A DNA stretch of 64,000 nt from a phage. A program made the position numbers and the translations under genes. The stretch lies in sequence record NC_100371.1; one strand, 5' to 3'. Within the stretch, counting starts at the first letter, position 1; the number at the start of each line of letters is the position of its first letter. Below are positions 1 to 64,000 of the stretch, piece by piece. The notes under the pieces are model-generated. The model was not told the DNA's origin. It made no database searches and worked only from the letters and a program-made list of their open reading frames with translations.

Positions 1-1554
1 ATTTTCCATGTTGGATATGGAATTATCTCTGGTTGATGACATCTTAGAAGTGCCGTTGCCAGTGGATCCTGCAGCCATTCCATCGCCAGCTCTACTGATG
101 TCCTGGCCCAAGAGCTTCATTAGCTCTTCCTGATCCATGTCCTCGTCAAATCTTTCATCAAACCCACCTACTTCAAGAATCTTATTAATTACTGCAGGAG
201 TTTTTGGCAAGTAACCTACAGCACCGATCCTCTGGACAAACTTGGAGAAGCTCTCCATGTCCACCTCTTCAATCAGGCCAGGTTTCAGTTTAGGCATATC
301 ATCATCTTCAAGGATGATACCATTCAATGCCAGAAGCTGTGGAATAAGATCTTTATTGAAGGCCTCAGTGATAATATCTATATCACGCTGAACAAAATGA
401 CCATGGATAGACTGTTTTGACTCAGACAGAGAGAAGGATCCAACGTTATCGTTACCGAGGTTAATAAAGCCAGCACCGAAACGGTCAAGAATCGCCTTCT
501 TACGGGCATCAATCAAATCTTTAGTGGAATACTGCTTACCCATACCGTCAACCCCCTTCAGGGTCATGGAGTAAAGCTCTTTACCAGACTTATCTCTATC
601 AGACGGAAGTATAAAGAAACTTTGCTCCCCACTATGGGCGTTTGCTGCGTCCAACATAAGATCTGCAACCATTCTCCCTTCCATCGAATTCGGGTCAATG
701 CTGGCCTTGTTCAAAATATTGGAAGGAATTTTCAGCTCAAGCACACCACCAAGGTCTTTGGAGCAGCCAACAACCTCAAGGTTTTCAATCAAAACTTTCT
801 CACGGAAAGATCTGTAGCAACCTATCATCGGTGACACACCTGCAGGATTAGATTCTGTTCCTGACAGAGTCATGAGCATAAGCTTTTTAGCAGGGATGAA
901 AATTTCAGGCTCATTAAAGCCTTTTGAAGGCATTGCAGCGAGAGGTCCAGCCCAGCGTGCATTCTGAGTGTTTAGAAATGCATTAGGTGACTGATAAATA
1001 CCTGTCAGTGTTCTGCTATTCTTGTCAAAGACAAACGGCTCTGATCTGGACAAACTGGCCTGTGGTCGGAATGCAATTTTATCAATAAGAAGCATCCCGG
1101 CATATTTACCTTCTTTCTCTCTGCGGTATACTTTCTCAAACAGTGAAAAACCATACTCGTTAAAGGTAGCTGCGCTTCTTGCAATATCTCGAAGAGTTTG
1201 TTGGTTTGCCAAATTACGCAAAGAATACTCTATAAGCTCGGCGGCTTTCTTAGAGTCTTCACTTTTAACATTATAAAGGATCTTAAAATCATTGAATGCT
1301 TTCGTGATGAAAACATATTTTGTATCTAAGGCAGTAGCAACTGTGGAATCACATTTCATAGTCTCCACTGTGGCAATCAGCTGAGGCCAACGCAATTCCT
1401 CAACCATCATAGATTGTGATTCTGCCATAATTTGGGAAAGTGCGCCAGAACCGATCTCACTCATACGAACATTATGAGTTGGTGCGCCTGCGTTCCCAGA
1501 TTTATTCACAGTTTTGGCTGTGGCGTTGTGTTTCCTGCGGTTCTTTTTGGACAC
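1..1554 (-). CDS. putative portal protein (C-terminal part lies outside the window)
   Basis: Minus-strand reading frame open from a GTG at 1554 (GAGGGG RBS upstream) to the window edge, about 518 codons; sits immediately downstream of terL. Identity inferred from position and size only. Confidence 0.35.
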   Translation of the reverse strand, partial: MSKKNRRKHNATAKTVNKSGNAGAPTHNVRMSEIGSGALSQIMAESQSMMVEELRWPQLIATVETMKCDSTVATALDTKYVFITKAFNDFKILYNVKSEDSKKAAELIEYSLRNLANQQTLRDIARSAATFNEYGFSLFEKVYRREKEGKYAGMLLIDKIAFRPQASLSRSEPFVFDKNSRTLTGIYQSPNAFLNTQNARWAGPLAAMPSKGFNEPEIFIPAKKLMLMTLSGTESNPAGVSPMIGCYRSFREKVLIENLEVVGCSKDLGGVLELKIPSNILNKASIDPNSMEGRMVADLMLDAANAHSGEQSFFILPSDRDKSGKELYSMTLKGVDGMGKQYSTKDLIDARKKAILDRFGAGFINLGNDNVGSFSLSESKQSIHGHFVQRDIDIITEAFNKDLIPQLLALNGIILEDDDMPKLKPGLIEEVDMESFSKFVQRIGAVGYLPKTPAVINKILEVGGFDERFDEDMDQEELMKLLGQDISRAGDGMAAGSTGNGTSKMSSTRDNSISNMEN

Positions 1555-1574
1555 AAGCTTTACCCCTCAAAACA

Positions 1575-1606
1575 GTATAACAAAATAGCCCTCGTGTCAG
1601 AGGGCT
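1575..1606 (-). terminator. rho-independent terminator after terL
   Basis: Hairpin AGCCCTC-loop-GAGGGCT followed by a T-tract on the minus strand. Confidence 0.5.
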
Positions 1607-1656
1607 AGTATCTCCGATTACTCTATTCTACCACATCTAATTAAGATTGGCAACAC

Positions 1657-2757
1657 TTAGATAAAACGCTTGAACATAGAAGGTGATGAGATTGATGGAA
1701 TCACACAAGGCAGCGCTACCTCCTCTTTCTCCAGGAAATTAATCGCAGAAGCTACACAGTCGGCCCAGTCGTCTTTTCTGTTAAATGTTGATCTTTCCCC
1801 GTTGAACTTTTCAAGTTCAGTCAGAAATGCTTCCAGAGTGTCAGGATGGAAACTGGATTTTACAATCCTCACCATTCCTTGTTGGGCAAGATTGGCAAAA
1901 GGTGAGAACCTTGTCAGTTTAGATTTGTTGGAAGGCATTGGATCTTCTTCAACCCTGAACCCTTCGGCGAGCAAGGATCTGGACGAGGTTAAGAATTCAC
2001 TCTTACCTGCCTGACCGGGGTCCACAGAAAATACGATTATGCAATCATCTCCATCAAACTGCGCCTGTTTCCTGATGATCACATCTCGTTCCCCAGCCTT
2101 TTTACAGAACTTACCTTCCAGACCTGTGGAATACCTACCGTCATCCACGTTCTCAGGACAATAATCTCCGGACAGGTAATAAAAGCCGTCGCTATCTTTA
2201 CTTACCTTAACACTGGCGGTAAAGTCAGGAAATTTATTACCGGAAGTTCTCTCGGTTCCTGCTTTATCCCATGCCCTGCAAGATACTGATCCAAGAGGTA
2301 CTCTATCGGCATCACGAAGGAAAGATCTTTGGAAATAGTTTGCACCCTCAGGTTTGGCAAACCAGTTGCCATGAAGAAGCTGGGCTTTTTCAAGCTCTGG
2401 CAGACCTTCAAGGAAAGCAAGGTATTCTGGGTTGTCTCTCAAGCAGACAGGGTTATCGAAAATTGTTGCTCCTATAAACGAGAATGACAACGGTCTTGGC
2501 TTGATCTCCACACCCAGTCCGTTAACCGTGGTGTATTTCTCTATTAACTCTTCTTTAGAGTCTCCCCAAATAAATTCACCGTCGCGTCGGATAAAATATC
2601 TTTTCTTACCACATTTCTCCGGATCTGGATACCCTTCATCGTCCAACCACCACCTGACCAGTTTGGCAAGCATGTGTTCTGAGTCGGGGTTACAACTGAT
2701 AACCATTCTTGATGGATACTTTGACTGAGATCGCAGACGAGACATCAAATAGTCTAT
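1657..2757 (-). CDS. terL: terminase large subunit, exon 2 (nuclease/C-terminal part)
   Basis: 363-aa ORF ending with a terminase-like nuclease region (DWADCVASAINFLEK); the frame stays open upstream to about 2781. The 5' boundary (3' splice site) is approximate. Confidence 0.65.
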   Translation of the reverse strand: MDYLMSRLRSQSKYPSRMVISCNPDSEHMLAKLVRWWLDDEGYPDPEKCGKKRYFIRRDGEFIWGDSKEELIEKYTTVNGLGVEIKPRPLSFSFIGATIFDNPVCLRDNPEYLAFLEGLPELEKAQLLHGNWFAKPEGANYFQRSFLRDADRVPLGSVSCRAWDKAGTERTSGNKFPDFTASVKVSKDSDGFYYLSGDYCPENVDDGRYSTGLEGKFCKKAGERDVIIRKQAQFDGDDCIIVFSVDPGQAGKSEFLTSSRSLLAEGFRVEEDPMPSNKSKLTRFSPFANLAQQGMVRIVKSSFHPDTLEAFLTELEKFNGERSTFNRKDDWADCVASAINFLEKEEVALPCVIPSISSPSMFKRFI

Positions 2758-3661
2758 CTGCTCCCATTCGAATTGCGTCGTTTATGTTCGGGCAAGGTCG
2801 CTAGTCTTGCCCCGCCATTTTCAGGCAGCTGCATGTCTCCATGCAGACCAGACTATATCTTATGAATGTGCAAATACTCTGCTGCTCTAAGAATGGTTTC
2901 CTCATCCTCTTGGAAGAAACCTAAAGCTCTGTTGCATTTATCACAAAGCAACCCTCTTACAGCACCAGTTTTATGGTCATGATCAACACAAAAGAAATCT
3001 CTGTACCCTTGCGTCCTATACTCATCAAGAGATATTCTACAAATGGCACACTTATGATCTTGATCTGAGAGTAAGCGATAGTATTCATCTTTTGTTATGT
3101 GAAATTTCTTCTCAATCTGATAAAACTTTTCACACATCTTACACCTGTTCGTAACCAGATACACTTTACCATAGTCACGTTTTGTGTAAAAACTATCAGC
3201 AAGCATACTTTCATGACAAGATTTACATTCAAAAAGCTCACCTTTCTTCAGTAAGTCTTGAATAAAAGATGCTGCATCATCTCTCTTAACCATATTTTTG
3301 TTTCTACGAGATCCATTCTTCCTGTAGTACATATAGCATTCCTTGCATGTACCGGAGTATCCATCCTTGCTCTTAGATGATAAAAAGAAATCATCAAGAG
3401 GTAGAACTCTTTGGCAATCCATACATTTTTTAGTATTACACATTCACCCTCCCGTTTCGAATCGCTTGATTCTACGTCTTTCGACTAGTCGTTGAACGTT
3501 CATCCTTTCGGATGCTTCGCTGCGGATTATCTAAATTAACACACTGTTACCATACCTTCGATCTCTCTTCGAAGCCTCTATCATGTTACCATGACAGGTT
3601 GGTGGTGTCAATAATAAAGATTTCCCCGCAATTAGGGAGGTTTTACGAGAGCTACAAATTA
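2758..3661 (-). mobile_element. group I self-splicing intron with embedded homing endonuclease gene
   Basis: Minus-strand matches to group I core elements P (AATTGCGGGGAAA), Q (AATCCGCAGC), R (GTTCAACGACTA) and S (AAGATATAGTC), in canonical order, sit between the two terL ORFs. Exon 1 ends ...GAT GAG GGT followed by TAA. Boundaries are approximate. Confidence 0.7.
2853..3443 (-). CDS. intron-encoded homing endonuclease, EndoVII/HNH-like with N-terminal zinc fingers
   Basis: 196 aa; motif DHDHKTGAVRGLLCDKCN resembles T4 endonuclease VII; several CxxC pairs; GGGAGGG RBS; the stop codon overlaps the intron S element. Confidence 0.7.
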   Translation of the reverse strand: MCNTKKCMDCQRVLPLDDFFLSSKSKDGYSGTCKECYMYYRKNGSRRNKNMVKRDDAASFIQDLLKKGELFECKSCHESMLADSFYTKRDYGKVYLVTNRCKMCEKFYQIEKKFHITKDEYYRLLSDQDHKCAICRISLDEYRTQGYRDFFCVDHDHKTGAVRGLLCDKCNRALGFFQEDEETILRAAEYLHIHKI

Positions 3662-4087
3662 ACCCTCATCGAAGCAAACCATGGTGTACTCAAGTCCTTG
3701 ATGGTTAAGCTTATCTTGGACATACTCCATGTGGCAGTATTTTACAACAGCTCCTTTTTTGCTCCTGTCCCACTTGCCAGTGCTCGGATCAAACCGTGGA
3801 AAAATAAACTTATGATCCTTCTCTCTGAACTTTGGTTTAATGTTTTCAGGCAGATCACTGTAAATAGCTACTGCTTTAGGCCATAGCCCACCCTCACCTT
3901 CCAACTGTGGAGTTGTTCTTCGGAACATAACCACAGAGCTGTGTGGGTCATCAATAATTTTAAGCGGCATCAACTGCAGGAGGAACGACTTACCTGACCC
4001 AGCCGCACCACCAATGACAAGAATGTCTGCATCGTTTTCCAGGATCATCTTCTGCTTTTCAGAACACGGTCCGTAAATCTTAGACAT
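3662..4087 (-). CDS. terL: terminase large subunit, exon 1 (ATPase N-terminal part)
   Basis: Walker A GGAAGSGKS and Walker B-like VCFDE; the ORF is cut by a stop codon right after the Walker B region, where the intron begins. Confidence 0.7.
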
Positions 4088-4374
4088 TAACCTCTCTCCT
4101 TTGGAAACAGTGTTCTAATATAGTCTTGCAAAATGATCAATTTAGCCCTATCATTACTGCAAGACAGGTTATTATCCCTCATAATGCCAGAATTCACCGC
4201 ATCAGGCGCACCTTTCTTTAAAGGTATAGCTTTAGCAGGAGGCTTCATAGCACCCTCGGGAGGTTTAACAATCAACCTTCCTACATCCGGAGGGTCAATC
4301 TTGTATTCTCTCTCAACGCTGGTTGCACACCCACACAATAACAAGCACAAAACAACCAGTGCAGTAACTCTCAT
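4087..4374 (-). CDS. o-spanin (Rz1-like outer-membrane lipoprotein)
   Basis: Signal peptide with lipobox-like LLCGC, Pro-rich mature part; strong RBS CAGGAGG; start overlaps the stop of the upstream i-spanin (ATGA). Confidence 0.55.
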   Translation of the reverse strand: MRVTALVVLCLLLCGCATSVEREYKIDPPDVGRLIVKPPEGAMKPPAKAIPLKKGAPDAVNSGIMRDNNLSCSNDRAKLIILQDYIRTLFPKERG

Positions 4375-4769
4375 CGAACCTCCTGATTGATACTCTCATT
4401 ATAAATATCTATTAGCTGATCAGGAAGTGTTGACTTCTTACCTTCAGGAGATTGGAGGTAGATAATCTGCTTTTCTTTGCCTGCCTTCTCAGCCATATTT
4501 AATTTATCCTGTAGATCAGAAAGAGATTTTTCAAGGTTTTTAACCTCCTCTGCGTGGCCCATTTTAATTTTGTCGGCCTGCTTTTGTTGTTGGTCAAGGA
4601 TCCGTTCCCACTTTAACTCTGTTGCTGACACACCTTCTTGATAAGCATCATTGAGCTTAGAGTTAAACCAATACACGGCCCCAAGATAAGCCATACCTAT
4701 AGCCGCTGCAAAAACTAAACCTTTTATGATCCCTCTGTGTTTACTCATCAATGTTAAAACTGAAATCAT
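4371..4769 (-). CDS. i-spanin (Rz-like)
   Basis: N-terminal transmembrane segment followed by a charged coiled-coil-like region; GGAG RBS. Confidence 0.5.
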   Translation of the reverse strand: MISVLTLMSKHRGIIKGLVFAAAIGMAYLGAVYWFNSKLNDAYQEGVSATELKWERILDQQQKQADKIKMGHAEEVKNLEKSLSDLQDKLNMAEKAGKEKQIIYLQSPEGKKSTLPDQLIDIYNESINQEVR

Positions 4770-4786
4770 TTTTAAGGCTCCAGAAA

Positions 4787-4823
4787 CGAAAAAACCCCGC
4801 AGCTATACAGCTAACGGGGCGGG
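4787..4823 (-). terminator. rho-independent terminator
   Basis: Minus-strand hairpin CCCCG...CGGGG followed by TTTTTT. Confidence 0.5.
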
Positions 4824-4875
4824 TTAAAATTGAGTAACCTAAATAGATCGAAACTAACTAAAAGGAGACTAATAC

Positions 4876-5145
4876 TTATCGAGGCACTCGGTGGATGATT
4901 CTGACAGTAACCGCATTCTCATTCATCAAGTAAGCATCCACATCTCTGTAAATATAAAACTTCTGCTCGCTATCAACAACACAAGCTACTGCCCCTTCAG
5001 AGTTGTCTTCAAAGAAGACCACAACTGCATCGCAGCTTAGTTCATGATACGACTCTCGAAGATTTACAGCAAGAGGGTTGAAATCGTCACGAAGATCTAA
5101 AGTATGGGTTGGATTTACACGTTCTACAATTTTAAGTGTATACAT
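4876..5145 (-). CDS. hypothetical protein
   Basis: 89-aa ORF between the tRNA cluster and the terminator. Confidence 0.4.
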   Translation of the reverse strand: MYTLKIVERVNPTHTLDLRDDFNPLAVNLRESYHELSCDAVVVFFEDNSEGAVACVVDSEQKFYIYRDVDAYLMNENAVTVRIIHRVPR

Positions 5146-5191
5146 TTTAAAGGTTCCTTTTGTGTGTATATATTTAAAGTATAACTAAAGG

Positions 5192-5268
5192 TGGTCTCCA
5201 CGGAGTGATTCGAACACTCGACCTCCTGATCCCAAATCAGGCGCTCTACCAAGCTGAGCTACGCGGAG
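5192..5268 (-). tRNA. tRNA-Pro (anticodon UGG)
   Basis: Hand-folded cloverleaf: 7-bp acceptor stem, GTTCGAAT T-loop, anticodon loop TTTGGGA, encoded CCA. Confidence 0.75.
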
Positions 5269-5279
5269 TATTTATTATT

Positions 5280-5354
5280 TGGTGGCCCTGGGTGGAATTG
5301 AACCACCGTCTGGCGATTATGAGTCGCTTGCTTGAACCTTCCAGCTACAGGGCC
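5280..5354 (-). tRNA. tRNA-Met (anticodon CAU; could be initiator or Ile-lysidine type)
   Basis: Acceptor GGCCCTG/CAGGGCC, T-arm GGTGGTTCAATTCCACC, anticodon loop CTCATAA, encoded CCA. Confidence 0.7.
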
Positions 5355-5355
5355 A

Positions 5356-5431
5356 TGGTGCTGATGGCAGGACTTGAACCTGCAACCTATTGATTACAAA
5401 TCAATTGCACTGCCAATTGTGCTACATCAGC
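5356..5431 (-). tRNA. tRNA-Thr (anticodon UGU)
   Basis: Perfect 7-bp acceptor stem, D-stem GCAC/GTGC, anticodon loop TTTGTAA, T-arm GCAGGTTCAAGTCCTGC, CCA. Confidence 0.75.
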
Positions 5432-5435
5432 AAAA

Positions 5436-5534
5436 GGTGCTAGGTGATGGAATCGAACCATCTATGTATTCAACGACTACCTCGTCTATTTTCAGGATTA
5501 AAAATCCTCGCCCTTGCCAAAGGGCTTACCTAGC
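5436..5534 (-). tRNA. atypical tRNA-like gene (long variable region; anticodon not assignable by eye)
   Basis: Perfect acceptor pairing GCTAGGT/ACCTAGC and canonical T-arm GATGGTTCGATTCCATC, but about 99 nt long with an unusual anticodon-arm region (AGGAT-TTTTA-ATCCT); no complete encoded CCA. Confidence 0.4.
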
Positions 5535-5632
5535 TCAGCATGTTGACCATGTTGCTAGTCGGCGATGACGACTGTAACATTTGATAATCCGGTTCTGCTT
5601 CCGGCTTTCGCTTAATTACAAGGTCAACAATA

Positions 5633-5723
5633 TGGCAGAGGATAATGGAATCGAACCATCATCGAGTCATCCTCAACGGGACGGTTTTCAAGACCGCTTG
5701 AGCACCATTGCTCCCTACCCTCT
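5633..5723 (-). tRNA. tRNA-Ser (anticodon UGA), type II
   Basis: Acceptor AGAGGGT/ATCCTCT, anticodon loop CTTGAAA, long variable arm, T-arm GATGGTTCGATTCCATT, CCA. Confidence 0.7.
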
Positions 5724-5837
5724 TTTATAAACAATACTGATAATGACACTGATTTTCGAGCAGTTAGTGACTAGTATAAACGACGATAAATATCAATGCC
5801 ATTATCTGTATGATTTATGCATTTAAAAATATAAATT

Positions 5838-5925
5838 TGGTGGTGAGTGATGGAGTCGAACCACCCGAATCGCAATGATAACAGATTTACAGTCTGCCCC
5901 GCTACCCCTACGGAATTAACTCACC
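5838..5925 (-). tRNA. tRNA-Tyr (anticodon GUA), type II
   Basis: Acceptor GGTGAGT/ACTCACC, anticodon loop CTGTAAA, long variable arm, CCA. Confidence 0.7.
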
Positions 5926-6055
5926 TAAATACTAATATTTAAATTCTTTTTAAAATAGCTAGTGTTCTAACCACTAACTATGAGGTATCGGTAAAGTGGT
6001 TACCGCCACTTGCCGAAGATTTACTCTGCTAAAGTAAGCTACATTAAAAAGAACT

Positions 6056-6130
6056 TGGCACCCCGTACTGGACTCGAACCAGTGTCAACGGCTTAGAAGG
6101 CCGCTGCTTTATCCACTAAGCTAACAGGGC
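6056..6130 (-). tRNA. tRNA-Arg (anticodon UCU)
   Basis: Acceptor GCCCTGT/ACGGGGT, anticodon loop CTTCTAA, T-arm ACTGGTTCGAGTCCAGT, CCA. Confidence 0.75.
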
Positions 6131-6188
6131 ACTGGGTGGCTTTCTTTTACACCTGAGCCGCCAGAAAAGGTGGGAGACCATGTTTATA

Positions 6189-6217
6189 ATATTACACTGT
6201 TAGGCAAAGTTTGTCAA
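6189..6217 (-). promoter_or_regulatory. sigma70-like promoter for the tRNA cluster
   Basis: Minus strand TTGACA-N17-TAATAT, about 55 nt upstream of tRNA-Arg. Confidence 0.55.
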
Positions 6218-6226
6218 GAAAATATT

Positions 6227-6565
6227 TTAACTATTGCCAACAGGCTGTATTTCTGTGGTAAATGGCATAAAAGGTGCTGGTTTTTCAGCCTCTTCCACTA
6301 CCACCTCTTCCTCTTCACCAAACATCTCATCATATTCTTCCTGCATTCTGTCTGCCTTATCAAGAACATACTCTGCAATGCTTTGACGAATATTTTGTTT
6401 GGTTTTCGGGTCCAACATCAGCTCTCTTAAAACTTTGTGAGCTTCTGGAACCATCGCTATAAAAGATTCCTTCATATCAAGAATGTTCTTCTCTAGCTGA
6501 ATGGCGTTGGACTCCTCTTTCAGAGGTCTGCCTCTACGGCGACGCTTTTTAGTTGTATCCGCCAT
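6227..6565 (-). CDS. hypothetical protein (basic N-terminus, acidic C-terminus)
   Basis: ATG at 6565 preceded by GGAGGAAAC RBS; the 152-aa track ORF is probably an over-extension. Confidence 0.5.
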   Translation of the reverse strand: MADTTKKRRRRGRPLKEESNAIQLEKNILDMKESFIAMVPEAHKVLRELMLDPKTKQNIRQSIAEYVLDKADRMQEEYDEMFGEEEEVVVEEAEKPAPFMPFTTEIQPVGNS

Positions 6566-6593
6566 GTTTCCTCCATTATCACGTGATAGGTGG

Positions 6594-6622
6594 ATTTTAT
6601 CACGGCAAATACTGATTGTCAA
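6594..6622 (-). promoter_or_regulatory. sigma70-like promoter
   Basis: Minus strand TTGACA-N17-TAAAAT just upstream of the 6565 start. Confidence 0.5.
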
Positions 6623-6910
6623 GTTCGCCGCAGGGTGGTATTCCCTGCGACTTGCCCAGCGTCCTGGACCAGCAAGACCCAACAAGTGGGTTACCAGATA
6701 CCCATTACCGCGCTCTGGCTCGACCTTATTACAGGTTGGCTGGGGTCACATCGTCATGTGCTGGCTGCCCCTACCATTTTAAGTGTGGTGCACTATCAAG
6801 CCCTCTAAGGGGAACTCAGCCTTCTCCGAACCCTGTTTCAAAGCATCCGGAGATAAAGCCATCAAACTCATCTTTAAATTGGATATTCATCATGATACAC
6901 GAAAACAACC

Positions 6911-7153
6911 TCATTGTAAAGCACAAATAAATAAAACATACTTAATTTGTTTGTTATCAGGCTCAGGGTAGAAGTAGAAGATCTTGCTATCACCGATCTG
7001 AACACCACCATCCCAACAGCATAACCCATAACCAGTATTCATACAAGCTAAGTCGTTGGCAAAATCTATTGCATCATCTAGTGCACGAAATTCACCTTCA
7101 TCTTCTAAATAATCCTCATTCATGGAACGGAAAACGAGCTTAACCTTAAACAT
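6911..7153 (-). CDS. hypothetical protein
   Basis: 80-aa ORF in a same-strand gene array. Confidence 0.4.
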   Translation of the reverse strand: MFKVKLVFRSMNEDYLEDEGEFRALDDAIDFANDLACMNTGYGLCCWDGGVQIGDSKIFYFYPEPDNKQIKYVLFICALQ

Positions 7154-7229
7154 AGCATTACCTGTAGACCTCGTAAGTTAAAATTGTATCACATCATATT
7201 GCAGATCTTATCAGGTAACATTATTTTTG

Positions 7230-7418
7230 TCAACAGATTCCGGCCTTATCCCTCCTGTCTGCGTATTCTTTAATCGCAACCTCACCTGCATTGGTAACCA
7301 GATCTTCAAAGTAATTCTCAAGCTCCTCGTCAATGTCCGGTGACCAGCTCTTTTTCCTGTCAGTGTGAATTGCAGACTTGTTGAACTTATTACAATTCTT
7401 TGCTACCGGATTGTTCAT
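7230..7418 (-). CDS. hypothetical protein
   Basis: 62-aa ORF. Confidence 0.35.
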   Translation of the reverse strand: MNNPVAKNCNKFNKSAIHTDRKKSWSPDIDEELENYFEDLVTNAGEVAIKEYADRRDKAGIC

Positions 7419-7428
7419 TAAGCTCTCC

Positions 7429-8007
7429 TCAACGTTCGTAGTAAATCTTATTCAACATTACCTCATCGTTTGCAGAAAGGATATCAAGATATGCATCACC
7501 AAATCTGCCTGCAACAACCTCTGCATGATACATCACTTCGTTAACATCGTCAAGAGTGATAACCGGATGACCATATCTTTCTGAATATTGTCTCAGTGTG
7601 CGATGTAACGAGTCGTCATCATATGCAGACTTTTTAATATCACAAACACGACGAATGGCCTTGATGTCGAAAAAACCTGTGCGATACCACCCAAGAAAAA
7701 AGTTCCGTGTAGTGTCAACATCTACATCAATACCATTAAGAACCTTATCTACAAGATAGCTGTCATCCTTTGGACTAGCGTCCTTAGTGCGAATGTAGTT
7801 GCCATCTTTTCCAGGTGATAGCTCCTTCTCATCACCAACCTGCATGCCATCATTTGGCGGTGTTAGCCACTTATCAGGATGCTTACGATCACGAGCGTTA
7901 GAATGATTACGCTGGAAACCTGGCTTCCACTTGAAAGTTTTCTCCATCTGTTCTTCATTCTGATAACGTTTTGCAATCTTTTCACTGGCATCTTTGCGTG
8001 AACTCAT
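7429..8007 (-). CDS. hypothetical protein
   Basis: 192-aa ORF; GAGGAG-type RBS upstream. Confidence 0.5.
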   Translation of the reverse strand: MSSRKDASEKIAKRYQNEEQMEKTFKWKPGFQRNHSNARDRKHPDKWLTPPNDGMQVGDEKELSPGKDGNYIRTKDASPKDDSYLVDKVLNGIDVDVDTTRNFFLGWYRTGFFDIKAIRRVCDIKKSAYDDDSLHRTLRQYSERYGHPVITLDDVNEVMYHAEVVAGRFGDAYLDILSANDEVMLNKIYYER

Positions 8008-8510
8008 AGCAGACTCCTCTTCAAGTTATAGAAAAACTCACTGTATCGCTTTGTAACGAGCTTTTCTATCAAACTGGTGCGATTGCCTTACTTGGTATAG
8101 TTTATATAGCTGTGGAGCGATTTAGGGGCCTTCTTGTCAGTTTCCACACATAAACTTTATCCGAACTCGCGCGGGAGGCTCTCAACCGACTCCTTCCGGC
8201 GCTGGCAAGCTTTCGTCGGTGGTCCACATTAGTGCTCGGCCTTTGGCCTGCGCTATCGCTTCGCTCCCACACATGTTAACAGTCCTGCATGTATGCACTT
8301 CTGTTATTGTGTGCACTATGGAGGCCCGGCATCTCGCCCCTCGTAGGCGAGTGCCAATGAAGGGCCGACACTACCCATAATAAGTAATAAATTTAAAACA
8401 TGGTACTTAGGATCTAGTATATTCTACATAAGTTAAGTATATGTACTTTAGTACCATAAGTACTAGATCTTTTATTTTTTATTATTTAGTTATTTTAGTT
8501 ATATTCTTTA

Positions 8511-8594
8511 TGTGTCCGTATCACGGACAGTTAGTGTCCGTATTACGGGCAGATGTGTCCGCGTGACGGACAGTAGTGTCCGTATCACGGACAG
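8511..8594. promoter_or_regulatory. array of four tandem palindromic operator-like sites
   Basis: Four ~21-bp units with consensus GTGTCCGTATCACGGACAG (inverted half-sites TGTCCGT / ACGGACA) at 8511-8530, 8532-8552, 8553-8573 and 8574-8594, inside a 660-bp intergenic region. Confidence 0.6.
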
Positions 8595-8668
8595 TTACTA
8601 ACCTCTGTTCCAGAGTGAACATAAAACATACAAATCCTTATAGTACAGATGTTTAAGTTTTTACTGGT

Positions 8669-9019
8669 CTAACCAGTTGTTGACATTCGAATAACTTCTT
8701 CTGGTGGCAAAACTTTGGAAAATGTGCATCTTTTACCTCTCCCTTGTGTGGATATTTCAACCACTCCTGCACATTCTAAAGTTTTAACGCACGCTGCTGC
8801 TTTTGTTTTCTTTATCCCAACATCTGCTGCAATTTTCCTGGTGCTGGGTGTGAAGCGTGAATTTTCTCCAAGCTTATACCAGTTGTGCAGGTAGCAGTAT
8901 ACGATCTTGTCATATAAGTCAAGAACAATAACCTCCCCAGTTGTGCCATTCAAAACTTTTGACATAGACAGTATTTCAAGGGGGACTTTAAGATATAGCA
9001 GCTTATCCCCATCTTTCAT
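8669..9019 (-). CDS. hypothetical protein, possible helix-turn-helix DNA-binding protein
   Basis: 116 aa; segment RKIAADVGIKKTKAAACVKTLECAGVV looks HTH-like; lies next to the operator array. Confidence 0.4.
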   Translation of the reverse strand: MKDGDKLLYLKVPLEILSMSKVLNGTTGEVIVLDLYDKIVYCYLHNWYKLGENSRFTPSTRKIAADVGIKKTKAAACVKTLECAGVVEISTQGRGKRCTFSKVLPPEEVIRMSTTG

Positions 9020-9066
9020 ATCTCCTGATTCTCCTTGTGTGGCAATTTTCTTTAAAATAGCAGGGA

Positions 9067-9621
9067 TTACTCCCCGCTGTCAATAGCAAGACTCATTGCA
9101 ATACGGTATGCCTCTTCTAATGGTAAGAGTCTCCCCCACACATCCCAACCGACATCAAACTGCCTGCCAAACAACTGCTGTGTGGTTCCGTGAGCATGAC
9201 CGAACAGTTGGACTGATCCGTGAGGCTTTCTGTTCCACTTTGCAAACTGGTAATGGCTCATACAGATCAAATTCTTGTTGTGGCGAAGCTCGTAATAATC
9301 TACAACCTCATGACCGAACTCTTTCATAATTCTGACAGTCGTCCTTGTGTCATGGTTACCACGAACAAGAATAATATGTCCGTTCAACATATTTAGAACA
9401 TCTGGAAGCAATTTGTTGATATTCTTATCATTAGTGCACGCAATATCCCCCAAGTGAAACACAGTGTCTGCAGGTGACACAACAGAGTTCCACTTGGTGA
9501 TGATTCCCGCATTCATACTGTCAAGATTGTGATCATACTGAGATCTGTGTTTTTGACATGAGTCGAACTCCATTACCCGCTGGTGGAGAAAGTGTGTGTC
9601 GCTTGTTACAAAGTATTTCAT
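9067..9621 (-). CDS. calcineurin-like metallophosphoesterase
   Basis: MKYFVTSDTHF...GDIACTNDK...VRGNHDT motifs. Confidence 0.6.
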   Translation of the reverse strand: MKYFVTSDTHFLHQRVMEFDSCQKHRSQYDHNLDSMNAGIITKWNSVVSPADTVFHLGDIACTNDKNINKLLPDVLNMLNGHIILVRGNHDTRTTVRIMKEFGHEVVDYYELRHNKNLICMSHYQFAKWNRKPHGSVQLFGHAHGTTQQLFGRQFDVGWDVWGRLLPLEEAYRIAMSLAIDSGE

Positions 9622-9628
9622 ACATTCC

Positions 9629-10039
9629 TCATTTAAGTTTAATGCAGTTTTTAAGCTGGCGTTCCATACGATCCACAACCCTGTCTGGAACATCATGAAT
9701 GCTTTTATTACCATGGCGGTTTTCAACCACGATCACGGTATAACTATATCCATGACTGATCGCCATGTCAATATATTCTTGCACATATTTTTCTTTTGTA
9801 AACGTATTACTTACCACGATACGGTCGTAGCCCATACGCATCATATCTTCTACGTTATCTTTGCACCATTTTGCTGCAAGTGTTACTTTACTTGCATCCC
9901 AATTGTAATTGCCGTCATCGTCGTACCAGAACATATCGTTCTCAAAATGTGGATACAGACCTTCTAAAGATAGCGCATTTGCCAGTGTTGATTTGCCAGA
10001 CCCTGGTAGACCACGCACGATATATAGCATTTTAGACAT
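9629..10039 (-). CDS. P-loop kinase, polynucleotide-kinase-like
   Basis: ATG at 10039 with GGAGAG RBS; Walker A GLPGSGKST; about 136 aa. Confidence 0.55.
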   Translation of the reverse strand: MSKMLYIVRGLPGSGKSTLANALSLEGLYPHFENDMFWYDDDGNYNWDASKVTLAAKWCKDNVEDMMRMGYDRIVVSNTFTKEKYVQEYIDMAISHGYSYTVIVVENRHGNKSIHDVPDRVVDRMERQLKNCIKLK

Positions 10040-10139
10040 AGTAACTCTCCGTTTTAATTTTAATGATAGTATACCTAACTGTTTTGTTAATTTCAAGTGT
10101 TGACACCAGGTTATTTGTGTGGCAGAATAAAGGGACAAA

Positions 10140-11075
10140 ATGACAAATGAGGAATGTATGATGAAGTATTTTAATGCAGACGACCTGGTTGACAAAGGTC
10201 TTGTAACCAGCAGATATTACCCAGATCTTGGATTAAAGATCTACAAATATGCCAGAAAAGTATTCTACAACAATTTATGGCATTTGTCTCCGCGTTTACT
10301 AGAGTGCCGAGGCATTGTTGTCGGTAATGAAGGAAATGTTGTGGCATGGCCCTTCACAAAAGTGTTTAATTTGGGAGAAAACTCCACCAACCTGCCTGAC
10401 AATAAACTTGTGACGGCGGTAGAGAAAAAGAACGGATTCCTTGGTGTGGTATCATCTCATAAAGGTGAACTATTGTTTTCAACAACCGGGTCTCTTGATT
10501 CTCCATATTGTAACCTTGCAAAGGAAACCATCCAGGAGCAATGTGGTAATTTAGATCTTATCAAGAAGGTTATGGGCCATGAAAACATGACATTCATGTT
10601 TGAAATTTGTCACCCTTCAGATCCGCATATTGTTCAGGAAGATCATGGCGCATATTTGATAGGTTGCAGATATAATGATTCTGGAATAATGCTACCAGAA
10701 GCAGCTTTAGATGGGATTGCCAAATACCTTGGTGCAAAACGTCCTCACACTGTGCGTGAAATTCCGTTCAGCTATGCAAAAGAATTAGCTGCAGAAACAA
10801 GGGGTGAAGGGTATATGATCCGTAAGCCTTACTACCCTTATGACCTGCAACTAAAGATCAAGTCTCCCTACTATCTGGCACGGAAGGCCGTAATGAGGTG
10901 TAGAGCTTGGAAGATTTGGGATGATGATATCTTTAAACGTGTTGACGAAGAGTTTTACGGCATGGTAAACTTCATTCGTAGGAACTACACAGAAGATGTG
11001 TGGAATTGCCTCCTGGAGCAGGAACGCCGTGAGATACTTGACTGCTATTTCCACAACGAGGACTATATGCAATGA
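10140..11075 (+). CDS. RNA ligase, T4 Rnl1 (RnlA)-like
   Basis: Blocks LLECRGIVV, KVFNLGEN, EKKNGFLGVV and FSTTGSLDS parallel T4 Rnl1 ECRGIMF / KFFNLNEN / KEDGSLVS / FKSKGSIKS, including the nucleotidyl-transferase lysine. Confidence 0.6.
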   Translation: MTNEECMMKYFNADDLVDKGLVTSRYYPDLGLKIYKYARKVFYNNLWHLSPRLLECRGIVVGNEGNVVAWPFTKVFNLGENSTNLPDNKLVTAVEKKNGFLGVVSSHKGELLFSTTGSLDSPYCNLAKETIQEQCGNLDLIKKVMGHENMTFMFEICHPSDPHIVQEDHGAYLIGCRYNDSGIMLPEAALDGIAKYLGAKRPHTVREIPFSYAKELAAETRGEGYMIRKPYYPYDLQLKIKSPYYLARKAVMRCRAWKIWDDDIFKRVDEEFYGMVNFIRRNYTEDVWNCLLEQERREILDCYFHNEDYMQ

Positions 11076-11422
11076 AGAAGTTGATTGTGTGGCTTGATGA
11101 TTTTAGAGATCCGTCAGATTATGGACTACCAGACGCTCTGTGGCTGAAGAATTCTTCTGAGTTTATGGATTTTCTTAATGATAAGAGAAAGCTCTACAGA
11201 CGCGTATCTGAGTGGTATTTTGACAATGATCTAGGGGAAGTGCTTGAAGGGTACGACTGCTTCTCTGCGCTAGAGGAGAAACTTGTATTCGGAAAGCCAC
11301 CACTTATTGACAACGTGATTATTTTCGTGCATACTTCTAATCCATCGGCAGCTCGTAAATTTATGCTTGCTGCTGACTCATTCAAGAAGTTTGGAATAGA
11401 GATCAAACAAAACATCTACTAA
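11072..11422 (+). CDS. hypothetical protein
   Basis: 116 aa; ATGA overlap with the RNA ligase stop. Confidence 0.45.
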   Translation: MKKLIVWLDDFRDPSDYGLPDALWLKNSSEFMDFLNDKRKLYRRVSEWYFDNDLGEVLEGYDCFSALEEKLVFGKPPLIDNVIIFVHTSNPSAARKFMLAADSFKKFGIEIKQNIY

Positions 11423-11430
11423 GGACATTT

Positions 11431-12192
11431 ATGCGACGACTTATTGTTATTTCTGGTGCTGGCTTGAGCGCAGAATCTGGGATCCCAACTTTTCGTTCTG
11501 GTCAAACTGCAATGTGGGAGAATTTCAGCATCGATGAGGTGTGTAACATCCACACCTTTGCCAAGAACTACTATAAGGTGCATGACTTTTACAATGCACG
11601 GCGTGTAGCTCTGGGCAGTGTTGATCCTAACCTTGCACATCTCCGGATCGCTGAGTGGTATTCACGTTGGTCTGGTCGTGTGATCAACCTGACAACCAAT
11701 GTAGATGATTTGCTGGAGCGTGCTGGTGTTAAACATGAAGATATCTTACATGTCCACGGGTATTTGCCTGAAATCACCTACGAAGATGCTGAAGGTAATG
11801 ATGTAATTAAAAATATCGGATACACGGAGGTAGATACAGGCAAGTATACTTGGGTTAAGCCCAATGTGGTGTTCTTCGGTGAGGTTGCTCCTAAGTATAC
11901 AGACATGTATGACCTATTGACATCTCTTACCAGCAATGATATGGTGATCCTGGTGGGTTGTTCTAACACAGTTATTAATTTTAACTGGGAATTGTTTCCT
12001 GCTACTTGTAAAGGCACAAAACTACTGATTGTAAACAAGTATGATTCGCAGAGTGCAGATGGAAGCGGCATTTCACGTAGCGACCTTTATCAATATGAGG
12101 ATCGCGGGATCCCGGTTTGGTTTAACGGGGCGGTTGATGCTTTCTCTGATAAAACATTCATTGAGACCGTAGAAAACTTTATGGAACTTTAA
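11431..12192 (+). CDS. Sir2-family (sirtuin-like) NAD-dependent protein
   Basis: GAGLSAESGIPTFR, TNVDDL and VHG motifs; no obvious zinc-ribbon cysteines. Confidence 0.55.
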   Translation: MRRLIVISGAGLSAESGIPTFRSGQTAMWENFSIDEVCNIHTFAKNYYKVHDFYNARRVALGSVDPNLAHLRIAEWYSRWSGRVINLTTNVDDLLERAGVKHEDILHVHGYLPEITYEDAEGNDVIKNIGYTEVDTGKYTWVKPNVVFFGEVAPKYTDMYDLLTSLTSNDMVILVGCSNTVINFNWELFPATCKGTKLLIVNKYDSQSADGSGISRSDLYQYEDRGIPVWFNGAVDAFSDKTFIETVENFMEL

Positions 12193-12205
12193 AAGGAGAC
12201 CTTTA

Positions 12206-12919
12206 ATGCTGAATACCAAATTAATTGACAACCTGGAAAAACTGTCCCAGCCTGAAAACTACCTTTGGTCTGCCAACTGGGTGGAAAACTGGAACCGTGT
12301 AGCAGCTAAAGTGAAAAAATCATACACACCATTCGAACTTCAGCTGAGTTTCATTGAGGAAGAGTTCAATGAGGTTTTGGAAGAGTTGGAGAAAGGTGAT
12401 GGTGGGGATCATCTCCTAAAAGAGGCCTGCGATCTTCATGTTGTCACAAGTTATGCCGCTTATCTTGTTAACGATAACCATGAAAAGTGGTCAAACCTGT
12501 TTGATAATCCGCGAGGTCTTAAGTTTAAGATCGGTGAATTTTATGATACACTGATCGCTGCGAAAAATACCTCTAAGCAAAGAGCGTCTGCTTACCGCTT
12601 AGCAGAGTTGTCAACAGCTTTGCTGTTCCAGCTTCGCGGTGATGTGTGCGGGATGATGCGGAAGGTTCTAAAATCTAATGACAGCAAGTTTGCACGCGTC
12701 AACCATCTGCGGTATTCACACGGTGCCAGTGCAGATATGCCTGCTGAACAACTCATCGAGTTGGAGATTAAAGATCTTGAGCGACGCTTTGATGGTCGCT
12801 ATGAAGGTTTTGTTGCTAAAGAAGAATTCTACAACGGAAATAAAGTTATCATATTCCTTGACAGTAAAGGTAAGATTATGAAGCCTTCAAGCTTCAAAGA
12901 TGTAACAGAATATATTTAA
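12206..12919 (+). CDS. possible MazG-like all-alpha NTP pyrophosphohydrolase
   Basis: EEEFNEVLEELEKGD ... KEACDLHVV resembles the EExxE...ExxD metal-binding pattern; weak call. Confidence 0.35.
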   Translation: MLNTKLIDNLEKLSQPENYLWSANWVENWNRVAAKVKKSYTPFELQLSFIEEEFNEVLEELEKGDGGDHLLKEACDLHVVTSYAAYLVNDNHEKWSNLFDNPRGLKFKIGEFYDTLIAAKNTSKQRASAYRLAELSTALLFQLRGDVCGMMRKVLKSNDSKFARVNHLRYSHGASADMPAEQLIELEIKDLERRFDGRYEGFVAKEEFYNGNKVIIFLDSKGKIMKPSSFKDVTEYI

Positions 12920-12925
12920 TAACAT

Positions 12926-12952
12926 AGCCGGGGCGATCCCGGCTTTACTTGT
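12926..12952 (+). terminator. rho-independent terminator
   Basis: GCCGGGG-CGAT-CCCGGC hairpin followed by a T-rich tail. Confidence 0.5.
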
Positions 12953-12983
12953 TTCGGAAAGTATGCAAGTGAGGTAGAAAGTT

Positions 12984-13292
12984 ATGTACAAGCACTCCAG
13001 AGATCTTGAAAACGATGATGTGTTTGGGGATCAGATGAAAGAATTGGTTAAACTTATAGGTAGGATAGAGGATAAGTTTGACACTAAGATCTACATCGAC
13101 AGTAAAGTATTCAACCACAAAATATGGACAAATCTGTGTGTTGGACTGCATGGAGATAAAGATGTGGTAAATTTGGTTGTAATTAAGTTCATAGTGTGGC
13201 AGAATAAAACTATAAATTATTACGATCCACACCCACTTGTTTACCCGATAAAAGACCTATTAGAGAAGGAGGACTGCAATGCAGTTATTTAA
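12984..13292 (+). CDS. hypothetical protein
   Basis: 102 aa; GAGGTAGAAAG RBS. Confidence 0.45.
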   Translation: MYKHSRDLENDDVFGDQMKELVKLIGRIEDKFDTKIYIDSKVFNHKIWTNLCVGLHGDKDVVNLVVIKFIVWQNKTINYYDPHPLVYPIKDLLEKEDCNAVI

Positions 13293-13548
13293 TCTTGCTA
13301 AACCTGTAGAAGCACACCAGTTTGACGGAAGCTCTTCATCAGTATCTGATCTGCAACGGTGGATTGATACAGGTGTGTTTACACCGTCACCTGTTCGGAC
13401 CAGAGATATTCTTCGCATGTGTGAGCTTGTCGAGCCGTTTGGTAACCTGGTCTTGTACCAAGGGGATTGGTTAGTTGACTTTATGGGAGACTGGTTGGTA
13501 ATTAGCAAAGAAGAGATGTTTAAAATTTTTAAGGAAGAGGCTGAGTAA
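13279..13548 (+). CDS. hypothetical protein
   Basis: 89 aa; AGAAGGAGGA RBS. Confidence 0.45.
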   Translation: MQLFNLAKPVEAHQFDGSSSSVSDLQRWIDTGVFTPSPVRTRDILRMCELVEPFGNLVLYQGDWLVDFMGDWLVISKEEMFKIFKEEAE

Positions 13549-14831
13549 TGCATCAGATCAAAACAACACTGTACGCACTGAACAAAGATGGCAGCTACCA
13601 ACAGTGGAAAGTATTCACGGATGGTGATAAGGTTATCGTAGAGTTTGGCAAGCTTGATGGTAAACTGCAATACAAAGAGACGATCTGCACACCTAAGAAC
13701 GTGGGTCGTGCCAATGAAACTACAGCTGAGCAACAGGCTGAGCTGGAAGCGATCAGTAAGTGGGAAAAACAAGTCCGTCTGGGGTATGTTGAAAATATGG
13801 AAGATTGCGAGCAGGGTGTTGACCTTTTACCCATGTTGGTGCATGACTACCTGAAGCGTGGAAAGGCACTTAAATTACCTTGCTGGATTTTGCGTAAGTT
13901 AGATGGCCTTCGTCTACTGGTTGTTTTCCAAAACGGTGAGCCTAAATTTATTTCCCGTGGTAATAAGTCCTACCCTATTCAAGGAAAGCTTCTGGAGCAA
14001 CTTCGTTCTTTCCACTTCACCACCGGGATTAAACAGCTCGACGGAGAGATCTATATTCATGGTCTGCCTCTGCAGAAAATAGTGTCTCTTGCTAAACGGT
14101 GGCGCACACAGGAAGAGATTCAGGCCGAGATCGATAAAGACTACGAGGCAGATAAAAAACGCCGTCATGCCGCAATTAAGGCAGGCTTATCAACATACAA
14201 AAACTTCAATAAGGTAGATATTCCTGTTGATGTTGAGCCTGTTCGTGATGATTTGCGTTACGGAGGGTACTGTAGCTATGACTTAGAGTATCATATTTTC
14301 GACATCCCTAGTGACAAGGTATGGTGGGATCCAGAAACAGAATCTGGACGATGCAAGGATCTTATGGATGCAGAAGATACCATTACCACCCTGATGCTTG
14401 ACCATATCAAGGTTGTTGACGCAGAGCTTGCGTACACAGTTGATCATTGCGAAGAATCTGTTGGTGTATTCATGTCCGAAGGATATGAAGGTACTATCAT
14501 GCGTAACTTCTGTGGTAAATATGAATATGGTCAGCGAACATCTGAAGCATTGAAATGGAAAAAGTTCAACGATGCTGAGGTGAAAGTTATTGACGTTGAG
14601 AAAGATAAGAATGATGAAGGTGTTCTTATCTGCGTTGACAAGGAAGGTATCGTTGTTAAAATGAAGATGAAAGGCACGCACGAGGAGCGTAGCTATGACA
14701 GGATGCAGGAAATGATCGGCAAGTTTATCACCTTCAAATATCAAGCAAGGACAGAAGACAACAACTACCAATTCCCTGTCGGCATCTGCGTCCGAAATGT
14801 TAACCCTGACACTTGGGAGGTTCTGGAATGA
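13548..14831 (+). CDS. ATP-dependent DNA ligase
   Basis: 427 aa; nucleotidyl-transferase motif I KLDGLR (KxDG). Confidence 0.6.
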   Translation: MHQIKTTLYALNKDGSYQQWKVFTDGDKVIVEFGKLDGKLQYKETICTPKNVGRANETTAEQQAELEAISKWEKQVRLGYVENMEDCEQGVDLLPMLVHDYLKRGKALKLPCWILRKLDGLRLLVVFQNGEPKFISRGNKSYPIQGKLLEQLRSFHFTTGIKQLDGEIYIHGLPLQKIVSLAKRWRTQEEIQAEIDKDYEADKKRRHAAIKAGLSTYKNFNKVDIPVDVEPVRDDLRYGGYCSYDLEYHIFDIPSDKVWWDPETESGRCKDLMDAEDTITTLMLDHIKVVDAELAYTVDHCEESVGVFMSEGYEGTIMRNFCGKYEYGQRTSEALKWKKFNDAEVKVIDVEKDKNDEGVLICVDKEGIVVKMKMKGTHEERSYDRMQEMIGKFITFKYQARTEDNNYQFPVGICVRNVNPDTWEVLE

Positions 14832-14955
14832 TGTAGGAATGTTTAGTAGATAATGGTAGCCAATTGAATGATGGTTTTTCAATTGGCACCTACATAACCA
14901 CATTATGCAGTGTTGTTGATCTGGTTAGTTATGAGTAAACTGGAGAGTATGAAAA

Positions 14956-15426
14956 ATGAAACTTGATAAAAATGTTCAACGAAAAGCTTTCTTGGATATG
15001 ATCGCATATTCAGAAGGTACAGATAATGGTAGACAACCTACCAAGGATCGGGGCTATGATGTCATAGTCGGTGGCAAGCTGTTTAGCGATTACAGTAAGC
15101 ATCCAGGTGTTTACGTTAAGCTAAATGCTAAACTTACCTCCTCTGCTGCTGGGCGTTACCAGATTTTGGAGAAGTTTGCTAAACACTATATGGAACAGTT
15201 AGGATTACCAGATTTTGGCCCTGCCAGTCAGGACAAGATTGCATTGCAACTGATCCGTGAGTGTAAGGCTCTCACTGACATTGACGAAGGTCGCATCCAC
15301 GAAGCTATCCGCAAATGCCGTTCCCGCTGGGCTTCGTTACCCGGTGCCGGATACGGTCAGCATGAACAGAAGATTGAGAAGTTGATCGAGGTGTTTAAAA
15401 AGGCAGGCGGCATTGTCCTAGATTAA
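14956..15426 (+). CDS. endolysin, lambda R-type lytic transglycosylase
   Basis: Near-collinear with lambda R: QRKAFLDMIAYSEGTDNGRQ...YDVIVGG...AGRYQ...WASLPGAGYGQ. Confidence 0.8.
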   Translation: MKLDKNVQRKAFLDMIAYSEGTDNGRQPTKDRGYDVIVGGKLFSDYSKHPGVYVKLNAKLTSSAAGRYQILEKFAKHYMEQLGLPDFGPASQDKIALQLIRECKALTDIDEGRIHEAIRKCRSRWASLPGAGYGQHEQKIEKLIEVFKKAGGIVLD

Positions 15427-15489
15427 TCATTGACATGACCACATGGACGTGGTATTGTTACCTAGTAAAATGTTAAGAAGGGTTTAACC

Positions 15490-15696
15490 ATGAAAGATTT
15501 TCTGTTGGCAATTTTGTTCATGGCAGCATGTCTGGCCTGTGGTGTCGTGTTTGCAGGTGAAACAGCGTATCTTGTCGATGTATATCGGGACAATGGTAAA
15601 CGTATTTGCCTTTATGAAACAAGCCAAGGTGAGCTCTACGAGCTTGTTAAACAAGGCGAGGCTGGATCTTGTCCTCGGACTCACTTCTTCGAATAA
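15490..15696 (+). CDS. small secreted or membrane protein (possible lysis accessory)
   Basis: 68 aa with N-terminal hydrophobic signal-like segment; AAGAAGGG RBS; directly after the endolysin. Confidence 0.45.
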   Translation: MKDFLLAILFMAACLACGVVFAGETAYLVDVYRDNGKRICLYETSQGELYELVKQGEAGSCPRTHFFE

Positions 15697-15706
15697 GGTT
15701 GGTAGT

Positions 15707-15925
15707 ATGGCTTTAGAAGGCACTGATTATATTCACGATTACCGTGGGAGTGCAGTGTATGTGGGCGATACTGTTGCAGTATACTACGGTTATGGTTCCC
15801 TAGAAACAGCGAAGGTCATACAGATCAAGAATGACCGTGCTAAGCTTGAAGTTTATTACTCTAATGGTGAAAGATCGATTTCTAAGTGGAAAGATGGTCA
15901 TTGTATGGTCAAATTGGAGGGCTGA
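15707..15925 (+). CDS. hypothetical protein
   Basis: ATG at 15707 (AAGG upstream); the longer track ORF overlaps the previous gene. Confidence 0.4.
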   Translation: MALEGTDYIHDYRGSAVYVGDTVAVYYGYGSLETAKVIQIKNDRAKLEVYYSNGERSISKWKDGHCMVKLEG

Positions 15926-16389
15926 TGGAAGACGGACGTTTAATGAAGTCTGAACGCAGGCTTATTGTGCAGCTGATCCCAGAAACAGCTTGGTATAATA
16001 ATCTCCGAAACGCTGTGAAGAAGAGTGAGTGGGATAAGATCCGTAAGAAGTGCTACAGAGAAGCCAACTATACTTGTGAGGTGTGCGGCGGTAAAGGCAG
16101 CAAACATCCGGTGGAGTGTCATGAACTTTACACTTTCGAAGAGGGAGTGATCCGGCTTGTCGGACTGATAGCGTTGTGCCCAGATTGTCACACATCGGTG
16201 CATCCTGGGTTAGCAAATATCCGTGGAAAGTATGCTCAGGCAGTTAATCAGTTGGCTAAGGTGAATAAGATCACCAAGGGTATGGCAGAGGCCTATTACC
16301 GAGACTGCTTTGCAGAATGGCGGGAGCTTAGCAAAGTTCCTGAATGGAGAACTGACTTTTCGTGGATAGAGGGTTACCTTGATGGCTAA
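15925..16389 (+). CDS. zinc-binding protein, possible HNH-type nuclease
   Basis: CEVCGG...HPVECHE...CPDCH cysteine/histidine pattern; ATGA overlap with upstream stop. Confidence 0.35.
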   Translation: MEDGRLMKSERRLIVQLIPETAWYNNLRNAVKKSEWDKIRKKCYREANYTCEVCGGKGSKHPVECHELYTFEEGVIRLVGLIALCPDCHTSVHPGLANIRGKYAQAVNQLAKVNKITKGMAEAYYRDCFAEWRELSKVPEWRTDFSWIEGYLDG

Positions 16390-16672
16390 GAAACCTGTAA
16401 AAGAGAAATTTGATAAGACAGCTTTTGTATTCGATACACCTCTGGACGACATTATTAGAGGTATGCAAGCACTGTATCGAAAGGCTGAATCTGAGCAGTT
16501 GTCTGAATCAGAACTTTACTGGCTTGGTTGGTGGGAGTTAAACCTGCCTAAAGCTGAAAGTTCTTGTCTGAGAACTGTTAAAACGTGCGCCCAAGAAAAC
16601 GCCGCACTTGGAATCTACCACAAAAGGAAAAGATCAACAAAAAGCTCTCCAAGAAAGACTAAAAAGTCTTGA
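16379..16672 (+). CDS. hypothetical protein
   Basis: 97 aa, basic C-terminus. Confidence 0.4.
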   Translation: MMAKKPVKEKFDKTAFVFDTPLDDIIRGMQALYRKAESEQLSESELYWLGWWELNLPKAESSCLRTVKTCAQENAALGIYHKRKRSTKSSPRKTKKS

Positions 16673-16698
16673 CAAAAGTGCTATTAATCTGATATTAT
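16669..16698 (+). promoter_or_regulatory. sigma70-like promoter
   Basis: TTGACA-N18-TATTAT upstream of the 16732 gene. Confidence 0.5.
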
Positions 16699-16731
16699 CA
16701 GTCAGATATTTATAAACTAGGAGAACTAGAC

Positions 16732-17040
16732 ATGCTTAAAATTTTTATTGTTGAAGATAAAGATATTGTCCAGTTGTATGCAAACGAGAATCATAAAGGT
16801 ATGATCCTGAAGAAGGCAAGCAACCTTCATGAAAACACCATTCAACCTGGCGATGTAATTAAGATCTGTGGCTATCTGATACCAGACTCCTTGATGAAAA
16901 TAACCCACCACTGGGGGTCTAATCCGTTCCTTTTTGAAAAATATTGGGATGTTGAGTCGCTTATTGCAGAGAGTGATGATGCATTCCATTACAGCATCCA
17001 ACCATCTTGCAGAGTAACTAACAGGAGGGTCTTTGAGTAG
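16732..17040 (+). CDS. hypothetical protein
   Basis: 102 aa; AGGAGAA RBS. Confidence 0.45.
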   Translation: MLKIFIVEDKDIVQLYANENHKGMILKKASNLHENTIQPGDVIKICGYLIPDSLMKITHHWGSNPFLFEKYWDVESLIAESDDAFHYSIQPSCRVTNRRVFE

Positions 17041-25520: not shown

Positions 25521-27832
25521 TCACCAAGGTAATTAAAAGCAACGGATGTGAAGTGGCATTCGATCCGGAACGTTTAAATAAGGCAGCTATTTTCGGTGAC
25601 GACGGTAACGGCAATTGGTCACATATTGCACTTGATGCATACAAACGGCTGTATGATGGATGCACAACCAAAGAAGTTAACCAAGCTATTATAGACTCCT
25701 GTGTTAGCCGTAAGGACGAAGCACATTCTCGTATGGCTGGTCGTGTTCTTATCGGTCAGATTTATAAAGAGGCTTTTGGAGGATTCACAAAGATCCCTTC
25801 CTTACCATCATTTTACAATACCATGGTTGATAAAGGGTATTGGGAGGATATGGGCTATAGCTTTACCGAGTTAAACACTTTAGACACTGTTATTGATCAC
25901 AGTAAAGACCTTGGTTATGGCTATGCAGTCCTTAAACAGTTTCGAGACAAATACGGGATCAAGGATACTCTTAAAGACACCCTGTTCGAATCTCCACAGA
26001 TGATGTTTATGGGGATAGCGATGGCTGTCATGAAAAATATGCCGAAAGAACGCCGTATTGACGATGTTGTAAAATTATACACTTATCTGTCAGACTTAAA
26101 GATCAATGCCCCGACACCGTACTTAAACGGTCTACGCACAGGCAAGACAGGGTATGCATCTTGTTGTGTAATAAAAGCTGACGATACAGCAAAATCTATT
26201 GGTGTGGCACGTGAAGTTGCATACACAATGACGGTTAACCAAGCAGGTATTGGCTACTATTTATCATCAAGATCTGCAGGTGATGGTGTTCGTGGTAACA
26301 CTATTAAACATATGGGCAAGATTCCATATTATCGAGGTATTGATGCTGGGGTTAAGGAGAACAGACAACAATCACGTGGCGGTTCTGCAACAGTATCATT
26401 CCTTGCACTGGACCCGCAGATTGATGAGCTAATCCGTTTGAGAAACCCTATGACTGTTGCTTCAAAAAGAATCAACACCATGGACTACTCTATAGGTATT
26501 AATAGGTCGTTTATCAACCGTGTGGCTAAGAATTTAGATTGGATGCTTGTTTCTTATAAGCACGCGCCTCAACTGCATGAGGGTATCTTCACCATGTCTA
26601 TGGAGGAGTTTGATGCAGAGGTTGATCGTATCGCTAAAGATGACAGTATTCCTAAAACATGGATCCGAGCTAGAGATCTTGCTGTTGAGCTGATCACTCA
26701 GCGTACCGAGGTTGGAAGGCTGTACGTATACTGGACAGATGAGATGAATAGACATACACCTTTTAAAGATGTAATCTATTCAAGTAACCTGTGTGCAGAA
26801 ATAGCCCTCCCGACAAAAGGCTATTCAGATATGCGTAATATCTTCAAGTACGATGTTGATGATGGCGAAGTTGCATTGTGCTTCCTGTCATCTCTTGTAG
26901 CCGGAAGGGTTACCCCAGAGGAGTATGAGGATGTTGCATACTACACGGTGCTTATGATTGACAATGTTATGGAAATCATGACATATCCGTATGAAAATAT
27001 GGAGAGCACTGTTAAAAAACGCAGATCCATTGGGGTTGGCCTTACTAATGTTGCACATTTTATTGCCAGCCACAAGGTTACTTACGGATCTCCTGAAAGT
27101 AAACAGCTTGTTCACGATCTTGCAGAACTTCACAGCTACAGCTTGCATAAGGCAAGTTTACGATTGGCAAAAGAGCGTGGTGTCTGTGAGTGGATGCATA
27201 AAACAAAATACCCGGAGGGTTGGTTACCAATCGACACCTATAACAAAGAGGTCGATAGTGTGGTGAAAGATCCTTCTCTTAAGCAGGATTGGGAAGGGTT
27301 ACGTAAAGAAATCATTGAAAATGGTGGGCTACGTAATAGCGTTCTTGAAGCATATATGCCTAATGAAAGCTCTTCGCTGGCAACAAACACCACTAACGGG
27401 GTTTATCCTGTCCGTGAACACATTATCTTTAAAAAGTCACCACAAGGGCAGGTGCTGTTTATCGTTCCTGAATATGATGAACTGAAAGAGTATTATACCT
27501 CGGCTTGGGACGTTGATACTAACGACATGATTGATATGTATGCTGTGATTCAAAAATTCACAGGACAGGCAATCAGTGCTGACCTATATATTGATTACAC
27601 CAAGTTGAAAGATGGTAAAATTTCAATGAAAGAGCAGCTGGGGTATCTTATCCGTGCTACTAAATTCGGGATGAAGACATGGTATTACTTAAACTCTCGG
27701 GTTGGTGCTGGTGACTCTTTGACAGAGGAGCTTCACGCGAAGAAACAGGCTGAAGATGAAACCAGAAAGAACTATCCTTTGATTGCAGATAGTTCAGTTG
27801 AAGATCCGTATTGCGAAAGTTGTGCACTGTAA
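25517..27832 (+). CDS. nrdA: ribonucleotide reductase class Ia alpha subunit
   Basis: 771 aa; N-terminal ATP-cone-like region, catalytic SSNLCAEI, C-terminal cysteine pair YCESCAL; TTG start. Confidence 0.8.
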   Translation: MITKVIKSNGCEVAFDPERLNKAAIFGDDGNGNWSHIALDAYKRLYDGCTTKEVNQAIIDSCVSRKDEAHSRMAGRVLIGQIYKEAFGGFTKIPSLPSFYNTMVDKGYWEDMGYSFTELNTLDTVIDHSKDLGYGYAVLKQFRDKYGIKDTLKDTLFESPQMMFMGIAMAVMKNMPKERRIDDVVKLYTYLSDLKINAPTPYLNGLRTGKTGYASCCVIKADDTAKSIGVAREVAYTMTVNQAGIGYYLSSRSAGDGVRGNTIKHMGKIPYYRGIDAGVKENRQQSRGGSATVSFLALDPQIDELIRLRNPMTVASKRINTMDYSIGINRSFINRVAKNLDWMLVSYKHAPQLHEGIFTMSMEEFDAEVDRIAKDDSIPKTWIRARDLAVELITQRTEVGRLYVYWTDEMNRHTPFKDVIYSSNLCAEIALPTKGYSDMRNIFKYDVDDGEVALCFLSSLVAGRVTPEEYEDVAYYTVLMIDNVMEIMTYPYENMESTVKKRRSIGVGLTNVAHFIASHKVTYGSPESKQLVHDLAELHSYSLHKASLRLAKERGVCEWMHKTKYPEGWLPIDTYNKEVDSVVKDPSLKQDWEGLRKEIIENGGLRNSVLEAYMPNESSSLATNTTNGVYPVREHIIFKKSPQGQVLFIVPEYDELKEYYTSAWDVDTNDMIDMYAVIQKFTGQAISADLYIDYTKLKDGKISMKEQLGYLIRATKFGMKTWYYLNSRVGAGDSLTEELHAKKQAEDETRKNYPLIADSSVEDPYCESCAL

Positions 27833-27840
27833 TTTAAAAA

Positions 27841-27863
27841 AAGGGGCTTCGGCCCCATTTTAG
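27841..27863 (+). terminator. rho-independent terminator (probably partial read-through)
   Basis: GGGGC-TTCG-GCCCC hairpin followed by ATTTTA. Confidence 0.5.
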
Positions 27864-27873
27864 AGGTAGAATA

Positions 27874-28962
27874 ATGGCAGTATTTAATACTGAGAACACT
27901 GCTCATAAAACTGGTGATTATCCGCTGTTTTTAGGACAGCAGATGGGGATGTACGACTCTATTAACAAAAAGTACCCACAGCTGTTTGAACTATACAAAA
28001 AACAAAAAGAACAAGATTGGGCAGAGGACGAAGTAGATTTGTCACAGTCTATTTCGGATTTCGTAACATGCTCAAAGTCAACTTACGATGTAATGGTGCA
28101 GACACTGATGTGGCAATGGGAGGCAGACAGTGTTGCAGCAAGATCTATCATTTGTCTGTTTTCACCATTTATCACTAATAGTGAACTTTTCACCTTGTTG
28201 ATGAAGCAGTCTGAGATCGAGGTTCTTCATGCACTAACTTACTCAGAGATTGTTAGACAATGCCTTCCTAATGCTCGTGAGATTATAGAAGAGATTCAGG
28301 AAAACCAGAACGTGCTAAGCAGGTCTGGAGTTATTGTCAAATATATGCAAGAGCTTGAGGTTATTGGTGCAAAATACCGACTGGATCCTTCCAGTGTTGA
28401 AGAAGATGTTGTACGGAAATGTATCCTTAGAGCACTTTTTGCACTTTTAGCTCTAGAGAGTATTGAGTTTATTGCAAGTTTTGCATGTACGTTCGCAGTA
28501 GCTGAGCAAGGTATTTTTGTTCAAGTTGCACAACTCGTTCAAAAAATTATGCTTGATGAGATGCTGCATTCGAAAGGTGATTTTGCTATCATCGATATCC
28601 TGCTTGATGATCCTACATGGGAGCAAAGCTTTCTTGAGATTAAGGGAGAGTTAAAAGAGATTCTTGACGAAGTACGGATCAAGGAGTACGGTTGGAGTGA
28701 CTATATTTTCAGCGAAGGAAGGGCGATTATAGGGCTTAACTCACCATTACTTAAAGAATGGGTTGACTATAACTGTTCACCGATTTATGATTATTATAAC
28801 ATCGACAAAGACTTTGTGCCGCCAACAAAAGACCCGTTACCGTTTATGCAGGTGTGGATGAAACCTTCACTGCAACAGACGGCTAACCAGGAAATGTCTA
28901 ACACCGACTATCGCGTCAACACAACTGTTAATGACGCTGAAGAAGAAATTTGGGAGTTTTAA
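27874..28962 (+). CDS. nrdB: ribonucleotide reductase class Ia beta subunit
   Basis: 362 aa immediately downstream of nrdA; acidic C-terminal tail; call rests on context and size. Confidence 0.6.
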   Translation: MAVFNTENTAHKTGDYPLFLGQQMGMYDSINKKYPQLFELYKKQKEQDWAEDEVDLSQSISDFVTCSKSTYDVMVQTLMWQWEADSVAARSIICLFSPFITNSELFTLLMKQSEIEVLHALTYSEIVRQCLPNAREIIEEIQENQNVLSRSGVIVKYMQELEVIGAKYRLDPSSVEEDVVRKCILRALFALLALESIEFIASFACTFAVAEQGIFVQVAQLVQKIMLDEMLHSKGDFAIIDILLDDPTWEQSFLEIKGELKEILDEVRIKEYGWSDYIFSEGRAIIGLNSPLLKEWVDYNCSPIYDYYNIDKDFVPPTKDPLPFMQVWMKPSLQQTANQEMSNTDYRVNTTVNDAEEEIWEF

Positions 28963-28965
28963 TAT

Positions 28966-29244
28966 ATGAGCTGTGAAAAATCTTTTTTCATTATCATCTA
29001 CGGTAAGGATAACTGCCCACATTGTGTAAGAGCAAAAGAATTTGCAGCAAGCAAAGGTATACCTTTCGTATACAAGACGCTCGGTGAAGGATACACAAAA
29101 GAAGAGCTTATTGAGAAGTGTAGTCCATTTGTTCCCAGAACGTTGCCTCAGATCTTCTTGGAAAGCAACCTTGATAGTGTCCACATAGGTGGTGCTGACG
29201 ATTTCATCTCTTTTGTTAAGAATGGTTTTGGAGAGAAAAAGTGA
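28966..29244 (+). CDS. glutaredoxin/thioredoxin-like protein
   Basis: CPHC redox motif near the N-terminus; sits between the nrdAB and nrdDG pairs. Confidence 0.6.
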   Translation: MSCEKSFFIIIYGKDNCPHCVRAKEFAASKGIPFVYKTLGEGYTKEELIEKCSPFVPRTLPQIFLESNLDSVHIGGADDFISFVKNGFGEKK

Positions 29245-31364
29245 AAGTTGTAAAACGGGACGGTAGAGAAGAGGTCTATAACGGAGTTAAGGTAATCAAG
29301 GCGGCAGAGTCCGCCTTACTTGAGTCTGGGCATACTGAAGAAGAAGCTTACCGGATCGCTTGTGCGGTTAATGAAGTTGTTGCCAACAATCTACCAACCG
29401 ACCAGTGCACGATCTCTGTAAAAAATATCCATATCCTTGTTGAAGATGCTCTTATGGATATGGGTTTAAAATGTGCAGCCAGAGAATATATCCAGTATAG
29501 ACAGACAAGAGATAATAACAGAGAGGCAGGTGGAAAACTGCTTGCAGATATTAGTGGCTTCTTGGATCGAACTTGTGATGAATTTACAAAAGAAAACGCA
29601 AATAAGCCCACTAATCATGTACATACTCATCGTGACCTGCTTGCAGGTATCCTTAGCAAACACCTTGCATCAACACAGATACTGCCAGATCGTGTCTCCG
29701 AAGAGCACAACAAGGGATTCATCCATGTGCATGATCTTGACTATCTGATCAGTCCGTTAACAAACTGCTGTTTGGTGAATTATCCGGATATGCTGGAAAA
29801 CGGATTCAACATTGGCAACGCCCATGTCAGTAAGCCGAAGTCAATAGGGGTTGCAACAACAATCCTCAGCCAAATCTCTAGTGCAGTAGCTAGTGCTCAA
29901 TATGGTGGTCAGACCATGAGCCATATTGATCATTATCTGGCGCAGTATGCTGAAGCAACCTATGAGAAGAATCTTAAATTTTGTCAGGAACATTGGTTGC
30001 CGGATGCTGAGACTGTTGCAATGCAAATGACGGATAAAGACGTGTTTGATAGTATGCAAACTTTGCTATACCAAATCAATACGTTAACTTCTGTCAACGG
30101 GCAAACCCCATTCATCACATTAAGTTTAGGACTGGATACCTCAATCTTTGGTAGAATGATTACCAAAAACTACCTGAAAGTCCACAAAATGGGTCTTGGT
30201 GAAGAACGTATCACACCTGTGTTCCCTAAGGTGCTGTTCTTCCTGGAGGAAGGTATCAACATGAACCCCGGGGATCCTAACTATGATTTGAAACGATTAG
30301 CTCTGGAATGCTCTGCAGAGCGGATTTATCCTGACTTCGTATCTGTACCACTAAATAGAAAAGTGACAGGTTCAACAGAAGGTAATGTCACAAGCATGGG
30401 TTGCCGGAGTTTTCTTAGCAAATACAATGACTTGGAAACAGGAGAGGAGAAATACCTTGGCAGATTTAACTTAGGTGTTGTTAGCCTTAACCTACCAATG
30501 ATTGCGGCAAAAGCTAAAACGGAAGGTGTTGATTTCTTTGCAGTTCTTGACGAGTACTTGGATCTGGCATACGAGGCTCACCTTGTAAGGGTTAACCGTC
30601 TAAAAGGAACAAAGGCAGGGCAGAACCCCATCATGTGGTGTGAAGGAGCTCTTGCTCGCCTGGATCCTGAAGAGAGTATTGATAAACTCTTCTATGACGG
30701 GTATGCTTCCATAAGTATTGGATATATTGGTGTGTATGAAACCTGCCAGATTTTAGGCAGAGAGGGAGACAAGTCCTTAGCTCTTGGGATCCTTCAGCAC
30801 ATGAAAGACGCTTGTGATCGGTACAAAAAAGAAAGTGGTCTGGCATTCAGCTTGTACGGCACTCCTTCAGAGAGCTTGTGCTATAAGGCTGCAACATGTC
30901 TAGATCGTGAATATCCTGAAGTGTTGAAGCACGAGCACGAATACCTTACCAACAGTTTCCACCAGCCCGTGTGGATCAATAGCTCACCTTTTGACAAGTG
31001 GAAGTATGAGGAAGGTTTTGCTATGATCTCTTCTGGCGGTAACATTGGATACATAGAAACACCTAACCTGAAAAACAACCTGGATGCTTTGGAATCCCTT
31101 GTCGATTTCGGGTATAAACACATTATGTATTTTGGTATTAACCAACCTGTGGATAAATGTCTTAAGTGCGGATTCTCTGGTGAGTTCAGTGCAACAGCTA
31201 AAGGCTTTGTATGCCCAGAGTGCGGAAACCATGAAGAGGGAACGATCAGTGTGATTAGACGTGTATCTGGGTATCTGTCCAGTCCAAACTCCCGACCTTA
31301 CAACAAAGGTAAGCAAGCGGAAGTTATAGAACGGGTTAAGCACTACGGAAGCTGTGGTTGCTGA
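29241..31364 (+). CDS. nrdD: anaerobic ribonucleotide reductase (class III)
   Basis: 707 aa; C-terminal glycyl-radical motif RRVSGYLSS and Zn-ribbon CLKCGF...CPECG; GTG start. Confidence 0.75.
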   Translation: MKVVKRDGREEVYNGVKVIKAAESALLESGHTEEEAYRIACAVNEVVANNLPTDQCTISVKNIHILVEDALMDMGLKCAAREYIQYRQTRDNNREAGGKLLADISGFLDRTCDEFTKENANKPTNHVHTHRDLLAGILSKHLASTQILPDRVSEEHNKGFIHVHDLDYLISPLTNCCLVNYPDMLENGFNIGNAHVSKPKSIGVATTILSQISSAVASAQYGGQTMSHIDHYLAQYAEATYEKNLKFCQEHWLPDAETVAMQMTDKDVFDSMQTLLYQINTLTSVNGQTPFITLSLGLDTSIFGRMITKNYLKVHKMGLGEERITPVFPKVLFFLEEGINMNPGDPNYDLKRLALECSAERIYPDFVSVPLNRKVTGSTEGNVTSMGCRSFLSKYNDLETGEEKYLGRFNLGVVSLNLPMIAAKAKTEGVDFFAVLDEYLDLAYEAHLVRVNRLKGTKAGQNPIMWCEGALARLDPEESIDKLFYDGYASISIGYIGVYETCQILGREGDKSLALGILQHMKDACDRYKKESGLAFSLYGTPSESLCYKAATCLDREYPEVLKHEHEYLTNSFHQPVWINSSPFDKWKYEEGFAMISSGGNIGYIETPNLKNNLDALESLVDFGYKHIMYFGINQPVDKCLKCGFSGEFSATAKGFVCPECGNHEEGTISVIRRVSGYLSSPNSRPYNKGKQAEVIERVKHYGSCGC

Positions 31365-31427
31365 TACTTGACAAAAGCCACAAGGATGTGGCATATTGTT
31401 GTTACACAGTAAACTAGGAGGTGCAGT

Positions 31428-31544
31428 ATGTCGTCAGGTATTTATAAAATTTGCAAGTGTGGTTGTCATTGCAATCTTCGTTGGTGCAAGGCACTGGATG
31501 ATTTTATTTGGCATTGTCCTAAATGTGATGCGGAGTACTTATGA
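31428..31544 (+). CDS. small Cys-rich zinc-ribbon-like protein
   Basis: 38 aa MSSGIYKICKCGCHCNLRWCKALDDFIWHCPKCDAEYL; strong AGGAGGTG RBS; stop overlaps the nrdG start. Confidence 0.45.
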   Translation: MSSGIYKICKCGCHCNLRWCKALDDFIWHCPKCDAEYL

Positions 31545-32014
31545 ATATTGTCGGATACACAGAAATATCCTACACCGAAGGGCCAGGTCTCAGGACGGCC
31601 TTGTGGGTATCTGGGTGCCCACACGCTTGTCCTGGTTGCTTTAATCAAGCATTTTGGTCCAAAGATAAGGGAAGAGAATTCACCGAAGAAGATTTGCAGA
31701 GAATTTTGTCAGATTTGGACAATGAATCTATATGCGGTATTTCTTTGCTTGGTGGAGAGCCTTTGGCTACGTATAATGAGCCCGGTATTATTAAACTTAT
31801 GAGGAGAATTAAGGAAAAGTTTGGTGACAAGAAAACTATTCTTGTGTATACTGGGTTCACATTTGAGCATATCTCTAGTGATGTTCTTGAGCTGGCTGAT
31901 ATCATCATTGATGGCAAGTATGTAAAAGATTTACCAACAAAGAAATCATTCCGAGGCAGCGATAACCAAAGAATGTTTAAAAAGGTAGCAGGCGGTTGGG
32001 TTCAGGTTGACTAA
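31541..32014 (+). CDS. nrdG: anaerobic ribonucleotide reductase activating protein (radical SAM)
   Basis: CPHACPGC (Cx3Cx2C) radical-SAM cluster motif; about 157 aa. Confidence 0.7.
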   Translation: MNIVGYTEISYTEGPGLRTALWVSGCPHACPGCFNQAFWSKDKGREFTEEDLQRILSDLDNESICGISLLGGEPLATYNEPGIIKLMRRIKEKFGDKKTILVYTGFTFEHISSDVLELADIIIDGKYVKDLPTKKSFRGSDNQRMFKKVAGGWVQVD

Positions 32015-32017
32015 TCG

Positions 32018-32047
32018 TTGACAAAGCTTTGGTAAGTTGGTTATAAT
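32018..32047 (+). promoter_or_regulatory. sigma70-like promoter
   Basis: TTGACA-N18-TATAAT. Confidence 0.55.
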
Positions 32048-32076
32048 TATCGTAATGAAAGCAGAGGAGGTGCCAA

Positions 32077-32190
32077 ATGGCTAAAAAAGCCTTGAAGAAG
32101 GCGTACAAGAAAGAGATTGCGCTTGAGCTTAAGAAAAAACACAAGCGTGAAAAGAAATATCATGAAGATGTAGAGGGGGTGCAACAGTGA
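32077..32190 (+). CDS. small basic protein
   Basis: 37 aa MAKKALKKAYKKEIALELKKKHKREKKYHEDVEGVQQ; GAGGAGG RBS. Confidence 0.4.
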   Translation: MAKKALKKAYKKEIALELKKKHKREKKYHEDVEGVQQ

Positions 32191-32537
32191 CACAAGAGCG
32201 TATTGATTTAGCCAGTAAGTTTGTAGATCTCATTTTGCCACGGTTGGTTACTCAACATGCAGACGCTATTTCTACTAATCTTGATGGCTTACGCCTAATG
32301 CTGAACCGAACAGATGACCCACGTATTCGGGCCGATTTAGAGGCCTCTGCCAACAAACTGGAAAAGTTCTTGCAAGTAGACACGCAAGAAGCCTTGCACA
32401 AGATTATGGTGGAAGGTTTCTCTAAAGAATTCACCGTTAAAGAGCTTAAGGAGCTGATCCGCCAAGAAGAGATGAATATCCGAGTTCAGGCTGTTGCAAG
32501 CAGCATGGAAGCGGCTATTGAAAAACTGTTGCAGTAA
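32187..32537 (+). CDS. hypothetical protein
   Basis: 116 aa, GTG start overlapping the upstream stop. Confidence 0.4.
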   Translation: MTQERIDLASKFVDLILPRLVTQHADAISTNLDGLRLMLNRTDDPRIRADLEASANKLEKFLQVDTQEALHKIMVEGFSKEFTVKELKELIRQEEMNIRVQAVASSMEAAIEKLLQ

Positions 32538-32575
32538 AAGTCCTTGACACATCTCAATCTGAAAGGAGTCCCAAC

Positions 32576-33364
32576 ATGGGTCGAGCTAAAGAAACAAAAC
32601 GCATGCGTGATGAAGCCAGAGAGGCTCGCAAATCTGATCGCCTGCGTAAGGCTGCTGAGAAATTTGCTGACGAACGAGAGCACACAGCTCCAGCTCTCCG
32701 ACCAATGAACAAAAAGCAGCAAAAGTATCTTGATTATCTAGGATCGCGTAAGATTATTATTGTAAACGGTGTGTTTGGATCCGGTAAGACATTCATGGCA
32801 TCCGCATATGCAGGTGATCTTTTGCGTAAGAACGAGATTGATAAGATCATTGTTGCACGCCCTTACGTTCAGACAGGAAAGACTTCAGGGTTTAAACCTG
32901 GAAACGCAATGCAGAAACTGTGGCCCTATCTCCGAAGCATGATGGACACGATTTGTCGTCGTGTTGGCAAAGGTGCTTTTGCCGCAATGCTGGGAGATGG
33001 TCAGAACAGTCGTATCGAGATCTGTGAAGTTGAAAGCATTCGTGGTCGTAGTTTCGATGAGCGGTGCTTTGTCCTAATTGACGAGGCACAGCAAACTAAC
33101 CCTGAAGAAATGTTGTCAATTATCACAAGGATCTCTGATCAGGCCACACTTGTAATCATGGGTGATAATAGCCAACGTGACATCCCTGGTAAGTCTGGAC
33201 TTGCATGGGTAACGGATTTCTTTACTCGTCATCCAGATCCTGAGGTTGGGATGATTAGCTTTGATAGCCCAGATGATGTCGTTCGTTCCGGGTTGGGTCG
33301 TCAGATTGCACTCAATCTTATCGAGGATCGTGCAAATCATATTTGGACCCCTGTTTCCGAGTAA
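32576..33364 (+). CDS. phoH: PhoH-like ATPase
   Basis: Walker A GVFGSGKT; typical size; AAAGGAG RBS. Confidence 0.65.
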   Translation: MGRAKETKRMRDEAREARKSDRLRKAAEKFADEREHTAPALRPMNKKQQKYLDYLGSRKIIIVNGVFGSGKTFMASAYAGDLLRKNEIDKIIVARPYVQTGKTSGFKPGNAMQKLWPYLRSMMDTICRRVGKGAFAAMLGDGQNSRIEICEVESIRGRSFDERCFVLIDEAQQTNPEEMLSIITRISDQATLVIMGDNSQRDIPGKSGLAWVTDFFTRHPDPEVGMISFDSPDDVVRSGLGRQIALNLIEDRANHIWTPVSE

Positions 33365-33369
33365 TACAG

Positions 33370-33395
33370 AAGGGTGGTTATTCCACCCTTAAATA
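33370..33395 (+). terminator. rho-independent terminator
   Basis: GGGTGG-TTATT-CCACCC hairpin. Confidence 0.5.
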
Positions 33396-33408
33396 TCTAA
33401 AACAATTA

Positions 33409-33437
33409 TTGACAAACAGATAAGTTTTAGGTATTAT
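33409..33437 (+). promoter_or_regulatory. sigma70-like promoter
   Basis: TTGACA-N17-TATTAT. Confidence 0.55.
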
Positions 33438-33462
33438 CGAACAAAACAAGGAGAATGACAGT

Positions 33463-33774
33463 ATGGCTACAATACAAGAGAGACTGAATAAGATATACTG
33501 CCTATTTGTCTATAACGGTGAGACAATTTTGGCAAACAAAGGATACAAGAATGTGTGGATTAAGGACAGCGGTGGTAACATAATCAACTTGGCGCTACTA
33601 CGTGAGCGAAGACACCGATTCTTCACTGAGTCCCGTGTTATTGAAAGCAACACATTTTACAGAACAGGGGATAAAGTAATTGTTGACAATGACACGTGGT
33701 ATGTGGTAGACTGGCAATCGTTGACCTGTGATGCTTCTGACAATTGTAAGTATTCCATGGTAATTGCTAAATAA
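33463..33774 (+). CDS. hypothetical protein
   Basis: 103 aa; AAGGAGAA RBS. Confidence 0.45.
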   Translation: MATIQERLNKIYCLFVYNGETILANKGYKNVWIKDSGGNIINLALLRERRHRFFTESRVIESNTFYRTGDKVIVDNDTWYVVDWQSLTCDASDNCKYSMVIAK

Positions 33775-33835
33775 AGGCAAATGAGAATCAGGTTTAAATA
33801 GATCGCTTTTAACTTTCCAACATTAAGGACCTCAC

Positions 33836-34885
33836 ATGAATTTAACACCTCGCAGCACCATGGTACACGGCATGAAAGAAAAACAGAACGGCTTCGAACC
33901 GATGAGTAATAAAATGTTTGGTATGCCTGGTGGTATTATGGAAACATACAGCTACCCAACGCCAGTTGTTGACCACGTGCTTTATATTGACGATCTTGAT
34001 GATTTGCAGGATCATATGTCCCGTTTGCAAACAATTCGTATGGCACAGCCGGAAGAAAGTATCCGTGTAATTGTTAACAGCCCTGGTGGTTGCGTCCACA
34101 TTGCCATGGCGTATTTGCAGGCATTCCGCGAGTCTCAGGCAAGCGTTGTTGTACACGCTGAAGGAATGTGCTGCTCAGCAGGAACAATCTTATGGCTGGG
34201 TTGCAAAGAACGAACTGTGGCTCCGGACACAGAGTTTATGTTCCACTACTATCAAGGTGGCACCTATGGCAACGGTGTGAACATGAATACTCAGGTCAAC
34301 TACTGGAAGAAACGTTTTGAACGCCTGATCGAAAAATACTACGGTGGGGTTCTGACAGAAGATGAGATCGCATCCATCACGGCTGGTGGGGAAGTGTGGT
34401 TGGATGGAGAAGAGCTGGCAGCTCGAACTGGTGCTATCATTCTGGACGATGAAAACATTCAGCGTATTCAGAATGGGCAGAAACCGAAAAAGCTTTTGGC
34501 AAAAAGTGATGAAGAAGGTGTGCTAGGCGAAGCAGGCCTGCCAGAGATTCACCAATGCACATCTCTGGACGAGCTGGTTCACGCTGTTGAGTCTGCAAAA
34601 GCAAATGGTCTGAAAGGTGATGTTCACACTGTGTTCCTGAATCTGCAGATGGAGAGTGGTGAGACCGTTAAGATTGCACTGGGTGAGATTACCTCGGAAG
34701 ATCTGCAGCGATTCTCTGTGGTAGAGCTTCAGGACATTTTGTCCCAATTGAAAACCACCCTGAACGGAGGTGAAGAAGTTCAGGTTAAAGATAAGACCCG
34801 CAAGCGTCTGGTGGACAATATTATTAAAACAGCAAAAGAGCTCAATGAAAAAATCCTGGGCGCAGGAATTATCGAAGAAGCTTAA
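33836..34885 (+). CDS. ClpP-like serine peptidase with C-terminal extension
   Basis: VNSPGGCVHIAMAYLQ and GMCCSAGT resemble ClpP/S14 signatures; acidic C-terminal extension. Confidence 0.45.
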   Translation: MNLTPRSTMVHGMKEKQNGFEPMSNKMFGMPGGIMETYSYPTPVVDHVLYIDDLDDLQDHMSRLQTIRMAQPEESIRVIVNSPGGCVHIAMAYLQAFRESQASVVVHAEGMCCSAGTILWLGCKERTVAPDTEFMFHYYQGGTYGNGVNMNTQVNYWKKRFERLIEKYYGGVLTEDEIASITAGGEVWLDGEELAARTGAIILDDENIQRIQNGQKPKKLLAKSDEEGVLGEAGLPEIHQCTSLDELVHAVESAKANGLKGDVHTVFLNLQMESGETVKIALGEITSEDLQRFSVVELQDILSQLKTTLNGGEEVQVKDKTRKRLVDNIIKTAKELNEKILGAGIIEEA

Positions 34886-34897
34886 ACATTAATCTTA

Positions 34898-34921
34898 AAG
34901 CCCTCTTCGGAGGGCTTTTAT
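34898..34921 (+). terminator. rho-independent terminator
   Basis: AGCCCTC-TTCG-GAGGGCT hairpin followed by TTTTA. Confidence 0.55.
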
Positions 34922-34936
34922 GATCTGGAGATTTGC

Positions 34937-35470
34937 ATGACTTGTGCTAGAAAACCTGACGAACAACGTAACGCCTATGATGAATATGTGACACCAGAGT
35001 GGTGTGCAGAAGGGTTGTATGACCTCATTCCGTTCCCAGAAGATTGGACCTATTTGGAGCCTTGCAGGAATAGCGCCTCAGGTGTGTTCTACTCCCGTAT
35101 GCCGTTAGGATCTGCATGGGGAGAAATCCAAGAAGGTGTTGACTATCTGAATACAGAATACAACCATGTTGACTGTATTATCACCAACCCGCCGTACAGC
35201 CTGGCTCGTGAGTTTGTGGACAAGGCGTTGAAAGATGCCGACGTAGTTATTATGCTTTTGCGTCTTAATTTTCTGGAAAGCAAGGCCAGATTTGAATGGT
35301 GGCTTGATAATGCCCCTACCACTGTGATCACAATATCTAAGCGTCCATCATTCCAATCGAATGGCAGAACTGACGGGCAAGCATATGCATATTTTGTGTG
35401 GGACAAGAAGAACCGTTTAGACCTACCACCATTTATGTGGTTGGCACCTCCGGAGGCAGACTTGAAATGA
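34937..35470 (+). CDS. DNA N6-adenine methyltransferase, small phage Dam-type
   Basis: 177 aa with ITNPPYS motif IV. Confidence 0.5.
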   Translation: MTCARKPDEQRNAYDEYVTPEWCAEGLYDLIPFPEDWTYLEPCRNSASGVFYSRMPLGSAWGEIQEGVDYLNTEYNHVDCIITNPPYSLAREFVDKALKDADVVIMLLRLNFLESKARFEWWLDNAPTTVITISKRPSFQSNGRTDGQAYAYFVWDKKNRLDLPPFMWLAPPEADLK

Positions 35471-35751
35471 AAATGAGTGCTAAGGACAAGTTGCACCAGT
35501 TAGCGCTAAAACGTCCTGTAACTCTCCCTGACGAGCTTAACTCCATTTATGATGCGATTGTAGGGGAGATACAAAATAAGGCGTTAGCAGGCTTTCTGGG
35601 ATGCGGATTTTCGATAAATCTTCCATCACACCTCTCAGACTACTTCCCACACATCGTTGGGGATTTGAGGGCAGGAGGTCTGCAGGTGGATGTTGTTGGC
35701 ATCTCCCCGGAGAAAAATAACACAGTTGCCTACTTGACAGTGACCTGGTAG
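35467..35751 (+). CDS. hypothetical protein
   Basis: ATGA overlap with the upstream stop. Confidence 0.4.
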   Translation: MKMSAKDKLHQLALKRPVTLPDELNSIYDAIVGEIQNKALAGFLGCGFSINLPSHLSDYFPHIVGDLRAGGLQVDVVGISPEKNNTVAYLTVTW

Positions 35752-35786
35752 TAGTGTATTTTGTTTTCAACAAGAGGGGGTCATCT

Positions 35787-36026
35787 ATGTATAAGTCATT
35801 TTCAATTTACTCAAGACAGGCAAAACACTACACAGAGATTCTGATCACTCAGAAAAAATCTGTGGAAGGTGAGTGGGAATATCATCATAAAATGTTGCGT
35901 CCAGACTGGGTTTTTGATAGGCTTATTGCTATGATCCCTCTTGGAGAAGTATACCCTCTGACAGGTCATAGGGATGCTTGGGATTTAATTGACTATATAG
36001 ATTCATTTAAGGAGCCTAGATTATGA
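35787..36026 (+). CDS. hypothetical protein
   Basis: ATG with AGAGGGGG RBS. Confidence 0.4.
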   Translation: MYKSFSIYSRQAKHYTEILITQKKSVEGEWEYHHKMLRPDWVFDRLIAMIPLGEVYPLTGHRDAWDLIDYIDSFKEPRL

Positions 36027-36421
36027 AGATTGAGATTACTGAAGAAGGTAAGAAAGTCTCTGGTAACTATGCAACAGTTATCCGTGATGTAATGTTCGAA
36101 GTCACTAAGATTGGCACATCCAAGGTTGGTCAAACGGTGAGTGTGCAAGGTAATATCACCTCAGGAGAGAAGATATTCATCGTGATAAAAGGCCAGGATC
36201 CTGTAGAAGGGACAGTTGGACGTGGTGGATACTTGTGTATCTCTGAAGAGCCTCGCATGCTAGTTGCTGATAACTCCACAGGTAAAAAGCGAGTATGTAA
36301 CACGGACGAGGTGATGATTATCTATCCAGTCAACCCGGATGATCCGGCAACATGGATTGTGGGAAATGAAATCTTCTCTTTAGAAGAGTTATCCTTCCCA
36401 GCTCCGCGATCTGTTCAGTAA
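36023..36421 (+). CDS. hypothetical protein, MKIEIT-type N-terminus
   Basis: 132 aa; N-terminus resembles members of the small acidic family downstream. Confidence 0.45.
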   Translation: MKIEITEEGKKVSGNYATVIRDVMFEVTKIGTSKVGQTVSVQGNITSGEKIFIVIKGQDPVEGTVGRGGYLCISEEPRMLVADNSTGKKRVCNTDEVMIIYPVNPDDPATWIVGNEIFSLEELSFPAPRSVQ

Positions 36422-36460
36422 TAATTTATCTTACCAGGGACGGTAAAAGCAGGAGGTAGC

Positions 36461-36694
36461 ATGAAAGTTAAATTTCTTACAGATTTAGGGTACCCTTCCT
36501 TGGTTGACTGCGTTGGTAAAATTGTGGAAGCAAAACGGCTATCTGCAAACGATAATGTTGTCATGGTTAAGGGAAAAGATTTACTAGCTGCAGGTGCAGA
36601 GTCTGGCAGGATCTCTCCTGACTATACGTATTACCTGTCTTTAAGTAATCTACCAGAACGAGGCGGCAAAGGCCTTGAAGTTGTGGAGGAGTGA
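36461..36694 (+). CDS. small acidic protein, paralog family A
   Basis: MKVKFLTD...KGKDLLAAGA...EVVEE; clear paralog of 40118 and 40332. Confidence 0.5.
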   Translation: MKVKFLTDLGYPSLVDCVGKIVEAKRLSANDNVVMVKGKDLLAAGAESGRISPDYTYYLSLSNLPERGGKGLEVVEE

Positions 36695-36699
36695 CAGGT

Positions 36700-37236
36700 A
36701 TGCTTCTGATTAACTGGGAAGACCTCTATGGGGACAAAGACCCTGTTGCGTTTGTTGATCGTAGGTGGAGGTACACTGAAGAACAACTGGCTGCAAAAAA
36801 TTTAACTGCAAAACGCAGAAAGATCATCCAGTGCAAGTACAAATACGCACAGTTTGCTGCAAAAGTGTCTCCACAAATCGAGAGTTTTGTACTTAAATTG
36901 TATGACGAGTACCTCAAATTCAAATTGGATTTTGTACAGGTATACCGTGCACAGGTACGTCCAGATACCAACATCTGCAGATGGAAGGTTGTTTGTGATG
37001 GTAAAGATTTGCCGCTCAGTTTGACAATTGAGTGGCGTTGGGGGTATCATGAGTGCGGTTTGTATGATATTTGGGATGTCATTGTAGATCCTGCTAAGTA
37101 CCTGAACACAGAGGAGCTGGAATATATCAATAAGGTTATTCTAGATATGTTTTTCAGCTACACCCATGAAAACTCTGAGAAAGAACGGGATAATTTTCTT
37201 GACACCCTCGGCAACCACCTGCAGTGTACAATTTAA
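36700..37236 (+). CDS. hypothetical protein
   Basis: ATG 9 nt after a GGAGGA RBS. Confidence 0.45.
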   Translation: MLLINWEDLYGDKDPVAFVDRRWRYTEEQLAAKNLTAKRRKIIQCKYKYAQFAAKVSPQIESFVLKLYDEYLKFKLDFVQVYRAQVRPDTNICRWKVVCDGKDLPLSLTIEWRWGYHECGLYDIWDVIVDPAKYLNTEELEYINKVILDMFFSYTHENSEKERDNFLDTLGNHLQCTI

Positions 37237-37254
37237 CCTACAAAGGAGGAGCCA

Positions 37255-37491
37255 ATGAGTATAGATGCTGTGCTGATAGGTTACCTGGTAGTAGCTGTTA
37301 TAACAGCAGTAATCTTGGCAGGTATATGCATCGTGTCTACACGAAGGGTGAAGTTTGATGATTTTATCACCATCATCACTGCTGCGCCCTTTTGGCCTGT
37401 TGTTATCTTCATCGTAATAATGTGCCTAGTTGATTACCACAAGAATATCCGTAAGGAGAAAAAGGAGAGTAGGGATGGATACCGCACCTAA
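37255..37491 (+). CDS. small membrane protein
   Basis: Two hydrophobic segments; AAGGAGGAG RBS. Confidence 0.5.
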   Translation: MSIDAVLIGYLVVAVITAVILAGICIVSTRRVKFDDFITIITAAPFWPVVIFIVIMCLVDYHKNIRKEKKESRDGYRT

Positions 37492-37710
37492 AACTGTTTA
37501 TACTGTTCTTAAAGAGATTGCGTTCTACGCAGATCTTAGCCGGGCACCTTTATGGGAAAAGAATATGTATTTAAAATGGTGCGTGAAATTAGGGGGGCCT
37601 TCTAATGTTTCAAGCCATGTTTATTGAAATGCTCTCTGGGGTATTACTGCTGGTAGCCATTTTGGGTGGCGCGGCACTGATGTATAATTATCTTGAAAAA
37701 GGGGACAGTA

Positions 37711-37896
37711 ATGACAAAAAATAAATCCTTAGAACAGGCTGAAAACCTTCTCCACGAGCTGGTAAAGGAGTGGAAAGTTGAATACTCAGATTTTAATGCA
37801 AGAGAGGGGGAAGATTATTGGCCTACAGAGCGCTCAGAGGGAGAGTGGTATCAAGATTTCATAGAATGGCTATATCAGACGTGCGATGAGGGGTGA
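37711..37896 (+). CDS. hypothetical protein
   Basis: AAAGGGGA RBS. Confidence 0.4.
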   Translation: MTKNKSLEQAENLLHELVKEWKVEYSDFNAREGEDYWPTERSEGEWYQDFIEWLYQTCDEG

Positions 37897-38354
37897 CGAT
37901 GTTTGTTAAATATGTAAAAACGTGCCTCAACAACCTTGGTAGAGAGCATTGGTACACACTGCTTGAAAAAGGAGAAATTTTAACAAAATCTGGAAAGATA
38001 ACTTTGATACCTTTGGACGATAAAGACCCGTCACTACTTGTCATAGATGATTACGTTACAGGTGTGTCGTACGAGGTATCTGTGGAGAGGTTAATACGCA
38101 GATCTGGAGGTCCTTATGACCGAAGAGAGTATGTTTTCGATTCCGTTACAGAGAAGGAAGATCCGTCCCTAATGTTTAGAATGGTAATCAGGGATATGAA
38201 ATCATCTATAAATAGGATCGTAAAGGACATTAAGGAGCCTTTTAGGGTAAAAGTTAAGAAGTTTTTTGATTCTAAGATCAACATACTCGCCGTTGTGCTA
38301 GGCGTAATTCAACTTCTGTTAATTTTGCACTATTTTGAACTGTTGTTTAAGTAA
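37893..38354 (+). CDS. hypothetical protein
   Basis: 153 aa; hairpin after the stop. Confidence 0.45.
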   Translation: MTMFVKYVKTCLNNLGREHWYTLLEKGEILTKSGKITLIPLDDKDPSLLVIDDYVTGVSYEVSVERLIRRSGGPYDRREYVFDSVTEKEDPSLMFRMVIRDMKSSINRIVKDIKEPFRVKVKKFFDSKINILAVVLGVIQLLLILHYFELLFK

Positions 38355-38414
38355 TGTGCATTATGGCACAAAGGATGTGCCATAATTAAATAAACTAAGA
38401 AAGAGGTAGAGAGA

Positions 38415-38762
38415 ATGTCAAAGATTAAATCGATATTAATGTGGGTGGCTGTTGTAGCTTTTGTAGGATACTGGACTTGGGAAACTGAATTAAAAGATAT
38501 TGGGTATACCAGCCTTGAGAGCAAGGCGTGCATTGGCATAACCGATGCATTCAGGCAGAATGCTATGGATCACGAATGTGTCGATGCAGATATAGATGAG
38601 AAACTGTCTAAGGACAAAGATTTTTACCATGGTCATGCCTTGCTTGATAGTGGTGACACTGTGGAATTCTGGTCGTGGTTCCGTGAAGATGGGACAATAA
38701 AGACAGCAGTAAAGATTTCCAACAAAGAGTTGATGCTGTTGCAGCAGAAGGAGGTGCAATGA
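38415..38762 (+). CDS. hypothetical protein with N-terminal transmembrane segment
   Basis: 115 aa; AAGAGGTAGAGAG RBS. Confidence 0.45.
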   Translation: MSKIKSILMWVAVVAFVGYWTWETELKDIGYTSLESKACIGITDAFRQNAMDHECVDADIDEKLSKDKDFYHGHALLDSGDTVEFWSWFREDGTIKTAVKISNKELMLLQQKEVQ

Positions 38763-39046
38763 TCTGGATATCCTACGCTGATGGCACCATGCTGTATACT
38801 GCAGGTACTAGATATGAAGTTAAGGAGGACGATAAAAAATTTATCGTAAAAACATTTGACAAGGACGACAACCTTTTGCTAGAATTGACTTACAAGGTTG
38901 GGGATGTATCTAGCATCCAATTAGATTGCGGTCATAAAGATAACCCGCTCAAGAAACCTGGGGTAGGTAAAGCTTCAGAAGAACGCCTGTCTCGTATTGC
39001 AGAAAGCGTTTCTGCACAAAAATCTAAAAAGGGGACTAGAAAATGA
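38759..39046 (+). CDS. hypothetical protein
   Basis: 95 aa. Confidence 0.4.
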   Translation: MIWISYADGTMLYTAGTRYEVKEDDKKFIVKTFDKDDNLLLELTYKVGDVSSIQLDCGHKDNPLKKPGVGKASEERLSRIAESVSAQKSKKGTRK

Positions 39047-39237
39047 AAAACTTACATTTTAACACTTATTACTACAACACTTTGAATGATTTGTATTATA
39101 TTGTTCGAAGTAAAAATCCTGAAACAGTCCTATTCTGCCGCGAACCTTTCAAAGGAGAGGAAGTGGAGTCTGAGATGAATGTTAGCCAGATTACCTCTTT
39201 GTTGCTCTCAGGTGCAATGGAAGAAGCAATATTCTAA
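39043..39237 (+). CDS. hypothetical protein
   Basis: 64 aa. Confidence 0.35.
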   Translation: MKNLHFNTYYYNTLNDLYYIVRSKNPETVLFCREPFKGEEVESEMNVSQITSLLLSGAMEEAIF

Positions 39238-39255
39238 ACCAGGCGGGAGGGTTTT

Positions 39256-39441
39256 ATGAAGCACTATTGTCTGTCTGGTAGGATGGGGGTGGATTGTGAT
39301 TGGGTTTTCTTAAAACTTGTCAGCGTTCGAGAGTCCATCCCAGAGGAAGAGCAAGAAAGTGAGCTGATGTCATGGATCAACTATTACGGCAACACTTTCC
39401 GGCATGTCAAAATGGAAGAGCTGCCAAACGAGGCTGATTGA
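39256..39441 (+). CDS. hypothetical protein
   Basis: 61 aa; GGGAGGG RBS. Confidence 0.35.
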   Translation: MKHYCLSGRMGVDCDWVFLKLVSVRESIPEEEQESELMSWINYYGNTFRHVKMEELPNEAD

Positions 39442-39536
39442 TTATGGTCGCATCAATATTAACGTTTATGGGTGGCGTGGCATTCGGATTCATTCTTTGT
39501 CTGTTTATAGTTATCATGGCTATGCGAGGCTGAATT

Positions 39537-39821
39537 ATGAAACTGTTCGAGTGGTTTAAAAAGTTTAAATACCAGGCTGTTGCTGTATCGAAATGGACCG
39601 TCCGCTGGGTGGACGATGATGGAACACAAATTCCCGGTGATCAGGATACCGGATACTGGGTTATGATGGAGAACGGATTTGGGAAAAGGAAGTTTAAATG
39701 TGTTGGTGCTCCTACTCTTTTAAATGTTAGAAGTGTGCCAGGGTACAGCACTATGGTTGTTTGGGAGCTATCCGGTGTTCCTCCTGCTAATGTGCAATAT
39801 CTGCCAAACCAAGAAAAATAA
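39537..39821 (+). CDS. hypothetical protein
   Basis: 94 aa. Confidence 0.4.
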   Translation: MKLFEWFKKFKYQAVAVSKWTVRWVDDDGTQIPGDQDTGYWVMMENGFGKRKFKCVGAPTLLNVRSVPGYSTMVVWELSGVPPANVQYLPNQEK

Positions 39822-39833
39822 AAGGAGAAGATA

Positions 39834-40118
39834 ATGAGCAATGGTGTTAGCAATAGTGCTGCAGAGTTTAAAGTGATCTGTAAAGGAACTTATTGGATAG
39901 TGAAACAGAAAGTGTACCTATTCGGTTTCATACCGTTTTGGCAGAGATTTTGCTGGGGAGCTAACGAGCTTAAGAGATACGCAACCAAGGCTATGGCACT
40001 TATTGGTATAGCTGAATACATTGCTGCCAGGGACAGAGAGGGTAAAACTTGTTACTACACTGCTGACGAGATTCGTAACAGTGTTTACGTTCCACAACCG
40101 CCCGATGGAGACCGCTGA
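39834..40118 (+). CDS. hypothetical protein
   Basis: 94 aa; AAGGAGAAG RBS. Confidence 0.4.
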   Translation: MSNGVSNSAAEFKVICKGTYWIVKQKVYLFGFIPFWQRFCWGANELKRYATKAMALIGIAEYIAARDREGKTCYYTADEIRNSVYVPQPPDGDR

Positions 40119-40342
40119 TGAAAGTTAAAGTTTTAGATTCAAGCTTCTATATTGGTCAGGAGCCCTTAGTGGGGAAAGTGTTTACCGCTATCCCTAACGA
40201 AGATTATCCTGACCTTTTAAAAATAAAAGGTGCAGATCTTATTGCCGCTGGTGCATCCCAGGAATGCTTTGACAGTCAGTGGACCTACAACTTTGCCCTA
40301 GGAGAGGATGTGGAGATAGTGGAGGACGATCATGAAGGTTAA
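40118..40342 (+). CDS. small acidic protein, paralog family A
   Basis: MKVKVLDSSFYIGQ...KGADLIAAGA...EIVEDDHEG. Confidence 0.5.
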   Translation: MKVKVLDSSFYIGQEPLVGKVFTAIPNEDYPDLLKIKGADLIAAGASQECFDSQWTYNFALGEDVEIVEDDHEG

Positions 40343-40586
40343 AATTCTTGACTCTAACGTCTACTTGGGACAATCCTTCCTGAAAGGAAAGGTAGTACCT
40401 GCTGTATACTTCGAAGGGTTGCCGTGGGACGATCCTGTGCGGCAAAATCACAGCCATGTAGGCCACAATGTGGTGTTCATCTTGGGATCAGACCTGATCG
40501 CGGCTGGTGCCCCGGAATATTATTTCGGAGAGGACTCGTATTATGCCTTTGGGGCAGGGTCAGATGCAGATATTTTAGAGCTGTGA
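40332..40586 (+). CDS. small acidic protein, paralog family A
   Basis: MKVKILDSNVYLGQ...GSDLIAAGA. Confidence 0.5.
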   Translation: MKVKILDSNVYLGQSFLKGKVVPAVYFEGLPWDDPVRQNHSHVGHNVVFILGSDLIAAGAPEYYFGEDSYYAFGAGSDADILEL

Positions 40587-40598
40587 TGGGGAACTGTT

Positions 40599-40997
40599 GT
40601 GAAAAATAAACTGTTCAAAGTTACAATGAAAATTCGCGGAGCTTGGAGCGTAAAGCAAGGGCGTATCCCCGAATTTGAGAAAGACTTCTACGTAGTCTCC
40701 ACCTCGGAGGAGGCTGCATGCTGGCAGGCTGGCTATGCCTATGCAAGAACCTGGTACGAAGGATACCAGACTGGAGGCTATGACGGAGAAATTGTCAGTA
40801 AGGGTGTGGAAGAAATTAATGTGTTGACAAGTGAAAAAGTTTTTGTTATAGTGCATCCAGATTCCAGAGTGAAGCATTACTGGAATGCCAGAACAAAAAC
40901 CTGGACACCGTTTGCAGATTCTGCTACACCACTTTTAAACCAGAAAGCTCTTGACTCTGCCCCAAGCTATGGGGTTGTTGAAGAAAAGATAAGCTGA
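40599..40997 (+). CDS. hypothetical protein, paralog family B
   Basis: ...VIVHPDSRVKHYWNARTKTWTP... is paralogous to 42804-43199. Confidence 0.45.
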   Translation: MKNKLFKVTMKIRGAWSVKQGRIPEFEKDFYVVSTSEEAACWQAGYAYARTWYEGYQTGGYDGEIVSKGVEEINVLTSEKVFVIVHPDSRVKHYWNARTKTWTPFADSATPLLNQKALDSAPSYGVVEEKIS

Positions 40998-41014
40998 AAT
41001 AGTGGGGTGCTTAC

Positions 41015-41305
41015 ATGATGGATTTAGTTTTGGACGCTGATAACACCGGATCGTTTAAAAAAGATGGTGTAATAAGCATGGACCAATCCTGCGATGTCAA
41101 GATTGACTCAAAATGGACCTACAAGTTTGACGGTGAGATCTTCGCAAATGATGAGAAGGTCGTGGATGCTGTAGCCATTTTAAACGCTTTAGGGTATGAC
41201 CCTGTGAACTCATTGATCAAGGATCCTGTTGAGTTTGCAGAGTATGTTCGTAAAATGGCAGATCTTGCAGTAGATATTTTAAAAACTATCGACAACAAGT
41301 TGTAA
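41015..41305 (+). CDS. hypothetical protein
   Basis: 96 aa. Confidence 0.4.
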   Translation: MMDLVLDADNTGSFKKDGVISMDQSCDVKIDSKWTYKFDGEIFANDEKVVDAVAILNALGYDPVNSLIKDPVEFAEYVRKMADLAVDILKTIDNKL

Positions 41306-41310
41306 AAACT

Positions 41311-41339
41311 GTTGACACAACGCTTCAGATTTAGTATCA
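41311..41339 (+). promoter_or_regulatory. sigma70-like promoter
   Basis: TTGACA-N17-TATCAT upstream of the HPF-like gene. Confidence 0.55.
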
Positions 41340-41386
41340 TTGTTTTCAAAGAGGGGTTGGTCCCTCTTCTTTAAAAGGAACACATT

Positions 41387-41704
41387 ATGCAAATTGAAAT
41401 CACTGGCAACGTAGAGATCACTGAAGGTATGGTGTCTTTCATTTCCAACAAAATGTCCAAGCTGGAGCGTTTGCACCCCTCTGCCAACTATGCACGTGTG
41501 AGTGTAAAAGTTGAAAATGATCACCAGGAAGTTATGGCTTTCATTTTTGACACTTCTGGAAAAGAAGTTATCGCCAAAGCTAAAGGTAGTGATGCTTACG
41601 AGGCAACTGACCGTATGGTAGATGTTGCAGCACGCCAGTTGGCTAAGTGTGGTGGAAAGAAAGGTAAGGGAAAAGGCAAAGTAAAGATTGACTTTTTAGA
41701 TTAA
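41387..41704 (+). CDS. ribosome hibernation promoting factor (HPF/RaiA/YfiA)-like protein
   Basis: MQIEITGNVEITEGM...KLERLHP...RVSVKVE...AKAKGSDAYEATDRMVDVAARQLAK parallels bacterial HPF (MQLNITGNNVEITEAL...); Lys/Gly-rich tail. Confidence 0.6.
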   Translation: MQIEITGNVEITEGMVSFISNKMSKLERLHPSANYARVSVKVENDHQEVMAFIFDTSGKEVIAKAKGSDAYEATDRMVDVAARQLAKCGGKKGKGKGKVKIDFLD

Positions 41705-41841
41705 GGTGCTACAATGGGCACGATTAAGAAATTAATCCCAAATGTGGAGATTGCATGCTTTGAAATTATGTTTGCAATCGCAGTTGTAGTTAATGTGTTA
41801 GGTTACGGCTATTAATATCAAATAATTGAGGAGACCTCTAA

Positions 41842-42111
41842 ATGAAAATTAAATTATTCCAAACTGAGCTGGCAGACAAAAACTGTGGACTGGTTGAAGG
41901 CATGATCGTTGAAGCACAACCAGTTGACTACATGAAGGTGGTTCGTGATGCCCTGGGTGAAGGTTTTGATCTGATGGAGCCAGCTCTGCGAGAAGATGTC
42001 ATCGAAATGGCTAAAAAGCACACACCGGAAGGTTTGGTAGTGTTTGTTGCTCCAGGTAATGGAGAGGAGTTGATTGTAACTCCGGATGTGTATGAGGTTG
42101 TAGAAGAGTAA
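41842..42111 (+). CDS. small acidic protein, MKIK-type
   Basis: 89 aa ending EVVEE. Confidence 0.45.
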   Translation: MKIKLFQTELADKNCGLVEGMIVEAQPVDYMKVVRDALGEGFDLMEPALREDVIEMAKKHTPEGLVVFVAPGNGEELIVTPDVYEVVEE

Positions 42112-42203
42112 TCCTGCTTGGGTTGGAATACTTTCCTCGACAAGAAAGGTTTATAATTATTTGTGGGAAAGGAATCCCCATCTCTTACCAGAGGTGATAC
42201 TAT

Positions 42204-42467
42204 ATGATTGTTTATTTTAAAACTTCAGGTGGATACCCTGATTCTCAAAGCTTGATTGGAAAAACGTGCACAGCATACTCACCTCTTGATGAGGAGGTAA
42301 GTGGTATCCTACGAGATATGTATCGGATTGATCCACAAGAAGCTTTTGATCAAAACCTTGTATTTGTCAAGGGATCAGACATAAAGTCTTTGGGGGCATT
42401 CCCTGAAGCAGATGATGATGCTGTTTATTCGTTTATGACACCTTTTGAAGCTATGGTTGTGGGGTAA
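42204..42467 (+). CDS. small acidic protein
   Basis: 87 aa. Confidence 0.45.
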   Translation: MIVYFKTSGGYPDSQSLIGKTCTAYSPLDEEVSGILRDMYRIDPQEAFDQNLVFVKGSDIKSLGAFPEADDDAVYSFMTPFEAMVVG

Positions 42468-42471
42468 GAAT

Positions 42472-42804
42472 ATGAAAGTACGCTTTATTGGTGAAACAAT
42501 TCCTGTGCATCTCCGGTCTCCTGAAGACTCTGCAGATCTTGCATCTCAAAAGGCGAGAGGGTATGATAAGAAAGTGATCTCAAGCAATGTAGAGCTTGAG
42601 GCCACCAGTCTGCCTGACCCAGCTGCATTCTTCAATCATTATGGCTACTATTTTAGCAATCTGATGAATATTGGTGAGCTTGTGTTTATTAGTGGTGGAG
42701 AGATAGTTAGCAAGCTTGGTGGAGATCCGGATATCTTTCATGAAACCTGTCCTTTTGCATTTGTGGTGGGTTCAGATGTGGAAGTTATTGAGGAGGTTCG
42801 GTAA
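42472..42804 (+). CDS. small acidic protein, MKVR-type
   Basis: Internal ATG at 42472 chosen; ends VIEEVR. Confidence 0.45.
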   Translation: MKVRFIGETIPVHLRSPEDSADLASQKARGYDKKVISSNVELEATSLPDPAAFFNHYGYYFSNLMNIGELVFISGGEIVSKLGGDPDIFHETCPFAFVVGSDVEVIEEVR

Positions 42805-43199
42805 TGGTAAGTCTATACCGTGTTGAGTATAGCTCGGATACTGTATACAACGTAAGAAGCAAAGATCGCAGTGATAGAGTGCAAGAAATGTATGTTCTTG
42901 CAGATAGTCCGTTATCTGCAGCGTTCAAGGCAGGAGCTCTTGCATCTCGTTGGAAATTTGAGGGTGGATCTTTCTATGAAGAAACCCTTGAAGATTCTGT
43001 TGTTATTTCTTCTGTAGAGGTTTCAACCGACTACGAAGGGAAAAAGTTCGTAATGCGGCACCCACACAGCAATATTGCGTACTACTGGGATGTTCTGAAC
43101 AATGAGTGGACCCCTGATCTTCAGAAGGCCACTGTTCTAACCCCATTCCTGGCAGATAAGTTCCCACCAGAAGGTAATTTATCTGCACTGTTTCAGTAA
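42804..43199 (+). CDS. hypothetical protein, paralog family B
   Basis: ...VMRHPHSNIAYYWDVLNNEWTP... is paralogous to 40599-40997. Confidence 0.45.
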   Translation: MVSLYRVEYSSDTVYNVRSKDRSDRVQEMYVLADSPLSAAFKAGALASRWKFEGGSFYEETLEDSVVISSVEVSTDYEGKKFVMRHPHSNIAYYWDVLNNEWTPDLQKATVLTPFLADKFPPEGNLSALFQ

Positions 43200-43275
43200 T
43201 TTTATGCCACACAGGTGTTGACAACACCAACCCTGTGTGCAATAATACCTTCATCTTAACAAGATAGGAGACCGA

Positions 43276-43536
43276 TTGATGAAGATTAAATTGAAAAACC
43301 TTGAAACGGCAGAGATTCAGGAAGGTGTTGATTTCCGTTCTAAAGATGGAGACATCCTAGAGGCGAATGTCCCGACATATAAGTTGATTAAAGGTTTTGG
43401 CAACGTTCCGGAGGAGGATATTACAGACATTCTTATGATGTTGATCCTTGACGGGACTGTGTTTGTAGGTGAAGGTGAGAACGCTATTGCAATCCCGAGC
43501 CATTTTTATGAAGTAGTTGACGAAGAGGTGCTGTAA
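43276..43536 (+). CDS. small acidic protein, MKIK-type
   Basis: 86 aa ending EVVDEEVL. Confidence 0.45.
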   Translation: MMKIKLKNLETAEIQEGVDFRSKDGDILEANVPTYKLIKGFGNVPEEDITDILMMLILDGTVFVGEGENAIAIPSHFYEVVDEEVL

Positions 43537-43887
43537 ATGAAAGTAGAGATCACAGGTTTTGATATGAATGCGGTTCCGGAAGATATTTTAGCTAAACTCC
43601 CGGAAGGTTTTGGTAACGGTGTTGTGGTTGATGCTGTTCCTCCTACCAAAGACATCCTGCTGCAGTATGGTGTGGCAGAGGAAGATGTTGATAAAGTTCT
43701 TACAATGATGGCAATCGACCGTGTTGTCGTTGTTAAAGGTCTTGAAGGTTTTGATAACGATCCTCTGATTATTCGTGGTGATGACTATCGCATCATCGAC
43801 AACGAAGGCCAAGAGTTCTACGAACCTTCTGCTGAAGATGTTCTTAACTTACTACTGGAAGCAGGCACCGAAGAGGAGGAAGAATAA
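43537..43887 (+). CDS. small acidic protein, MKVEIT-type
   Basis: 116 aa with poly-Glu C-terminus. Confidence 0.45.
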   Translation: MKVEITGFDMNAVPEDILAKLPEGFGNGVVVDAVPPTKDILLQYGVAEEDVDKVLTMMAIDRVVVVKGLEGFDNDPLIIRGDDYRIIDNEGQEFYEPSAEDVLNLLLEAGTEEEEE

Positions 43888-44216
43888 TGAAAATTGATCC
43901 GTTACTGAAGGCTCGTGCAGAAAAAGCATACACTATCAAGCTGACCTCTCTGGTCCCTACTTGTCATCCGGATGTAGGTTGGCCTGAAGGCTTGGTAGAG
44001 GGGACTGTAACAGCTGCATACCTTCCTAACATCAAATACCTCATGGAGATCTTGGAGATGGATGAGGAAACGGCAGAACAGTTCCAGTTAGACATGAAGC
44101 AAAGTGGGACTCTGGTTATTCACGGGTGGTATAATACTAAAGATGCAGAAGATCCCCTGGTAACTTCTAATCTGGCATATGAGATCTTAGGGCCTTTGAA
44201 CTTGGGGGAAGACTAA
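43887..44216 (+). CDS. hypothetical acidic protein
   Basis: 109 aa. Confidence 0.4.
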   Translation: MKIDPLLKARAEKAYTIKLTSLVPTCHPDVGWPEGLVEGTVTAAYLPNIKYLMEILEMDEETAEQFQLDMKQSGTLVIHGWYNTKDAEDPLVTSNLAYEILGPLNLGED

Positions 44217-44503
44217 TGAAAGATTTGGTTAAGATCAAGATTAAAGACACCAATGGAGAACTCAGCCATTTTGGAATTAACGATGGTGACGAGCTGATCG
44301 CCCACCTGCCTACCAAGGAAGTTGTAAGCAAAGCGGTTGCCGGAGAAGAAGATGCAATGCAGGCTGCAGGTGTGGATGAAAACTATGTAGCAATGTGTAT
44401 GTGCCGAGATCAGGTTGTTCTGTATAAAGCGTATCGACCAAATGGAGCACCTGAGTGGCTTGTTTTCCGACCAGAAGGGTATGAAATTTTAGAGACGCTA
44501 TGA
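44216..44503 (+). CDS. hypothetical acidic protein
   Basis: 95 aa. Confidence 0.4.
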   Translation: MKDLVKIKIKDTNGELSHFGINDGDELIAHLPTKEVVSKAVAGEEDAMQAAGVDENYVAMCMCRDQVVLYKAYRPNGAPEWLVFRPEGYEILETL

Positions 44504-44592
44504 TAAATCCTGCCAAGGTTGCAACGGCACTGTTAATTATTTGCTGGATAGTGACCTTGGCACTATGTCTTGTATTTCATTAAGGGGGCTGT

Positions 44593-44856
44593 ATGAACAT
44601 CTTGGTGTGGGTTGTAGCAGTAGCGTTTGTTGCGTGCCTCTCTTGTTGGGTTGCTGTGAGGATTTCTATAGCCACTCTTCGGAAATTAGGGTTCTCAGAG
44701 TGGGATATTGATATCCTTTCTTTTCGCAATGAGACAATCTCAGCCGCCCTGCTGTGTAAGAAGTTTAAGTGGGAACCTTGTGAGGTCATGAACTATCTAA
44801 GAACAGGAGATATTCCTGAGAGATTTAAAAAAGTTCTTGACGGCAAAGACAAATGA
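44593..44856 (+). CDS. membrane protein
   Basis: N-terminal transmembrane helix. Confidence 0.45.
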   Translation: MNILVWVVAVAFVACLSCWVAVRISIATLRKLGFSEWDIDILSFRNETISAALLCKKFKWEPCEVMNYLRTGDIPERFKKVLDGKDK

Positions 44857-44884
44857 TAGTATAGTGACTAACAAGAGGTGAGGA

Positions 44885-45025
44885 ATGACTGATTTTACTG
44901 AAGCTTTAATGATGGCCTTATCTGTTTTAGCGCTATCGGTGTGTTTTGGGGCGTTATTCACATCTCTAGTTAAAGTTTTACATACCATATTCTCACCCAA
45001 GGAGCACAGTAATGACGAAGATTGA
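44885..45025 (+). CDS. small hydrophobic peptide (46 aa)
   Basis: Strong RBS AAGAGGTGAGGA; hydrophobic core; not in the ORF track (shorter than 60 aa). Confidence 0.4.
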   Translation: MTDFTEALMMALSVLALSVCFGALFTSLVKVLHTIFSPKEHSNDED

Positions 45026-45263
45026 CTTAAATGCTGGCGACCATGTTGTTGTCAAATGCATCGGGGATTATCTTGGATTCACAATCGGCAATACTTACGA
45101 GGCAGTGGTGGCGAAGGTTTATCATGATAAAGTCCTTAGCCTTGTATTTGACTGCGATGATGACGGAGATGACCGTTACGTCTGTGAGGTGCTGGCACGT
45201 GACGATAGTGAAGACCAGAAATTCCTGGTTATCGAACTGAACGGTATTTTTGTAGAACGTTAA
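45012..45263 (+). CDS. hypothetical acidic protein
   Basis: 83 aa. Confidence 0.4.
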   Translation: MTKIDLNAGDHVVVKCIGDYLGFTIGNTYEAVVAKVYHDKVLSLVFDCDDDGDDRYVCEVLARDDSEDQKFLVIELNGIFVER

Positions 45264-45291
45264 TTTAAAACAATATAAGGAGACTCTTACT

Positions 45292-45597
45292 ATGGCTAAA
45301 TCTAAAGTTGAACTGTTCACCTCTCTTCCTTCTGACATTGCAGAGCGTGATCGCCTCCGTAAAACAATTGAAGAGCTGGTGGAACTTCAGCTTCAGATTA
45401 AAGATCTGAAAGACGCTATCAAGGATATTATTCTTGTCGAGAAACAGGATCACCTGTACTCTCCTAAGTTTATCAAGTCTTTGGTGGCTACCGAATTCGA
45501 TATCCGCTACGAAGCTGAAAAACGTCGGGCTAAAATCGAAGAAGAGGTTGAGCACATGTCTGAAGCAGACATTCTGTTCAAACGCTCTGCAGAATAA
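45292..45597 (+). CDS. hypothetical coiled-coil protein
   Basis: 101 aa; AAGGAGA RBS; terminator follows. Confidence 0.5.
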   Translation: MAKSKVELFTSLPSDIAERDRLRKTIEELVELQLQIKDLKDAIKDIILVEKQDHLYSPKFIKSLVATEFDIRYEAEKRRAKIEEEVEHMSEADILFKRSAE

Positions 45598-45603
45598 CGA
45601 CAA

Positions 45604-45629
45604 AGAGGGGCCTTGGCCCCTCTTTTTTA
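45604..45629 (+). terminator. rho-independent terminator
   Basis: AGAGGGGCC-TT-GGCCCCTCT hairpin followed by TTTTTT. Confidence 0.6.
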
Positions 45630-45651
45630 CTATCTATGAAGGAGATCAGAG

Positions 45652-45978
45652 ATGCTAATGCCGGTTACTGTAAAAGAGCTAAATGAACGTGATGCAGGGG
45701 GCCTGTGGCCTGCACGGAAAATACGCTGCGTCTATATGAAAGAGAATCTTGAGCACCTTGATCAGCAGATTGCGGTTGGTGATATTTTCGAAGTTCTCTA
45801 TTCTAATCGTCGCAACTGGGAAACCATTCAACCTTCCGGTTTTGTTCTTGCCAGACTTGATACTGGAGAAGTGATTATCCCTGGGCTGGACATTGTCTTC
45901 GAAATTATCCAGGAGTGGGATCCTGATAAGATTAAATATGAAGAGTTATTCGGTGAAGGTATTATCAAACCTGTGTGA
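45652..45978 (+). CDS. hypothetical protein
   Basis: 108 aa; AAGGAGA RBS. Confidence 0.45.
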   Translation: MLMPVTVKELNERDAGGLWPARKIRCVYMKENLEHLDQQIAVGDIFEVLYSNRRNWETIQPSGFVLARLDTGEVIIPGLDIVFEIIQEWDPDKIKYEELFGEGIIKPV

Positions 45979-45986
45979 GGTGGATT

Positions 45987-46286
45987 ATGTCTACAACGAC
46001 AGCTAAATACTCCTATATGCCAGCAACCTCAGCAGAAATAGACTTCAGTTTCGATGTGTTTCCATTGTTTGAGGTGGTTCTGGCATACCCAACAATACTA
46101 TCTACTCCTGAATCCCTTGTACCTGTTAAGTTGCAGAACGCTATGCACTCCATGCACTACAACAATAAATGTAGGCACAGATGGTGTCAAGACGAGGAAA
46201 AAGATCTGGAGAGTTTGAAAGATTTTGACAGTCACCTTTTGACACCTTTTAGTTACTCAAACCTAGACAAGCCTTCATGGGTATAG
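45987..46286 (+). CDS. hypothetical protein
   Basis: ATG at 45987 with GAGGTGG RBS. Confidence 0.4.
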   Translation: MSTTTAKYSYMPATSAEIDFSFDVFPLFEVVLAYPTILSTPESLVPVKLQNAMHSMHYNNKCRHRWCQDEEKDLESLKDFDSHLLTPFSYSNLDKPSWV

Positions 46287-46310
46287 CAAAGTATCAAATT
46301 TAAGGCACAT

Positions 46311-46338
46311 AGGACGCTCTGTGGCGTCCTTTTCTTTA
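46311..46338 (+). terminator. rho-independent terminator
   Basis: AGGACGC-loop-GCGTCCT hairpin followed by TTTTCTTT. Confidence 0.55.
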
Positions 46339-47022
46339 TCCGGTGAACGATTCCATACCTTAAGCAGTTAATCTCATTACAGAGCGTTTAAGGGCGGCTT
46401 ACAAGCAACTCTCTATTTCGAGCGTAGCGAGAACGCACGTCCGTTTTGACCAAAATCACCATACGCTCGGATTTTAACCAAACCCTCGCGGCGCTTCTGT
46501 TGACACATTACCGCTCCTGTGATAGTATCCGCACATCGTTTGAAGAATATGGGATACACAATGAAAACATTGTCAGAGGTTTTAGTGGTGATCCTGATAA
46601 TCATTGCGTCCATAGCGGCTGTTGCCGGAATATGCTTATAGCATCGACACGTTCCAGCCATATGTCGATAAAGTCTTATTTTTTAAACATGTTGCCGGAA
46701 TACTCACGGGTGGAACATGACCAACACACATGCATCTAAAGAGACATCTGAAGGGGTGACAGAGGAAAACTTCAATTCTGAGGATTCTCTATCTCCGTCC
46801 CAGGTGGACCCTGAGGCTGATGACCTGACGTGGGAGGATATCATAGCCATCTGGTTCTCTATTATGCCTGAGCACGAAGAGTTCAGAGGTGGGAGACTAT
46901 GAAGCACCGAGCCCACATAAGTTTATCATGCTAAAGCATGGCCTGAAGGGGCAAACGTGTATAATTCTAGCGTATTGGAACGTATAAACCCTGTTCACAC
47001 TCTCATTTCCAGAGGAGATTTC

Positions 47023-47238
47023 ATGAAAATAGAGATATTTGGTGGGGCTGACAACACTCGTGGCCTGATTTACCTTGAATTTGATGAATCTTATCTGCCA
47101 GAGGTGTTAAATATAGATGCTGTTGCGGAAGCCCTTGATGTAGACCCTAAAGATCTCTACTCTGGTGCTGAGATTGATGGTTGGGAAGAGACTCTGAACA
47201 TTGATTTCAGTGAAGTAGTGGGTGAACCTTTGGACTGA
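47023..47238 (+). CDS. small acidic protein, MKIEIF-type
   Basis: ATG with AGAGGAGA RBS; last plus-strand gene before the ORF-free region. Confidence 0.45.
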   Translation: MKIEIFGGADNTRGLIYLEFDESYLPEVLNIDAVAEALDVDPKDLYSGAEIDGWEETLNIDFSEVVGEPLD

Positions 47239-47377
47239 CACACAAGTCTGCTTTGCAGGTTTAGCTGCCCAGCTAAGGTTCTGGAGGCACCTATAACATC
47301 TTTCAACTAAATTTCCTACCAACACAGTTACTTACCCACCACACATAACTGTTTGCTTGTTTAGTGAGCAGTCATCC

Positions 47378-47405
47378 CTTGACATTCTTGCCTATCTTGA
47401 TAAAA
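47378..47405 (+). promoter_or_regulatory. sigma70-like promoter with no ORF downstream
   Basis: TTGACA-N16-TAAAAT reading into a purine/GC-rich stretch with no credible ORF. Confidence 0.4.
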
Positions 47406-48766
47406 TTAAGTTCTTCTCTTTTCTTTTACCGAGTAATTCGGGTTTTCTGTTCTCTTCGGTTTGAAGGGGTATGGAGATACACCTGAGTGAACAGGGTGAA
47501 CAACCGAACATTTGGCTATGGCATTAGCATGGCGAAGCGGACGGGTGACGAAAGAGGGGCCGGAGGACACCAGTCACTGCCATATAGTATATGGGTGATA
47601 ACCTGAAGAGTCTGAATAAGTGTTTAAGTACCAGTCAGAGGAAAAGGTGAATGGTAGCCGAAGGGGGAGAGGGGGTTTCTTATATCTTTAATTTGTATAT
47701 TATGTATACACTTGTAAACCAATTCAATTAGGATCTGTTTACCACACAAAGTGGATGGAGACAAATATCACCTATTAAACTTGAATTATTTATAGAAAAT
47801 ACCACAACACCTCTTAAGTATTTGATTTTACACACAAATCTTACAAATATCCTACCTCCATATTTAACATACTTGTAACATATTCCATATCCTACCTGCC
47901 TGATCAATTTACTCCCACCACATCCCCACATTTTCCCTGTCTGTACTACCCCTGCCCCGCCGGGAGTCCCGTCATATCTGGCTTTCCAGCAAATATCGCA
48001 CCCACAAATATCATCACCTGAAGAGGGTTTCATCCCATAATACCTGCCTTACCTGAAGAGCGCTTCATACACCACGTAAATTTTTTAATTGACCCCTCCC
48101 CGCCGCCGGAGAGGTTGGCTTTTCCCACACAGGCCTGAAGAGTCAGCCAGAAATATCTGAACAGGTCCAGTTATACCCCGATTTTGTGCCTGTCCTACAG
48201 GAGTGCTGCCCTGTCAGGAGCCGGTAGCGACTGGAGTGCTGCCAGGCGGACGGAATGGGAATACTTCTCATTTTTATAATAATTCTCAAATATCGAGGCA
48301 GTGAGGCAAATTAATAGGCCAGGCCGTTCACACAGTGGCACAACATTTGCAATCTATCTTGTGGGAGTGAATGAGAATACCTATCATTGTGAGAATGGTT
48401 ATCATTACGGGCAATTTAACATAATACCCATTATGCGCACCACTGGCGATACATACAGGGATTGATAACATGGGTTACTGTTTACGCATATAACAATTAT
48501 ATTTCTTACTATTTGTGTGGGATATAGTTAGCAACCAATAGATTAGATATTGACCTGCAGACTTCTGACCGTCCAGACGTCTAAACGCCCACACAGCAAG
48601 GATTATACATACACTCCTGCATGTAAACAGGACCGCAAAAATGCTACCATACCAGTTTGTAAATTTTTCATGCAGCACTTGACAAAGAGGAGAAAAACTT
48701 GTCTGACACACTGGACACAATGTCCCACAATATGACACAATAACGGCTGTTACTATTCCATATCTC

Positions 48767-48824
48767 ACTGTTTACGCATAGACTGTTTACGCCTGAATAG
48801 TTTACGCAAAAACTGTTTACACAG
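48767..48824. repeat. four tandem iteron-like direct repeats (ACTGTTTACGC)
   Basis: Copies at 14-17-bp spacing; further copies near 48477, 49231 and 49267. Confidence 0.55.
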
Positions 48825-48833
48825 AGATGATAA

Positions 48834-49066
48834 GCCATGCCATTCGTTTGCATGAAAACAATTAACAAGCTAACAATCTATGACATAATATAAAAGCAGG
48901 GCAACTATTAGAAGATCTATAGTTGCCTTGCTTGTTATGTCATGATTAACTAAATACAAGGCAACTATGATCTGAATAATAGATTGCAGACAAACTATCA
49001 CGGGGGTGATTGTTACTGCTTTTATATTATGTCGCGACTCCGTCGCGCCATGCCATTCGTTTGCAT
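48834..49066. repeat. dyad-symmetric element bounded by a 20-bp direct repeat
   Basis: GCCATGCCATTCGTTTGCAT at 48834-48853 and 49047-49066; inverted 18-mers GACATAATATAAAAGCAG / CTGCTTTTATATTATGTC; several GGCAACTAT/ATAGTTGCC palindromes. Confidence 0.5.
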
Positions 49067-49681
49067 AGTTGCCTTATTGTTACAGGTAAAACAATTACAT
49101 TATTAATTATTTCTTATCTTTCTCTTAGTCATCTAATGATTCCAGTCAGTATAGTAATGTACAGTAAACATTAGACGACTAAAGATTTCTCTGTGTATAA
49201 TAACTTATCGTGACAATTTCGAACTGTTTACGAAAAATGTTGACACCTGAGCTGATTTATGTTATGCAGTTTACACGAATAATTATTTTATGCAGGTATT
49301 GACTATTCCGTTATTCTGTGGTTGGAATAAATACTTTGCAGACTATAGAATGGCGTGCGTACGTGAATTCTGAGATCTGGCGGCTATAGTTATACTCGAT
49401 TTTTCGCGTAGAACACGCTTTCGATGCTGTGTAAGTGTATGACTTATAAAGATTTTTAGTTGTTGACAAGATATTGGAGATGTGCATCAGGTTAAAATTT
49501 GTGCAATAGCGGCATTACGTGCACTTTTGGGAGAGAAAACGGGTAAAAATGGCCCTGCTACCACACAATGAAAGATTATGCAATAGTTATTTTCCATGTA
49601 TATTTGTACAGTATGTGGGATTGATGGCTAGTCAATTATTCCACTTGCCAGGTAGGGCCGTTTATGGTAGGAGAAGAGCAG

Positions 49682-49709
49682 ACAAAAAGAAAGGGGCCTT
49701 TAAGCCCCT
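49682..49709 (-). terminator. rho-independent terminator ending the minus-strand gene block
   Basis: AGGGGC-loop-GCCCCT hairpin followed by a T-tract on the minus strand. Confidence 0.55.
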
Positions 49710-49728
49710 TGATAATTCAGTTAAGAAA

Positions 49729-50148
49729 TTATAATGATTCGTATATTTCAAAAATCCGATTTGCCAGGTCGTTACGGTAGCGGAATTTTTCATCGCGCTT
49801 GATCATTAAATCCTTATAGCCGTACTCTTTAAGCACTTCATTAACTTTATAGCGGCATACCTGCATATTATCTTGAGCGTCACCAATAAACTTGTTGCTG
49901 TGGTGCATTGCTTTAATTTCTTCTTCCAGGACCAGGGCAACTACCCGGACCGGATCAAGCTGATAGGCGGTAACATCTATGCGGCATTGTAGACGGCTTT
50001 TAACGTCTGCCACCGGATATACTGCAACCTCTTCCCCGTCAACATTGACAATAATTAGTTTACCATCGATTTCGAATCCTTTCGCCGCCGGACCGTGACA
50101 AAAAGCGTTATCAAAGCTATATGCCGGATTATCAGATTTAATGTTCAT
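49729..50148 (-). CDS. hypothetical protein
   Basis: 139 aa; AAGAGGTAAAAAC RBS. Confidence 0.5.
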   Translation of the reverse strand: MNIKSDNPAYSFDNAFCHGPAAKGFEIDGKLIIVNVDGEEVAVYPVADVKSRLQCRIDVTAYQLDPVRVVALVLEEEIKAMHHSNKFIGDAQDNMQVCRYKVNEVLKEYGYKDLMIKRDEKFRYRNDLANRIFEIYESL

Positions 50149-50197
50149 GGTGTTTTTACCTCTTAGTTAATTTTCTTACAACTTCCCTTCAAAAAAG

Positions 50198-50226
50198 AAT
50201 ATAGCAAAACTGCCGATCCCTGTCAA
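50198..50226 (-). promoter_or_regulatory. sigma70-like promoter
   Basis: Minus strand TTGACA-N17-TATATT. Confidence 0.5.
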
Positions 50227-50292
50227 CAAGGGATAGCATAATTTTTATGTGATCAAGGGGCTTTATCGCCCCTGACCATGCAACCTGTTGTA

Positions 50293-50556
50293 TTATTTGT
50301 TGCTCATCCAGTTTTCCCAAGCTGCCTGATAATCTGCCTCACTACGGCGGATCTCTTCTTGTTCTTCAAGCCGGATCTCTTCTTCCAGGTACCCCAAGAT
50401 ATCGGCTTTTTTGGTCTGGCGTAACATCCAATCGTCTTTTTTGCGAGTAAAGATCTTGTACGCTTTCTCGCAAACTTCTTTTTTGCTACCTTTTTGGACT
50501 TCAAGAATTCTGTAAGCCATGTACTGAACTAGTTTGAGCTGGTCAAGACGTTTCAT
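50293..50556 (-). CDS. hypothetical protein
   Basis: ATG at 50556 with AAGAGGAAAAC RBS. Confidence 0.45.
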   Translation of the reverse strand: MKRLDQLKLVQYMAYRILEVQKGSKKEVCEKAYKIFTRKKDDWMLRQTKKADILGYLEEEIRLEEQEEIRRSEADYQAAWENWMSNK

Positions 50557-50617
50557 GATGTTTTCCTCTTTATGTGGTCCTGGTTTAGTGGGCCTTTTGG
50601 CCCGTGTCATTATCTTA

Positions 50618-50890
50618 TTACTTACGGCGGCAGAATTCAAGCGTTTTTAATTGATAATCTTCCTCAGCCTGGAGTACAACCGCCTCGATCATTTCGTTGG
50701 CATTGTTGAAGCCATACCCTTTAGCGAACTCGTCCGCACCACCTTCGTGATCATGTTCTGCGTTCATCGCTTCCACGAAATGGAATTCAAGATTATTGAG
50801 ATAAGGGCTTGATGTTCCGTCCTCTTTTTCGATGAGATCCCAAATAGTATTAAAACGTGATTCGACTTCTTGGTTAATCCAGCTTAACAT
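50618..50890 (-). CDS. hypothetical acidic protein
   Basis: 90 aa; AGAGAGGAAAAC RBS. Confidence 0.45.
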   Translation of the reverse strand: MLSWINQEVESRFNTIWDLIEKEDGTSSPYLNNLEFHFVEAMNAEHDHEGGADEFAKGYGFNNANEMIEAVVLQAEEDYQLKTLEFCRRK

Positions 50891-50996
50891 GGCGTTTTCC
50901 TCTCTTCTGGTTGTTGTGTGGGCACTTTTGCCCCTTCAAGATAAATGTTACCCTACCACCTGGCAGGTGTCAACGGTTTTTATAGTTTTTTATATG

Positions 50997-51043
50997 ACAG
51001 GCACCCCCGGTGATTGTCTCCCCCCGTCACCAGGTGCCTGCCG
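50997..51043. repeat. GC-rich long-hairpin repeat element (inverted copy of the 59318 family)
   Basis: GACAGGCACCCCCGGTGATTGTCTCCCCCCGTCACCAGGTGCCTGCC; preceded on the minus strand by a TTGTAA-N16-TATACT promoter-like sequence. Confidence 0.45.
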
Positions 51044-51102
51044 TGAAATAAGTATAACAAAAAACAGGACCATTACAAGCCCTGTTTTATGGTTTATAAA
51101 GA

Positions 51103-51294
51103 TTATATTTTTTCGCCTATATAGTCCGGTCGGTTTTTCTCTGTCATACGCTTAAGCAATTCTTGCATGTTGCTTATGGCTTGTAGTGTATCCTCTTCAA
51201 GGGATGAATCGAGATAATCAGGATCATTCTTCACCTTGCAATGATTATGGTAACGTAGTACTGCCAGTACTTTTTTAACTTCTTCTGCTGTCAT
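51103..51294 (-). CDS. hypothetical protein
   Basis: 63 aa. Confidence 0.4.
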   Translation of the reverse strand: MTAEEVKKVLAVLRYHNHCKVKNDPDYLDSSLEEDTLQAISNMQELLKRMTEKNRPDYIGEKI

Positions 51295-51302
51295 TATTCC
51301 AC

Positions 51303-51437
51303 CTAAAACAATGAGTTAATATATAACATTAGATCGCTGACTACCAGGACAACACTGATCAGCACATACCTAACCATAAGTGGAAAGATCGCCAACATTG
51401 CCACCACGATCCCCATGGTAATAATTATCTTTCTCAT
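51303..51437 (-). CDS. small hydrophobic membrane peptide (44 aa)
   Basis: MRKIIITMGIVVAMLAIFPLMVRYVLISVVLVVSDLMLYINSLF; tightly packed after the upstream gene; not in the ORF track. Confidence 0.35.
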   Translation of the reverse strand: MRKIIITMGIVVAMLAIFPLMVRYVLISVVLVVSDLMLYINSLF

Positions 51438-51439
51438 GG

Positions 51440-51724
51440 TTAACGGTTCACGTAAGTTTTCCCGTTTACGGTTATCGGCAGATCCTCCAGGTCTGGATCT
51501 TCTTTAAGGTCGCGAGCAAGTTCACCGCACCGGACGCCCTCGAATCCGTAGTACTCTGTAGTGCCGTCCTTAAAAGTTTTTGCGGCAAGGCATAGGCGAT
51601 AAGTAACCCCGATTTGATTGACGGCATGGATATCAGTTAGATCTACCTCTTTTGCCAACTCTTTAGCCATTACAGGCGCATTAAGTCCAACAACCAGGGC
51701 AACCACTGCGATCATCTTTTTCAT
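51440..51724 (-). CDS. secreted protein with signal peptide
   Basis: MKKMIAVVALVVGLNAPVMA signal-like N-terminus; AAGAGGATAG RBS. Confidence 0.5.
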   Translation of the reverse strand: MKKMIAVVALVVGLNAPVMAKELAKEVDLTDIHAVNQIGVTYRLCLAAKTFKDGTTEYYGFEGVRCGELARDLKEDPDLEDLPITVNGKTYVNR

Positions 51725-51815
51725 TGTGTCTATCCTCTTTCTGCTACGTTTAAGGCGGCAGTAACCGCCTGTTTATGCTTTGTTGGTTAATTTTCGGGTA
51801 TCTGTATAAATTAAA

Positions 51816-52031
51816 CTATGCTGTACGCTCAACTATAACAACGGCTTGAGGGATCTCACCTTCAACCACTATCAAGGCTTTTTTCTGCGTGATAGATATC
51901 TTTACCCGCTTCAGCGTGGCGGTAAAATCTTTCATTTCGTCACGTGGTGTTTTAGTGCAATACCAGATCTCAGGCTTGCCGATCTGCAAGTTGCGTAAAA
52001 ATTCTGTTTTGCCTGTTTTGTTGGTGATCAT
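51816..52031 (-). CDS. hypothetical protein
   Basis: 71 aa; AAGGTGG RBS. Confidence 0.4.
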   Translation of the reverse strand: MITNKTGKTEFLRNLQIGKPEIWYCTKTPRDEMKDFTATLKRVKISITQKKALIVVEGEIPQAVVIVERTA

Positions 52032-52040
52032 TTGCCCACC

Positions 52041-52145
52041 TTATCCGATACCGTTGGAAGACAAGATCATATTAGCCATGGTTGCAATCAGGCCAATACC
52101 TAGGGCAATAACCAGGATCATCGCATCAATTAATTTCTGTTTCAT
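52041..52145 (-). CDS. small hydrophobic membrane peptide (34 aa)
   Basis: MKQKLIDAMILVIALGIGLIATMANMILSSNGIG; GAGGAAAAC RBS. Confidence 0.35.
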   Translation of the reverse strand: MKQKLIDAMILVIALGIGLIATMANMILSSNGIG

Positions 52146-52237
52146 CTTGTTTTCCTCTTCTTGCTCCAGGTGGCGGACCATTCCACCACCTTATGTATTA
52201 TGCTTTGTTAGATAGTGTTGTTTGTTGTCAAACTATT

Positions 52238-52417
52238 TTAACGATAGTCATCATATGCTTTATTAACCTGGCGAATATAACATTCAAAAGCTAGATCAAT
52301 AGACTTATACTCACGGATATACTCGCCATAGGAAACCACATACATTTCTATAGCTTCCTCATATGCCAGGAGAATAGAATCTAACCCTACAATCTCGGTC
52401 TTTGCAATAATAGCCAT
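52238..52417 (-). CDS. hypothetical protein (59 aa)
   Basis: AAGAGGATAAAAATC RBS; just under the track's 60-aa cut-off. Confidence 0.4.
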   Translation of the reverse strand: MAIIAKTEIVGLDSILLAYEEAIEMYVVSYGEYIREYKSIDLAFECYIRQVNKAYDDYR

Positions 52418-52492
52418 GATTTTTATCCTCTTTGTGGTTGGTGGGGCTTGCCCCTTTGATTTATATACTACAGTCTTATACGGTCATGTCAA

Positions 52493-52726
52493 CTATTTTT
52501 CAAAAAATTTTTCTGCTGTGATATTCTTCCCGGTCGGATTAGCTACTTTTAAAATTCTATCATGCACCGGACGCCCAAAAGAATACGATCCGTATACAGT
52601 AAACCAATAATCCCCGTTCGGTTGAACTGTTACCGCAGCGTACGGTGTCCCTCTTTCATTATCACCAATAAAGTGAGAAACATTGCCGTTAACGTTCGGT
52701 TTAGTGCTTTTAATTTGTTCAATCAT
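52493..52726 (-). CDS. hypothetical protein
   Basis: 77 aa; AAGAGGGG RBS. Confidence 0.45.
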   Translation of the reverse strand: MIEQIKSTKPNVNGNVSHFIGDNERGTPYAAVTVQPNGDYWFTVYGSYSFGRPVHDRILKVANPTGKNITAEKFFEK

Positions 52727-52788
52727 GATGATTTACCCCTCTTTATTTTTTCATAATTTCAGGAGGGGCCTTTTCGGCCCCGCCAGGC

Positions 52789-53073
52789 TTATTTATTGAT
52801 GGCGTGCAACGGGAAAGGTACGCCAGGTTGATAGATAACTTTTACAACCTCATCAGGGCAAAAGAAGTTGCAAAATTCACCGCAATAGGCTTCGTCTTCT
52901 TTTAGCTCTTCATCAACATACTCAAAAAAGTAGTCGATGCTTGGATAATCCTGGCCGGGATTATAGTCGACCATTGTCAGGACTAGCTCAAGATCGTTGC
53001 GTAGGATATGCATACCCGCTTTTAAGTATTTGGCTTCCATTTCTACTACATCGCCAACGGTAACAATAGCCAT
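52789..53073 (-). CDS. hypothetical acidic protein
   Basis: 94 aa; TAGGAG RBS. Confidence 0.45.
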   Translation of the reverse strand: MAIVTVGDVVEMEAKYLKAGMHILRNDLELVLTMVDYNPGQDYPSIDYFFEYVDEELKEDEAYCGEFCNFFCPDEVVKVIYQPGVPFPLHAINK

Positions 53074-53274
53074 AGTTTTAACTCCTATCTATCCGGTTAA
53101 TGATTGGGGGCCGCCCCCTGACACGTCCTATTATCCATATTGTAGGACTTGATGCAAGTACTTCTTTAAAAAAATTTTTAAGCGCCTTGGGGCCGCTGTA
53201 ACGCCAAAATAATAAAGGCCATGCGGTTGCATAGCCTTTAGATGATTATATCGCTGTAGGCCCTGCTGGGGGCC

Positions 53275-53625
53275 TTATTTTGCATTATTTCCTATATTGC
53301 CGCCACGGTACCAGCGTTTACGGTGAAAATGGTAATAATCGCCATCGGCATTGAACATCAGATGGTTTTCAATAACCAGCTTACGAAGGTGGGCCGGATC
53401 TTGTTCCATTCTTGCCAGACTCTGGCGGCTGTTACGTAAGCGGATAAATTCCATATTCAGGCCGTTGATTGCAGCATGGATGTCAAAGTAACCACCTTTG
53501 AGACGTTCACGCATGGCGTTAATCTCAACACAATATACAGATTTCTCACAAATCAAGGTATTAGCCAGGGCGCGGACCTGGGCAAGGGGGTTAAGCTCAT
53601 TAAGGTAATATAGTTTTACTTTCAT
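53275..53625 (-). CDS. hypothetical protein
   Basis: 116 aa; weak RBS. Confidence 0.4.
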   Translation of the reverse strand: MKVKLYYLNELNPLAQVRALANTLICEKSVYCVEINAMRERLKGGYFDIHAAINGLNMEFIRLRNSRQSLARMEQDPAHLRKLVIENHLMFNADGDYYHFHRKRWYRGGNIGNNAK

Positions 53626-53642
53626 AAAATAACCTGCTGAAA

Positions 53643-53942
53643 CTAGTTTGAGAAAACATCGTTCACAATAGCGATCACAATGCCGTTCACCTTGTCACGG
53701 TCAACAATGCACAAATCGCCATAGATCATGTGGTAGTCTGGATGATCTTTCACGGAATAATCAATGAGTGTTTTCTTATCGTCCAGCTTACTAACTTCCA
53801 TTCTCATAACGATATGAGAATCATCGAAGACATTATTCCGAAAAGTCATAACCTGACCGCCAGGGCACCCTGTGATCTCTACTTCCACGCCGTCTACGAT
53901 CTGACCATCAAAGAAATAAAGATTATTAGCCTGGATAAACAT
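53643..53942 (-). CDS. hypothetical protein
   Basis: ATG at 53942 placed 8 nt after an AAAGGAG RBS. Confidence 0.45.
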   Translation of the reverse strand: MFIQANNLYFFDGQIVDGVEVEITGCPGGQVMTFRNNVFDDSHIVMRMEVSKLDDKKTLIDYSVKDHPDYHMIYGDLCIVDRDKVNGIVIAIVNDVFSN

Positions 53943-53986
53943 GATCATTACTCCTTTTTGCACTGATTATTTTAACAGGGTTTAAA

Positions 53987-54031
53987 TTTACTTTATTGAT
54001 GGCCCTGGAGTCAAGGCCATCTAAAAATAAA
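53987..54031. repeat. 45-bp repeat, copy 1 (promoter-like with hairpin)
   Basis: Identical to 57724-57768; the minus strand reads TTGACT-N18-TAAATT with an upstream GATGGCC...GGCCATC hairpin. Confidence 0.55.
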
Positions 54032-54033
54032 TT

Positions 54034-54234
54034 TTACAGGCCTACAATCTCTTTAATTCGTTTTACTGCTGCCTCAGCGCCTTGAGGGTAAAAATTATGG
54101 TAACCAATCACGCGGGTAATACTGATCGCCACTTGATGATCTTCATAATCGCCTTTGAAGATTTCTTGACCGTCAATCAACACGGCAATTTTTTCTTCTT
54201 TTTTGAAGTTAATAACGCGGATATTGTTGCTCAT
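54034..54234 (-). CDS. hypothetical protein
   Basis: 66 aa; AAAGGAGAAAC RBS. Confidence 0.45.
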   Translation of the reverse strand: MSNNIRVINFKKEEKIAVLIDGQEIFKGDYEDHQVAISITRVIGYHNFYPQGAEAAVKRIKEIVGL

Positions 54235-54376
54235 TTTGTTTCTCCTTTTGGAACTTTGTCTATGTGGTGAGGAGTGTCTCCCCGTTGATTGTTATTATCC
54301 ATATTCTGGATCGGATTGCAACACCCAGGGAGAAAAAAATTTAAAAAGTTAGGCCCCCAGGGATCAGGGGCCGTTA

Positions 54377-54496
54377 TCAGTTACTTACAGCGATAAAATA
54401 CATCCCTACGCCTAACAATATTTCAAGGGCGATGATCTCAAGCCATACCATAGCACGGCTTGCCTTATCGGTGCGGGGCTTATCCTTGGGTGTCAT
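54377..54496 (-). CDS. small hydrophobic peptide (39 aa)
   Basis: MTPKDKPRTDKASRAMVWLEIIALEILLGVGMYFIAVSN; AGGGGGAG RBS. Confidence 0.35.
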   Translation of the reverse strand: MTPKDKPRTDKASRAMVWLEIIALEILLGVGMYFIAVSN

Positions 54497-54516
54497 CGTC
54501 TCCCCCTTTCCTCCTG

Positions 54517-54738
54517 TTAGCAGTTACGTGGTTTGCAATGGTCCCCAGGAGTATTATCACCACGCACATTACAAGAAAAATTATCTCTGTCGTTGTTCGA
54601 TCCATTGTTATAAAATTCCTTAAGATCAGGCCTGAAAATAAAGCTTTCGTTATTGAATCCATCCCGCCAGGCGGCTGGCTTCAAATCTTCACTAAATGGA
54701 TTAATTAACGTGGCATTATTTAAACGGCTGGCCCACAT
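54517..54738 (-). CDS. hypothetical protein
   Basis: ATG at 54738 with GAGAGGAA RBS. Confidence 0.4.
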   Translation of the reverse strand: MWASRLNNATLINPFSEDLKPAAWRDGFNNESFIFRPDLKEFYNNGSNNDRDNFSCNVRGDNTPGDHCKPRNC

Positions 54739-55087
54739 ATTTTCTATTCCTCTCAAATAAGCGATCCGCCTCAGTTAAACAAATCTCATGGGCGTGATCT
54801 CTGGTTTTAGCTTCATCGAAAACCTGTTGTGCAAGGCTGCAACGTAGGGAGACTGGAAGATCACTATAATAGGCGTTGACAAACGTTTGAGCGTCGTACA
54901 GGTCTGAAAATACTTTACCCTTTCTATTATTCCCCTTGTCAACAATTGCAAGGATAACCAATACAATAGTTGCAACCACTCCCAGGAAGATAGATATAAT
55001 AAACCATAAAAAGGCGGATCTCCCCATCTTGCCAGCGATCCAGGCGTTAAACAAGGCAACCAATACAGCCAAAATAATAAATTCCAT
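54716..55087 (-). CDS. membrane protein (two predicted TM helices)
   Basis: ATG at 55087 with AAGAGGT RBS; hydrophobic N-terminal half. Confidence 0.45.
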   Translation of the reverse strand: MEFIILAVLVALFNAWIAGKMGRSAFLWFIISIFLGVVATIVLVILAIVDKGNNRKGKVFSDLYDAQTFVNAYYSDLPVSLRCSLAQQVFDEAKTRDHAHEICLTEADRLFERNRKYVGQPFK

Positions 55088-55151
55088 TCTATGTACCTCT
55101 TTTACAGTTCTGATTAACAATAAGGCGGCAAATATGCCGCCTGTTACCTGA

Positions 55152-55532
55152 TTAAAAATTATCGCCGTAAATCTTTCCGCTTTCTACCCATACCACCACG
55201 CGAGGCATACTATCCCACACGTCTTGTTTTAGATTGAGCGCGTGCAATTCTTCGGTGGTGCTCATACCGGGCACGGGCTGATTGTATACTGCAAAACGAC
55301 CGCCTGCATAATCATAGGCCAGGGTTAAATCACACTGGATCATCTTTTTGATCATGGCATTAAGCATGGCGTTAGCCGCGTACTGATCTCGTTTTAATGG
55401 CAACTCTTTAATCAGTTTGCGATAGTTTTCGATATGGTCGCACACTGTTTCACGCGGAAGATCTTTCATATCTTCACGGAATGTAACCAGGTTAAACATA
55501 ACGGTGTCAATAGCTTTAGTAGTGTTTTTCAT
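55152..55532 (-). CDS. hypothetical protein
   Basis: ATG at 55532 with AAGAGGAAAAC RBS. Confidence 0.45.
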   Translation of the reverse strand: MKNTTKAIDTVMFNLVTFREDMKDLPRETVCDHIENYRKLIKELPLKRDQYAANAMLNAMIKKMIQCDLTLAYDYAGGRFAVYNQPVPGMSTTEELHALNLKQDVWDSMPRVVVWVESGKIYGDNF

Positions 55533-55623
55533 GATGTTTTCCTCTTTGTTTTGTGGGAGGCAAGTCATCTCACCCCCTTGAGTTTTAAATATAGCAGGTT
55601 TTTAGATTATTGCAACACTTTAT

Positions 55624-56247
55624 TTATGAAAAACTCATCTCACCATATTCATCCACATCAAACCGCCAATCATTGGCTTCAATAAGGCCGATCAGGTTTT
55701 CGGTAGTAAACTGTTCAAGATAGGACTCCTCCAGGTCTACATAAACCTTGCGGGATAGCTCCCGTACCGTCTCGGTGATCAGCTCTTCCAGGTCTTCCAC
55801 TTTGTTTTCTTGTTTGGCGGTCAGATCTAGCCAGGTGGTATCAATGTATCCGCTTACAGTGTTTTCATGGCTGTAATGGCTGTACTTGTCGCGTTCAATA
55901 CTGGCTGATAACTCGCCATCGTGCATTGTGCCGAACAAGTGACGAATTGATCGGAACTTGGTCAGGGCCTTTACTTTACGCAAGAATTTTTCTAAATCCA
56001 CGTTTTCAGCACTGATTGACGCGCCGTCACCCTGGCACCAAAAGCCGGACCAATGTACTTCGGTATCTTCAAGGCCGTACTCTGGAAAAACTTGTTCTTT
56101 ATAATATTCAATTACACTTTCTGCGAAAAAATCCTCTCCGCTGTGTTCTTCTCTTTCGCGGACCATTTCAATAGCTTTTTCTTTTTGTTCGTCGGTCAGC
56201 ACGTTGAAAGATAAATTGCAACCTGTGGTAATGTTAACGGTGGTCAT
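55624..56247 (-). CDS. hypothetical protein
   Basis: 207 aa; AGGAGAAAA RBS. Confidence 0.5.
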   Translation of the reverse strand: MTTVNITTGCNLSFNVLTDEQKEKAIEMVREREEHSGEDFFAESVIEYYKEQVFPEYGLEDTEVHWSGFWCQGDGASISAENVDLEKFLRKVKALTKFRSIRHLFGTMHDGELSASIERDKYSHYSHENTVSGYIDTTWLDLTAKQENKVEDLEELITETVRELSRKVYVDLEESYLEQFTTENLIGLIEANDWRFDVDEYGEMSFS

Positions 56248-56321
56248 GATATTTTCTCCTATTTTCTTTGTTAGTGGCGGGAAGTTTTCCCGTTTACGTG
56301 TTTAAGTATACTTATCGAGAT

Positions 56322-56582
56322 TTACTTGTCAACACTATTTTTTAAATTATTGTGGCGCAAAATGTTTAAAATCTCTTCAACGTCATCAACACGGCGGCAA
56401 TTTTTAAACGCTACCAATTGCCCCATGATTTTAATCACTGGACGGCCTTGCCAGTGCCCCTGGAGAAAGCGCGCCTTGACTTTATCGGTGGAACTATCAC
56501 GCCACCAAATGGCCTTGTTGTTGCAGTAGTAAAAATTATTCAGGATAACATCAACTTTATCAAAATTTTTTAATTTACGCAT
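56322..56582 (-). CDS. hypothetical protein
   Basis: 86 aa; AAAGGAG RBS. Confidence 0.45.
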   Translation of the reverse strand: MRKLKNFDKVDVILNNFYYCNNKAIWWRDSSTDKVKARFLQGHWQGRPVIKIMGQLVAFKNCRRVDDVEEILNILRHNNLKNSVDK

Positions 56583-56784
56583 GGCGTTTACTCCTTTCTC
56601 TCTTTGATGTGGTTAGTATAGCTAACCTGTTTAAGATGTCAAGCTTTAAATAAAATCACTGCCAATAATATTTTTAACGCCATAAAACGGCCCTGGGCGA
56701 TGTTTTCAGGTTAAAGGGGCGATTGCATAGGTGGGGGCCTTTTTGGCGCTTACAGGGCCAACCAGGGGCGCTATTCGTAGAATA

Positions 56785-56814
56785 GAAATAAAAAGCCCCG
56801 CACAATGGCGGGGC
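56785..56814 (-). terminator. rho-independent terminator
   Basis: Minus strand GCCCCGC-loop-GCGGGGC hairpin followed by TTTTTATTT. Confidence 0.55.
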
Positions 56815-56822
56815 GTTGGTTG

Positions 56823-57020
56823 TTATTTGTCTTTATGGCGGTATCGTTCTGCCTGTCGTTCACGTTCCAAAAGTAGGCCAGGCAATTTACGATCATAATG
56901 ATTTCGCCAGATCTTTCCAAATCTTTTTGGCTTATTCAGTTTATTGTTACGCTGGCGGCGTTCCGGCAACTCTTCGGAATCATGAGATCGCTTTACAATC
57001 TTCTCAAAATTAATCTTCAT
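56823..57020 (-). CDS. small basic protein
   Basis: ATG at 57020 with AGGGGGGAA RBS. Confidence 0.4.
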   Translation of the reverse strand: MKINFEKIVKRSHDSEELPERRQRNNKLNKPKRFGKIWRNHYDRKLPGLLLERERQAERYRHKDK

Positions 57021-57363
57021 ATATTCCCCCCTTGCTAACTTCAATATTGGCCTGAATAGCCCGGATACGGCGCTTTATAACTTCCTGATCTGTGTGATCG
57101 TATCCCCAAAAGTCCACAATTTTTGCGCCCCCCGCCTCCAGGCGGTATAGTGTTTCCTGCATCTTGTAAGCCGGGATCGGTCGCGGTGTTACTTGGTCAC
57201 CTTCTTTATTTTTATACTTTATAATATAATCTTCGTTATCGTTGAATGCCCAAAATGGATATTCTGCAAGGGCGGTGCTTCCTCTTTCCTTTTTATCCTG
57301 GATCTTGTTTACAATTAAAGCCGTAGCAATAGCGCCAATAATAAAACTAGCCCCGCTGATCAT
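57010..57363 (-). CDS. membrane-anchored protein
   Basis: N-terminal TM segment; AAAGGAGAAAG RBS. Confidence 0.45.
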   Translation of the reverse strand: MISGASFIIGAIATALIVNKIQDKKERGSTALAEYPFWAFNDNEDYIIKYKNKEGDQVTPRPIPAYKMQETLYRLEAGGAKIVDFWGYDHTDQEVIKRRIRAIQANIEVSKGGIYED

Positions 57364-57437
57364 ATACTTTCTCCTTTCATGGTGTTAATAAATTATCTTT
57401 ATAGATGGCCCTGCAGCCAGGACCACCGAAAAAATAA

Positions 57438-57683
57438 CTATTTCACAATGCCCACAAAACAGATCCCGCCTTCCCCGACGTAGGCAATATCGGTCACTTT
57501 GTAGTCGGTTAAGATCTGTTTATTCAGATCATTAATAAAATCGGTCATTGCGTTGGTGTAGTTGTCTTCCATATCTAAGGCATAATCCCAGGTGTAGACC
57601 TTTTTACGTCCGAAGCCTTTTACCATGATACGGGCGCTTTTGGTGTTGGTAGGCGCATAATATTTGGTGATTAGTGCTGCCAT
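57438..57683 (-). CDS. hypothetical protein
   Basis: 81 aa; GAGGAG RBS. Confidence 0.45.
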   Translation of the reverse strand: MAALITKYYAPTNTKSARIMVKGFGRKKVYTWDYALDMEDNYTNAMTDFINDLNKQILTDYKVTDIAYVGEGGICFVGIVK

Positions 57684-57723
57684 GGTTTTAACTCCTCATT
57701 AGTTCAGTGTTAACAGTGTAAAG

Positions 57724-57768
57724 TTTACTTTATTGATGGCCCTGGAGTCAAGGCCATCTAAAAATAAA
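57724..57768. repeat. 45-bp repeat, copy 2 (promoter-like with hairpin)
   Basis: Identical to 53987-54031. Confidence 0.55.
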
Positions 57769-57769
57769 C

Positions 57770-58174
57770 TTAGTAAGTTTTCAGTACTTTACCGTCCAAC
57801 CTGTCAAGCTGGATCTCGATAGCTGCAGAAAACCTATTGTACACCACGTCGCCCATGGAATCCAACCAGTCTATGACGTTATACACCTGCTCTTTGTTCT
57901 TGCAGGTCCGGATCCGTTTCATGATGTAAGCCGGATCAATATTGGTACTTTCGTTGGTGTTCCCCTGTACCTGATTTGCCGTATTAGTTACATCTTTAAT
58001 GGCCTTTACCACCACCTGGAAGGGCTTTAAGGTGCCTTTTGCGTTCATCTCACGCGCTTTTGCGGCGCGGTTGTTATATGTTACACAACGGCGGCAAATG
58101 TTGATCAAATGCATGTCAATAATTTTTTCATCGTTTGCCAGTTCATTCATGATGCGGCGTACGTTCTTATTCAT
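57770..58174 (-). CDS. hypothetical protein
   Basis: 134 aa; AAGGAAAAAG RBS. Confidence 0.45.
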   Translation of the reverse strand: MNKNVRRIMNELANDEKIIDMHLINICRRCVTYNNRAAKAREMNAKGTLKPFQVVVKAIKDVTNTANQVQGNTNESTNIDPAYIMKRIRTCKNKEQVYNVIDWLDSMGDVVYNRFSAAIEIQLDRLDGKVLKTY

Positions 58175-58256
58175 GATCTTTTTCCTTTGTGTTGGCGGGA
58201 AACATTCCCGCCTTTTGTGATTAGTTTACTTGAATTTTGCAGCGTGTCAACAATTT

Positions 58257-58655
58257 TTATTCGTGGGCGCATGTTACAATGTGCTTTTTATAGCCCAGGT
58301 GGTTAGCAAGTGCCGACAAAAACTCTTCTTCATAGATCCAGCCGTTGGCAGTGATCCCCATAGCATTTAATGCGCTCTCAAGTGCTGCATTAGCTTTATC
58401 GTAACCGTGACCGCTCGCCTTCCCGCCAGTATAACCGTACTTATTGTTCTTGTTGTCGTGAATCCAAAAAACACAGTATTGAGTGTTCCCGCTGGCGGCG
58501 GCATAATACCGGATCTCAGCTACTTCGTGCAAATTATTGTCATCGTCCAGGCCCACCAGATTATAAGCCTTGTAAAATCCACGATCACGGCGGCAGTTCT
58601 TGACATCAGAAAAAGAAAAGTCCGCATTATCAAAATTAAAGGTAGTGGTTTTCAT
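58257..58655 (-). CDS. hypothetical protein
   Basis: 132 aa; AAGAGGATAAAATC RBS. Confidence 0.5.
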   Translation of the reverse strand: MKTTTFNFDNADFSFSDVKNCRRDRGFYKAYNLVGLDDDNNLHEVAEIRYYAAASGNTQYCVFWIHDNKNNKYGYTGGKASGHGYDKANAALESALNAMGITANGWIYEEEFLSALANHLGYKKHIVTCAHE

Positions 58656-58719
58656 GATTTTATCCTCTTAGTGTCTTTTGTGCTTTTAGTGTATTTGGTG
58701 TCAGACTGTATGTCAATAC

Positions 58720-58917
58720 TTATTTTTTATTAAACCAGTGGTTGATCTGGCCTTTTGTCAGGGCGCAACGATTAAGCTGTTGCCGGGTGTAGCTCTGACC
58801 GCGACGGAATTTATAAAGGCCTTGCCCGTTGTTGATGGTTACGTCCACCTGGCAAATCATTTGATCGGTGACGGCCTGGCGAGTGTTGCGACGTACTTTA
58901 ATTCCGTAGGCGTTCAT
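58720..58917 (-). CDS. hypothetical basic protein
   Basis: 65 aa; GAGAGGATAAAATC RBS, near-identical to the upstream gene's RBS context. Confidence 0.45.
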   Translation of the reverse strand: MNAYGIKVRRNTRQAVTDQMICQVDVTINNGQGLYKFRRGQSYTRQQLNRCALTKGQINHWFNKK

Positions 58918-59000
58918 GATTTTTATCCTCTCTGTTAATTAGTGTGGTGTTGTTCACCTTGCGAGGATAAGAATAACAGAACTATCCGAGCTGTCAACCA

Positions 59001-59162
59001 TTAGTTAGAATTATTTTTTGGGCAGAATTCTCCAGCCGCCGCCCCTGCCAGGTTAACCATCATTTTTTCGTACTCTTCTTTATGTTCCAACGCTCCCGCC
59101 ATAGCCTTTTCAACCAGGGCGATAGCCTCAGCGTCATTAATCGCTACATTTCCAGGGATCAT
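59001..59162 (-). CDS. hypothetical protein (53 aa)
   Basis: GAAGAGGAGG RBS region; not in the ORF track. Confidence 0.35.
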   Translation of the reverse strand: MIPGNVAINDAEAIALVEKAMAGALEHKEEYEKMMVNLAGAAAGEFCPKNNSN

Positions 59163-59271
59163 ATTACCTTTTATTTTTGTACCTCCTCTTCAGTTGTTGC
59201 CTACCCTATAGCATAGCCCCGCCAGGTTGCAACGGTTAGCGCATCAGGTTAGAATTTTTTTTTGAAAAGTG

Positions 59272-59540
59272 TTGACAGCGGCCCCGCCAGGTGGCACAAT
59301 ATACCTATCGAAAGGACGGCAGGCACCGGTGACGGGGGAGACAACCACCGGGGATGGGCGCTGCATAAAATGAGAACGGTTATCATTATCATTTAAAAAT
59401 TTATGCAAAAAATCCTTGCTTTCTTTGTCCTGTGTGATACTATAATAACAAGCCGGGGCAACAGGGGCCGGGAGACAATCACCGGGGGTGCCCGTTATTC
59501 TGCAAACGAGAATGATTATCATTCAAAATTCTAAATGAGA
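59272..59540 (+). ncRNA. candidate small RNA units (two tandem promoter plus GC-hairpin modules)
   Basis: TTGACA-N17-CACAAT at 59272-59300 and a TATAAT box near 59441, each followed by a GGCAGGCACC...GGTGCC-type hairpin and the shared tail GAGAA(C/T)G(G/A)TTATCATT; no ORF. Speculative. Confidence 0.25.
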
Positions 59541-59726
59541 CCTTTTCGCATTTCATAAATTTAGTTAGCATGCTAATTACCTACCGTGACAATTCTATAT
59601 AAAATAATACCTCCTTAAGTATTTCCATATACAAATTTTAAAAATCCATTTCCGAAAACGAAAAATCGATTTCGTCCCCAAAAATTTCAGGTCGAGCTCC
59701 GGAACGATTTCCAGAAAATCTGATTC

Positions 59727-59820
59727 AGAAAACGAAAAACAGATCGAGTACTAAGAAATTTATCGAGAAAAATTTTCAGAAAATTCAATCTTTGGAACGA
59801 AAAACAGATCGAGTACTGAG
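59727..59820. repeat. direct repeats AACGAAAAACAGATCGAGTACT(A/G)AG
   Basis: Copies at 59727-59754 and 59794-59820, with a partial copy at 59652-59677; TCCATTTT motifs recur at 59641-60090. Confidence 0.5.
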
Positions 59821-60128
59821 AGAGATGTATCAAAACCTACTGAGAATAATGGGTTTATTGTTATAAAGGGTCAAAGGTAAGCTGGGAAAGTTCTGGTAGA
59901 AGGGTGAGAGTATGTGCGGAAAATCTGGAATAGTAACTTAAAGTACGGTGCGAACGATAGAATGAGCAGCACATCTTATCGCGCCTGTCTTGAAAAATCC
60001 ATTTTAGTTTTCGATCCATTTTCTGATTTTCTAAGAATTTTAAAATATCCGGCCAGGTAAAATATCAAAAGGAGGAAGTCCATTTTAGAAATCCTCCTTA
60101 TACTTGATGTGCCAGGGATTTTCAAGTA

Positions 60129-60458
60129 TCAACTGTCTTTGTTTTTAGGCTTGTGCATACGTAGAGGTATGGTCTTTATAACATTCCATCTACCCAACCC
60201 CTCCCAGTTCCAATTGTGAGCGTGATACCCGGTTATGCATGCACTGCTGGCGTGATCATAAGCATAAGAGAACGCTATGCGAACCAGGTGGGGCCAGTCC
60301 CTCCACGGCTGTGGACCGTAAGCCTTTCTCCAACACCGACACAAACTAATTGTCTCAAGAATAGGTAGAATAACAAATCCATATACCGCCACCAAAATGG
60401 TCAGAGCAATGATTGTCAGGAATACATACCCTGCAGTTGAAATAATGATCTCTGTCAT
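60129..60458 (-). CDS. membrane protein
   Basis: Hydrophobic N-terminal region; AAGGGGATGACA RBS. Confidence 0.45.
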   Translation of the reverse strand: MTEIIISTAGYVFLTIIALTILVAVYGFVILPILETISLCRCWRKAYGPQPWRDWPHLVRIAFSYAYDHASSACITGYHAHNWNWEGLGRWNVIKTIPLRMHKPKNKDS

Positions 60459-60658
60459 TTGTCATCCCCTTTCTTACGGATATAGATGTGAGAGCCCGCT
60501 TGTACATAAATTTCCCGACCATCTTCTGCAAAGATGTGGAATACACGGTCGCCTTCGTATTCAATACGAGATATCTTCATAACGGTCTTCCCACCAGGGA
60601 TGCGGATCTCATCACCCACAGCAATGTTCCATGCAGATTTAAGCTTAAACATCTGCAC
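60455..60658 (-). CDS. hypothetical protein
   Basis: 67 aa; AAAGGAGGG RBS. Confidence 0.45.
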   Translation of the reverse strand: MQMFKLKSAWNIAVGDEIRIPGGKTVMKISRIEYEGDRVFHIFAEDGREIYVQAGSHIYIRKKGDDK

Positions 60659-60890
60659 CCTCCTTTGGGAGCTCTAACTCTGGCATAGCCATATACGCCA
60701 CAACAGGGTTGTAATCAAAGTAGAAATGACCGTTAATTATCCCAGTTTTGTGGGCATAGTCACCAGATCCTGCAAGAACAATCTCGCAAACTCCGAAATC
60801 CACCTTGCCATTCTCATCTGCCATGGCTACAATATACTTTCCTAGAGGCATGTTTTTAACGCCGTCTACAAATGTCCACCCTTTGTTCAT
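60645..60890 (-). CDS. hypothetical protein
   Basis: 81 aa; AGGAGATAAAGT RBS. Confidence 0.45.
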   Translation of the reverse strand: MNKGWTFVDGVKNMPLGKYIVAMADENGKVDFGVCEIVLAGSGDYAHKTGIINGHFYFDYNPVVAYMAMPELELPKEGADV

Positions 60891-60910
60891 ACTTTATCTC
60901 CTGCGTTTTA

Positions 60911-61243
60911 TTAAGGTAACCAGTAAACAATCTCACCTTTCAGCTTCATGTCGTTTCCAACATAAATTTCCCAGCCATCCATCTTAGCAACTGCAGGCCC
61001 AAAGTCATCAGCACCCCTTACTTCTTTCCAGGTCCCGTAGTCAGGCTGCCAGATATAGAAACCACCTTCCTTATCCCATGCACCTGCAACTACACCCAGC
61101 AGGCTACCCATTGCAACAATGGTGGGCCGTGGGAATAATACATCTACAGATGCGCCGCAATATCGGGTATCTTTTAAATTGCAATCCCAAAAGATGTCTG
61201 CCAGTGTGGCGGCGATAGCTTTACGTCTTTCTAATGTTACCAT
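60911..61243 (-). CDS. hypothetical protein
   Basis: 110 aa. Confidence 0.4.
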   Translation of the reverse strand: MVTLERRKAIAATLADIFWDCNLKDTRYCGASVDVLFPRPTIVAMGSLLGVVAGAWDKEGGFYIWQPDYGTWKEVRGADDFGPAVAKMDGWEIYVGNDMKLKGEIVYWLP

Positions 61244-61253
61244 AGTATAATAC

Positions 61254-61445
61254 TCACTTGTTGTTAAGAAGTTCTAAGACTTTCTGTTTTACTTTATCAA
61301 GATCTGTTGATTCAAAAACTGTGCGATATCCCCAACTTTGCCCATAGGAATGACTGCAATCACCGTAACACCATTGCTCAACCTGATAGTATTCAAGGAA
61401 TGGGTGCTGTCTAACTATGATACCGTCTCGATTAAAAATTACCAT
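61254..61445 (-). CDS. hypothetical protein
   Basis: 63 aa; GAGAGGGATAAATT RBS. Confidence 0.4.
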   Translation of the reverse strand: MVIFNRDGIIVRQHPFLEYYQVEQWCYGDCSHSYGQSWGYRTVFESTDLDKVKQKVLELLNNK

Positions 61446-61508
61446 AATTTATCCCTCTCTACTAGTTTATGTTTATATTATATACCGCAGTTTTCAGATG
61501 TCAACCTT

Positions 61509-61703
61509 TTACAGGTTACTCCAGTATACTCGGCATTTACACTTCGGGCAATGAGGTTCTTTTATGTAATAACCGTCAGTCTTTGGAACACTTTTTGGTG
61601 CAGTTTTAAGATTGTACCGAGTAAAGCAACGGAAGCAGGTTACCTCTCCTACCTGTTGATCGTTTATCCACTCGCCAGAGTAAAGCTCTTTCTTGTTTCT
61701 CAT
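61509..61703 (-). CDS. zinc-ribbon protein
   Basis: ATG at 61703 with GGGGAGATAATT RBS; CFRC...CPKC cysteine pairs. Confidence 0.4.
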   Translation of the reverse strand: MRNKKELYSGEWINDQQVGEVTCFRCFTRYNLKTAPKSVPKTDGYYIKEPHCPKCKCRVYWSNL

Positions 61704-61705
61704 AA

Positions 61706-61900
61706 TTATCTCCCCAAGCCTCTGCAATCTTCTACCAGAATCTCCAGCCAGAAAGCACACGGGAACACTTTGATGATTGAATCTTTACTCGGCTCGGAAG
61801 TTCTTTTTCCGTAGGGCAGGTAGAAATACCCTCCTGCAGATTCAAACATGGCTCCTTCTGTTGTATCTATCACAGCTAGAATTAAGATTTTAGTCTCCAT
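61706..61900 (-). CDS. hypothetical protein
   Basis: 64 aa; AGGGGAG RBS. Confidence 0.4.
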   Translation of the reverse strand: METKILILAVIDTTEGAMFESAGGYFYLPYGKRTSEPSKDSIIKVFPCAFWLEILVEDCRGLGR

Positions 61901-61954
61901 AGTGCTCCCCTGTCTTAATCGTTGTGGTGACTATACCACCTTAAAATATAGCTG

Positions 61955-62413
61955 TCAACACTCTTTGTACTCCACCACGATAATATCTATATCAAAAGTG
62001 GCAAGGTTAATAATGTCCTCTACATGTTCCCACTTCAAACCGCCTATGCCGCACCCGATCTTAGGGATGTAGAATGGTAAAATCGACCCCTCAAATACTT
62101 CATTGACTCGCTCAAATCCTTTCAGTATTGAGAAATATTCAGCATTAGGCCCTGGGTAGAACTGAGTATACAGATTTATTCCGTAGACAATACCTCTCGG
62201 AGATAAGTGCTCCCAGCGGGAGAACGCGCCCAGTTTACTTAGGCAACCGTGCATAGTCATTTTATCAGCTTCCAATGCTTGAGGGAACTCACGGGCAATC
62301 TGTTTTGCTACACCCTTACCCATTGTGTGGAAGCAGTTACAACCGTGGATCAGGTGACCAGCACCGCTCTTAAAAAGGGAGATTAAATCTCCCTCTACAG
62401 TATCAATAATCAC
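61955..62413 (-). CDS. macrodomain protein, TARG1/OARD1/DarG-like
   Basis: GDLISLF...HLIHGCNCFHTMGKGVAKQIAREFP...IPKIGCGIGGLKWEHVEDII parallels the TARG1 blocks GDLF...[21 protein letters not shown]...PRIGCGLDRLQWENVSAMI; GTG start at 62413 with GAGGAG RBS. Confidence 0.5.
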   Translation of the reverse strand: MIIDTVEGDLISLFKSGAGHLIHGCNCFHTMGKGVAKQIAREFPQALEADKMTMHGCLSKLGAFSRWEHLSPRGIVYGINLYTQFYPGPNAEYFSILKGFERVNEVFEGSILPFYIPKIGCGIGGLKWEHVEDIINLATFDIDIIVVEYKEC

Positions 62414-62828
62414 GATATTCCAGCTCCTCTTCCACAATTTCAAAAAACTCAGTCCAGCACTGTGGCATATTGGAGTTACCGAAGTGGCTTTCATAGTAAA
62501 GGTTTTTACCGCTCGGAAGATAGAAATCTGTTACCTCATAAAATCCACAATCGTCGCACTCTCCCTCTTCAAACTTGGCCTTAATCTTAATACCAAGGAA
62601 GGTGAAAAGTTTATGGATATCTTCGGTCTCGAACTCCCAACTAATGTTGTTTTCCGCATCGGTGTAAAACTGGATCAGTAGGCCATCATCCATTTTTCCA
62701 AAATATTCTGTGAAGTAGCTCCCTTCCCAGAAGTCTTTGTGACAAATAATATCCATGCGCTTGCCCATAATAAAGGTGTGGGCGTTTCGTGCATCGTCAC
62801 GAATCAGTTTTGGCATTTCATAAATCAT
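62403..62828 (-). CDS. hypothetical protein upstream of and overlapping the macrodomain gene
   Basis: 141 aa with a CDDC pair; GGAGAA RBS. Confidence 0.45.
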   Translation of the reverse strand: MIYEMPKLIRDDARNAHTFIMGKRMDIICHKDFWEGSYFTEYFGKMDDGLLIQFYTDAENNISWEFETEDIHKLFTFLGIKIKAKFEEGECDDCGFYEVTDFYLPSGKNLYYESHFGNSNMPQCWTEFFEIVEEELEYRDY

Positions 62829-62893
62829 CGTAGTTCTCCAGGATCAATAGGTGGTGCTACAGGAAGATCATAAAACATGGCGATCACATTCTC

Positions 62894-63091
62894 TTACGCA
62901 GGAATTGCTTCAAACAGGCCGTTATCGATACCATCTTTCAAGTAAAGATTATACTCTATGTCGGTATCTGTGTAAAGGGCAGCATCCAGCATTCTATCTG
63001 TGAGTCCATCCATTGGGTGGAGAAACCACCACCCACGCCAGTCAAAGTAACAACCTGGTGCATCTTCTCTCACACGGATTCGATAAATCAT
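62894..63091 (-). CDS. hypothetical protein
   Basis: 65 aa; AGGAGG RBS. Confidence 0.45.
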   Translation of the reverse strand: MIYRIRVREDAPGCYFDWRGWWFLHPMDGLTDRMLDAALYTDTDIEYNLYLKDGIDNGLFEAIPA

Positions 63092-63187
63092 GGGCAGTGG
63101 CCTCCTGTTAGTTACACATCCCAGTTTTCTTCGTTCATCACATCCTCCAGCTCTACAAGGTTATAATTGCACACCTTACAACCTGTG

Positions 63188-63604
63188 TCAACAGAAAACT
63201 TCAACAAATTCTTCCACAGTTTTAATGTCGTGGGAAAAAGGTTTACGGCTATAACGAGTAATAGCACTGTCAACCACCGCCCGGTACTCCAAATCTTCAG
63301 AATATTTCATGAAGCATTGCAATGTCTCTGGACAGATAGCCAGATAGCTCCACCACCCCTCTTCAGATTGGTAGTCAAATCCCATACTCTCTAGCCACGA
63401 AGCGTATACACCTGCACCTTCCAGCCAGTGAGTATTTTCATCAAGGAACTTGTTCACAGTCATGTGAGCTTCTAAGCATTTATCCAACTCTTTTCCGTTA
63501 ACCAGCCACGCACTGACAGTGGCGCATCCAAGGTCCACAGATTGGGTTGATAGATTGTATTGGTTATAGTTCTCAGGTTTAACAATGATATCTTCTAATG
63601 TCAT
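63188..63604 (-). CDS. hypothetical protein
   Basis: 138 aa; GAGAGGA RBS. Confidence 0.45.
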   Translation of the reverse strand: MTLEDIIVKPENYNQYNLSTQSVDLGCATVSAWLVNGKELDKCLEAHMTVNKFLDENTHWLEGAGVYASWLESMGFDYQSEEGWWSYLAICPETLQCFMKYSEDLEYRAVVDSAITRYSRKPFSHDIKTVEEFVEVFC

Positions 63605-63666
63605 TTTTCAGTCCTCTCTATACAAAAATGCCCCACCCTTTCGGGTAGGGCTATGTTAACTAGATG

Positions 63667-64000
63667 TTAAAAAGGTATGTCATCATCAAAGGCGTACTGT
63701 GCCGGATTCTGATCCATCGGGTCGTCTTCCGCATCATCTACAGGAGGAGCGTCTACAGTGTTTTGCTGTGGGGCGGCTTCCTGTTTGGCAGCTTGAGGCT
63801 CTTGATGGTCAGTGGCTCCAGCACCGTTCTTGATCCAATCATACAACGGTTCAGCAAGATTAGTCAAGACATCTTTTGCCTCTGCAGTAATTGCTACTGC
63901 AAAATCATCAACTTTCGTTTTCTTGTCAATACGGCGACAAGCGTTCAATACCGCATTACCAACACTGGCACCTACTTCATCTTCAGTTCGGTTAGTGGCT
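63667..64000 (-). CDS. single-stranded DNA-binding protein, C-terminal part (N-terminus outside the window)
   Basis: Frame open to the window edge; Gln/Pro/Ala-rich linker and terminal acidic tip ...FDDDIPF, typical of bacterial and phage SSBs. Confidence 0.5.
   Translation of the reverse strand, partial: ATNRTEDEVGASVGNAVLNACRRIDKKTKVDDFAVAITAEAKDVLTNLAEPLYDWIKNGAGATDHQEPQAAKQEAAPQQNTVDAPPVDDAEDDPMDQNPAQYAFDDDIPF

What the first reader, a model, noticed from the sequence alone, without database searches (positions are those of the whole stretch)
8040..8660. Long intergenic region with four palindromic operator-like sites, an AT-rich dyad segment and a GC-rich island
Between two minus-strand genes lies about 620 bp with no ORF. 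It contains four tandem copies of GTGTCCGTATCACGGACAG (8511-8594), an AT-rich stretch with inverted repeats (8400-8510) and an unusually GC-rich segment (8150-8360). The adjacent gene (8669-9019) has an HTH-like segment and could be the binding protein. Iterons next to an AT-rich region suggest an origin; alternatively this is a repressor-controlled regulatory hub.
Basis: partly seen in the sequence, partly recalled or inferred. Interest (0 to 1): 0.65.

Follow-up and report, generated by a model that had tools for sequence, protein, structure and literature searches.

The report
Candidate replication origin of rV5-like phage
This 661-bp gap in an rV5-like E. coli phage most likely holds the phage's unmapped replication origin: four binding sites for the neighbouring initiator-like protein, the easiest-to-melt DNA in the window, and a folded GC-rich element of unknown role that 13-kb satellite-like plasmids also carry.

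Summary
The window is a Vequintavirus (rV5-like) phage.

- **Sites.** Four 17-bp palindromes (TGTCCG-N5-CGGACA; 8513-8593) sit 22/21/21 bp apart. They occur nowhere else in the window or in the rV5 genome. Their half-sites and spacing are identical in every complete array examined, including relatives about 11% divergent.
- **AT-rich stretch.** The segment beside them (8375-8510) is the most AT-rich and least stable DNA of the 64 kb.
- **GC island.** The next segment (8150-8372) includes the most GC-rich 100 bp.
- **Adjacent gene.** The 116-aa protein (8669-9019, minus strand) passes Pfam DUF6945. Its closest solved structure is 4RO3, the iteron-binding N-terminal domain of RepA, the replication initiator of the Vibrio PLE satellite. 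Staphylococcal RepA_N initiators come next.
- **Cassette swap.** One divergent rV5-like phage has replaced the gene, the palindromes and the AT-rich stretch together with a different homologue and different palindromes.

Best reading: an iteron-type origin with its own initiator (confidence about 0.6, not shown by experiment).

The GC island does not code for protein, so rV5 "gp074" is spurious. It contains hairpins with compensatory changes. Two of them are 84-87% identical to about 13-kb circular E. coli plasmids that encode rV5-like capsid and tail proteins. Its role is unresolved.

The parts
8669..9019 (-). 116-aa winged-helix protein (rV5 gp075 homologue). Candidate origin-binding initiator consisting only of a RepA_N-like N-terminal domain.
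   Evidence: Pfam DUF6945 28.8 bits (cut-off 28) and HTH_36; PHROG 12838 'replication initiation protein'. phmmer against PDB: 4RO3, E 2e-5. AF2 model pLDDT 84. Foldseek: 4RO3 E 3e-6, TM 0.66, then the RepA_N initiators 4PQL, 4PT7, 5KBJ and 4PTA. The aligned 83-residue stretch of 4RO3 matches DUF6945 at 8e-23. 4RO3 is the PLE RepA N-terminal domain (PMC7145576).
9054..9083 (-). Sigma-70-like promoter upstream of the winged-helix gene (TTGACA-18-TATTTT with TG).
   Evidence: Consensus scan, 10 of 12 matches. The same place is annotated as promoter P76 in rV5.
8598..8668 (.). Poorly conserved spacer between the stop codon and the palindrome array.
   Evidence: 24% variable columns among 8 relatives, the highest of the locus.
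8512..8597 (.). Array of four palindromic iterons, TGTCCG-N5-CGGACA (cores 8513-8529, 8535-8551, 8556-8572, 8577-8593), centre-to-centre 22/21/21 bp.
   Evidence: Half-sites and spacing are invariant in every complete array examined (10 sequences); variation is confined to the central 5 bp plus one fixed G in copy 2 (and in copy 4 of one variant). 3.4% variable columns against about 15% in flanking genes. Unique in the window and in the rV5 genome. 'repeat_region' in record MN850627.
8375..8510 (.). AT-rich segment, candidate DNA-unwinding element, with interleaved inverted repeats and two GATC sites.
   Evidence: Lowest GC (18-19%) and least stable duplex of the 64 kb, about 5 sd from the mean. 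Inverted repeats. 11% variable columns; the core 8411-8454 is invariant in the Aya clade. Replaced together with the iterons and the gene in the divergent phage.
8320..8372 (.). GC island block 2: hairpin GGCCC / GGCA-CTCGCC ... GGCGAG-TGCC / GGGCC.
   Evidence: 87% identical to plasmid CP020521 12635-12688, with two compensatory pair changes (G-C to T-A twice). Kept at the edge of the swapped cassette in the divergent phage.
8268..8316 (.). GC island middle hairpin (CACACA..TAACAG..TGCA / TGCA..CTGTTA..TGTGTG).
   Evidence: rV5 has an 18-nt deletion here that still leaves a perfect 8-bp palindrome CACACATG/CATGTGTG.
8168..8230 (.). GC island block 1: about 8-bp stem around an invariant 24-nt loop, TCCTTCCGGCGCTGGCAAGCTTTC.
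   Evidence: 84-86% identical to all five 13-kb plasmids and to two metagenome contigs. Stem CCGAC/GTCGG in phages becomes CTGCC/GGCAG in plasmids, which is compensatory. An enclosing helix GGGAG/CTCCC becomes GGAAGA/TCTTCC in the divergent phage.
8102..8272 (-). 56-aa ORF annotated as gp074 in rV5. Judged not protein-coding.
   Evidence: No third-position bias (21/28/22). Phage-plasmid differences are compensatory at the nucleotide level and radical at the protein level (sequence comparison based).
8028..8069 (-). Conserved hairpin in the leader of gene 7429-8007. Membership in the origin is uncertain.
   Evidence: Inverted repeat I10, 12 nt, 92% complementary. Nearly invariant even in the 83%-identical divergent phage.
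7429..8007 (-). Downstream 192-aa gene of unknown function (PHROG 12226). Context only.

Best explanation

Proposed mechanism (inferred, not shown): dimers of the 116-aa winged-helix protein bind the four TGTCCG-N5-CGGACA palindromes. The sites are two helical turns apart, so all dimers sit on one face of the DNA. The resulting nucleoprotein complex helps open the adjoining 130-bp stretch of 19% GC. The phage's own replication proteins then enter there: the primase-helicase, the PIF1/RecD-like (SF1B-type) helicase and the T7-like DNA polymerase.

This copies what has been shown experimentally for the PLE satellite of Vibrio phage ICP1. There a protein with a homologous DNA-binding domain (RepA) binds semi-palindromic iterons, and replication needs the helper phage, which has a T7-like polymerase and helicase-primase, and an SF1B helicase.

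The neighbouring GC island (8150-8372) is a separate, non-coding, hairpin-forming element. It may assist the origin (boundary to melting, priming or loading hairpins, or a primer transcript). That part is open.
For: Shown by computation:
- The protein passes the Pfam DUF6945 cut-off. The aligned 83-residue stretch of 4RO3 is DUF6945 at E 8e-23. 4RO3 is also the best sequence hit (E 2e-5) and best fold hit (E 3e-6, TM 0.66), followed by staphylococcal RepA_N initiator domains including a Rep-DNA complex.
- 4RO3 is the PLE RepA N-terminal domain. RepA binds iterons in EMSA and is required for PLE replication, which also needs the helper phage and an SF1B helicase (PMC7145576).
- rV5 encodes a T7-like polymerase, a primase-helicase and a PIF1/RecD-like helicase (PMC3606486).
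- Four phased palindromes, unique to this locus in the window and the rV5 genome. Half-sites and spacing are invariant while the central 5 bp vary, which is the pattern of a protein-contacted site. Variable columns: 3.4% against about 15% in genes.
- The AT-rich stretch is the extreme of the whole window.
- In IMGVR_UViG_3300010279_000001 the flanks are 83-93% identical, but gene, palindromes and AT-rich stretch are replaced by a 143-aa homologue (26% identity, E 5e-7) with its own palindromes, TGATRCA-N-TGYATCA, at 21/22/33-bp spacing directly after its stop codon.
- The 13-kb plasmids that share the GC island do not share the palindromes and carry their own iterons. That fits an initiator-specific site.
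- The published attempt to find the rV5 origin by skew analysis was inconclusive (PMC3606486), so no rival origin is known.
Against: - There is no experimental evidence of binding, melting or replication start.
- The protein has only the DNA-binding domain. It lacks the C-terminal domain that RepA_N initiators carry, and Pfam RepA_N (PF06970) itself does not match.
- Winged-helix proteins of this family are also fused to GIY-YIG or T5orf172 nuclease domains, so the fold does not dictate the function.
- RepA_N iterons usually converge on a poly-A tract (PMC7145576); these do not.
- There are no DnaA or IHF sites.
- The GC-skew turn lies about 1.5 kb away, at the switch of gene orientation, and is uninformative (PMC3606486).
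- Palindromes next to a DNA-binding gene also fit an operator array.
Confidence: 0.6

Rival explanations
1. Transcriptional control module. The winged-helix protein is a repressor or activator. The four palindromes are operators that control, or block, transcription running from its own gene into the leftward operon, or that control a promoter hidden in the AT-rich stretch.
For: - Palindromic sites next to the gene of a small DNA-binding protein are typical of regulators.
- The gene has been annotated 'putative transcriptional regulator' in many records.
- Partial fold matches to CodY, CRP and MarR-type regulators.
- The array lies in the path of transcription from the promoter at 9054-9083 towards gene 7429-8007.
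- Swapping of a protein-plus-site cassette is also seen in immunity regions.
Against: - No sigma-70-like promoter (at least 9 of 12 matches) overlaps or adjoins the sites on either strand. The only hit in the gap is a weak plus-strand one at 8616-8644.
- The full-length fold and sequence matches are to initiator domains, whereas regulator matches cover only about 73 residues.
- Four equally phased sites beside the most meltable DNA of 64 kb are not needed for an operator.
- The phage is virulent, with no immunity function expected (inference).
Confidence: 0.2
2. The main product of the region is a non-coding RNA made from the GC island. The AT-rich stretch holds its promoter, and the palindromes are upstream regulatory sites.
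For: - The GC island is non-coding.
- It is built of hairpins with compensatory changes.
- It folds somewhat better than shuffles: z -1.9 on the minus strand, -2.8 on the plus strand.
- It is conserved in all 118 Vequintavirus records and lies near a tRNA cluster.
Against: - No Rfam family matches. The best hit is a chance-level rli43 match at 24.6 bits against a threshold of 100.
- No consensus promoter or terminator flanks it.
- The strand cannot be inferred from wobble pairs: 13 cells favour plus, 7 favour minus.
- The phage-only alignment shows no pair with changes on both sides.
- The island is kept when the palindromes and AT-rich stretch are swapped, so it does not depend on them.
Confidence: 0.1
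3. Packaging start. The winged-helix protein is a small-terminase-like recognition protein, and the palindromes (or the GC island) are the pac site.
For: - Small terminases are small proteins with an N-terminal winged helix that bind repeated sites (general knowledge).
- No small terminase is annotated in rV5.
- The locus is in the same leftward unit as the large terminase.
- The GC-island blocks are much the best-conserved sequence shared with plasmids that carry capsid and tail genes but no terminase. The P4/P2 cos sites are a precedent for a packaging signal shared by satellite and helper (own knowledge).
Against: - The gene is 4.4 kb and about ten genes away from the large terminase gene.
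- The protein's homology is to a replication initiator.
- The plasmids do not carry the palindromes.
- None of the 40 listed phage records starts at this locus.
- A pac role could still hold for GC-island block 1 alone.
Confidence: 0.05

Closest known systems
PLE RepA and its origin (Vibrio cholerae satellite of phage ICP1; PDB 4RO3; PMC7145576)
   Same: - The DNA-binding domain is homologous (DUF6945; best sequence and fold match).
- The sites are repeated and semi-palindromic, in a non-coding region.
- Replication there depends on a phage with a T7-like polymerase, a helicase-primase and an SF1B helicase, and rV5 encodes proteins of the same kinds.
   Different: - Here the protein is only 116 aa, without the C-terminal domain.
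- It belongs to a large virulent phage rather than a satellite.
- The sites are four perfect-spacing 17-bp palindromes without a poly-A centre.
- Nothing has been tested experimentally.
RepA_N initiators of staphylococcal plasmids pSK41 and pTZ2162 (PDB 4PQL, 4PT7, 4PTA, 5KBJ)
   Same: Winged-helix N-terminal domain fold over the full length (115-122 aligned columns, TM 0.52-0.59). These domains bind iterons.
   Different: - Pfam RepA_N does not match.
- In those plasmids the iterons lie inside the rep gene, and a C-terminal domain recruits host proteins.
Phage lambda ori (four 19-bp dyad-symmetric iterons bound by O protein dimers, followed by an AT-rich region); own knowledge
   Same: - Four phased, dyad-symmetric iterons directly next to an AT-rich unwinding region.
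- The initiator and its sites are exchanged together between related phages.
   Different: - The lambda origin lies inside the O gene.
- O has a C-terminal domain that recruits P-DnaB, and lambda uses the host replisome.
- No sequence relationship was found.
RK2 oriV (iterons, AT-rich region and an adjoining GC-rich region); own knowledge, reviewed in the work cited as reference 41 of PMC7145576
   Same: Same order of parts: iterons, then an AT-rich stretch, then a GC-rich stretch.
   Different: - RK2 has DnaA boxes and direct, non-palindromic 17-bp iterons.
- Its GC-rich part is not known to be a set of covarying hairpins or to be shared with other replicons.
P4/P2 satellite-helper pair (shared cos site); own knowledge
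   Same: A short non-coding stretch is much the best-conserved DNA shared by a small element and a large phage whose related proteins are otherwise divergent. The GC-island blocks are 84-87% identical in DNA, against 39-54% amino-acid identity for the shared proteins.
   Different: - A packaging role is untested here.
- The shared element is a hairpin with a conserved loop, not a cohesive-end site.
- The plasmids are not known to be mobilised by rV5-like phages.

Membership tests
DUF6945 / PLE-RepA-type N-terminal DNA-binding domain | Match to Pfam PF22182 above its gathering score | tested here: met
   28.8 bits against a cut-off of 28, residues 19-91. The aligned 83-residue stretch of 4RO3 scores 80.7 bits on the same model.
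DUF6945 / PLE-RepA-type N-terminal DNA-binding domain | Fold of the solved member (4RO3) | tested here: met
   AF2 model pLDDT 84. Foldseek E 3e-6, TM 0.66, 108 aligned columns.
RepA_N replication initiators | Match to Pfam RepA_N (PF06970) | tested here: not met
   No hit at E up to 0.1. PLE RepA itself was assigned to the family by structure, not by sequence (PMC7145576).
RepA_N replication initiators | Structural similarity of the N-terminal domain to solved RepA_N initiators | tested here: met
   4PQL, 4PT7, 5KBJ and 4PTA at E 2e-4 to 1e-2, 114-122 aligned columns.
RepA_N replication initiators | C-terminal domain that recruits replication proteins | tested here: not met
   The protein is 116 aa and the model is a single winged-helix domain.
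RepA_N replication initiators | Binds the iterons and is required for replication | not testable with these tools
   Needs EMSA or footprinting and genetics.
Iteron-type origin of replication | Three or more repeated initiator sites in helical phase | tested here: met
   Four sites at 22/21/21 bp.
Iteron-type origin of replication | Adjacent AT-rich, easily melted region | tested here: met
   8380-8509 is 19% GC, the extreme of the window, about 5 sd less stable than the mean.
Iteron-type origin of replication | Cognate initiator gene linked to the sites | tested here: met
   The gene ends 75 bp from the array. Gene and sites are replaced together in the divergent phage. Cognate binding itself is inferred.
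Iteron-type origin of replication | Host DnaA boxes or IHF sites (present in many origins, not all) | tested here: not met
   None in 8008-8668.
Iteron-type origin of replication | Replication starts here | not testable with these tools
   Needs marker-frequency sequencing or 2D gels. The published skew analysis was uninformative (PMC3606486).
Repressor-operator module | Sites overlap or adjoin a promoter | tested here: not met
   No promoter-like site at 9 or more of 12 matches within 8375-8600 on either strand. Only a sigma-70 consensus was tested.
Known RNA families (Rfam 15) for the GC island | Score at or above a family's gathering threshold | tested here: not met
   Only tRNAs elsewhere in the window. 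The best local hit is rli43 at 24.6 bits against 100.
Protein-coding gene (rV5 gp074) in the GC island | Excess of third-codon-position variation and a conserved product | tested here: not met
   21/28/22 variable columns by codon position. The plus-strand ORF 8219-8380 gains an in-frame stop in the Aya clade (sequence inspection).
Small terminase plus pac site | Gene next to the large terminase gene; sites shared with elements packaged by the same phage | tested here: not met
   The large terminase gene is 4.4 kb away in rV5. The plasmids lack the palindromes.

The most novel reading that the evidence does not exclude
The GC island (blocks 8168-8230 and 8320-8372) is a cis-acting hairpin element shared between rV5-like phages and a family of about 13-kb circular E. 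coli plasmids for which my literature searches found no description. These plasmids carry their own initiator and iterons plus rV5-like capsid, tape-measure, tail-completion and baseplate-region genes, but no terminase or portal. On this reading the plasmids are plasmid-borne satellites of Vequintavirus, and the shared hairpins are the handle by which they use a helper function, either packaging or origin firing. In one plasmid (CP020521), block 2 sits next to an extra AT-rich stretch with three palindromic repeats, which looks like a captured phage-type origin.
Probability: 0.3. Interest if true: 0.8.

Novelty: new member of a known kind. Interest (0 to 1): 0.6.

Why it matters
rV5-like phages (Vequintavirus) are widely isolated, are used in phage typing and therapy cocktails, and are part of the BASEL collection. 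Their origin of replication has never been located; the original genome paper tried skew analysis and failed.

A specific, testable origin with a 116-aa initiator made of a DNA-binding domain alone would give three things:
- a handle for studying how a T7-like replisome with an SF1B helicase is recruited without a recruiting domain;
- an explanation for why the PLE satellite's RepA works only with its helper phage;
- a minimal phage-dependent replicon for engineering.

The GC-island result also points to a possible helper-satellite system in E. coli.

Tried and rejected
- **Rfam.** Gathering thresholds on the whole window and an E-value scan of 6100-9100 gave nothing for the gap. ARAGORN found no tRNA or tmRNA there.
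- **Coding potential of the GC island.** Rejected.
- **Host origin of the GC island.** No E. coli chromosome matches; only plasmids do.
- **Remote homologues of the protein.**
  - The word-index search found only Vequintavirus proteins.
  - The exhaustive search added weak hits to multi-domain winged-helix proteins, including nuclease fusions.
  - The viral-contig scan with the protein found nothing.
  - The 143-aa variant has no further relatives.
- **Remote copies of the GC-island loop.**
  - The pattern found nothing in genome contigs.
  - The 21-nt pattern in metagenomes found only rV5-like phages, plasmid-like contigs and chance hits.
  - The 16-nt and block-2 patterns in viral contigs gave only chance hits.
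- **The CP020521 insert (12680-13170).** No match in phage records.
- **Consensus structure from phages alone.** RNAalifold found no pair with changes on both sides and mispaired block 1. The covariation comes only from the phage-plasmid and phage-divergent-phage comparisons.
- **Strand of the hairpins.** Undecidable. That script also mislocated one helix (P2a).
- **DnaA and IHF sites.** None.
- **Heptamer CCACACA.** Over-represented in the window (28 against 8.4 expected), but without a consistent context. I could not give it a meaning.
- **Other resemblances.** A resemblance of 8150-8170 to the E. coli CRISPR repeat, and Shine-Dalgarno or anti-Shine-Dalgarno words in the block 1 loop, were judged chance or untestable (inspection).
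- **Paralogues.** There are none of the gap elsewhere in the window or in rV5.
- **Literature.** Searches for an rV5 origin, Vequintavirus non-coding RNAs or satellites found nothing relevant.
Full report
**Identity of the window.** The 659 bases 8010-8668 match 118 phage records at 80-99.7% identity over essentially their full length. All are rV5-like phages of the genus Vequintavirus, and the 'Campylobacter' records are the same phages. Window coordinates correspond to rV5 coordinates plus about 56,640 on the same strand. The genes here run on the minus strand. The order is: phosphoesterase (9067-9726), a 116-aa protein (8669-9019), the gap, a 192-aa protein (7429-8007), small genes, and a tRNA cluster at 5192-6130.

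**The observation.**
- The gap is 8008-8668.
- Four copies of a 17-bp palindrome lie at 8513-8529, 8535-8551, 8556-8572 and 8577-8593, with centres 22, 21 and 21 bp apart.
- With up to three mismatches, the only other matches in 64 kb are two 3-mismatch sites. In the complete rV5 genome, TGTCCG-N5-CGGACA occurs only here.
- The stretch 8380-8509 has 19% GC. At window sizes of 60, 100 and 130 bp it is the most AT-rich and least stable duplex of the window (dG -101.7 against mean -132.3, sd 6.1).
- 8168-8267 is the most GC-rich 100 bp of the window, at 65%. The two compositional extremes of the window therefore lie side by side.
- The AT-rich part holds three pairs of inverted repeats, two of them interleaved rather than nested.

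**Conservation.** I aligned the locus from eight sequences that span the whole locus: the window and seven relatives, namely rV5, pangalan, the 'Aya' clade at 89% identity, and metagenomic contigs. The fraction of variable columns by segment was:

| Segment | Variable columns |
|---|---|
| Three flanking genes | 12-16% |
| Spacer 8598-8668 | 24% |
| Palindrome array | 3.4% |
| AT-rich stretch | 11% |
| GC island | 20% |

In every complete array examined (10 sequences, including three further metagenome contigs), the half-sites TGTCCG and CGGACA and the 22/21/21 spacing are unchanged. All variation falls in the central five base pairs, apart from a fixed G in one half-site of copy 2 and, in one variant, of copy 4. 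That pattern fits a dimeric protein contacting two half-sites one helical turn apart. An RNA hairpin would instead show covarying stems. The imperfect copies would pair as G-U on opposite strands, which also argues against a transcript-level role (inspection).

**The adjacent protein.**
- It passes the Pfam cut-off for DUF6945 (28.8 against 28 bits), nearly passes HTH_36, and is PHROG 12838, 'replication initiation protein'.
- Against solved structures by sequence, the only significant hit is 4RO3 (E 2e-5, residues 12-90).
- An AlphaFold model (pLDDT 84) again matches 4RO3 best (E 3e-6, TM 0.66, 108 columns). Next come 4PQL, 4PT7, 5KBJ and 4PTA, the N-terminal domains of staphylococcal RepA_N plasmid initiators, one of them bound to iteron DNA. 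Regulators such as CodY match only over about 73 residues.
- The aligned 83-residue stretch of 4RO3 is a strong DUF6945 member (8e-23).
- According to Barth et al. (PMC7145576), 4RO3 is the N-terminal domain of RepA of the Vibrio cholerae PLE satellite. RepA binds semi-palindromic iterons in the PLE non-coding region (shown by EMSA) and is necessary for PLE replication.
- With the origin region, RepA is sufficient for replication only during infection by the helper phage ICP1. ICP1 has a T7-like polymerase and helicase-primase and must supply an SF1B-type helicase.
- rV5 encodes a T7-like DNA polymerase, a primase-helicase and a PIF1/RecD-like helicase (PMC3606486).
- The window protein is therefore a homologue of a proven iteron-binding initiator domain, in a phage with the matching kind of replisome. 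It lacks any C-terminal domain.

**Protein and sites travel together.**
- A pattern search for the GC-island loop found a divergent rV5-like phage, IMGVR_UViG_3300010279_000001.
- Its flanks align to the window at 83-93%. But the 687 bases 8370-9056 (AT-rich stretch, palindromes and gene) are replaced by 853 unrelated bases.
- The replacement encodes a 143-aa protein that is a distant homologue of the window protein (26% identity over 84 residues, E 5e-7).
- Directly after its stop codon lies a different set of palindromes, ATCTGATRCAAATATGYATCAGAT, at 21/22/33-bp spacing, together with a T-rich stretch.
- Replacement of a DNA-binding gene with its neighbouring repeats as one unit is what is expected of a cognate protein-site pair.
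- A 105-aa homologue (33% over 48 residues) sits beside an AT-rich divergent gap in the Mydovirus phage VLCpiM5b. Seunavirus SSE121 has ATTCCC-N4-GGGAAT palindromes in a 710-bp gap in the same neighbourhood. I did not follow these further.

**Most likely mechanism.** Together these results favour an iteron-type origin. In this model, dimers of the 116-aa protein occupy four sites on one face of the helix, the adjoining very AT-rich DNA opens, and the phage helicases and polymerase enter.
- **Shown by computation:** the anatomy, the uniqueness, the conservation pattern, the homology and the cassette swap.
- **Inferred:** binding, melting and replisome entry.
- **Against:** the missing C-terminal domain, the lack of a Pfam RepA_N match, the absence of the poly-A centre typical of RepA_N iterons, and the fact that this winged-helix family is also fused to nucleases.

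The main rival is a transcriptional regulator with operators. The consensus scan finds no promoter at or next to the sites, and the full-length homology points to initiators. Only sigma-70-type promoters were tested, however. A small-terminase/pac reading is unlikely: the large terminase gene is 4.4 kb away, and the plasmids described below lack the palindromes.

**The GC island is a different thing.**
- It has no Rfam match.
- The ORF annotated there in rV5 (gp074) shows no codon-position bias (21/28/22 against, for example, 9/12/35 in the neighbouring gene).
- It is single-copy in the phage and is retained when the neighbouring cassette is swapped.
- A search of E. coli genomes found no chromosomal match. 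It did find matches on small plasmids.
- Two blocks, 8168-8230 and 8320-8372, are 84-87% identical to circular plasmids of about 13.2-13.7 kb: CP020521, CP148565, CP035869, CP178698 and a trimer, CP043822. Two metagenome contigs also match.
- Both blocks are hairpins whose stems differ between phage and plasmid by compensatory changes:

| Block | Phage stem | Plasmid stem |
|---|---|---|
| Block 1 (around an invariant 24-nt loop) | CCGAC/GTCGG | CTGCC/GGCAG |
| Block 2 | GGCA..TGCC | GTCA..TGAC |
| Block 2 | CTCGCC/GGCGAG | CTCTCC/GGAGAG |

- An enclosing helix, GGGAG/CTCCC, becomes GGAAGA/TCTTCC in the divergent phage.
- Wobble pairs do not tell which strand matters. The structure could act as RNA or as extruded or single-stranded DNA.

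**The plasmids.**
- They encode a major capsid protein, a tape-measure protein, a tail-completion protein and a protein annotated as baseplate protein (homologous to rV5 gp048, a hypothetical protein next to the tape-measure gene), plus an initiator-like protein. They have no terminase or portal.
- Three of these proteins are 39-54% identical to rV5 gp048, gp056 and gp049. The capsid protein weakly matches capsids of 140-150-kb myophages.
- The plasmids have a 2.2-2.9-kb unannotated region with their own iterons, which differ between plasmids. Block 1 lies to one side of those iterons, in the same orientation as in the phage.
- Block 2 is present only in CP020521. There it starts an extra 640 bp that ends in an AT-rich stretch with three palindromic repeats, TATATCA..TTGATAT.
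- The hairpin blocks are much the best-conserved sequence shared between these elements and the phage.
- This suggests a shared cis function. Candidates are an origin accessory, a packaging signal as with P4 and P2, a common regulatory RNA, or exchange of mobile hairpin modules.
- A second shared triple-hairpin element at rV5 105.69 kb makes the last option plausible.
- I could not discriminate among these possibilities.

**Comparison and novelty.**
- The closest known system is the PLE RepA origin. lambda ori and RK2 oriV resemble the layout.
- Membership in DUF6945 is met, and the RepA_N fold is met. The RepA_N sequence model and the two-domain architecture are not met.
- RefSeq already labels rV5 gp075 'replication initiation protein', and one record marks the repeats.
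- No paper in the searched library places the origin here. The rV5 genome paper reports an inconclusive skew analysis.
- I rate the origin as a new member of a known kind, of moderate interest. The GC-island link to satellite-like plasmids is the more novel lead.

Noticed in passing
L013 (NZ_CP020521.1), L014, L015, L016, L012; metagenome L018, L023: A family of about 13.2-13.7-kb circular E. coli 'plasmids' (one assembled as a 39.6-kb trimer). They encode a capsid protein, a tape-measure protein, a tail-completion protein and a gp048-like protein that are 39-54% identical to rV5 proteins, plus an initiator-like protein and their own iterons. They have no terminase or portal. They look like plasmid-borne satellites or miniature relatives of rV5-like phages. 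My literature searches found no description of them.
   Followed up: partly
rV5 105688-105736 and 103483-103540 (L033); L013 10886-10934, L015 10647-10697, L016 8549-8597: A 50-nt triple-hairpin element (CTGGCTATGCCAG, GGTGACCTTTGGTCACC, CACCCCTTCGGGTG) is shared at 84-90% identity between rV5 and the plasmids, at different positions in each, some inside annotated ORFs. The copy at 105.69 kb is missing at the equivalent place of this window (about 48.9 kb).
   Followed up: partly
window 46900-49700: About 2.6-2.8 kb with few long ORFs, between convergent gene blocks. This is the 'non-coding' box of the rV5 paper (rV5 104.0-106.6 kb). It has alternating very AT-rich and GC-rich patches and 6 of the window's 28 CCACACA heptamers.
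   Followed up: no
window 59200-59700: Two tandem units, each a strong sigma-70-like promoter (for example TTGACA...) followed by a GC-rich hairpin leader (CCGGTGACGGGGGAGACAACCACCGGGG, and a similar second copy), next to a 24%-GC stretch. This holds the second most GC-rich and third most AT-rich 100-bp stretches of the window.
   Followed up: no
window 6600-6850: A second GC-rich (up to 62%) ORF-poor island between minus-strand genes. It folds moderately well (z -2.0), has no Rfam match, and a strong promoter-like site at 6594-6622 (minus strand) lies at its downstream edge.
   Followed up: partly
window 5436-5534 (minus strand): A 99-nt tRNA-like gene with a 4-base 'anticodon' call (ARAGORN) and a low tRNA score (37.5 bits), inside the tRNA cluster. 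It is annotated 'tRNA-OTHER' in phage pangalan.
   Followed up: no
window 8028-8069: A hairpin in the leader of gene 7429-8007 is almost invariant even in the 83%-identical divergent phage. It is far more conserved than its surroundings.
   Followed up: partly
whole window: The heptamer CCACACA / TGTGTGG occurs 28 times against 8.4 expected (0 of 100 shuffles reach this). It also marks the boundaries of the hairpin cassettes in the plasmids' non-coding region. No consistent context was found.
   Followed up: partly
L008, L009, L010 (Logan contigs): Three independent short-read assemblies break inside the palindrome array. This is probably an assembly effect of the 21-bp repeats rather than a biological end.
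   Followed up: no
merged L028+L017, positions 2122-2956: The divergent rV5-like phage carries an extra 835 bp between the homologues of window 7418 and 7415 (an inserted gene-sized segment).
   Followed up: no

Follow-up and report, generated by a model that had tools for sequence, protein, structure and literature searches.

Bacteriophage T4 repairs tRNA with Pnkp and the RNA ligase Rnl1, countering the PrrC anticodon nuclease, and its 5′ kinase and DxDxT (HAD) phosphatase domain are carried by one protein. Bacterial Pnkp (Pnkp/Hen1 system; Clostridium thermocellum Pnkp, CthPnkp) joins a P-loop 5′ kinase, a dinuclear metallophosphoesterase and an ATP-dependent ligase in a single polypeptide, and fungi and plants employ Trl1, which contains a 2H phosphodiesterase domain, together with Tpt1. 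It is now clear that bacteria commonly carry defences that cut tRNA, among them PrrC, RloC, PARIS, retron effectors, Cas13 and Schlafen-like nucleases; to our knowledge, few tests of RNA repair by phages have gone beyond the T4 paradigm.

Iyer, Burroughs, Anantharaman and Aravind (2022, Viruses 14:1977; PMC9503650) predicted an NAD-linked, sirtuin-centred RNA repair neighbourhood, called type 2, with Escherichia phage V5 and Proteus phage Mydo as prototypes. They listed a T4-like tRNA ligase, cREC, a nucleotide kinase, a sirtuin, MazG and a calcineurin-like phosphoesterase for the V5-type neighbourhood. The window, that is, the whole stretch of 64,000 nt analysed here, is 95-97% identical in DNA to Escherichia phage V5 (rV5, Vequintavirus), with 95.7% identity over 9067-12919, where all six of these genes are found. 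The phage is an E. coli phage of rV5 type and the locus is the same as theirs; the cluster had been annotated and its prediction published before, so that it is confirmed here and is not new. Our literature search found neither biochemical or genetic data on the proteins of the cluster nor an experimental follow-up to the 2022 proposal.

An earlier sequence-only reading had described this locus as an Rnl1-like ligase divergently transcribed from a P-loop kinase and a calcineurin-like phosphoesterase. All three open reading frames are real: they were found where it had placed them (Table 1), each scored above the curated Pfam cut-off of its family, and none has lost its catalytic residues. Profile searches, which that reading had named as a check, matched the ligase, kinase and metallophosphoesterase families in Pfam and PHROG. 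Divergent transcription was also borne out, with the kinase and phosphoesterase genes separated from the ligase gene by a 100-bp spacer. Promoter-like sites, which are consensus matches only, lie within it on the plus strand (TTGACA-17-CAGAAT with a TG extension, 10100-10128) and on the minus strand (TTGAAA-17-TATACT, 10096-10068). The three genes of the proposed module thus held, whereas its end at 11075 did not, since the cREC, sirtuin and MazG-like genes continue the ligase operon. This operon (10140-12919) is headed by the ligase; the cREC start overlaps the ligase stop codon (ATGA), coupling their translation, and the hairpin at 12926-12944 looks like the shared terminator that closes the unit.

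Table 1. Features of the repair locus and of the tRNA cluster, with positions in the window (a point marks features listed for neither strand).
Feature	Position	Strand	Evidence
Seven phage tRNA genes: Pro, Met/Ile(CAU), Thr, Lys(UUU), Ser, Tyr, Arg	5192..6130	-	ARAGORN + Rfam
Small dinuclear metallophosphoesterase, 184 aa, aq_1665-like branch	9067..9621	-	Metallophos_2, Metallophos, phrog_547
Minimal P-loop kinase, 136 aa, polynucleotide 5′-kinase group	9629..10039	-	AAA_33, phrog_505, PDB profile matches
Divergent control region, with the kinase/phosphoesterase operon on one side and the ligase operon on the other	10040..10139	.	Promoter-like sites, both strands
Short Rnl1-type ATP-dependent RNA ligase, 311 aa as ORF	10140..11075	+	PF09511, phrog_562, T4 Rnl1 profile match
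cREC (cyclic-phosphate processing receiver-like domain), 116 aa	11072..11422	+	PF20274
Sirtuin without Zn-binding cysteine pairs, 253 aa	11431..12192	+	PF02146, phrog_2162
MazG-like nucleotide pyrophosphohydrolase, 237 aa, last gene of ligase operon	12206..12919	+	phrog_671
GC-rich hairpin, putative bidirectional terminator	12926..12944	.	Terminator scan: 8 pairs, 6 GC, both strands

The ligase matched Pfam PF09511 (RNA_lig_T4_1) with 55.7 bits against a cut-off of 28.3, its residues 55-245 spanning the full 227-position profile, and phrog_562 with E=2e-65. Its start is probably at 10158 rather than 10140, giving 305 aa, because a GAGGA ribosome-binding site is present at 10148-10152, the -10 element ends at 10128, and homologues begin there, in agreement with the annotation of phage AlexBoehm. 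The family profile matched T4 Rnl1 (2c5u) with E=1.5e-12 over T4 residues 51-249 only, and the AlphaFold model (pLDDT 91.3) had T4 Rnl1 and the fungal Trl1 ligase domain (6n0t, 8rbj, 6n67) as its top folds, being equally close to both. Residues R57, K74, F76, K96, G99, E155, E223-G224, K239 and K241 were invariant across 37 homologues. In the 2c5u alignment, whose chain numbering is offset by +1 from T4 numbering, they correspond to R54, K75, F77, K99, G102, E159, E227/G228, K240 and K242 of T4 Rnl1, respectively, which we take to be those essential in Shuman-lab mutagenesis. The Lys nucleophile of the KxxG motif and the adenylyltransferase motifs III, IV and V are present, as are the Rnl1-specific upstream Arg/Lys/Phe. 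The motif Ia lysine (T4 Lys119) is absent from the ligase, an invariant Thr116 (S114-T115-T116-G117) being aligned there.

The designation as T4 Rnl1-like is sound for the nucleotidyltransferase domain, which is homologous and keeps the catalytic residues, and does not extend beyond it. Against the NCBIfam equivalog of T4 RnlA, TIGR02308, the ligase scored 38.7 bits (cut-off 242.25) and covered only profile positions 32-250 of 373. Profile matches to 2c5u and TIGR02308 revealed no recognisable counterpart of the T4 Rnl1 C-terminal domain, which confers tRNA specificity in T4, and the ligase is about 65 residues shorter than T4 Rnl1. When the ligase, kinase and cREC were each compared as single sequences with those of the PDB by phmmer, nothing informative was matched; the relatives came from family profiles.

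In line with the earlier call of a P-loop kinase, the second protein scored 41.1 bits against Pfam AAA_33 (cut-off 27) and matched phrog_505, 'polynucleotide kinase', with E=3e-10. R9, G10, G15, K16, T18, D35 and H115-x-V117-P118 are invariant in its family, the P-loop GxxGxGKS/T is intact (G10...G15-K16-S17-T18), and D35 was aligned with the catalytic Asp35 of T4 Pnkp. PSTK, Pnkp1, T4 Pnkp, the CthPnkp kinase and mammalian PNKP were the best PDB matches of the kinase profile, which places it in the same P-loop group as the T4 enzyme. The alignment with 1ly1 has an insertion at T4 Arg38 and ends before Arg126, and no family-invariant Arg was found downstream of D35. The kinase also exceeded the cut-off for Zeta_toxin (24.8 vs 22.3), and showed a weak match to CPT below the cut-off (16.9 vs 22). 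We propose that this protein may be a 5′-OH RNA kinase, with contextual support from the fusions to the ligase described below.

The claim of a calcineurin-like phosphoesterase was likewise upheld by Metallophos_2 (28.5 bits, cut-off 27), Metallophos (27.8 bits, cut-off 21.5) and phrog_547, 'phosphoesterase' (E=5e-51). Invariant positions were D8, H10, H13, G58-D59, G88-N89-H90, H123, G141-H142-x-H144 and D160, and the five metal-binding motifs of the superfamily (DxH, GD, GNH(D/E), H and GHxH) are all present, invariant or nearly so, with GNHD at 88-91. Its best solved relative was aq_1665 (1xm7; profile E=4.5e-25, Foldseek E=1e-7), a member of an uncharacterised branch, followed among folds by the nucleases and diesterases Mre11, MJ0936, LpxH and GpdQ. 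GDxxDR and GNHE, which we take to be the signatures of the lambda-phosphatase/CthPnkp branch, are replaced by GDIACT and GNHD. Neither the CthPnkp phosphatase nor lambda phosphatase appeared in the top 50 fold matches, and the phosphoesterase HMM did not match the Pnkp-like domain of the Leptolyngbya fusions described below. Membership of the PdeM or YfcE family was considered and rejected, as the scores of 20.6 and 20.5 bits are far under the cut-offs of 150 and 56. The suggestion that the enzyme might instead be a protein phosphatase is disfavoured by the position of PPP-type phosphatases (PP5) at fold ranks 49-50 with E-values of 0.24-0.27. We propose it as a predicted 3′-end healing enzyme, acting as a 2′,3′-cyclic phosphodiesterase and/or a 3′-phosphatase; given these nearest folds, its task could instead be the trimming of ends, or its substrate a small molecule.

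Downstream of the ligase, cREC matched PF20274 with 52.1 bits (cut-off 27) and has D9-D10, R12, D51, D53, H87-T88-S89-N90-P91 and K96 conserved. The sirtuin scored 98.6 bits against PF02146 (cut-off 24) and E=2e-108 against phrog_2162; its translation contains none of the two expected Zn-binding CxxC pairs after the HG motif, and by sequence it appears as a sirtuin-fold protein without the canonical zinc module. The MazG-like protein matched phrog_671 (E=5e-22) and had no Pfam match.

The short ligase was found in 665 sequenced phages, usually with the same kinase and phosphoesterase. To count its neighbours within 8 kb, 80 IMG/VR loci, in which the kinase occurred 74 times and the phosphoesterase 62 times, were dereplicated to 41 non-redundant phage loci with a short Rnl1-like ligase. 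The kinase was near the ligase in 37 and the phosphoesterase in 35 of these 41 loci. NAD salvage genes (NadV-like and PRPP-synthetase-like) were the next commonest neighbours in other phages, the next real family being a NadV-like NAPRTase in 20/41 loci, while cREC, sirtuin and MazG were each present in only 3-4. Kinase, phosphoesterase and ligase are the conserved core. Iyer et al. placed the sirtuin at the centre and called the phosphoesterase 'occasional', whereas in our ligase-based count it is the phosphoesterase and the kinase that keep company with the ligase, and sirtuin, cREC and MazG are rare additions.

Besides the divergent rV5 order, the three genes were seen as phosphoesterase-ligase-kinase, kinase-ligase-phosphoesterase and ligase-phosphoesterase-kinase. 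Some phages encode a 432-aa kinase-ligase fusion, Cardiobacteriaceae have such a fusion followed by a phosphoesterase gene, and Leptolyngbya PCC 7375 has a single 712-aa kinase-Metallophos-Rnl1 protein, the kinase and phosphatase parts of which resemble bacterial Pnkp (TIGR04075, 181 bits). Here a Pnkp-like kinase-phosphatase is joined to a homologue of the ligase of the rV5-type locus. By locus, L048 and L086 carry the direct kinase-ligase fusion, and L103 one in which a metallophosphoesterase domain separates kinase and ligase; Pfam recognised no alternative phosphatase among the neighbours of the phage fusion in L048. Because the linkage is kept across diverged phages in several orders, and fusions occur elsewhere, we consider the three genes to be functionally linked. 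The synteny could be largely inherited rather than selected, but the rearrangements and fusions argue otherwise.

Taken together, we regard the locus as a phage system for RNA healing and sealing whose enzymes are encoded by separate genes, with a probability of roughly 0.7. A metal-independent ribonuclease would cut RNA, most likely tRNA cut by a host anticodon nuclease or toxin, and leave a 2′,3′-cyclic phosphate and a 5′-OH. The 136-aa kinase would then phosphorylate the 5′-OH, the 184-aa dinuclear metallophosphoesterase would open and remove the cyclic or 3′ phosphate, and the ligase, adenylylated on Lys96, would join the 3′-OH to the 5′-phosphate. In Vequintavirus the ligase is co-transcribed with cREC, the zinc-less sirtuin and the MazG-like pyrophosphatase as an add-on, proposed to handle 2′-phosphate or ADP-ribose by-products in an NAD-dependent branch (PMC9503650). 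What the sequences show is the family of each protein, its intact catalytic residues, the layout of the operons, the conserved linkage and the fusions; every enzymatic activity, the RNA acted upon and any role against host nucleases are inferred, and the link to anticodon nucleases is likewise drawn by inference only.

The chemistry proposed here, with phosphorylation of the 5′ end, healing of the 3′ end and sealing with ATP, is that of T4 Pnkp and Rnl1. The locus differs from T4 in having separate kinase and phosphatase genes and a metallophosphoesterase in place of the HAD domain, and the gene layout and motifs agree with the sequence-only reading on both points. The variant pathway suggested from these differences is less new than supposed, as bacterial Pnkp already employs a metallophosphoesterase. 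Phosphoesterase-based end healing itself is known from that system, with which the locus shares all three enzyme types; the differences are its three polypeptides and the branch of its phosphoesterase, nearest to aq_1665 rather than to the lambda-phosphatase/PrpE/ApaH branch of bacterial Pnkp. What is still of interest is the chemistry that the phosphoesterase, cREC and sirtuin may carry out. Knowing what the ligase, kinase and phosphoesterase do would explain a frequent phage gene set and could help to predict therapeutic phages resistant to RNA-targeting defences.

In the scheme of Iyer et al. (PMC9503650, section 3.7.3), the locus would work like Trl1 and Tpt1: the cyclic phosphate is first attacked by cREC or the phosphoesterase and opened to 3′-OH and 2′-phosphate, the ligase seals, and the zinc-less sirtuin removes the 2′-phosphate left at the junction with NAD+ in the role of Tpt1/KptA, with cREC and MazG clearing ADP-ribose cyclic phosphate. 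This would refine rather than contradict the heal-and-seal reading. The predicted set of kinase, cyclic-phosphate-opening enzyme and NAD-dependent enzyme resembles that of fungi and plants, except that the proteins are separate, no 2H phosphodiesterase domain is present, and the NAD-dependent role would fall to a sirtuin instead of Tpt1. The shared operon with its coupled start and terminator, the conserved catalytic-type residues of cREC, the closeness of the ligase fold to Trl1 and the NAD salvage genes beside the ligase in other phages are all consistent with it. However, the scarcity of cREC, sirtuin and MazG relative to kinase and phosphoesterase among the 41 loci indicates that the core pathway can do without them, and we know of no sirtuin that acts as an RNA 2′-phosphotransferase. 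We consider this scheme rather unlikely, and equally tentative is a phage counterpart of Trl1/Tpt1 built from unrelated parts, with the aq_1665-type phosphoesterase and/or cREC as new classes of enzyme acting on RNA 2′,3′-cyclic phosphate and the zinc-less sirtuin as an NAD+-dependent RNA 2′-phosphotransferase, an idea that goes back to Iyer et al. Less credible by far is that the genes are unrelated neighbours, the phosphoesterase being a protein phosphatase or a nucleotide or signal phosphodiesterase, the kinase acting on nucleotides, NAD or small molecules, and the ligase acting alone or as a tail-fibre attachment factor. The Zeta_toxin and CPT scores of the kinase and the small-molecule diesterases among the nearest phosphoesterase folds would suit such roles, but kinase and phosphoesterase are by far the commonest neighbours of the ligase, two- and three-part fusions of these enzymes exist, and the PPP-type fold matches are non-significant. 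GenBank records do label the ligase 'tail attachment protein'; this label was copied from T4 gp63, to which the similarity is confined to the catalytic domain, and we rejected the role as an annotation transfer.

Routine processing by the phage, that is, maturation or turnover of its own tRNA or mRNA instead of counter-defence, also seems highly improbable to us. Rnl1/Trl1-type ligases serve eukaryotic tRNA splicing, and phage tRNA genes are nearby, but none of the seven bears an intron, the anticodon loop of the 97-nt tRNA-Lys(UUU) being uninterrupted, and the occurrence of the triad in cellular genomes as Pnkp-like fusions fits repair. The seven tRNAs of the sequence-only reading stand as the union of ARAGORN and Rfam, while either tool alone gives six, each one short. 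Between the cluster and the phosphoesterase gene lie 2.9 kb, and 4.0 kb separate it from the start of the ligase; the genes between are unrelated, and this closeness supports tRNA repair only weakly. Splicing had been considered as ARAGORN gave the tRNA at 5436-5534 a 4-nt anticodon, hinting at an intron; in the Rfam alignment and the fold of this tRNA, the anticodon loop with UUU is normal and it is the variable arm that is long.

The sequence-only reading had grouped an RNA ligase, a P-loop kinase and a metallophosphoesterase into an RNA end-healing and sealing module beside a tRNA cluster. We find this observation to be correct and consider the interpretation reasonable; a linkage census and gene fusions tie the three genes together. 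Translation of the window confirmed the three open reading frames, and all of them exceeded curated Pfam cut-offs in profile searches, with far stronger support from PHROG (2e-58 to 2e-65 across the three).

Features of the locus and of one comparison locus (Pfam cut-offs in brackets; L005 is an IMG/VR phage locus encoding a relative of the window ligase)
Feature	Position	Strand	Match or remark
tRNA genes (seven)	5192-6130
tRNA-Lys(UUU)	5438-5534	-	97 nt
Phosphoesterase	9067-9621	-	184 aa; Metallophos_2, 28.5 bits (27); Metallophos, 27.8 bits (21.5)
AATGAGGAATGTATGA, copy 1	9621-9637	-
Kinase	9629-10039	-	136 aa; AAA_33, 41.1 bits (27)
Promoter-like site	ends at 10128	+	best on this strand
Ligase	10140-11075	+	RNA_lig_T4_1, 55.7 bits (28.3)
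AATGAGGAATGTATGA, copy 2	10144-10160	+
GAGGA ribosome-binding site	10148-10152
cREC	start overlaps ligase stop codon (ATGA)		116 aa; PF20274, 52.1 bits
Sirtuin	11431-12192	+	PF02146, 98.6 bits
MazG-like protein	12206-12919		phrog_671
GC-rich hairpin	12926-12944		closes ligase-cREC-sirtuin-MazG unit
ATP-dependent DNA ligase	13548-14831	+
NadV-like nicotinamide phosphoribosyltransferase	L005:1862-3595
PRPP-synthetase-like	L005:3667-4560

For the census, 80 IMG/VR loci with ligase relatives at 37-88% identity were taken with up to 8 kb per flank, all of their ORFs were searched with iterated profiles of the window proteins, and the set was collapsed to 41 non-redundant loci where ligases were >70% identical. 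The kinase lay near the ligase in 74 of 80 loci (37 of 41 non-redundant) and the phosphoesterase in 62 (35 of 41), followed by DNA ligase in 42 (14 of 41), MazG in 13 (4 of 41), sirtuin in 11 (3 of 41) and cREC in 10 (3 of 41); NadV-like NAPRTase and PRPP-synthetase-like genes, counted in the non-redundant set, were near 20 and 13 of the 41 ligases. Unbiased clustering of all neighbouring ORFs ranked the kinase and the phosphoesterase at the top by a wide margin. Gene order was variable (phosphoesterase-ligase-kinase, kinase-ligase-phosphoesterase or ligase-phosphoesterase-kinase), and among the fetched loci the divergent arrangement was found in the rV5 group only. In many other phages NAD salvage genes lie within 8 kb of the triad, L005 among them, and the rV5 record annotation carries no NadV-like product name in positions 59139-121000. 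In the window itself, the RNA repair operon is followed, 600 bp further downstream, by an ATP-dependent DNA ligase gene.

Kinase and ligase are fused in one phage group (locus L048, 432 aa, AAA_33 at 16-115 and RNA_lig_T4_1 at 184-367) and in Cardiobacteriaceae, where the same phosphoesterase follows directly. Leptolyngbya sp. PCC 7375 encodes a 712-aa fusion of AAA_33 (20-156), Metallophos (185-357) and RNA_lig_T4_1 (451-643), whose kinase-phosphatase part resembles bacterial Pnkp (TIGR04075, 181 bits) and has a PrpE/ApaH-type phosphoesterase. Thus a polynucleotide-type kinase and, in separate cases, two different metallophosphoesterase branches have been combined with this ligase clade, which is the strongest argument for 3′-end healing by the window phosphoesterase.

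The description of the ligase as T4 Rnl1-like holds for its catalytic domain. A single-sequence search against PDB sequences gave no relevant match, and the family profile (37 sequences) matched T4 Rnl1 (2c5u, E=1.5e-12) over T4 residues 51-249 only. After correction for a one-residue offset of the 2c5u chain in the alignment, invariant R57, K74, F76, K96, G99, E155, E223-G224, K239 and K241 of the window protein corresponded to T4 R54, K75, F77, K99, G102, E159, E227-G228, K240 and K242, respectively. Mutagenesis from the Shuman laboratory reportedly found these T4 residues to be essential for activity, the exception among essential residues being T4 K119, where the window ligase has an invariant Thr116. 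The AlphaFold model (pLDDT 91.3, pTM 0.87) was closest to T4 Rnl1, fungal Trl1 ligase domains and archaeal Rnl3 (E near 1e-12, TM about 0.6). No sequence match to the C-terminal domain of T4 Rnl1 was detectable in the last ~65 residues; these are helical, are all that follows the catalytic domain and include conserved basic K248, K249, R253, R296 and R297. Scored against the T4 RnlA equivalog, the ligase also fell short (38.7 bits vs 242), and nearly all of its 1681 relatives in a database search are 290-320 aa long, compared to 374 aa for T4 Rnl1. It is a member of the Rnl1 catalytic family, but of a separate short subfamily.

Across 29 diverged kinase homologues R9, G10, G15, K16, T18, D35 and H115-x-V117-P118 are invariant, and the alignment places D35 opposite the catalytic residue Asp35 in T4 Pnkp. 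With E-values from 1e-8 to 1e-5, the kinase profile found its best solved relatives in L-seryl-tRNA(Sec) kinase, Capnocytophaga Pnkp1, T4 polynucleotide kinase, the Clostridium thermocellum Pnkp kinase domain and mammalian PNKP, and nucleoside and nucleotide kinases scored below these polynucleotide/tRNA kinases.

In the phosphoesterase, the five metal-binding motifs of the dinuclear metallophosphoesterase superfamily (D8-x-H10, G58-D59, G88-N89-H90, H123, G141-H142-x-H144) and H13, W129 and D160 are invariant or nearly so. Its closest solved protein was Aquifex aq_1665 (1xm7; profile E=4.5e-25, and Foldseek E=1e-7 with a model of pLDDT 94.5), followed by the folds of Mre11, MJ0936 phosphodiesterase, LpxH and GpdQ. 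Since lambda phosphatase and CthPnkp phosphatase were absent from the top fold matches, the protein belongs to a branch different from the RNA-end-healing branch of bacterial Pnkp. The alternative that it is a protein phosphatase is unlikely, as PPP-type PP5 ranked only 49-50 in the fold search. Matches to PdeM and YfcE fell far under their cut-offs, and these identities were rejected. Most homologues carry a conserved C-terminal DHH/HH; the window protein lacks this motif and ends in ...IDSGE.

The best-supported model is one in which the kinase would phosphorylate the 5′-OH, the phosphoesterase would convert the 2′,3′-cyclic or 3′ phosphate to a ligatable 3′-OH, and the ligase would seal the break through a Lys96-AMP intermediate. 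By analogy with T4 Pnkp/Rnl1 acting against PrrC, and given that the phage encodes tRNAs of its own, the likely substrates are tRNAs, or further RNA species, that host nucleases have cleaved to leave cyclic phosphate ends. The seven tRNA genes of the sequence-only reading were recovered as the union of ARAGORN and Rfam, each tool missing one. tRNA-Lys(UUU) has a variable region of ~27-31 nt (Rfam alignment/fold) with a 5-bp extra arm, a class-II-like shape unusual for tRNA-Lys; it is miscalled by ARAGORN with a 4-nt anticodon, and is annotated in AlexBoehm and unannotated in rV5. PrrC and PARIS both target tRNA-Lys(UUU), so this gene could supply a nuclease-resistant replacement tRNA.

The module had been taken to end at 11075, but the unit runs on through cREC, sirtuin and MazG-like genes, so that the complete locus (9067-12944) comprises two divergent operons with a common 100-bp control region. 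The cREC protein keeps receiver-type acidic residues and has an invariant H-T-S-N-P motif; in translation, the sirtuin retains the NAD-binding motif GAGxSxxSGIPxFR as well as HG and has no CxxC pairs, the canonical zinc-binding module being absent. Iyer et al. proposed that this extension adds NAD-dependent 2′-phosphate removal (PMC9503650). Among the fetched ligase loci, only Vequintavirinae-like phages (about 145 kb) carried it, so the core reaction cannot depend on it. The ligase ORF exists as described, although its most likely start is 10158 rather than 10140, because the promoter-like site, the GAGGA ahead of 10158, the equivalent start of homologues and the AlexBoehm annotation (918 nt) agree. 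The identical 16-mer AATGAGGAATGTATGA (GAGGA + ATG) precedes both this probable start and that of the phosphoesterase, and could represent either a small duplication or a translation-initiation signal common to both genes.

Annotation of the locus predates this analysis, as does a published prediction made for this same phage: Iyer et al. 2022 read the phage V5 neighbourhood as NAD-utilising RNA repair (PMC9503650). A 2025 Pakpunavirus paper likewise suggests tRNA repair by a ligase and a kinase without 3′-phosphatase domain (PMC12846349). The three genes are labelled 'RNA ligase 1 and tail attachment protein', 'ATPase' and 'phosphoesterase' in the rV5 record, and 'RNA ligase', 'polynucleotide kinase' and 'putative phosphoresterase' in that of AlexBoehm. 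Our literature searches turned up no experimental studies of the proteins of this locus. Our additions, which are refinements and not discoveries, are the constant partnership of kinase and phosphoesterase with this ligase clade, the fusions linking the three genes, and the assignment of the phosphoesterase to the uncharacterised aq_1665-like branch.

By megablast, positions 8500-12300 of the window matched 119 phage records, 117 of which have a query coverage of 80% or more and 90-99% identity. Since the matches include Escherichia phage V5 (rV5, NC_011041; 95.7% identity) and the BASEL phages AlexBoehm, EduardKellenberger and MaxTheCat, the window can be assigned by sequence to Vequintavirus. 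Eighteen unannotated GenBank 'Campylobacter phage' records (e.g. MG065654, MG065658) share 95-97% identity with rV5-like phages of E. coli across the locus region, and are probably mislabelled or coliphage contaminants of Campylobacter phage preparations.

What the first reader, a model, noticed from the sequence alone, without database searches (positions are those of the whole stretch)
11072..12919. Phage-encoded Sir2-like protein followed by a putative MazG-like NTP pyrophosphatase
The 253-aa ORF has sirtuin hallmarks (GAGLSAESGIPTFR, TNVDDL, catalytic-His context HVHG) but no zinc-ribbon cysteines, as in some bacterial Sir2 NADases. Sir2 domains are effector modules in several bacterial anti-phage systems that degrade NAD+, so a phage copy could act as a counter-defense, a host-takeover NADase or ADP-ribosyltransferase, or a deacylase. 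The next gene resembles an all-alpha NTP pyrophosphohydrolase (EExxE...ExxD), and the pair directly follows the RNA ligase and an unknown 116-aa ORF.
Basis: partly seen in the sequence, partly recalled or inferred. Interest (0 to 1): 0.7.

Follow-up and report, generated by a model that had tools for sequence, protein, structure and literature searches.

The report
Phage sirtuin inside RNA-repair operon
An rV5-like E. coli phage carries a zinc-free, CobB-like sirtuin in one operon with an RNA ligase, a "cyclic-phosphate" receiver-like enzyme and a dUTPase-like pyrophosphatase; this arrangement is already annotated and was described in 2022 as a predicted NAD-dependent RNA-repair system, but nobody has tested it.

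Summary
ORFs at 11431-12192 (Sir2, Pfam E 5e-28) and 12206-12919 (all-alpha NTP pyrophosphatase fold) are real. The "unknown" 116-aa ORF is a cREC domain protein (PF20274).

The window is an rV5-like Vequintavirus. The genes are 93-99% identical to genes already annotated as Sir2 in more than 100 phage records. Iyer et al. 2022 (PMC9503650) describe exactly this neighbourhood and predict that the sirtuin removes RNA 2'-phosphate the way KptA/Tpt1 does.

What I add:
- The sirtuin is class III (CobB/SIRT5-like). His109 and the Y54/R57 anion-binding pair are invariant, the canonical Gln is replaced by Thr (TNVD), there are no zinc cysteines, and the pI is acidic.
- It is not a defence-type Sir2 NADase.
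- Sir2 is linked to cREC and a pyrophosphatase in unrelated jumbo phages, and to an RNA-repair HAD phosphatase in T5-like phages. It is absent from the same gene block in GAP31 and unlinked in the phi92-like phages and in three other lineages examined.
- The "MazG-like" protein is structurally closest to dimeric dUTPases. It travels with the DNA ligase, not with Sir2, so the pair is probably not a functional pair.

Best reading: an RNA heal-and-seal module with a Tpt1-like sirtuin (about 0.4). Main rival: an ordinary lysine deacylase (about 0.3).

The parts
10100..10128 (+). Sigma-70-type promoter-like site (TTGACA, 17 nt, CAGAAT preceded by TG) in the 100-bp divergent intergenic region upstream of the RNA ligase
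   Evidence: 10 of 12 matches, TG present; sequence read. A consensus match only; no transcription data.
10140..11075 (+). Rnl1-type (T4 RnlA-like) RNA ligase, 311 aa
   Evidence: PF09511 E 8.2e-15, phrog_562 E 1.7e-65. No match by sequence to any solved structure at E<0.01. Its stop codon overlaps the cREC start (ATGA).
   Evidence: PF20274 E 1.1e-13 (cut-off 27, score 52.1), phrog_1479 E 6.7e-33. Invariant D9, D10, R12, F50, D51, D53, L54, G55, V86, H87, N90, P91 across five phage lineages. The activity is predicted only (PMC9503650).
11431..12192 (+). Zinc-free class III (CobB/SIRT5-like) sirtuin, 253 aa
   Evidence: PF02146 E 5.4e-28. Best solved relatives are CobB 1s5p (E 2.9e-21) and SIRT5. 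AF2 pLDDT 88.5, pTM 0.87. Foldseek top hits are CobB (target TM 0.82-0.83), then SIRT5. Invariant H109, Y54, R57, N90, D92.
12206..12919 (+). All-alpha NTP pyrophosphatase ('MazG-like'), closest in fold to dimeric dUTPases, with an extra C-terminal beta-hairpin module; 237 aa
12926..12944 (.). GC-rich hairpin, terminator-like on the + strand, 7 nt after the MazG-like stop codon; it closes the four-gene unit
   Evidence: 8 pairs, 6 of them G-C, followed by TTACTTGTTT. It is also called on the - strand.
9629..10039 (-). P-loop kinase (AAA_33, polynucleotide-kinase-like), 136 aa from Met51 of the longer ORF; divergent from the ligase operon
   Evidence: PF13671 E 9.5e-10; phrog_2071 E 8.7e-59; phrog_505 'polynucleotide kinase' E 9e-10. 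Start chosen as in the annotated relative. In relatives it lies on the same strand between cREC and Sir2.
9067..9621 (-). Calcineurin-like metallophosphoesterase (probable start at Met36 of the 9067-9726 ORF)
   Evidence: PF00149 E 4.6e-6, PF12850 E 3.5e-6, phrog_547 E 5.3e-52. Solved relative Aquifex aq_1665 1xm7, E 3e-11. Conserved in the same block in the Klebsiella, Salmonella, Cronobacter and phi92-like phages.
13548..14831 (+). ATP-dependent DNA ligase; the syntenic neighbour of the block, and in relatives it lies directly after Sir2
   Evidence: PF01068 and PF14743, phrog_114 E 1.7e-82; synteny.

Best explanation
The finding sits in an early-expressed phage RNA (probably tRNA) heal-and-seal module. 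The unit at 10100-12944 encodes an Rnl1-type RNA ligase, a cREC phosphoesterase-like protein, a sirtuin and a pyrophosphatase. A Pnk-like kinase and a calcineurin-like phosphoesterase are transcribed divergently.

Proposed pathway:
1. A host metal-independent RNase cuts tRNA, leaving 2',3'-cyclic phosphate and 5'-OH ends.
2. The kinase phosphorylates the 5'-OH.
3. cREC and/or the metallophosphoesterase open the cyclic phosphate.
4. The ligase seals the break.
5. The sirtuin uses NAD+ to take off a remaining 2'-phosphate, as Tpt1/KptA does. The phosphate oxygen attacks C1'' of NAD+ and nicotinamide leaves. [quoted passage not shown]
6. cREC (with a Nudix partner in the jumbo phages) then processes that product.

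The invariant class III Tyr54/Arg57 pair would hold a phosphate in place of the succinyl carboxylate.

Shown: the domain identities, the operon boundaries, residue conservation, the folds and the recurring gene linkage. Inferred: every catalytic step, including the RNA substrate of the sirtuin. That idea was first published by Iyer et al. 2022.

The MazG-like gene is more likely a dUTPase-like dNTP pyrophosphatase that is merely co-transcribed here.
For: - Domain calls for all six genes.
- Tight junctions and a promoter-to-terminator unit.
- The same gene set occurs in the Klebsiella, Salmonella and metagenomic Mydovirus-like phages, with Sir2 between the kinase and the DNA ligase.
- Independent linkage in unrelated jumbo phages: 2H/Acb1-like, Sir2, then a Nudt16-like Nudix fused to or followed by cREC, then PIN-PhoH.
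- In T5-like SP15, Sir2 lies two genes upstream of HAD_SAK_2, an RNA-repair HAD phosphatase (E 5e-20).
- The catalytic His, the NAD-binding residues and the anion-binding Y/R pair are invariant across homologues of 47-93% identity.
- No macro domain was seen in the neighbourhoods examined, and no defence-system signature was found.
- A phage tRNA cluster lies about 4 kb upstream.
- The published prediction for exactly this neighbourhood (PMC9503650, section 3.7.3).
- From established chemistry: the sirtuin and Tpt1 mechanisms both begin with an oxygen nucleophile attacking C1' of NAD+ and continue with attack by the ribose 2'-OH.
Against: - There are no experimental data on any member.
- The family is uniformly acidic (pI 4.6-5.8, median 5.0), and I saw no conserved basic residues beyond those shared with CobB. 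Neither is expected of a protein that binds tRNA by itself.
- Its nearest relatives are genuine protein deacylases, and the residues of the FGE loop that lines the acyl-lysine tunnel are kept.
- The kinase, metallophosphoesterase and ligase already form a complete T4-like or Clostridium-like repair set that needs no 2'-phosphotransferase.
- GAP31 keeps the ligase, cREC, kinase, phosphoesterase and MazG-like genes but has no Sir2 in its whole genome.
- In phi92-like phages Sir2 lies 28-33 kb from the block.
- Roughly two thirds of the 1011 Sir2-bearing phage records (mainly T5-like) appear to lack this ligase type, cREC and the MazG-like gene.
- Two further metagenomic lineages show no RNA-repair neighbours.
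Confidence: 0.4

Rival explanations
1. The sirtuin is what its sequence says: a CobB-like NAD+-dependent protein lysine deacylase (deacetylase or desuccinylase). It acts on host or phage proteins early in infection. One possibility is removal of inactivating acyl groups from phosphate- or nucleotide-binding lysines, such as the catalytic lysines of the RNA and DNA ligases that flank it in relatives. Its position among RNA-repair genes would then reflect shared early expression or a protein target within that module.
For: - The best sequence and fold matches are E. coli CobB and SIRT5.
- The FYNARR segment is identical to CobB's. By the numbering check it holds CobB Y92 and R95, and that pair is invariant in the family.
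- The catalytic His, the NxD motif and the VVFFGE loop are all kept.
- The acidic pI fits a protein substrate at least as well as an RNA substrate.
- Sir2 occurs in many phages with no RNA ligase or cREC.
- In relatives it sits between the kinase and the DNA ligase.
Against: - The whole clade has lost the zinc ribbon. From my own knowledge, all characterised sirtuin deacylases have one.
- The canonical Gln of the QNxD motif is always Thr.
- Repeated, independent linkage to phosphoesterases that act on RNA ends or ADP-ribose derivatives (cREC, Nudt16-like Nudix, 2H, HAD_SAK_2) is not explained by a general deacylase role.
- E. coli already has CobB, and host CobB has been reported to restrict phage growth (abstract of PMC4271551).
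Confidence: 0.3
2. The sirtuin works on NAD+ or small NAD-derived molecules, not on a macromolecule. It would be an NAD+ glycohydrolase, or an ADP-ribose-derivative-forming enzyme, used for host takeover or for counter-defence. cREC and a pyrophosphatase would then degrade the products.
For: - The recurring Sir2, pyrophosphatase and cREC trio.
- NAD-salvage genes (NAMPT, NMNAT) directly upstream in GAP32, and NAPRTase/PRPP synthetase near the block in a Mydovirus-like contig.
- An Acb1-like 2H phosphodiesterase two genes upstream in GAP32.
- Sir2 domains can be pure NADases in defence systems (PMC9503650, section 3.3.2).
Against: - The protein is not of the defence NADase type: SIR2_2 is below its cut-off and there is no significant PADLOC hit.
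- The substrate-side residues (Y54, R57, the FGE loop) are invariant, which a simple NADase would not need.
- Draining NAD+ would harm a phage whose relatives invest in NAD salvage.
- This window holds no NAD-salvage gene.
Confidence: 0.12
3. The Sir2 and MazG-like genes are not a functional pair. The MazG-like protein is a dimeric-dUTPase-like dNTP pyrophosphatase (dUTP or dCTP to dUMP or dCMP). It belongs to DNA-precursor metabolism, for example feeding the phage ThyX thymidylate synthase, and lies next to Sir2 only in rV5-like phages. This concerns the second gene only and is compatible with any of the readings of the sirtuin.
For: - In the Klebsiella, Salmonella, Cronobacter and phi92-like relatives the gene follows the DNA ligase and precedes exonuclease or polymerase genes, two to three genes away from Sir2 or in a different region.
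- GAP31 keeps it (33% identity) although it has no Sir2.
- ThyX and RNR homologues are in this window.
Against: - In this phage it is co-transcribed with Sir2, 13 nt downstream.
- In the jumbo phages a different pyrophosphatase (Nudix) occupies the position next to Sir2, which would fit non-homologous replacement within one pathway.
- Iyer et al. count it as part of the sirtuin neighbourhood.
- One of the four canonical acidic residues (E73) is not conserved.
- The conserved C-terminal hairpin with GKIMKP has no counterpart in the dUTPase matches.
- There is no Pfam dUTPase_2 hit.
Confidence: 0.5

Closest known systems
Sirtuin-centred phage RNA-repair neighbourhood, type 2 of Iyer, Burroughs, Anantharaman and Aravind 2022 (Viruses 14:1977, PMC9503650, section 3.7.3; prototypes Escherichia phage V5 and Proteus phage Mydo)
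   Same: It is the same phage group and the same gene set: sirtuin, T4-like RNA ligase, cREC, nucleotide kinase, MazG-superfamily pyrophosphatase and calcineurin-like phosphoesterase. All six were re-identified here.
   Different: Nothing differs in gene content; this window is an instance of it. The paper gives no residue-level or structural description. Added here: the class III affinity, the invariant Y/R pair, the Gln-to-Thr change, the loss of zinc, the acidic pI, the natural absence of Sir2 in GAP31, and the weak linkage of the MazG-like gene.
E. coli CobB and human SIRT5 (class III sirtuin lysine deacylases)
   Same: Best sequence match (E about 1e-21) and best fold match (TM up to 0.83). 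The GAGxSxESGIxTFR and FYNARR segments are identical or near-identical, and the catalytic His, NxD motif, FGE loop and GxS are shared.
   Different: There are no zinc-binding cysteines. The motif is TNVD, not QNID. The protein is acidic. The segment after GxS (SNxVINF) lacks the usual VxP. The family appears restricted to phages.
Tpt1/KptA RNA 2'-phosphotransferase
   Same: It is the proposed functional analogue: NAD+-consuming, nicotinamide-releasing, and linked to an RNA ligase and cyclic-phosphate-processing enzymes.
   Different: It has an unrelated fold (ADP-ribosyltransferase versus Rossmann-type sirtuin). There is no sequence or structural similarity, and no activity has been shown for the phage protein. 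The resemblance is inferred from context and chemistry only.
Bacteriophage T4 Pnkp and Rnl1 tRNA repair pathway (countering the PrrC anticodon nuclease)
   Same: An Rnl1-family ligase together with a 5'-kinase and a 3'-end phosphoesterase in a lytic coliphage, and a phage that carries its own tRNA genes.
   Different: The kinase and phosphoesterase are separate proteins, and the phosphoesterase is calcineurin-like, not HAD. cREC and a sirtuin are additional. The ligase is too diverged to match T4 Rnl1 in the solved-structure search.
Defence-system Sir2 NADases (ThsA, DSR1/2, SIR2-HerA, SIR2-APAZ/pAgo)
   Same: Sir2 superfamily fold and NAD+ binding.
   Different: The SIR2_2 model scores below its cut-off (E 0.095). 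There is no significant PADLOC defence-model hit, no fused or adjacent sensor or partner, and the protein is encoded by a lytic phage.
Dimeric dUTPases and the all-alpha NTP pyrophosphatase superfamily (staphylococcal phage Dut 5MYD, C. jejuni 1W2Y, MazG, HisE)
   Different: Only 132 of 237 residues align, at 14% identity. There is an extra conserved C-terminal beta-hairpin/GKIMKP module. No Pfam dUTPase_2 or MazG hit. The substrate is unknown.

Membership tests
Sirtuin / SIR2 family (PF02146) | Significant match to the family profile over its full length | tested here: met
   98.6 bits against a cut-off of 24, covering profile positions 1-178 of 180.
Sirtuin / SIR2 family (PF02146) | Rossmann-type large domain plus small domain (the sirtuin fold) | tested here: met
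   AF2 pLDDT 88.5. Foldseek probability 1.00 and TM 0.74-0.83 to CobB, SIRT5, Sir2Af and Sir2Tm.
Sirtuin / SIR2 family (PF02146) | Catalytic His and NAD+-binding motifs (GAGxS, xNxD, GxS, N) | tested here: met
   H109, G9-A10-G11, S16, N90, D92, G176, S178 and N202 are invariant in 30 sequences. The Gln preceding N90 is replaced by Thr throughout.
Sirtuin / SIR2 family (PF02146) | Cys4 zinc ribbon in the small domain | tested here: not met
   No CxxC pairs occur in this protein or in any of the 30 aligned homologues. The beta-sheet scaffold is kept.
Sirtuin / SIR2 family (PF02146) | NAD+-dependent deacylase or ADP-ribosyltransferase activity | not testable with these tools
   No biochemical data were found for any phage member.
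Class III sirtuins (CobB/SIRT5) | Tyr-x-x-Arg pair that binds the acyl carboxylate (CobB Y92/R95, SIRT5 Y102/R105) | tested here: met
   Phage Y54 and R57 align with that pair in the CobB and SIRT5 alignments and are invariant in the family. The CobB numbering was checked against the mutant names in PDB titles.
Defence-type Sir2 NADases (SIR2_2 PF13289; ThsA, DSR, HerA- or pAgo-associated) | Match to SIR2_2 or to defence-system profiles, with a sensor or partner domain | tested here: not met
   SIR2_2 scores 13.2 bits against a cut-off of 24.5. PADLOC gives only one marginal hit (E 0.0094, 33 residues). It is a single-domain protein with no SLOG, TIR, HerA or Ago neighbour.
Tpt1/KptA RNA 2'-phosphotransferase (PF01885) | ADP-ribosyltransferase fold with the Arg-His-Arg-Arg catalytic tetrad | tested here: not met
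   No Pfam, NCBIfam or structural match to Tpt1; the fold is sirtuin. It can only be a functional analogue.
Tpt1/KptA RNA 2'-phosphotransferase (PF01885) | [quoted passage not shown] | not testable with these tools
   Needs enzymology or complementation of yeast tpt1-delta.
Sirtuin-centred phage RNA-repair neighbourhood (Iyer et al. 2022, type 2) | Sirtuin gene linked to a T4-like RNA ligase, cREC, a nucleotide kinase and a MazG-superfamily pyrophosphatase, with or without a calcineurin-like phosphoesterase | tested here: met
   All six genes lie within 9067-12919. The definition is quoted from PMC9503650.
cREC (PF20274) | Profile match and the receiver-like acidic pocket | tested here: met
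   52.1 bits against a cut-off of 27. D9, D10, D51 and D53 are invariant across five lineages. The catalytic activity itself is untested anywhere.
MazG / all-alpha NTP pyrophosphohydrolase superfamily | Four-helix-bundle core with EExxE...ExxD metal-binding acids | tested here: inconclusive
Dimeric dUTPase (dUTPase_2) | Profile match, conserved dUTPase motifs, and dUTP/dUDP hydrolysis | tested here: inconclusive

The most novel reading that the evidence does not exclude
A zinc-free sirtuin clade, derived from class III and found only in phages, has switched from acyl-lysine to a nucleic-acid phosphate as its nucleophile. It would remove RNA 2'-phosphates, or ADP-ribosylate RNA ends, during tRNA repair. 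That would make it the first sirtuin with an RNA substrate and a non-homologous replacement for Tpt1/KptA. The conserved Tyr/Arg 'desuccinylase' pair would be re-used to bind phosphate, and cREC would be the enzyme that clears ADP-ribose cyclic phosphate.
Probability: 0.35. Interest if true: 0.8.

Novelty: already known. Interest (0 to 1): 0.4.

Why it matters
If the published prediction is correct, sirtuin chemistry extends to RNA. Phages would then have a second, independently evolved NAD-dependent way of finishing tRNA repair after attack by host anticodon nucleases. The family is large: about 1000 of roughly 50,000 phage records carry it, including T5-like and rV5-like phages considered for therapy. 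A defined activity would therefore re-annotate many genomes and could explain differences in sensitivity to RNA-targeting defence systems.

If the protein is instead a plain deacylase, it would be a phage tool for resetting host or phage protein acylation. That would be useful to know but less surprising.

As a finding from this window it is not new. The gene is already annotated and its context is published. What remains open is the biochemistry.

Tried and rejected
1. Defence-type NADase reading: rejected on profile evidence.
2. A conserved small partner ORF overlapping the Sir2 start. An all-against-all BLAST of 22 flanking ORFs from eight lineages, plus two small ORFs from downstream of the unit in this window, found only one related pair, the membrane proteins of the two jumbo phages.
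3. A DUF7275/DUF7277 protein lies near Sir2 in both ukendt and nt-1 but is absent from this window. It remains unexplained.
4. Solved-structure searches with the RNA ligase, cREC and kinase, to decide whether the ligase is Trl1-like and needs a 2'-phosphate, returned nothing useful.
5. NAD-salvage, NADAR, Rnl2, 2H, Nudix and HAD_SAK genes known from related or other Sir2-bearing phages were looked for in the window. None was found in these 64 kb.
6. Five literature searches for experimental work on phage sirtuins, cREC or rV5/T5 Sir2 found none (papers checked).
7. The afdb50 fold library was unavailable.
8. The model coordinates could not be read, so no electrostatic surface or docking analysis was possible. 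Only pI and residue conservation were used.

Full report
**Identity of the window.** The 6-kb stretch around the finding is 95-97% identical to more than 100 complete genomes of rV5-like E. coli myoviruses (Vequintavirus). In those records the 253-aa gene is already named Sir2, NAD-dependent deacetylase or CobB. So the object was not previously unseen.

**Checking the observation.** The 253-aa protein matches Pfam SIR2 over the whole profile (E 5.4e-28) and phrog_2162 (E 2e-108). Its best solved relatives by sequence are E. coli CobB (E 2.9e-21) and SIRT5.

An AlphaFold model built on 30 homologues is confident (pLDDT 88.5, pTM 0.87). Its best structural matches are CobB (target TM 0.82-0.83), then SIRT5 and the archaeal and Thermotoga Sir2 proteins.

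In a family alignment spanning 47-93% identity, the NAD-binding and catalytic residues are invariant: G9-A10-G11, S16, G17, F21, R22, N90, D92, H109, the FFxE151 loop, G176, S178 and N202. No member has the zinc-ribbon cysteines, although the model keeps the ribbon's three-stranded sheet.

- The FYNARR segment is identical to CobB's and holds the Tyr/Arg pair that defines class III sirtuins. I verified the numbering (CobB Y92, R95) from the alignment and from the mutant names in the PDB titles.
- The Gln of the canonical QNxD motif is Thr in every member.

A conserved C-terminal beta-hairpin with GKIMKP has no counterpart in the matched structures.

The "unknown" 116-aa ORF is a cREC protein (PF20274, E 1e-13). 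It has an enzyme-like set of invariant residues (D9, D10, R12, D51, D53, H87, N90).

On the other strand, starting 100 bp from the ligase gene, lie two more genes:
- a P-loop kinase with polynucleotide-kinase affinities;
- a calcineurin-like phosphoesterase.

The four plus-strand genes are packed tightly (ATGA overlap, then gaps of 8 nt and 13 nt). They are bracketed by a near-consensus promoter-like site at 10100-10128 and a GC-rich terminator-like hairpin at 12926-12944. A cluster of six phage tRNA genes lies about 4 kb upstream.

**Prior knowledge.** Iyer, Burroughs, Anantharaman and Aravind (Viruses 2022; PMC9503650) describe this very neighbourhood, naming Escherichia phage V5 and Proteus phage Mydo. 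[quoted passage not shown]

They propose that the sirtuin removes 2'-phosphates from repaired RNA as KptA/Tpt1 does, and that the phosphoesterases open the cyclic phosphate or process the ADP-ribose cyclic phosphate product. They state that most viral sirtuins belong to this clade. I found no experimental test of this idea, or of any phage sirtuin or cREC protein.

**Independent test of the context argument.** The family is large: 950 protein clusters and 1011 of 50,697 phage records.

The linkage holds in three unrelated settings:
- *Mydovirus-like phages.* In Klebsiella, Salmonella and metagenomic examples the order is phosphoesterase, RNA ligase, cREC, kinase, Sir2, DNA ligase, two small genes, MazG-like.
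- *Jumbo phages GAP32 and SHEFM2K* (Sir2 only 38-42% identical). Sir2 is followed directly by a Nudt16-like Nudix that is fused to cREC or followed by it, and then by a PIN-PhoH protein. GAP32 also has a 2H/Acb1-like gene two genes upstream and NAD-salvage genes nearby.
- *T5-like SP15.* Sir2 lies two genes upstream of a HAD_SAK_2 phosphatase, the RNA-repair HAD clade.

The linkage fails elsewhere:
- In phi92-like phages the ligase, cREC, kinase, DNA ligase and MazG-like block is intact, but Sir2 lies 28-33 kb away.
- In Vibrio phage nt-1 and in two metagenomic lineages no RNA-repair domain is recognisable next to Sir2.
- In Cronobacter phage GAP31 the block is present (cREC 62% identical, kinase 47%, ligase 46%, phosphoesterase 46%, MazG-like 33%), but the whole genome has no Sir2.
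- By organism counts, T5-like phages make up most Sir2 carriers and appear to lack this ligase type, cREC and the MazG-like gene. About 180 Pseudomonas phages have the ligase without Sir2.

So Sir2 is an accessory to the RNA-repair block and is not an obligatory component of it. The published association is real but not universal.

**The sirtuin's likely action.** Three readings remain.

*Tpt1-like reading.* Support:
- the repeated, independent linkage to enzymes of RNA-end or ADP-ribose-phosphate chemistry;
- the lack of a macro-domain partner in the neighbourhoods examined;
- the strict conservation of an anion-binding Tyr/Arg pair that could hold a phosphate;
- the close formal similarity of the two mechanisms, in which an oxygen nucleophile attacks NAD+ C1' and the ribose 2'-OH attacks next (established chemistry; the link to this protein is inference).

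Against:
- the family's uniformly acidic pI (median 5.0);
- no conserved basic residues beyond those shared with CobB;
- the kinase, phosphoesterase and ligase already make a complete repair set;
- the natural absences listed above.

*Deacylase reading.* It is favoured by plain homology and by retention of every deacylase hallmark except the zinc site. It does not explain the neighbours.

The protein is not of the defence type, and it conserves substrate-side residues that a simple NADase would not need.

I put these at about 0.4, 0.3 and 0.12. A SirTM-like protein ADP-ribosyltransferase and other possibilities make up the rest.

**The second gene.** Synteny shows that the MazG-like gene is tied to the DNA ligase, exonuclease and polymerase region, not to Sir2. 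It also persists without Sir2 in GAP31.

Its fold is nearest to dimeric dUTPases. GAP31 has ThyX and ribonucleotide reductase but no detectable trimeric dUTPase or dCMP deaminase.

A role as a dUTP or dCTP pyrophosphatase that supplies dUMP is therefore at least as likely (about 0.5) as a role in cleaving ADP-ribose derivatives. Two observations keep the ADP-ribose idea open: in the jumbo phages a Nudix enzyme occupies the place beside Sir2, and in this phage the MazG-like gene is co-transcribed with Sir2.

**Verdict.**
- The object is already annotated and its context already published, so it is not novel as a discovery.
- It remains a good experimental target, because a sirtuin acting on RNA would be a new activity for the superfamily.

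Noticed in passing
window 23741-24719 (+): The ThyX (FAD-dependent thymidylate synthase) homologue is split into two overlapping ORFs in different frames, 23741-24034 (97 aa) and 23979-24719 (246 aa). GAP31 has a single 332-aa gene. This could be a frameshift, a genuinely split gene or a sequencing error.
   Followed up: partly
window 12206-12919; GenBank records MN850630, MN850578, MN850627; BFVD A0A7H0XDZ2: In several rV5-like records the MazG-like gene is annotated 'putative Sir2-like protein'. This looks like a name carried over from the neighbouring gene.
   Followed up: no
L001 6513-7193 (Escherichia phage NHEP1, PQ511146): The Sir2 gene is annotated with a late start codon, which removes the N-terminal GAGxS NAD-binding motif. 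The ORF in this window starts 27 codons earlier and has a good ribosome-binding site.
   Followed up: partly
phage records MG0656xx: About 20 records named 'Campylobacter phage', with host given as C. jejuni, are 95-99% identical to E. coli rV5-like phages. The 'Campylobacter'-labelled records that carry T5-type Sir2 look equally misplaced. The host labels look doubtful.
   Followed up: no
window 5192-6130 (-): A cluster of six tRNA genes: Pro(TGG), Met(CAT), Thr(TGT), Ser(TGA), Arg(TCT), and an odd 99-nt call with a four-base anticodon at 5436-5534. A relative annotates a tRNA-Tyr in this region. The cluster lies about 4 kb upstream of the RNA-repair genes.
   Followed up: no
L004 1797-2738 (phage ukendt) and L005 1843-2604 (Vibrio phage nt-1): A DUF7277+DUF7275 protein lies about 3 kb upstream of Sir2 in two unrelated phage lineages. 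It has no homologue in this window. Its function is unknown.
   Followed up: partly
L012-L014 (Cronobacter phage GAP31, whole genome): This relative keeps the ligase, cREC, kinase, phosphoesterase and MazG-like block but has no Sir2. It encodes NAMPT, NMNAT, PnuC, PRPP synthetase, a NADAR protein, Rnl2 and 26 tRNAs. It is a natural 'Sir2 knockout' for comparison.
   Followed up: yes
window 14635-14662 (+): The best promoter-like site in the region (TTGACA, 16 nt, TAAAAT with TG; 11 of 12 matches). It lies inside the 3' end of the DNA ligase gene, upstream of the lysozyme-like gene at 14956.
   Followed up: no
L010 3955-4275 and L011 3694-4020 (phi92-like phages): A roughly 107-aa gene annotated 'hol-like chemotaxis' follows the kinase in the RNA-repair block of phi92-like phages, where rV5-like relatives have cREC or Sir2. 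It might be a second receiver-like protein. I did not examine it.
   Followed up: no

What the first reader, a model, noticed from the sequence alone, without database searches (positions are those of the whole stretch)
36023..47238. Tandem array of paralogous small acidic proteins with segmental duplications
At least ten ORFs of 70-130 aa begin MK(V/I)(K/E)(I/V/L/F) and end in acidic tails (EVVEE, EIVEDDHEG, VIEEVR, EVVDEEVL, EEEEE). Three (36461, 40118, 40332) share a GxDL(L/I)AAGA core. A second family (40599-40997 and 42804-43199) shares HP(D/H)S...YW...W(T)P, and each follows a pair of small acidic ORFs, indicating duplication of a multi-gene unit. Small acidic phage proteins are often DNA mimics or defense inhibitors, so the function here is only a guess.
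Basis: partly seen in the sequence, partly recalled or inferred. Interest (0 to 1): 0.7.

Follow-up and report, generated by a model that had tools for sequence, protein, structure and literature searches.

The report
Paralogous small SH3-like phage accessory proteins
An rV5-like E. coli phage carries about a dozen small acidic early genes from three repeated families, two predicted to fold as SH3-like barrels, and published transposon data from a sister phage show that one three-gene unit is needed only on a clinical E. coli strain, so it is a candidate counter-defence or host-range module.

Summary
The window is a Vequintavirus (rV5-like) phage, and 36-47.3 kb is its plus-strand block of small early accessory genes.

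**Families**
- Family A has 5 genes with the GxDLxAAGA core.
- Family B has 2 genes and is found only in this genus.
- Family C has 3 firm and 2 probable genes.
- Two further MK-start ORFs are unassigned.

**Structure.** AlphaFold models of A (pLDDT 92) and C (pLDDT 90) are both SH3-like five-strand barrels. The shared MKVK start is strand 1 and the (Y)EVVEE end is strand 5. Sequence profiles do not link A to C.

**Acidic tails.** They partly double as Shine-Dalgarno sites for the next gene.

**Gene order.** A-A-B occurs twice (chance about 8e-5), but a tree does not support one-to-one pairing of the A genes.

**Selection.** All members are under purifying selection (dN/dS 0.01-0.27), and the array is conserved across about 117 genomes.

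**Distribution.** Family A is not in Pfam. It recurs as tandem arrays in unrelated phages and in lambdoid prophages.

**Function.** In Bas54 Tn-seq (a 2025 preprint supplement), the block is dispensable on K-12. The second A-A-B unit is completely lost on UPEC strain CFE311, as strongly as two validated anti-defence genes.

The most likely role is small host-protein binders serving counter-defence or host range. The DNA-mimic idea is not supported.

The parts
36461..36694 (+). Family A member (77 aa). Its subfamily is shared with lambdoid prophages.
   Evidence: blastp and hhalign to 40118. phrog_5009 at E 2.5e-36. Clade with prophage P0031 and P0107 has 95% bootstrap. dN/dS 0.10-0.16.
40118..40342 (+). 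Family A member (74 aa), first gene of A-A-B unit 1. This protein was modelled.
40332..40586 (+). Family A member (84 aa) with a short insertion in the beta2-beta3 loop. Second gene of unit 1; overlaps 40118 by 11 nt.
   Evidence: blastp E 5e-14 to 40118. Alignment. dN/dS 0.10-0.27.
40599..40997 (+). Family B member 1 (132 aa from GTG, or 123 aa from ATG at 40626 as annotated in relatives). Third gene of unit 1.
   Evidence: Paralog of 42804 (E 9e-10). phrog_7379. Ortholog bas54_0157 has log2FC -2.14, q=0 on CFE311.
41842..42111 (+). Family C member (89 aa).
   Evidence: Full-length hhalign alignments to 43279 and 44216. Alignment A5. Ortholog bas54_0153 has log2FC -2.78, not significant.
42204..42467 (+). 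Family A member (87 aa) with a ~20-residue insertion in the beta2-beta3 loop. First gene of A-A-B unit 2.
   Evidence: Broad family A HMM E 4.9e-14. Weak phrog_5009 hit. Ortholog bas54_0152 (96.6% aa) has zero reads on CFE311, log2FC -7.16.
42472..42804 (+). Family A member (110 aa) with a ~45-residue insertion. Second gene of unit 2.
   Evidence: Broad family A HMM E 4.8e-9. hhalign 91% to 40118 and 40332. Ortholog bas54_0151 has log2FC -6.17, q=0.
42804..43199 (+). Family B member 2 (131 aa). Third gene of unit 2; its start overlaps the stop of 42472 (ATGA).
   Evidence: alignment (HPxS...YYW...WTP). Ortholog bas54_0150 (98.5% aa) has log2FC -6.77, q=0. dN/dS 0.00-0.04.
43279..43536 (+). Family C member (85 aa). 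This protein was modelled.
43537..43887 (+). Family C member (116 aa) with an acidic C-terminal extension.
   Evidence: blastp E 7.7e-4 and hhalign 37% to 43279. Alignment A5.
43887..44216 (+). Probable family C member (109 aa).
   Evidence: Family C HMM E 0.036 among 488 ORFs. Aligns over its full length in A5. Sequence support is weak.
44216..44503 (+). Probable family C member (95 aa).
   Evidence: Family C HMM E 0.016. The C model hits a 95-aa ECP32 protein in BFVD (prob 1.0, TM 0.60-0.67, 24% id), most likely its ortholog.
36023..36421 (+). Unassigned ORF with MKIEI start (132 aa).
   Evidence: phrog_5748. No significant link to A, B or C.
47023..47238 (+). Unassigned, very acidic ORF with MKIEIF start (71 aa). 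Last gene of the block.
   Evidence: phrog_12108. Only the N-terminal 7-8 residues align to C.
41312..41340 (+). Sigma-70-like promoter upstream of HPF. Heads the unit HPF - C - A - A - B.
   Evidence: TTGACA-17-TATCAT, 11 of 12. Annotated as P144 in rV5.
43218..43246 (+). Sigma-70-like promoter upstream of the run of four C genes.
   Evidence: TTGACA-17-AATAAT with extended TG. Annotated as P150 in rV5.
45602..45625 (+). Intrinsic terminator ending the transcription unit that holds the C run.
   Evidence: 10-bp GC-rich stem followed by a T run. Annotated terminator in rV5.

Best explanation
The block is the early accessory region of an rV5-like phage, driven by host-type sigma-70 promoters. 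It holds expanded families of small, soluble, acidic proteins.

**Families and folds**
- Family A is a ~70-residue SH3-like beta-barrel. Strand 1 is MKVK(L/I), strand 5 is E(V/I)(V/I)EE, the invariant-looking turn is GxDLxAAGA, and a variable insertion sits between strands 2 and 3.
- Family C is the same fold class with a two-helix insertion in the same loop.
- Family B is a 131-aa protein confined to this genus. Its fold is unknown.

**Proposed role (inferred).** Each paralog is a stoichiometric binder of a different host protein, serving counter-defence or host range rather than the core lytic programme.

**What is shown**
- The paralogy of the families.
- The predicted fold class of A and C.
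- Purifying selection on every member.
- Dispensability on K-12 and strict requirement of the second A-A-B unit (42204, 42472, 42804) on UPEC strain CFE311, measured in the sister phage Bas54.

**What is inferred**
- That the requirement reflects neutralisation of a strain-specific immune system.
- That the proteins act by binding.
- That the other paralogs do the same job against other targets.
For: **Paralogy**
- Searches support A (5 genes), B (2 genes) and C (3 firm plus 2 probable genes).

**Fold**
- AF2 gives pLDDT 91.7 for A and 89.8 for C.

**Real genes**
- dN/dS is 0.01-0.27 against three relatives.
- The array is conserved in 117 of 118 Vequintavirus records.

**Early expression**
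- Consensus sigma-70 promoters lie at 41312 and 43218 and are annotated in rV5.

**Tn-seq in Bas54** (bioRxiv 10.1101/2025.11.20.689424, Ext. Data Table 8)
- Every gene of the block is non-essential or intermediate on K-12.
- On CFE311, bas54_0152, 0151 and 0150 have zero reads (log2FC -7.16, -6.17, -6.77, q=0), and bas54_0157 (B1) scores -2.14 with q=0.
- The validated anti-DS-28 genes 0063 and 0140 score -7.23 and -5.48 in the same table.
- Orthology was checked by blastp at 96-98.5% aa identity.
- The transposon has no terminator, and the authors argue against widespread polar effects.

**Accessory, mobile character of family A**
- It forms tandem arrays in unrelated viral contigs: 5, 3 and 2 copies.
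- It sits in the Q-to-holin moron slot of E. coli lambdoid prophages.
- One homolog is fused to DUF3310, the domain of SaV, which contacts the abortive-infection protein AbiV.
- A validated anti-defence gene ortholog lies 2.8 kb downstream in the same block.
Against: - No cognate defence system is known. Only the 0063 and 0140 knockouts were built, and the preprint never discusses 0150-0152.
- The phenotype comes from a sister phage and one preprint supplement, in which sheets S6 and S7 appear duplicated.
- Conditional need on one strain could reflect host physiology rather than immunity.
- The three genes are tightly coupled (4-nt gap, then an ATGA overlap), so local polarity onto 42804 cannot be excluded.
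- The other A and C paralogs show no phenotype on CFE311.
- Within the genus there is no sign of diversifying selection.
- The A-C relationship rests on fold class only. Profile comparison is not significant.
Confidence: 0.55

Rival explanations
1. Host-takeover factors aimed at conserved host machinery such as transcription or translation. On this reading the barrels act as KOW- or Tudor-like decoys, and the CFE311 requirement reflects strain differences in physiology rather than immunity.
Against: Pfam KOW and every other family give no hit at E<0.1. The genes are fully dispensable on K-12 yet absolutely required on one clinical isolate, which is the signature the preprint used for anti-defence genes. 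The HPF gene itself shows no phenotype.
Confidence: 0.2
2. Only family B member 42804 is functionally required on CFE311. On this reading the depletion of the two upstream A genes is a local polar or translational-coupling effect, and the A and C families have some unrelated or redundant role.
For: 42467 and 42472 are 4 nt apart, and 42472/42804 overlap at ATGA. The other B paralog also shows a significant effect (-2.14) whereas its two upstream A genes do not.
Against: In unit 1, insertions in the A genes upstream of B1 are not depleted, so polarity is not general. Insertions in 0153 and 0155, upstream in the same operon, are tolerated. The transposon lacks a terminator.
Confidence: 0.15
3. 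DNA mimics. On this reading the acidic proteins imitate the phosphate backbone to block restriction enzymes or other DNA-binding defence proteins.
For: The proteins are acidic throughout: pI 4.0-4.7, net charge -6 to -21, and broad family A has a median pI of 4.5.
Confidence: 0.07
4. There is no family-level biology. On this reading the shared N- and C-termini are by-products of translation signals (Lys at codon 2; GAGG Shine-Dalgarno sites inside the upstream stop region) in a tightly packed operon.
For: Six of ten acidic tails coincide with the SD of the next gene. The A-versus-C profile comparison is not significant.
Against: Family A and family B paralogy is highly significant across full length. 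The E(V/I)(V/I)EE end is also present where no gene abuts (41842, 44216) and in homologs from unrelated phages. Both termini are modelled as barrel strands with high confidence.
Confidence: 0.03

Closest known systems
PHROG families phrog_5009, 13920 and 13661 (family A); phrog_7379 (family B); phrog_11868, 12359, 12155, 12457 and 12794 (family C)
   Same: The window proteins match these profiles at E 1e-31 to 1e-74. All are listed as 'unknown function'.
   Different: PHROGs splits A into three families and puts each C member in its own family. The paralogy across 42204, 42472 and the C genes, and the tandem-array behaviour, are not captured there.
SH3-like small beta-barrels (SH3, KOW of Spt5/NusG, PsaE, Tudor/Kin17)
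Clustered small phage anti-defence genes, such as anti-CRISPR loci, T4 early anti-defence genes, and bas54_0140 (anti-DS-28) in the same block
   Same: The genes are small, early and dispensable on a lab host. They are clustered, mobile between phages and prophages, and conditionally essential on a particular host strain.
   Different: No cognate defence system has been identified, and there is no sequence or fold similarity to any characterised anti-defence protein. Most paralogs show no phenotype in the single clinical strain for which data are held.
DNA-mimic proteins (Ocr, ArdA, Arn)
   Same: Small, strongly acidic phage early proteins.
   Different: The predicted fold is different: a compact barrel rather than elongated helical charge arrays. 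Acidity is not universal in the family.
SaV (DUF3310) of lactococcal phages, the partner of abortive-infection protein AbiV
   Same: One family A homolog (P0135) carries a C-terminal DUF3310 domain. SaV is an early phage protein that contacts a host defence protein (PMC11373665).
   Different: The window proteins have no DUF3310 domain. The link is a single domain fusion in a distant homolog.

Membership tests
Family A (phrog_5009-like, GxDLxAAGA barrel) | Full-length match to the family profile, including MKVK strand 1, the GK(V/I)xxA strand 2, the GxDLxAAGA turn, an aromatic residue in strand 4, and the E(V/I)(V/I)E end | tested here: met
   Five window ORFs match a 67-sequence profile at E 2e-27 to 5e-9; the next ORF scores E 0.29. 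An exhaustive search finds 83 representatives at E<1e-3.
Family B (phrog_7379) | Full-length similarity including HPxS...YYW...WTP | tested here: met
   Two window ORFs meet it, at 27% identity, E 9e-10, and phrog_7379 E 1e-66 to 1e-73. Only 6 clusters exist in 5.8 billion proteins, all Vequintavirus-sized contigs.
Family C | Significant pairwise or profile similarity among all five candidate members | tested here: inconclusive
   43279 versus 43537 gives E 7.7e-4. 41842, 44216 and 43887 join only at hhalign 11-18% or HMM E 0.016-0.036 in a 488-ORF set. The structure model hits a 95-aa ECP32 protein at Foldseek probability 1.0.
One A+C superfamily | Detectable homology between A and C profiles | tested here: not met
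   hhalign probability is 1.6% with shallow profiles and 4.4% with the broad A profile, covering only strands 1-2. The same fold class and the same insertion site are the only links.
SH3-like barrel fold class | Five-strand barrel that superposes on SH3, KOW or PsaE domains | tested here: met
KOW domain (PF00467) | Match to the KOW sequence profile | tested here: not met
   No Pfam family matches at E<0.1 for any A, B or C member.
Anti-defence protein | Loss of the gene sensitises the phage to a defined host defence system, and expression restores infection | tested here: inconclusive
   Literature Tn-seq shows strain-specific essentiality of the 42204, 42472 and 42804 orthologs on CFE311. No defence system has been matched, and no clean knockouts or complementation exist.
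DNA mimic (Ocr/ArdA type) | Surface array of carboxylates that mimics the B-DNA backbone, and binding to DNA-binding enzymes | not testable with these tools
   Only acidity and fold could be checked. The fold does not resemble known mimics. Model coordinates could not be inspected.

The most novel reading that the evidence does not exclude
Family A, and perhaps C as a helix-bearing offshoot, is a previously unrecognised and widespread superfamily of SH3-like 'specificity modules' for phage counter-defence. On this reading it expands into tandem arrays because each paralog neutralises a different host immune protein. With the genus-specific B protein it would form a three-component A-A-B inhibitor of an as yet unidentified defence system in uropathogenic E. 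coli.
Probability: 0.3. Interest if true: 0.75.

Novelty: new member of a known kind. Interest (0 to 1): 0.55.

Why it matters
Vequintavirinae are broad-host-range candidates for phage therapy, and most of their early genes have no known function.

- **A concrete, testable unit.** This work ties a strong but undiscussed conditional-essentiality signal in a clinical E. coli isolate to a defined three-gene unit. It also shows that two of those genes belong to a family not in Pfam that recurs as tandem arrays in unrelated phages and prophages.
- **If it is counter-defence.** A screen for CFE311 suppressors that restore plating of the mutants would identify the defence system targeted. The family would then become a useful marker for accessory, host-range-determining loci.
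- **If not.** The result is still a tidy annotation: three paralog families, a fold class for two of them, and the explanation that the shared termini are barrel strands plus ribosome-binding sites.

Tried and rejected
- **A versus C homology.** Profile-profile comparison of shallow profiles, per-ortholog-group profiles and a 67-sequence A profile was never significant. I do not claim one superfamily.
- **DNA-level trace of duplication.** The repeat finder gave only 20-30-nt chance-level matches. One of them is the shared GSD codons of 40332 and 42204.
- **One-to-one pairing of A genes between the two A-A-B units.** An NJ bootstrap tree gave 5% and 0.7% support. En-bloc duplication is therefore left open.
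- **Known families.** Pfam gave nothing for A, B or C. PDB sequence searches with the A and B profiles gave nothing below E 0.1.
- **Wider loci for family A.** The search for related loci with the 64-sequence alignment failed because no conserved stretch was available. A 12-sequence subset worked.
- **Family C outside the genus.** tblastn with a family C consensus found nothing beyond Vequintavirus.
- **Intergenic region.** Rfam and tRNA scans of the block and the adjacent intergenic region were empty.
- **Not possible within caps.** There was no structure model for family B or for the unassigned ORFs 36023 and 47023. Models A and C could not be superposed directly. Genomic contexts of the distant family A homologs P0102-P0177 were not looked up.

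Full report
**Identity and context**

The window is a Vequintavirus (rV5-like E. coli myophage). Positions 36000-47300 are 98.9% identical to phage ECP32. They are conserved at 90% identity or more, over at least 80% of their length, in 115 of 122 matching phage records.

The region is a plus-strand block of about 37 closely packed small genes. Upstream lie a ClpP-like protease and an N6-adenine methyltransferase. Downstream lies a roughly 3-kb gene-free stretch where the GC skew reverses.

Consensus sigma-70 promoters sit at 41312-41340 and 43218-43246, and strong terminators at 45602-45625 and 46311-46330. The same promoters and the first of these terminators are annotated in rV5. This is therefore a host-RNA-polymerase-driven early region.

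**Checking the observation**

All-against-all blastp, HMM searches against all 488 ORFs of the window, and profile-profile comparison resolve three families.

| Family | Members (start coordinate) | Main support |
|---|---|---|
| A | 36461, 40118, 40332, 42204, 42472 | Broad-profile HMM E 2e-27 to 5e-9; next ORF E 0.29 |
| B | 40599, 42804 | 27% identity, E 9e-10, both phrog_7379 |
| C, firm | 41842, 43279, 43537 | blastp and hhalign |
| C, probable | 43887, 44216 | HMM E 0.036 and 0.016; full-length but weak hhalign |

- PHROGs places each C member in its own family.
- Nine ORFs begin MK[VI][KERD][IVLF]. They are nine of the ten such ORFs in the whole window, so the clustering is real, but 'at least ten' is a slight overcount.
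- ORFs 36023 and 47023 share the start motif but cannot be assigned to a family.

**The shared termini**

AlphaFold2 with family alignments gives confident models for 40118 (A, pLDDT 91.7) and 43279 (C, pLDDT 89.8).

- Both models are five-strand barrels. The MK(V/I)K start is strand 1 and the (Y)E(V/I)(V/I)E end is strand 5.
- Family A has a short helix at the GxDLxAAGA motif.
- Family C has two helices inserted between strands 2 and 3. This is the same loop that carries insertions in A members 40332, 42204 and 42472.
- The C model also hits a 95-aa ECP32 protein in BFVD, most likely the 44216 ortholog, and an 86-aa Vibrio phage Vc1 protein.
- Sequence profiles do not link A and C (probability 1.6-4.4%). 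A common origin is therefore suggested by fold and architecture but is not shown.

In six of ten cases the acidic tail also encodes the Shine-Dalgarno sequence of the abutting downstream gene. The motif is nevertheless present where no gene abuts, and in homologs from unrelated phages. Acidity extends through the proteins. The block as a whole is acidic, with a median pI of 4.7.

**Duplication**

Both B genes are immediately preceded by two A genes. Random gene order gives this arrangement with p of about 8e-5.

No DNA-level repeat survives. An NJ tree gives 5% and 0.7% bootstrap support for the pairings expected from an en-bloc duplication, and 48% for grouping the two A genes of unit 2 with each other. 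The repeated A-A-B order is real. Whether it arose by segmental duplication or is maintained by functional linkage is unresolved.

The paralogs are old, at 25-40% identity. Each is individually conserved, with dN/dS of 0.01-0.27 against Bas54, rV5 and WM. The 41800-44550 array is complete in 117 of 118 matching records. Copy number is therefore fixed within the genus.

**Distribution**

- Family B exists only in Vequintavirus-sized contigs: 6 clusters in 5.8 billion proteins.
- Family C is likewise restricted, apart from the structural hit in a Vibrio phage.
- A word-indexed search found only 40 clusters for family A. An exhaustive HMMER search found 83 representatives at E<1e-3.
- Most family A representatives are stand-alone proteins of 65-80 aa. 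Some are tandem repeats within one protein. One is fused to DUF3310, the domain of SaV, which contacts the abortive-infection protein AbiV (PMC11373665).
- Family A sits between the Q antiterminator and the holin in E. coli lambdoid prophages and occurs in the mEp phages and Vibrio phage CHOED.
- It forms tandem arrays of 5, 3 and 2 copies in unrelated viral contigs. One of these arrays flanks a T7-type DNA polymerase.
- No Pfam family covers A, B or C.

**Functional evidence from the literature**

The HIDEN-SEQ preprint (Humolli et al., bioRxiv 10.1101/2025.11.20.689424) reports transposon sequencing of Bas54 (phage MaxBurger). Its block is collinear with this window, and I mapped the orthologs by blastp at 87-100% aa identity for the mapped family members and their neighbours; one non-family gene, 39834, is 76%.

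On K-12, every gene of the block is classed as non-essential or intermediate.

The K-12 versus CFE311 resampling table gives the following values.

| Bas54 gene | Window ortholog | log2FC on CFE311 | Significance |
|---|---|---|---|
| bas54_0152 | 42204 (A) | -7.16, zero reads | q=0 |
| bas54_0151 | 42472 (A) | -6.17, zero reads | q=0 |
| bas54_0150 | 42804 (B) | -6.77, zero reads | q=0 |
| bas54_0157 | 40599 (B) | -2.14 | q=0 |
| bas54_0153 | 41842 (C) | -2.78 | not significant |
| bas54_0063 (MoxR ATPase) | outside the mapped block | -7.23 | q=0 |
| bas54_0140 | 45987-46286 | -5.48 | q=0 |

All other A and C orthologs are unaffected. The preprint validates bas54_0063 and bas54_0140 as anti-DS-28 genes.

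The preprint does not mention 0150-0152 and built knockouts only of 0063 and 0140. Its transposon lacks a terminator, and the authors argue against widespread polar effects. The three genes are tightly coupled, however, so local polarity cannot be excluded.

There is one data caveat. Supplementary sheets S6 (labelled CFE303) and S7 (labelled CFE311) carry the same console command and the same values.

**Interpretation**

The best-supported reading is that these are early, dispensable, host-interaction proteins, and that the second A-A-B unit is a host-range or counter-defence module.

- Shown: the paralogy, the fold class, purifying selection, and the conditional requirement on CFE311.
- Inferred: that the requirement reflects immunity, that the proteins act by binding a host protein through the barrel and its variable loop, and that the other paralogs target other systems.
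- Rivals: host takeover directed at conserved machinery, a requirement for B alone with polar effects on the A genes, DNA mimicry, and a pure translation-signal artefact. The last two are poorly supported.

**Novelty**

The genes are present in databases as hypothetical proteins, so this is not a new kind of element. Four things appear undescribed in the searched literature:
- the family structure of the block;
- the SH3-like fold assignment;
- the recurrence of family A arrays across unrelated phages;
- the link between one unit and a strong strain-specific phenotype.

I rate it a new member of a known kind, namely clustered small phage accessory or anti-defence candidates, with moderate interest.

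Noticed in passing
window 47300-50300: A gene-free stretch of about 3 kb lies between convergent gene blocks. It has an AT-rich core (GC 34-37% at 48.6-49.5 kb). It holds three iteron-like repeats spaced 15 nt apart (GTTTACGC...TGTTTAC, 48770-48820) with a fourth copy at 48480. It also has an exact 20-nt direct repeat (48834 and 49047) and a perfect 18-nt inverted repeat (48882-48899 / 49016-49033). In Bas54 the homologous intergenic region tolerates no transposon insertions. It looks like a replication origin. There is no Rfam or tRNA hit.
   Followed up: partly
window 45975-46286 (ATG at 45987): This is the ortholog (93% aa) of bas54_0140. The HIDEN-SEQ preprint validates that gene by knockout as required to overcome the predicted defence system DS-28 of E. 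coli CFE311. One annotated relative labels it 'portal vertex protein', which is probably a mis-annotation.
   Followed up: partly
window 41387-41704: A phage-encoded ribosome hibernation factor homolog (HPF/RaiA; Pfam PF02482, E 1e-12) sits inside the array, directly downstream of a consensus sigma-70 promoter. Its Bas54 ortholog is non-essential on both K-12 and CFE311.
   Followed up: partly
window 41015-41305: This 96-aa ORF follows B1. It carries a DSKWTYKF segment nearly identical to strand 4 of family A member 40118 (DSQWTYNF). This is seen as a 27-nt direct repeat at 40269-40295 and 41103-41129, with hhalign probability 31%. It may be a degenerate family A remnant fused to a helical tail.
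   Followed up: no
window 37893-39821 versus L006 (Bas54): Bas54 lacks the roughly 2-kb segment that holds six small window genes (37893 to 39821). bas54_0160 (ortholog of 39834) directly abuts bas54_0161 (ortholog of 37693). The block therefore varies by indels even though the A, B and C arrays are fixed.
   Followed up: no
phage database hits: Eighteen records named 'Campylobacter phage' (MG0656xx, host Campylobacter jejuni) are more than 90% identical to this E. coli Vequintavirus across the region. The host labels look doubtful.
   Followed up: no
bioRxiv 10.1101/2025.11.20.689424, Extended Data Table 8: Sheets 'Data S6' (labelled K-12 vs CFE303) and 'Data S7' (K-12 vs CFE311) carry the same TRANSIT command line (B54_2_311 library) and identical rows. 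The CFE303 comparison therefore seems to be missing from the deposited file.
   Followed up: partly
window 5192-6130 (- strand): A tRNA cluster (Pro, Met, Thr, Ser, Arg) includes a 99-nt tRNA-like gene at 5436-5534, for which ARAGORN reports a four-base anticodon (atcc).
   Followed up: no
window 53275-53625 (- strand): This is the only ORF outside the block that starts with the MKVKL motif (116 aa). It does not match the A, B or C profiles.
   Followed up: no
window 45012-45263: The family C structure model hits an 83-aa Shigella phage CM1 protein in BFVD (Foldseek probability 0.99, TM 0.52), possibly the ortholog of this 83-aa ORF. This hints that further small genes of the block are SH3-like barrels.
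   Followed up: no
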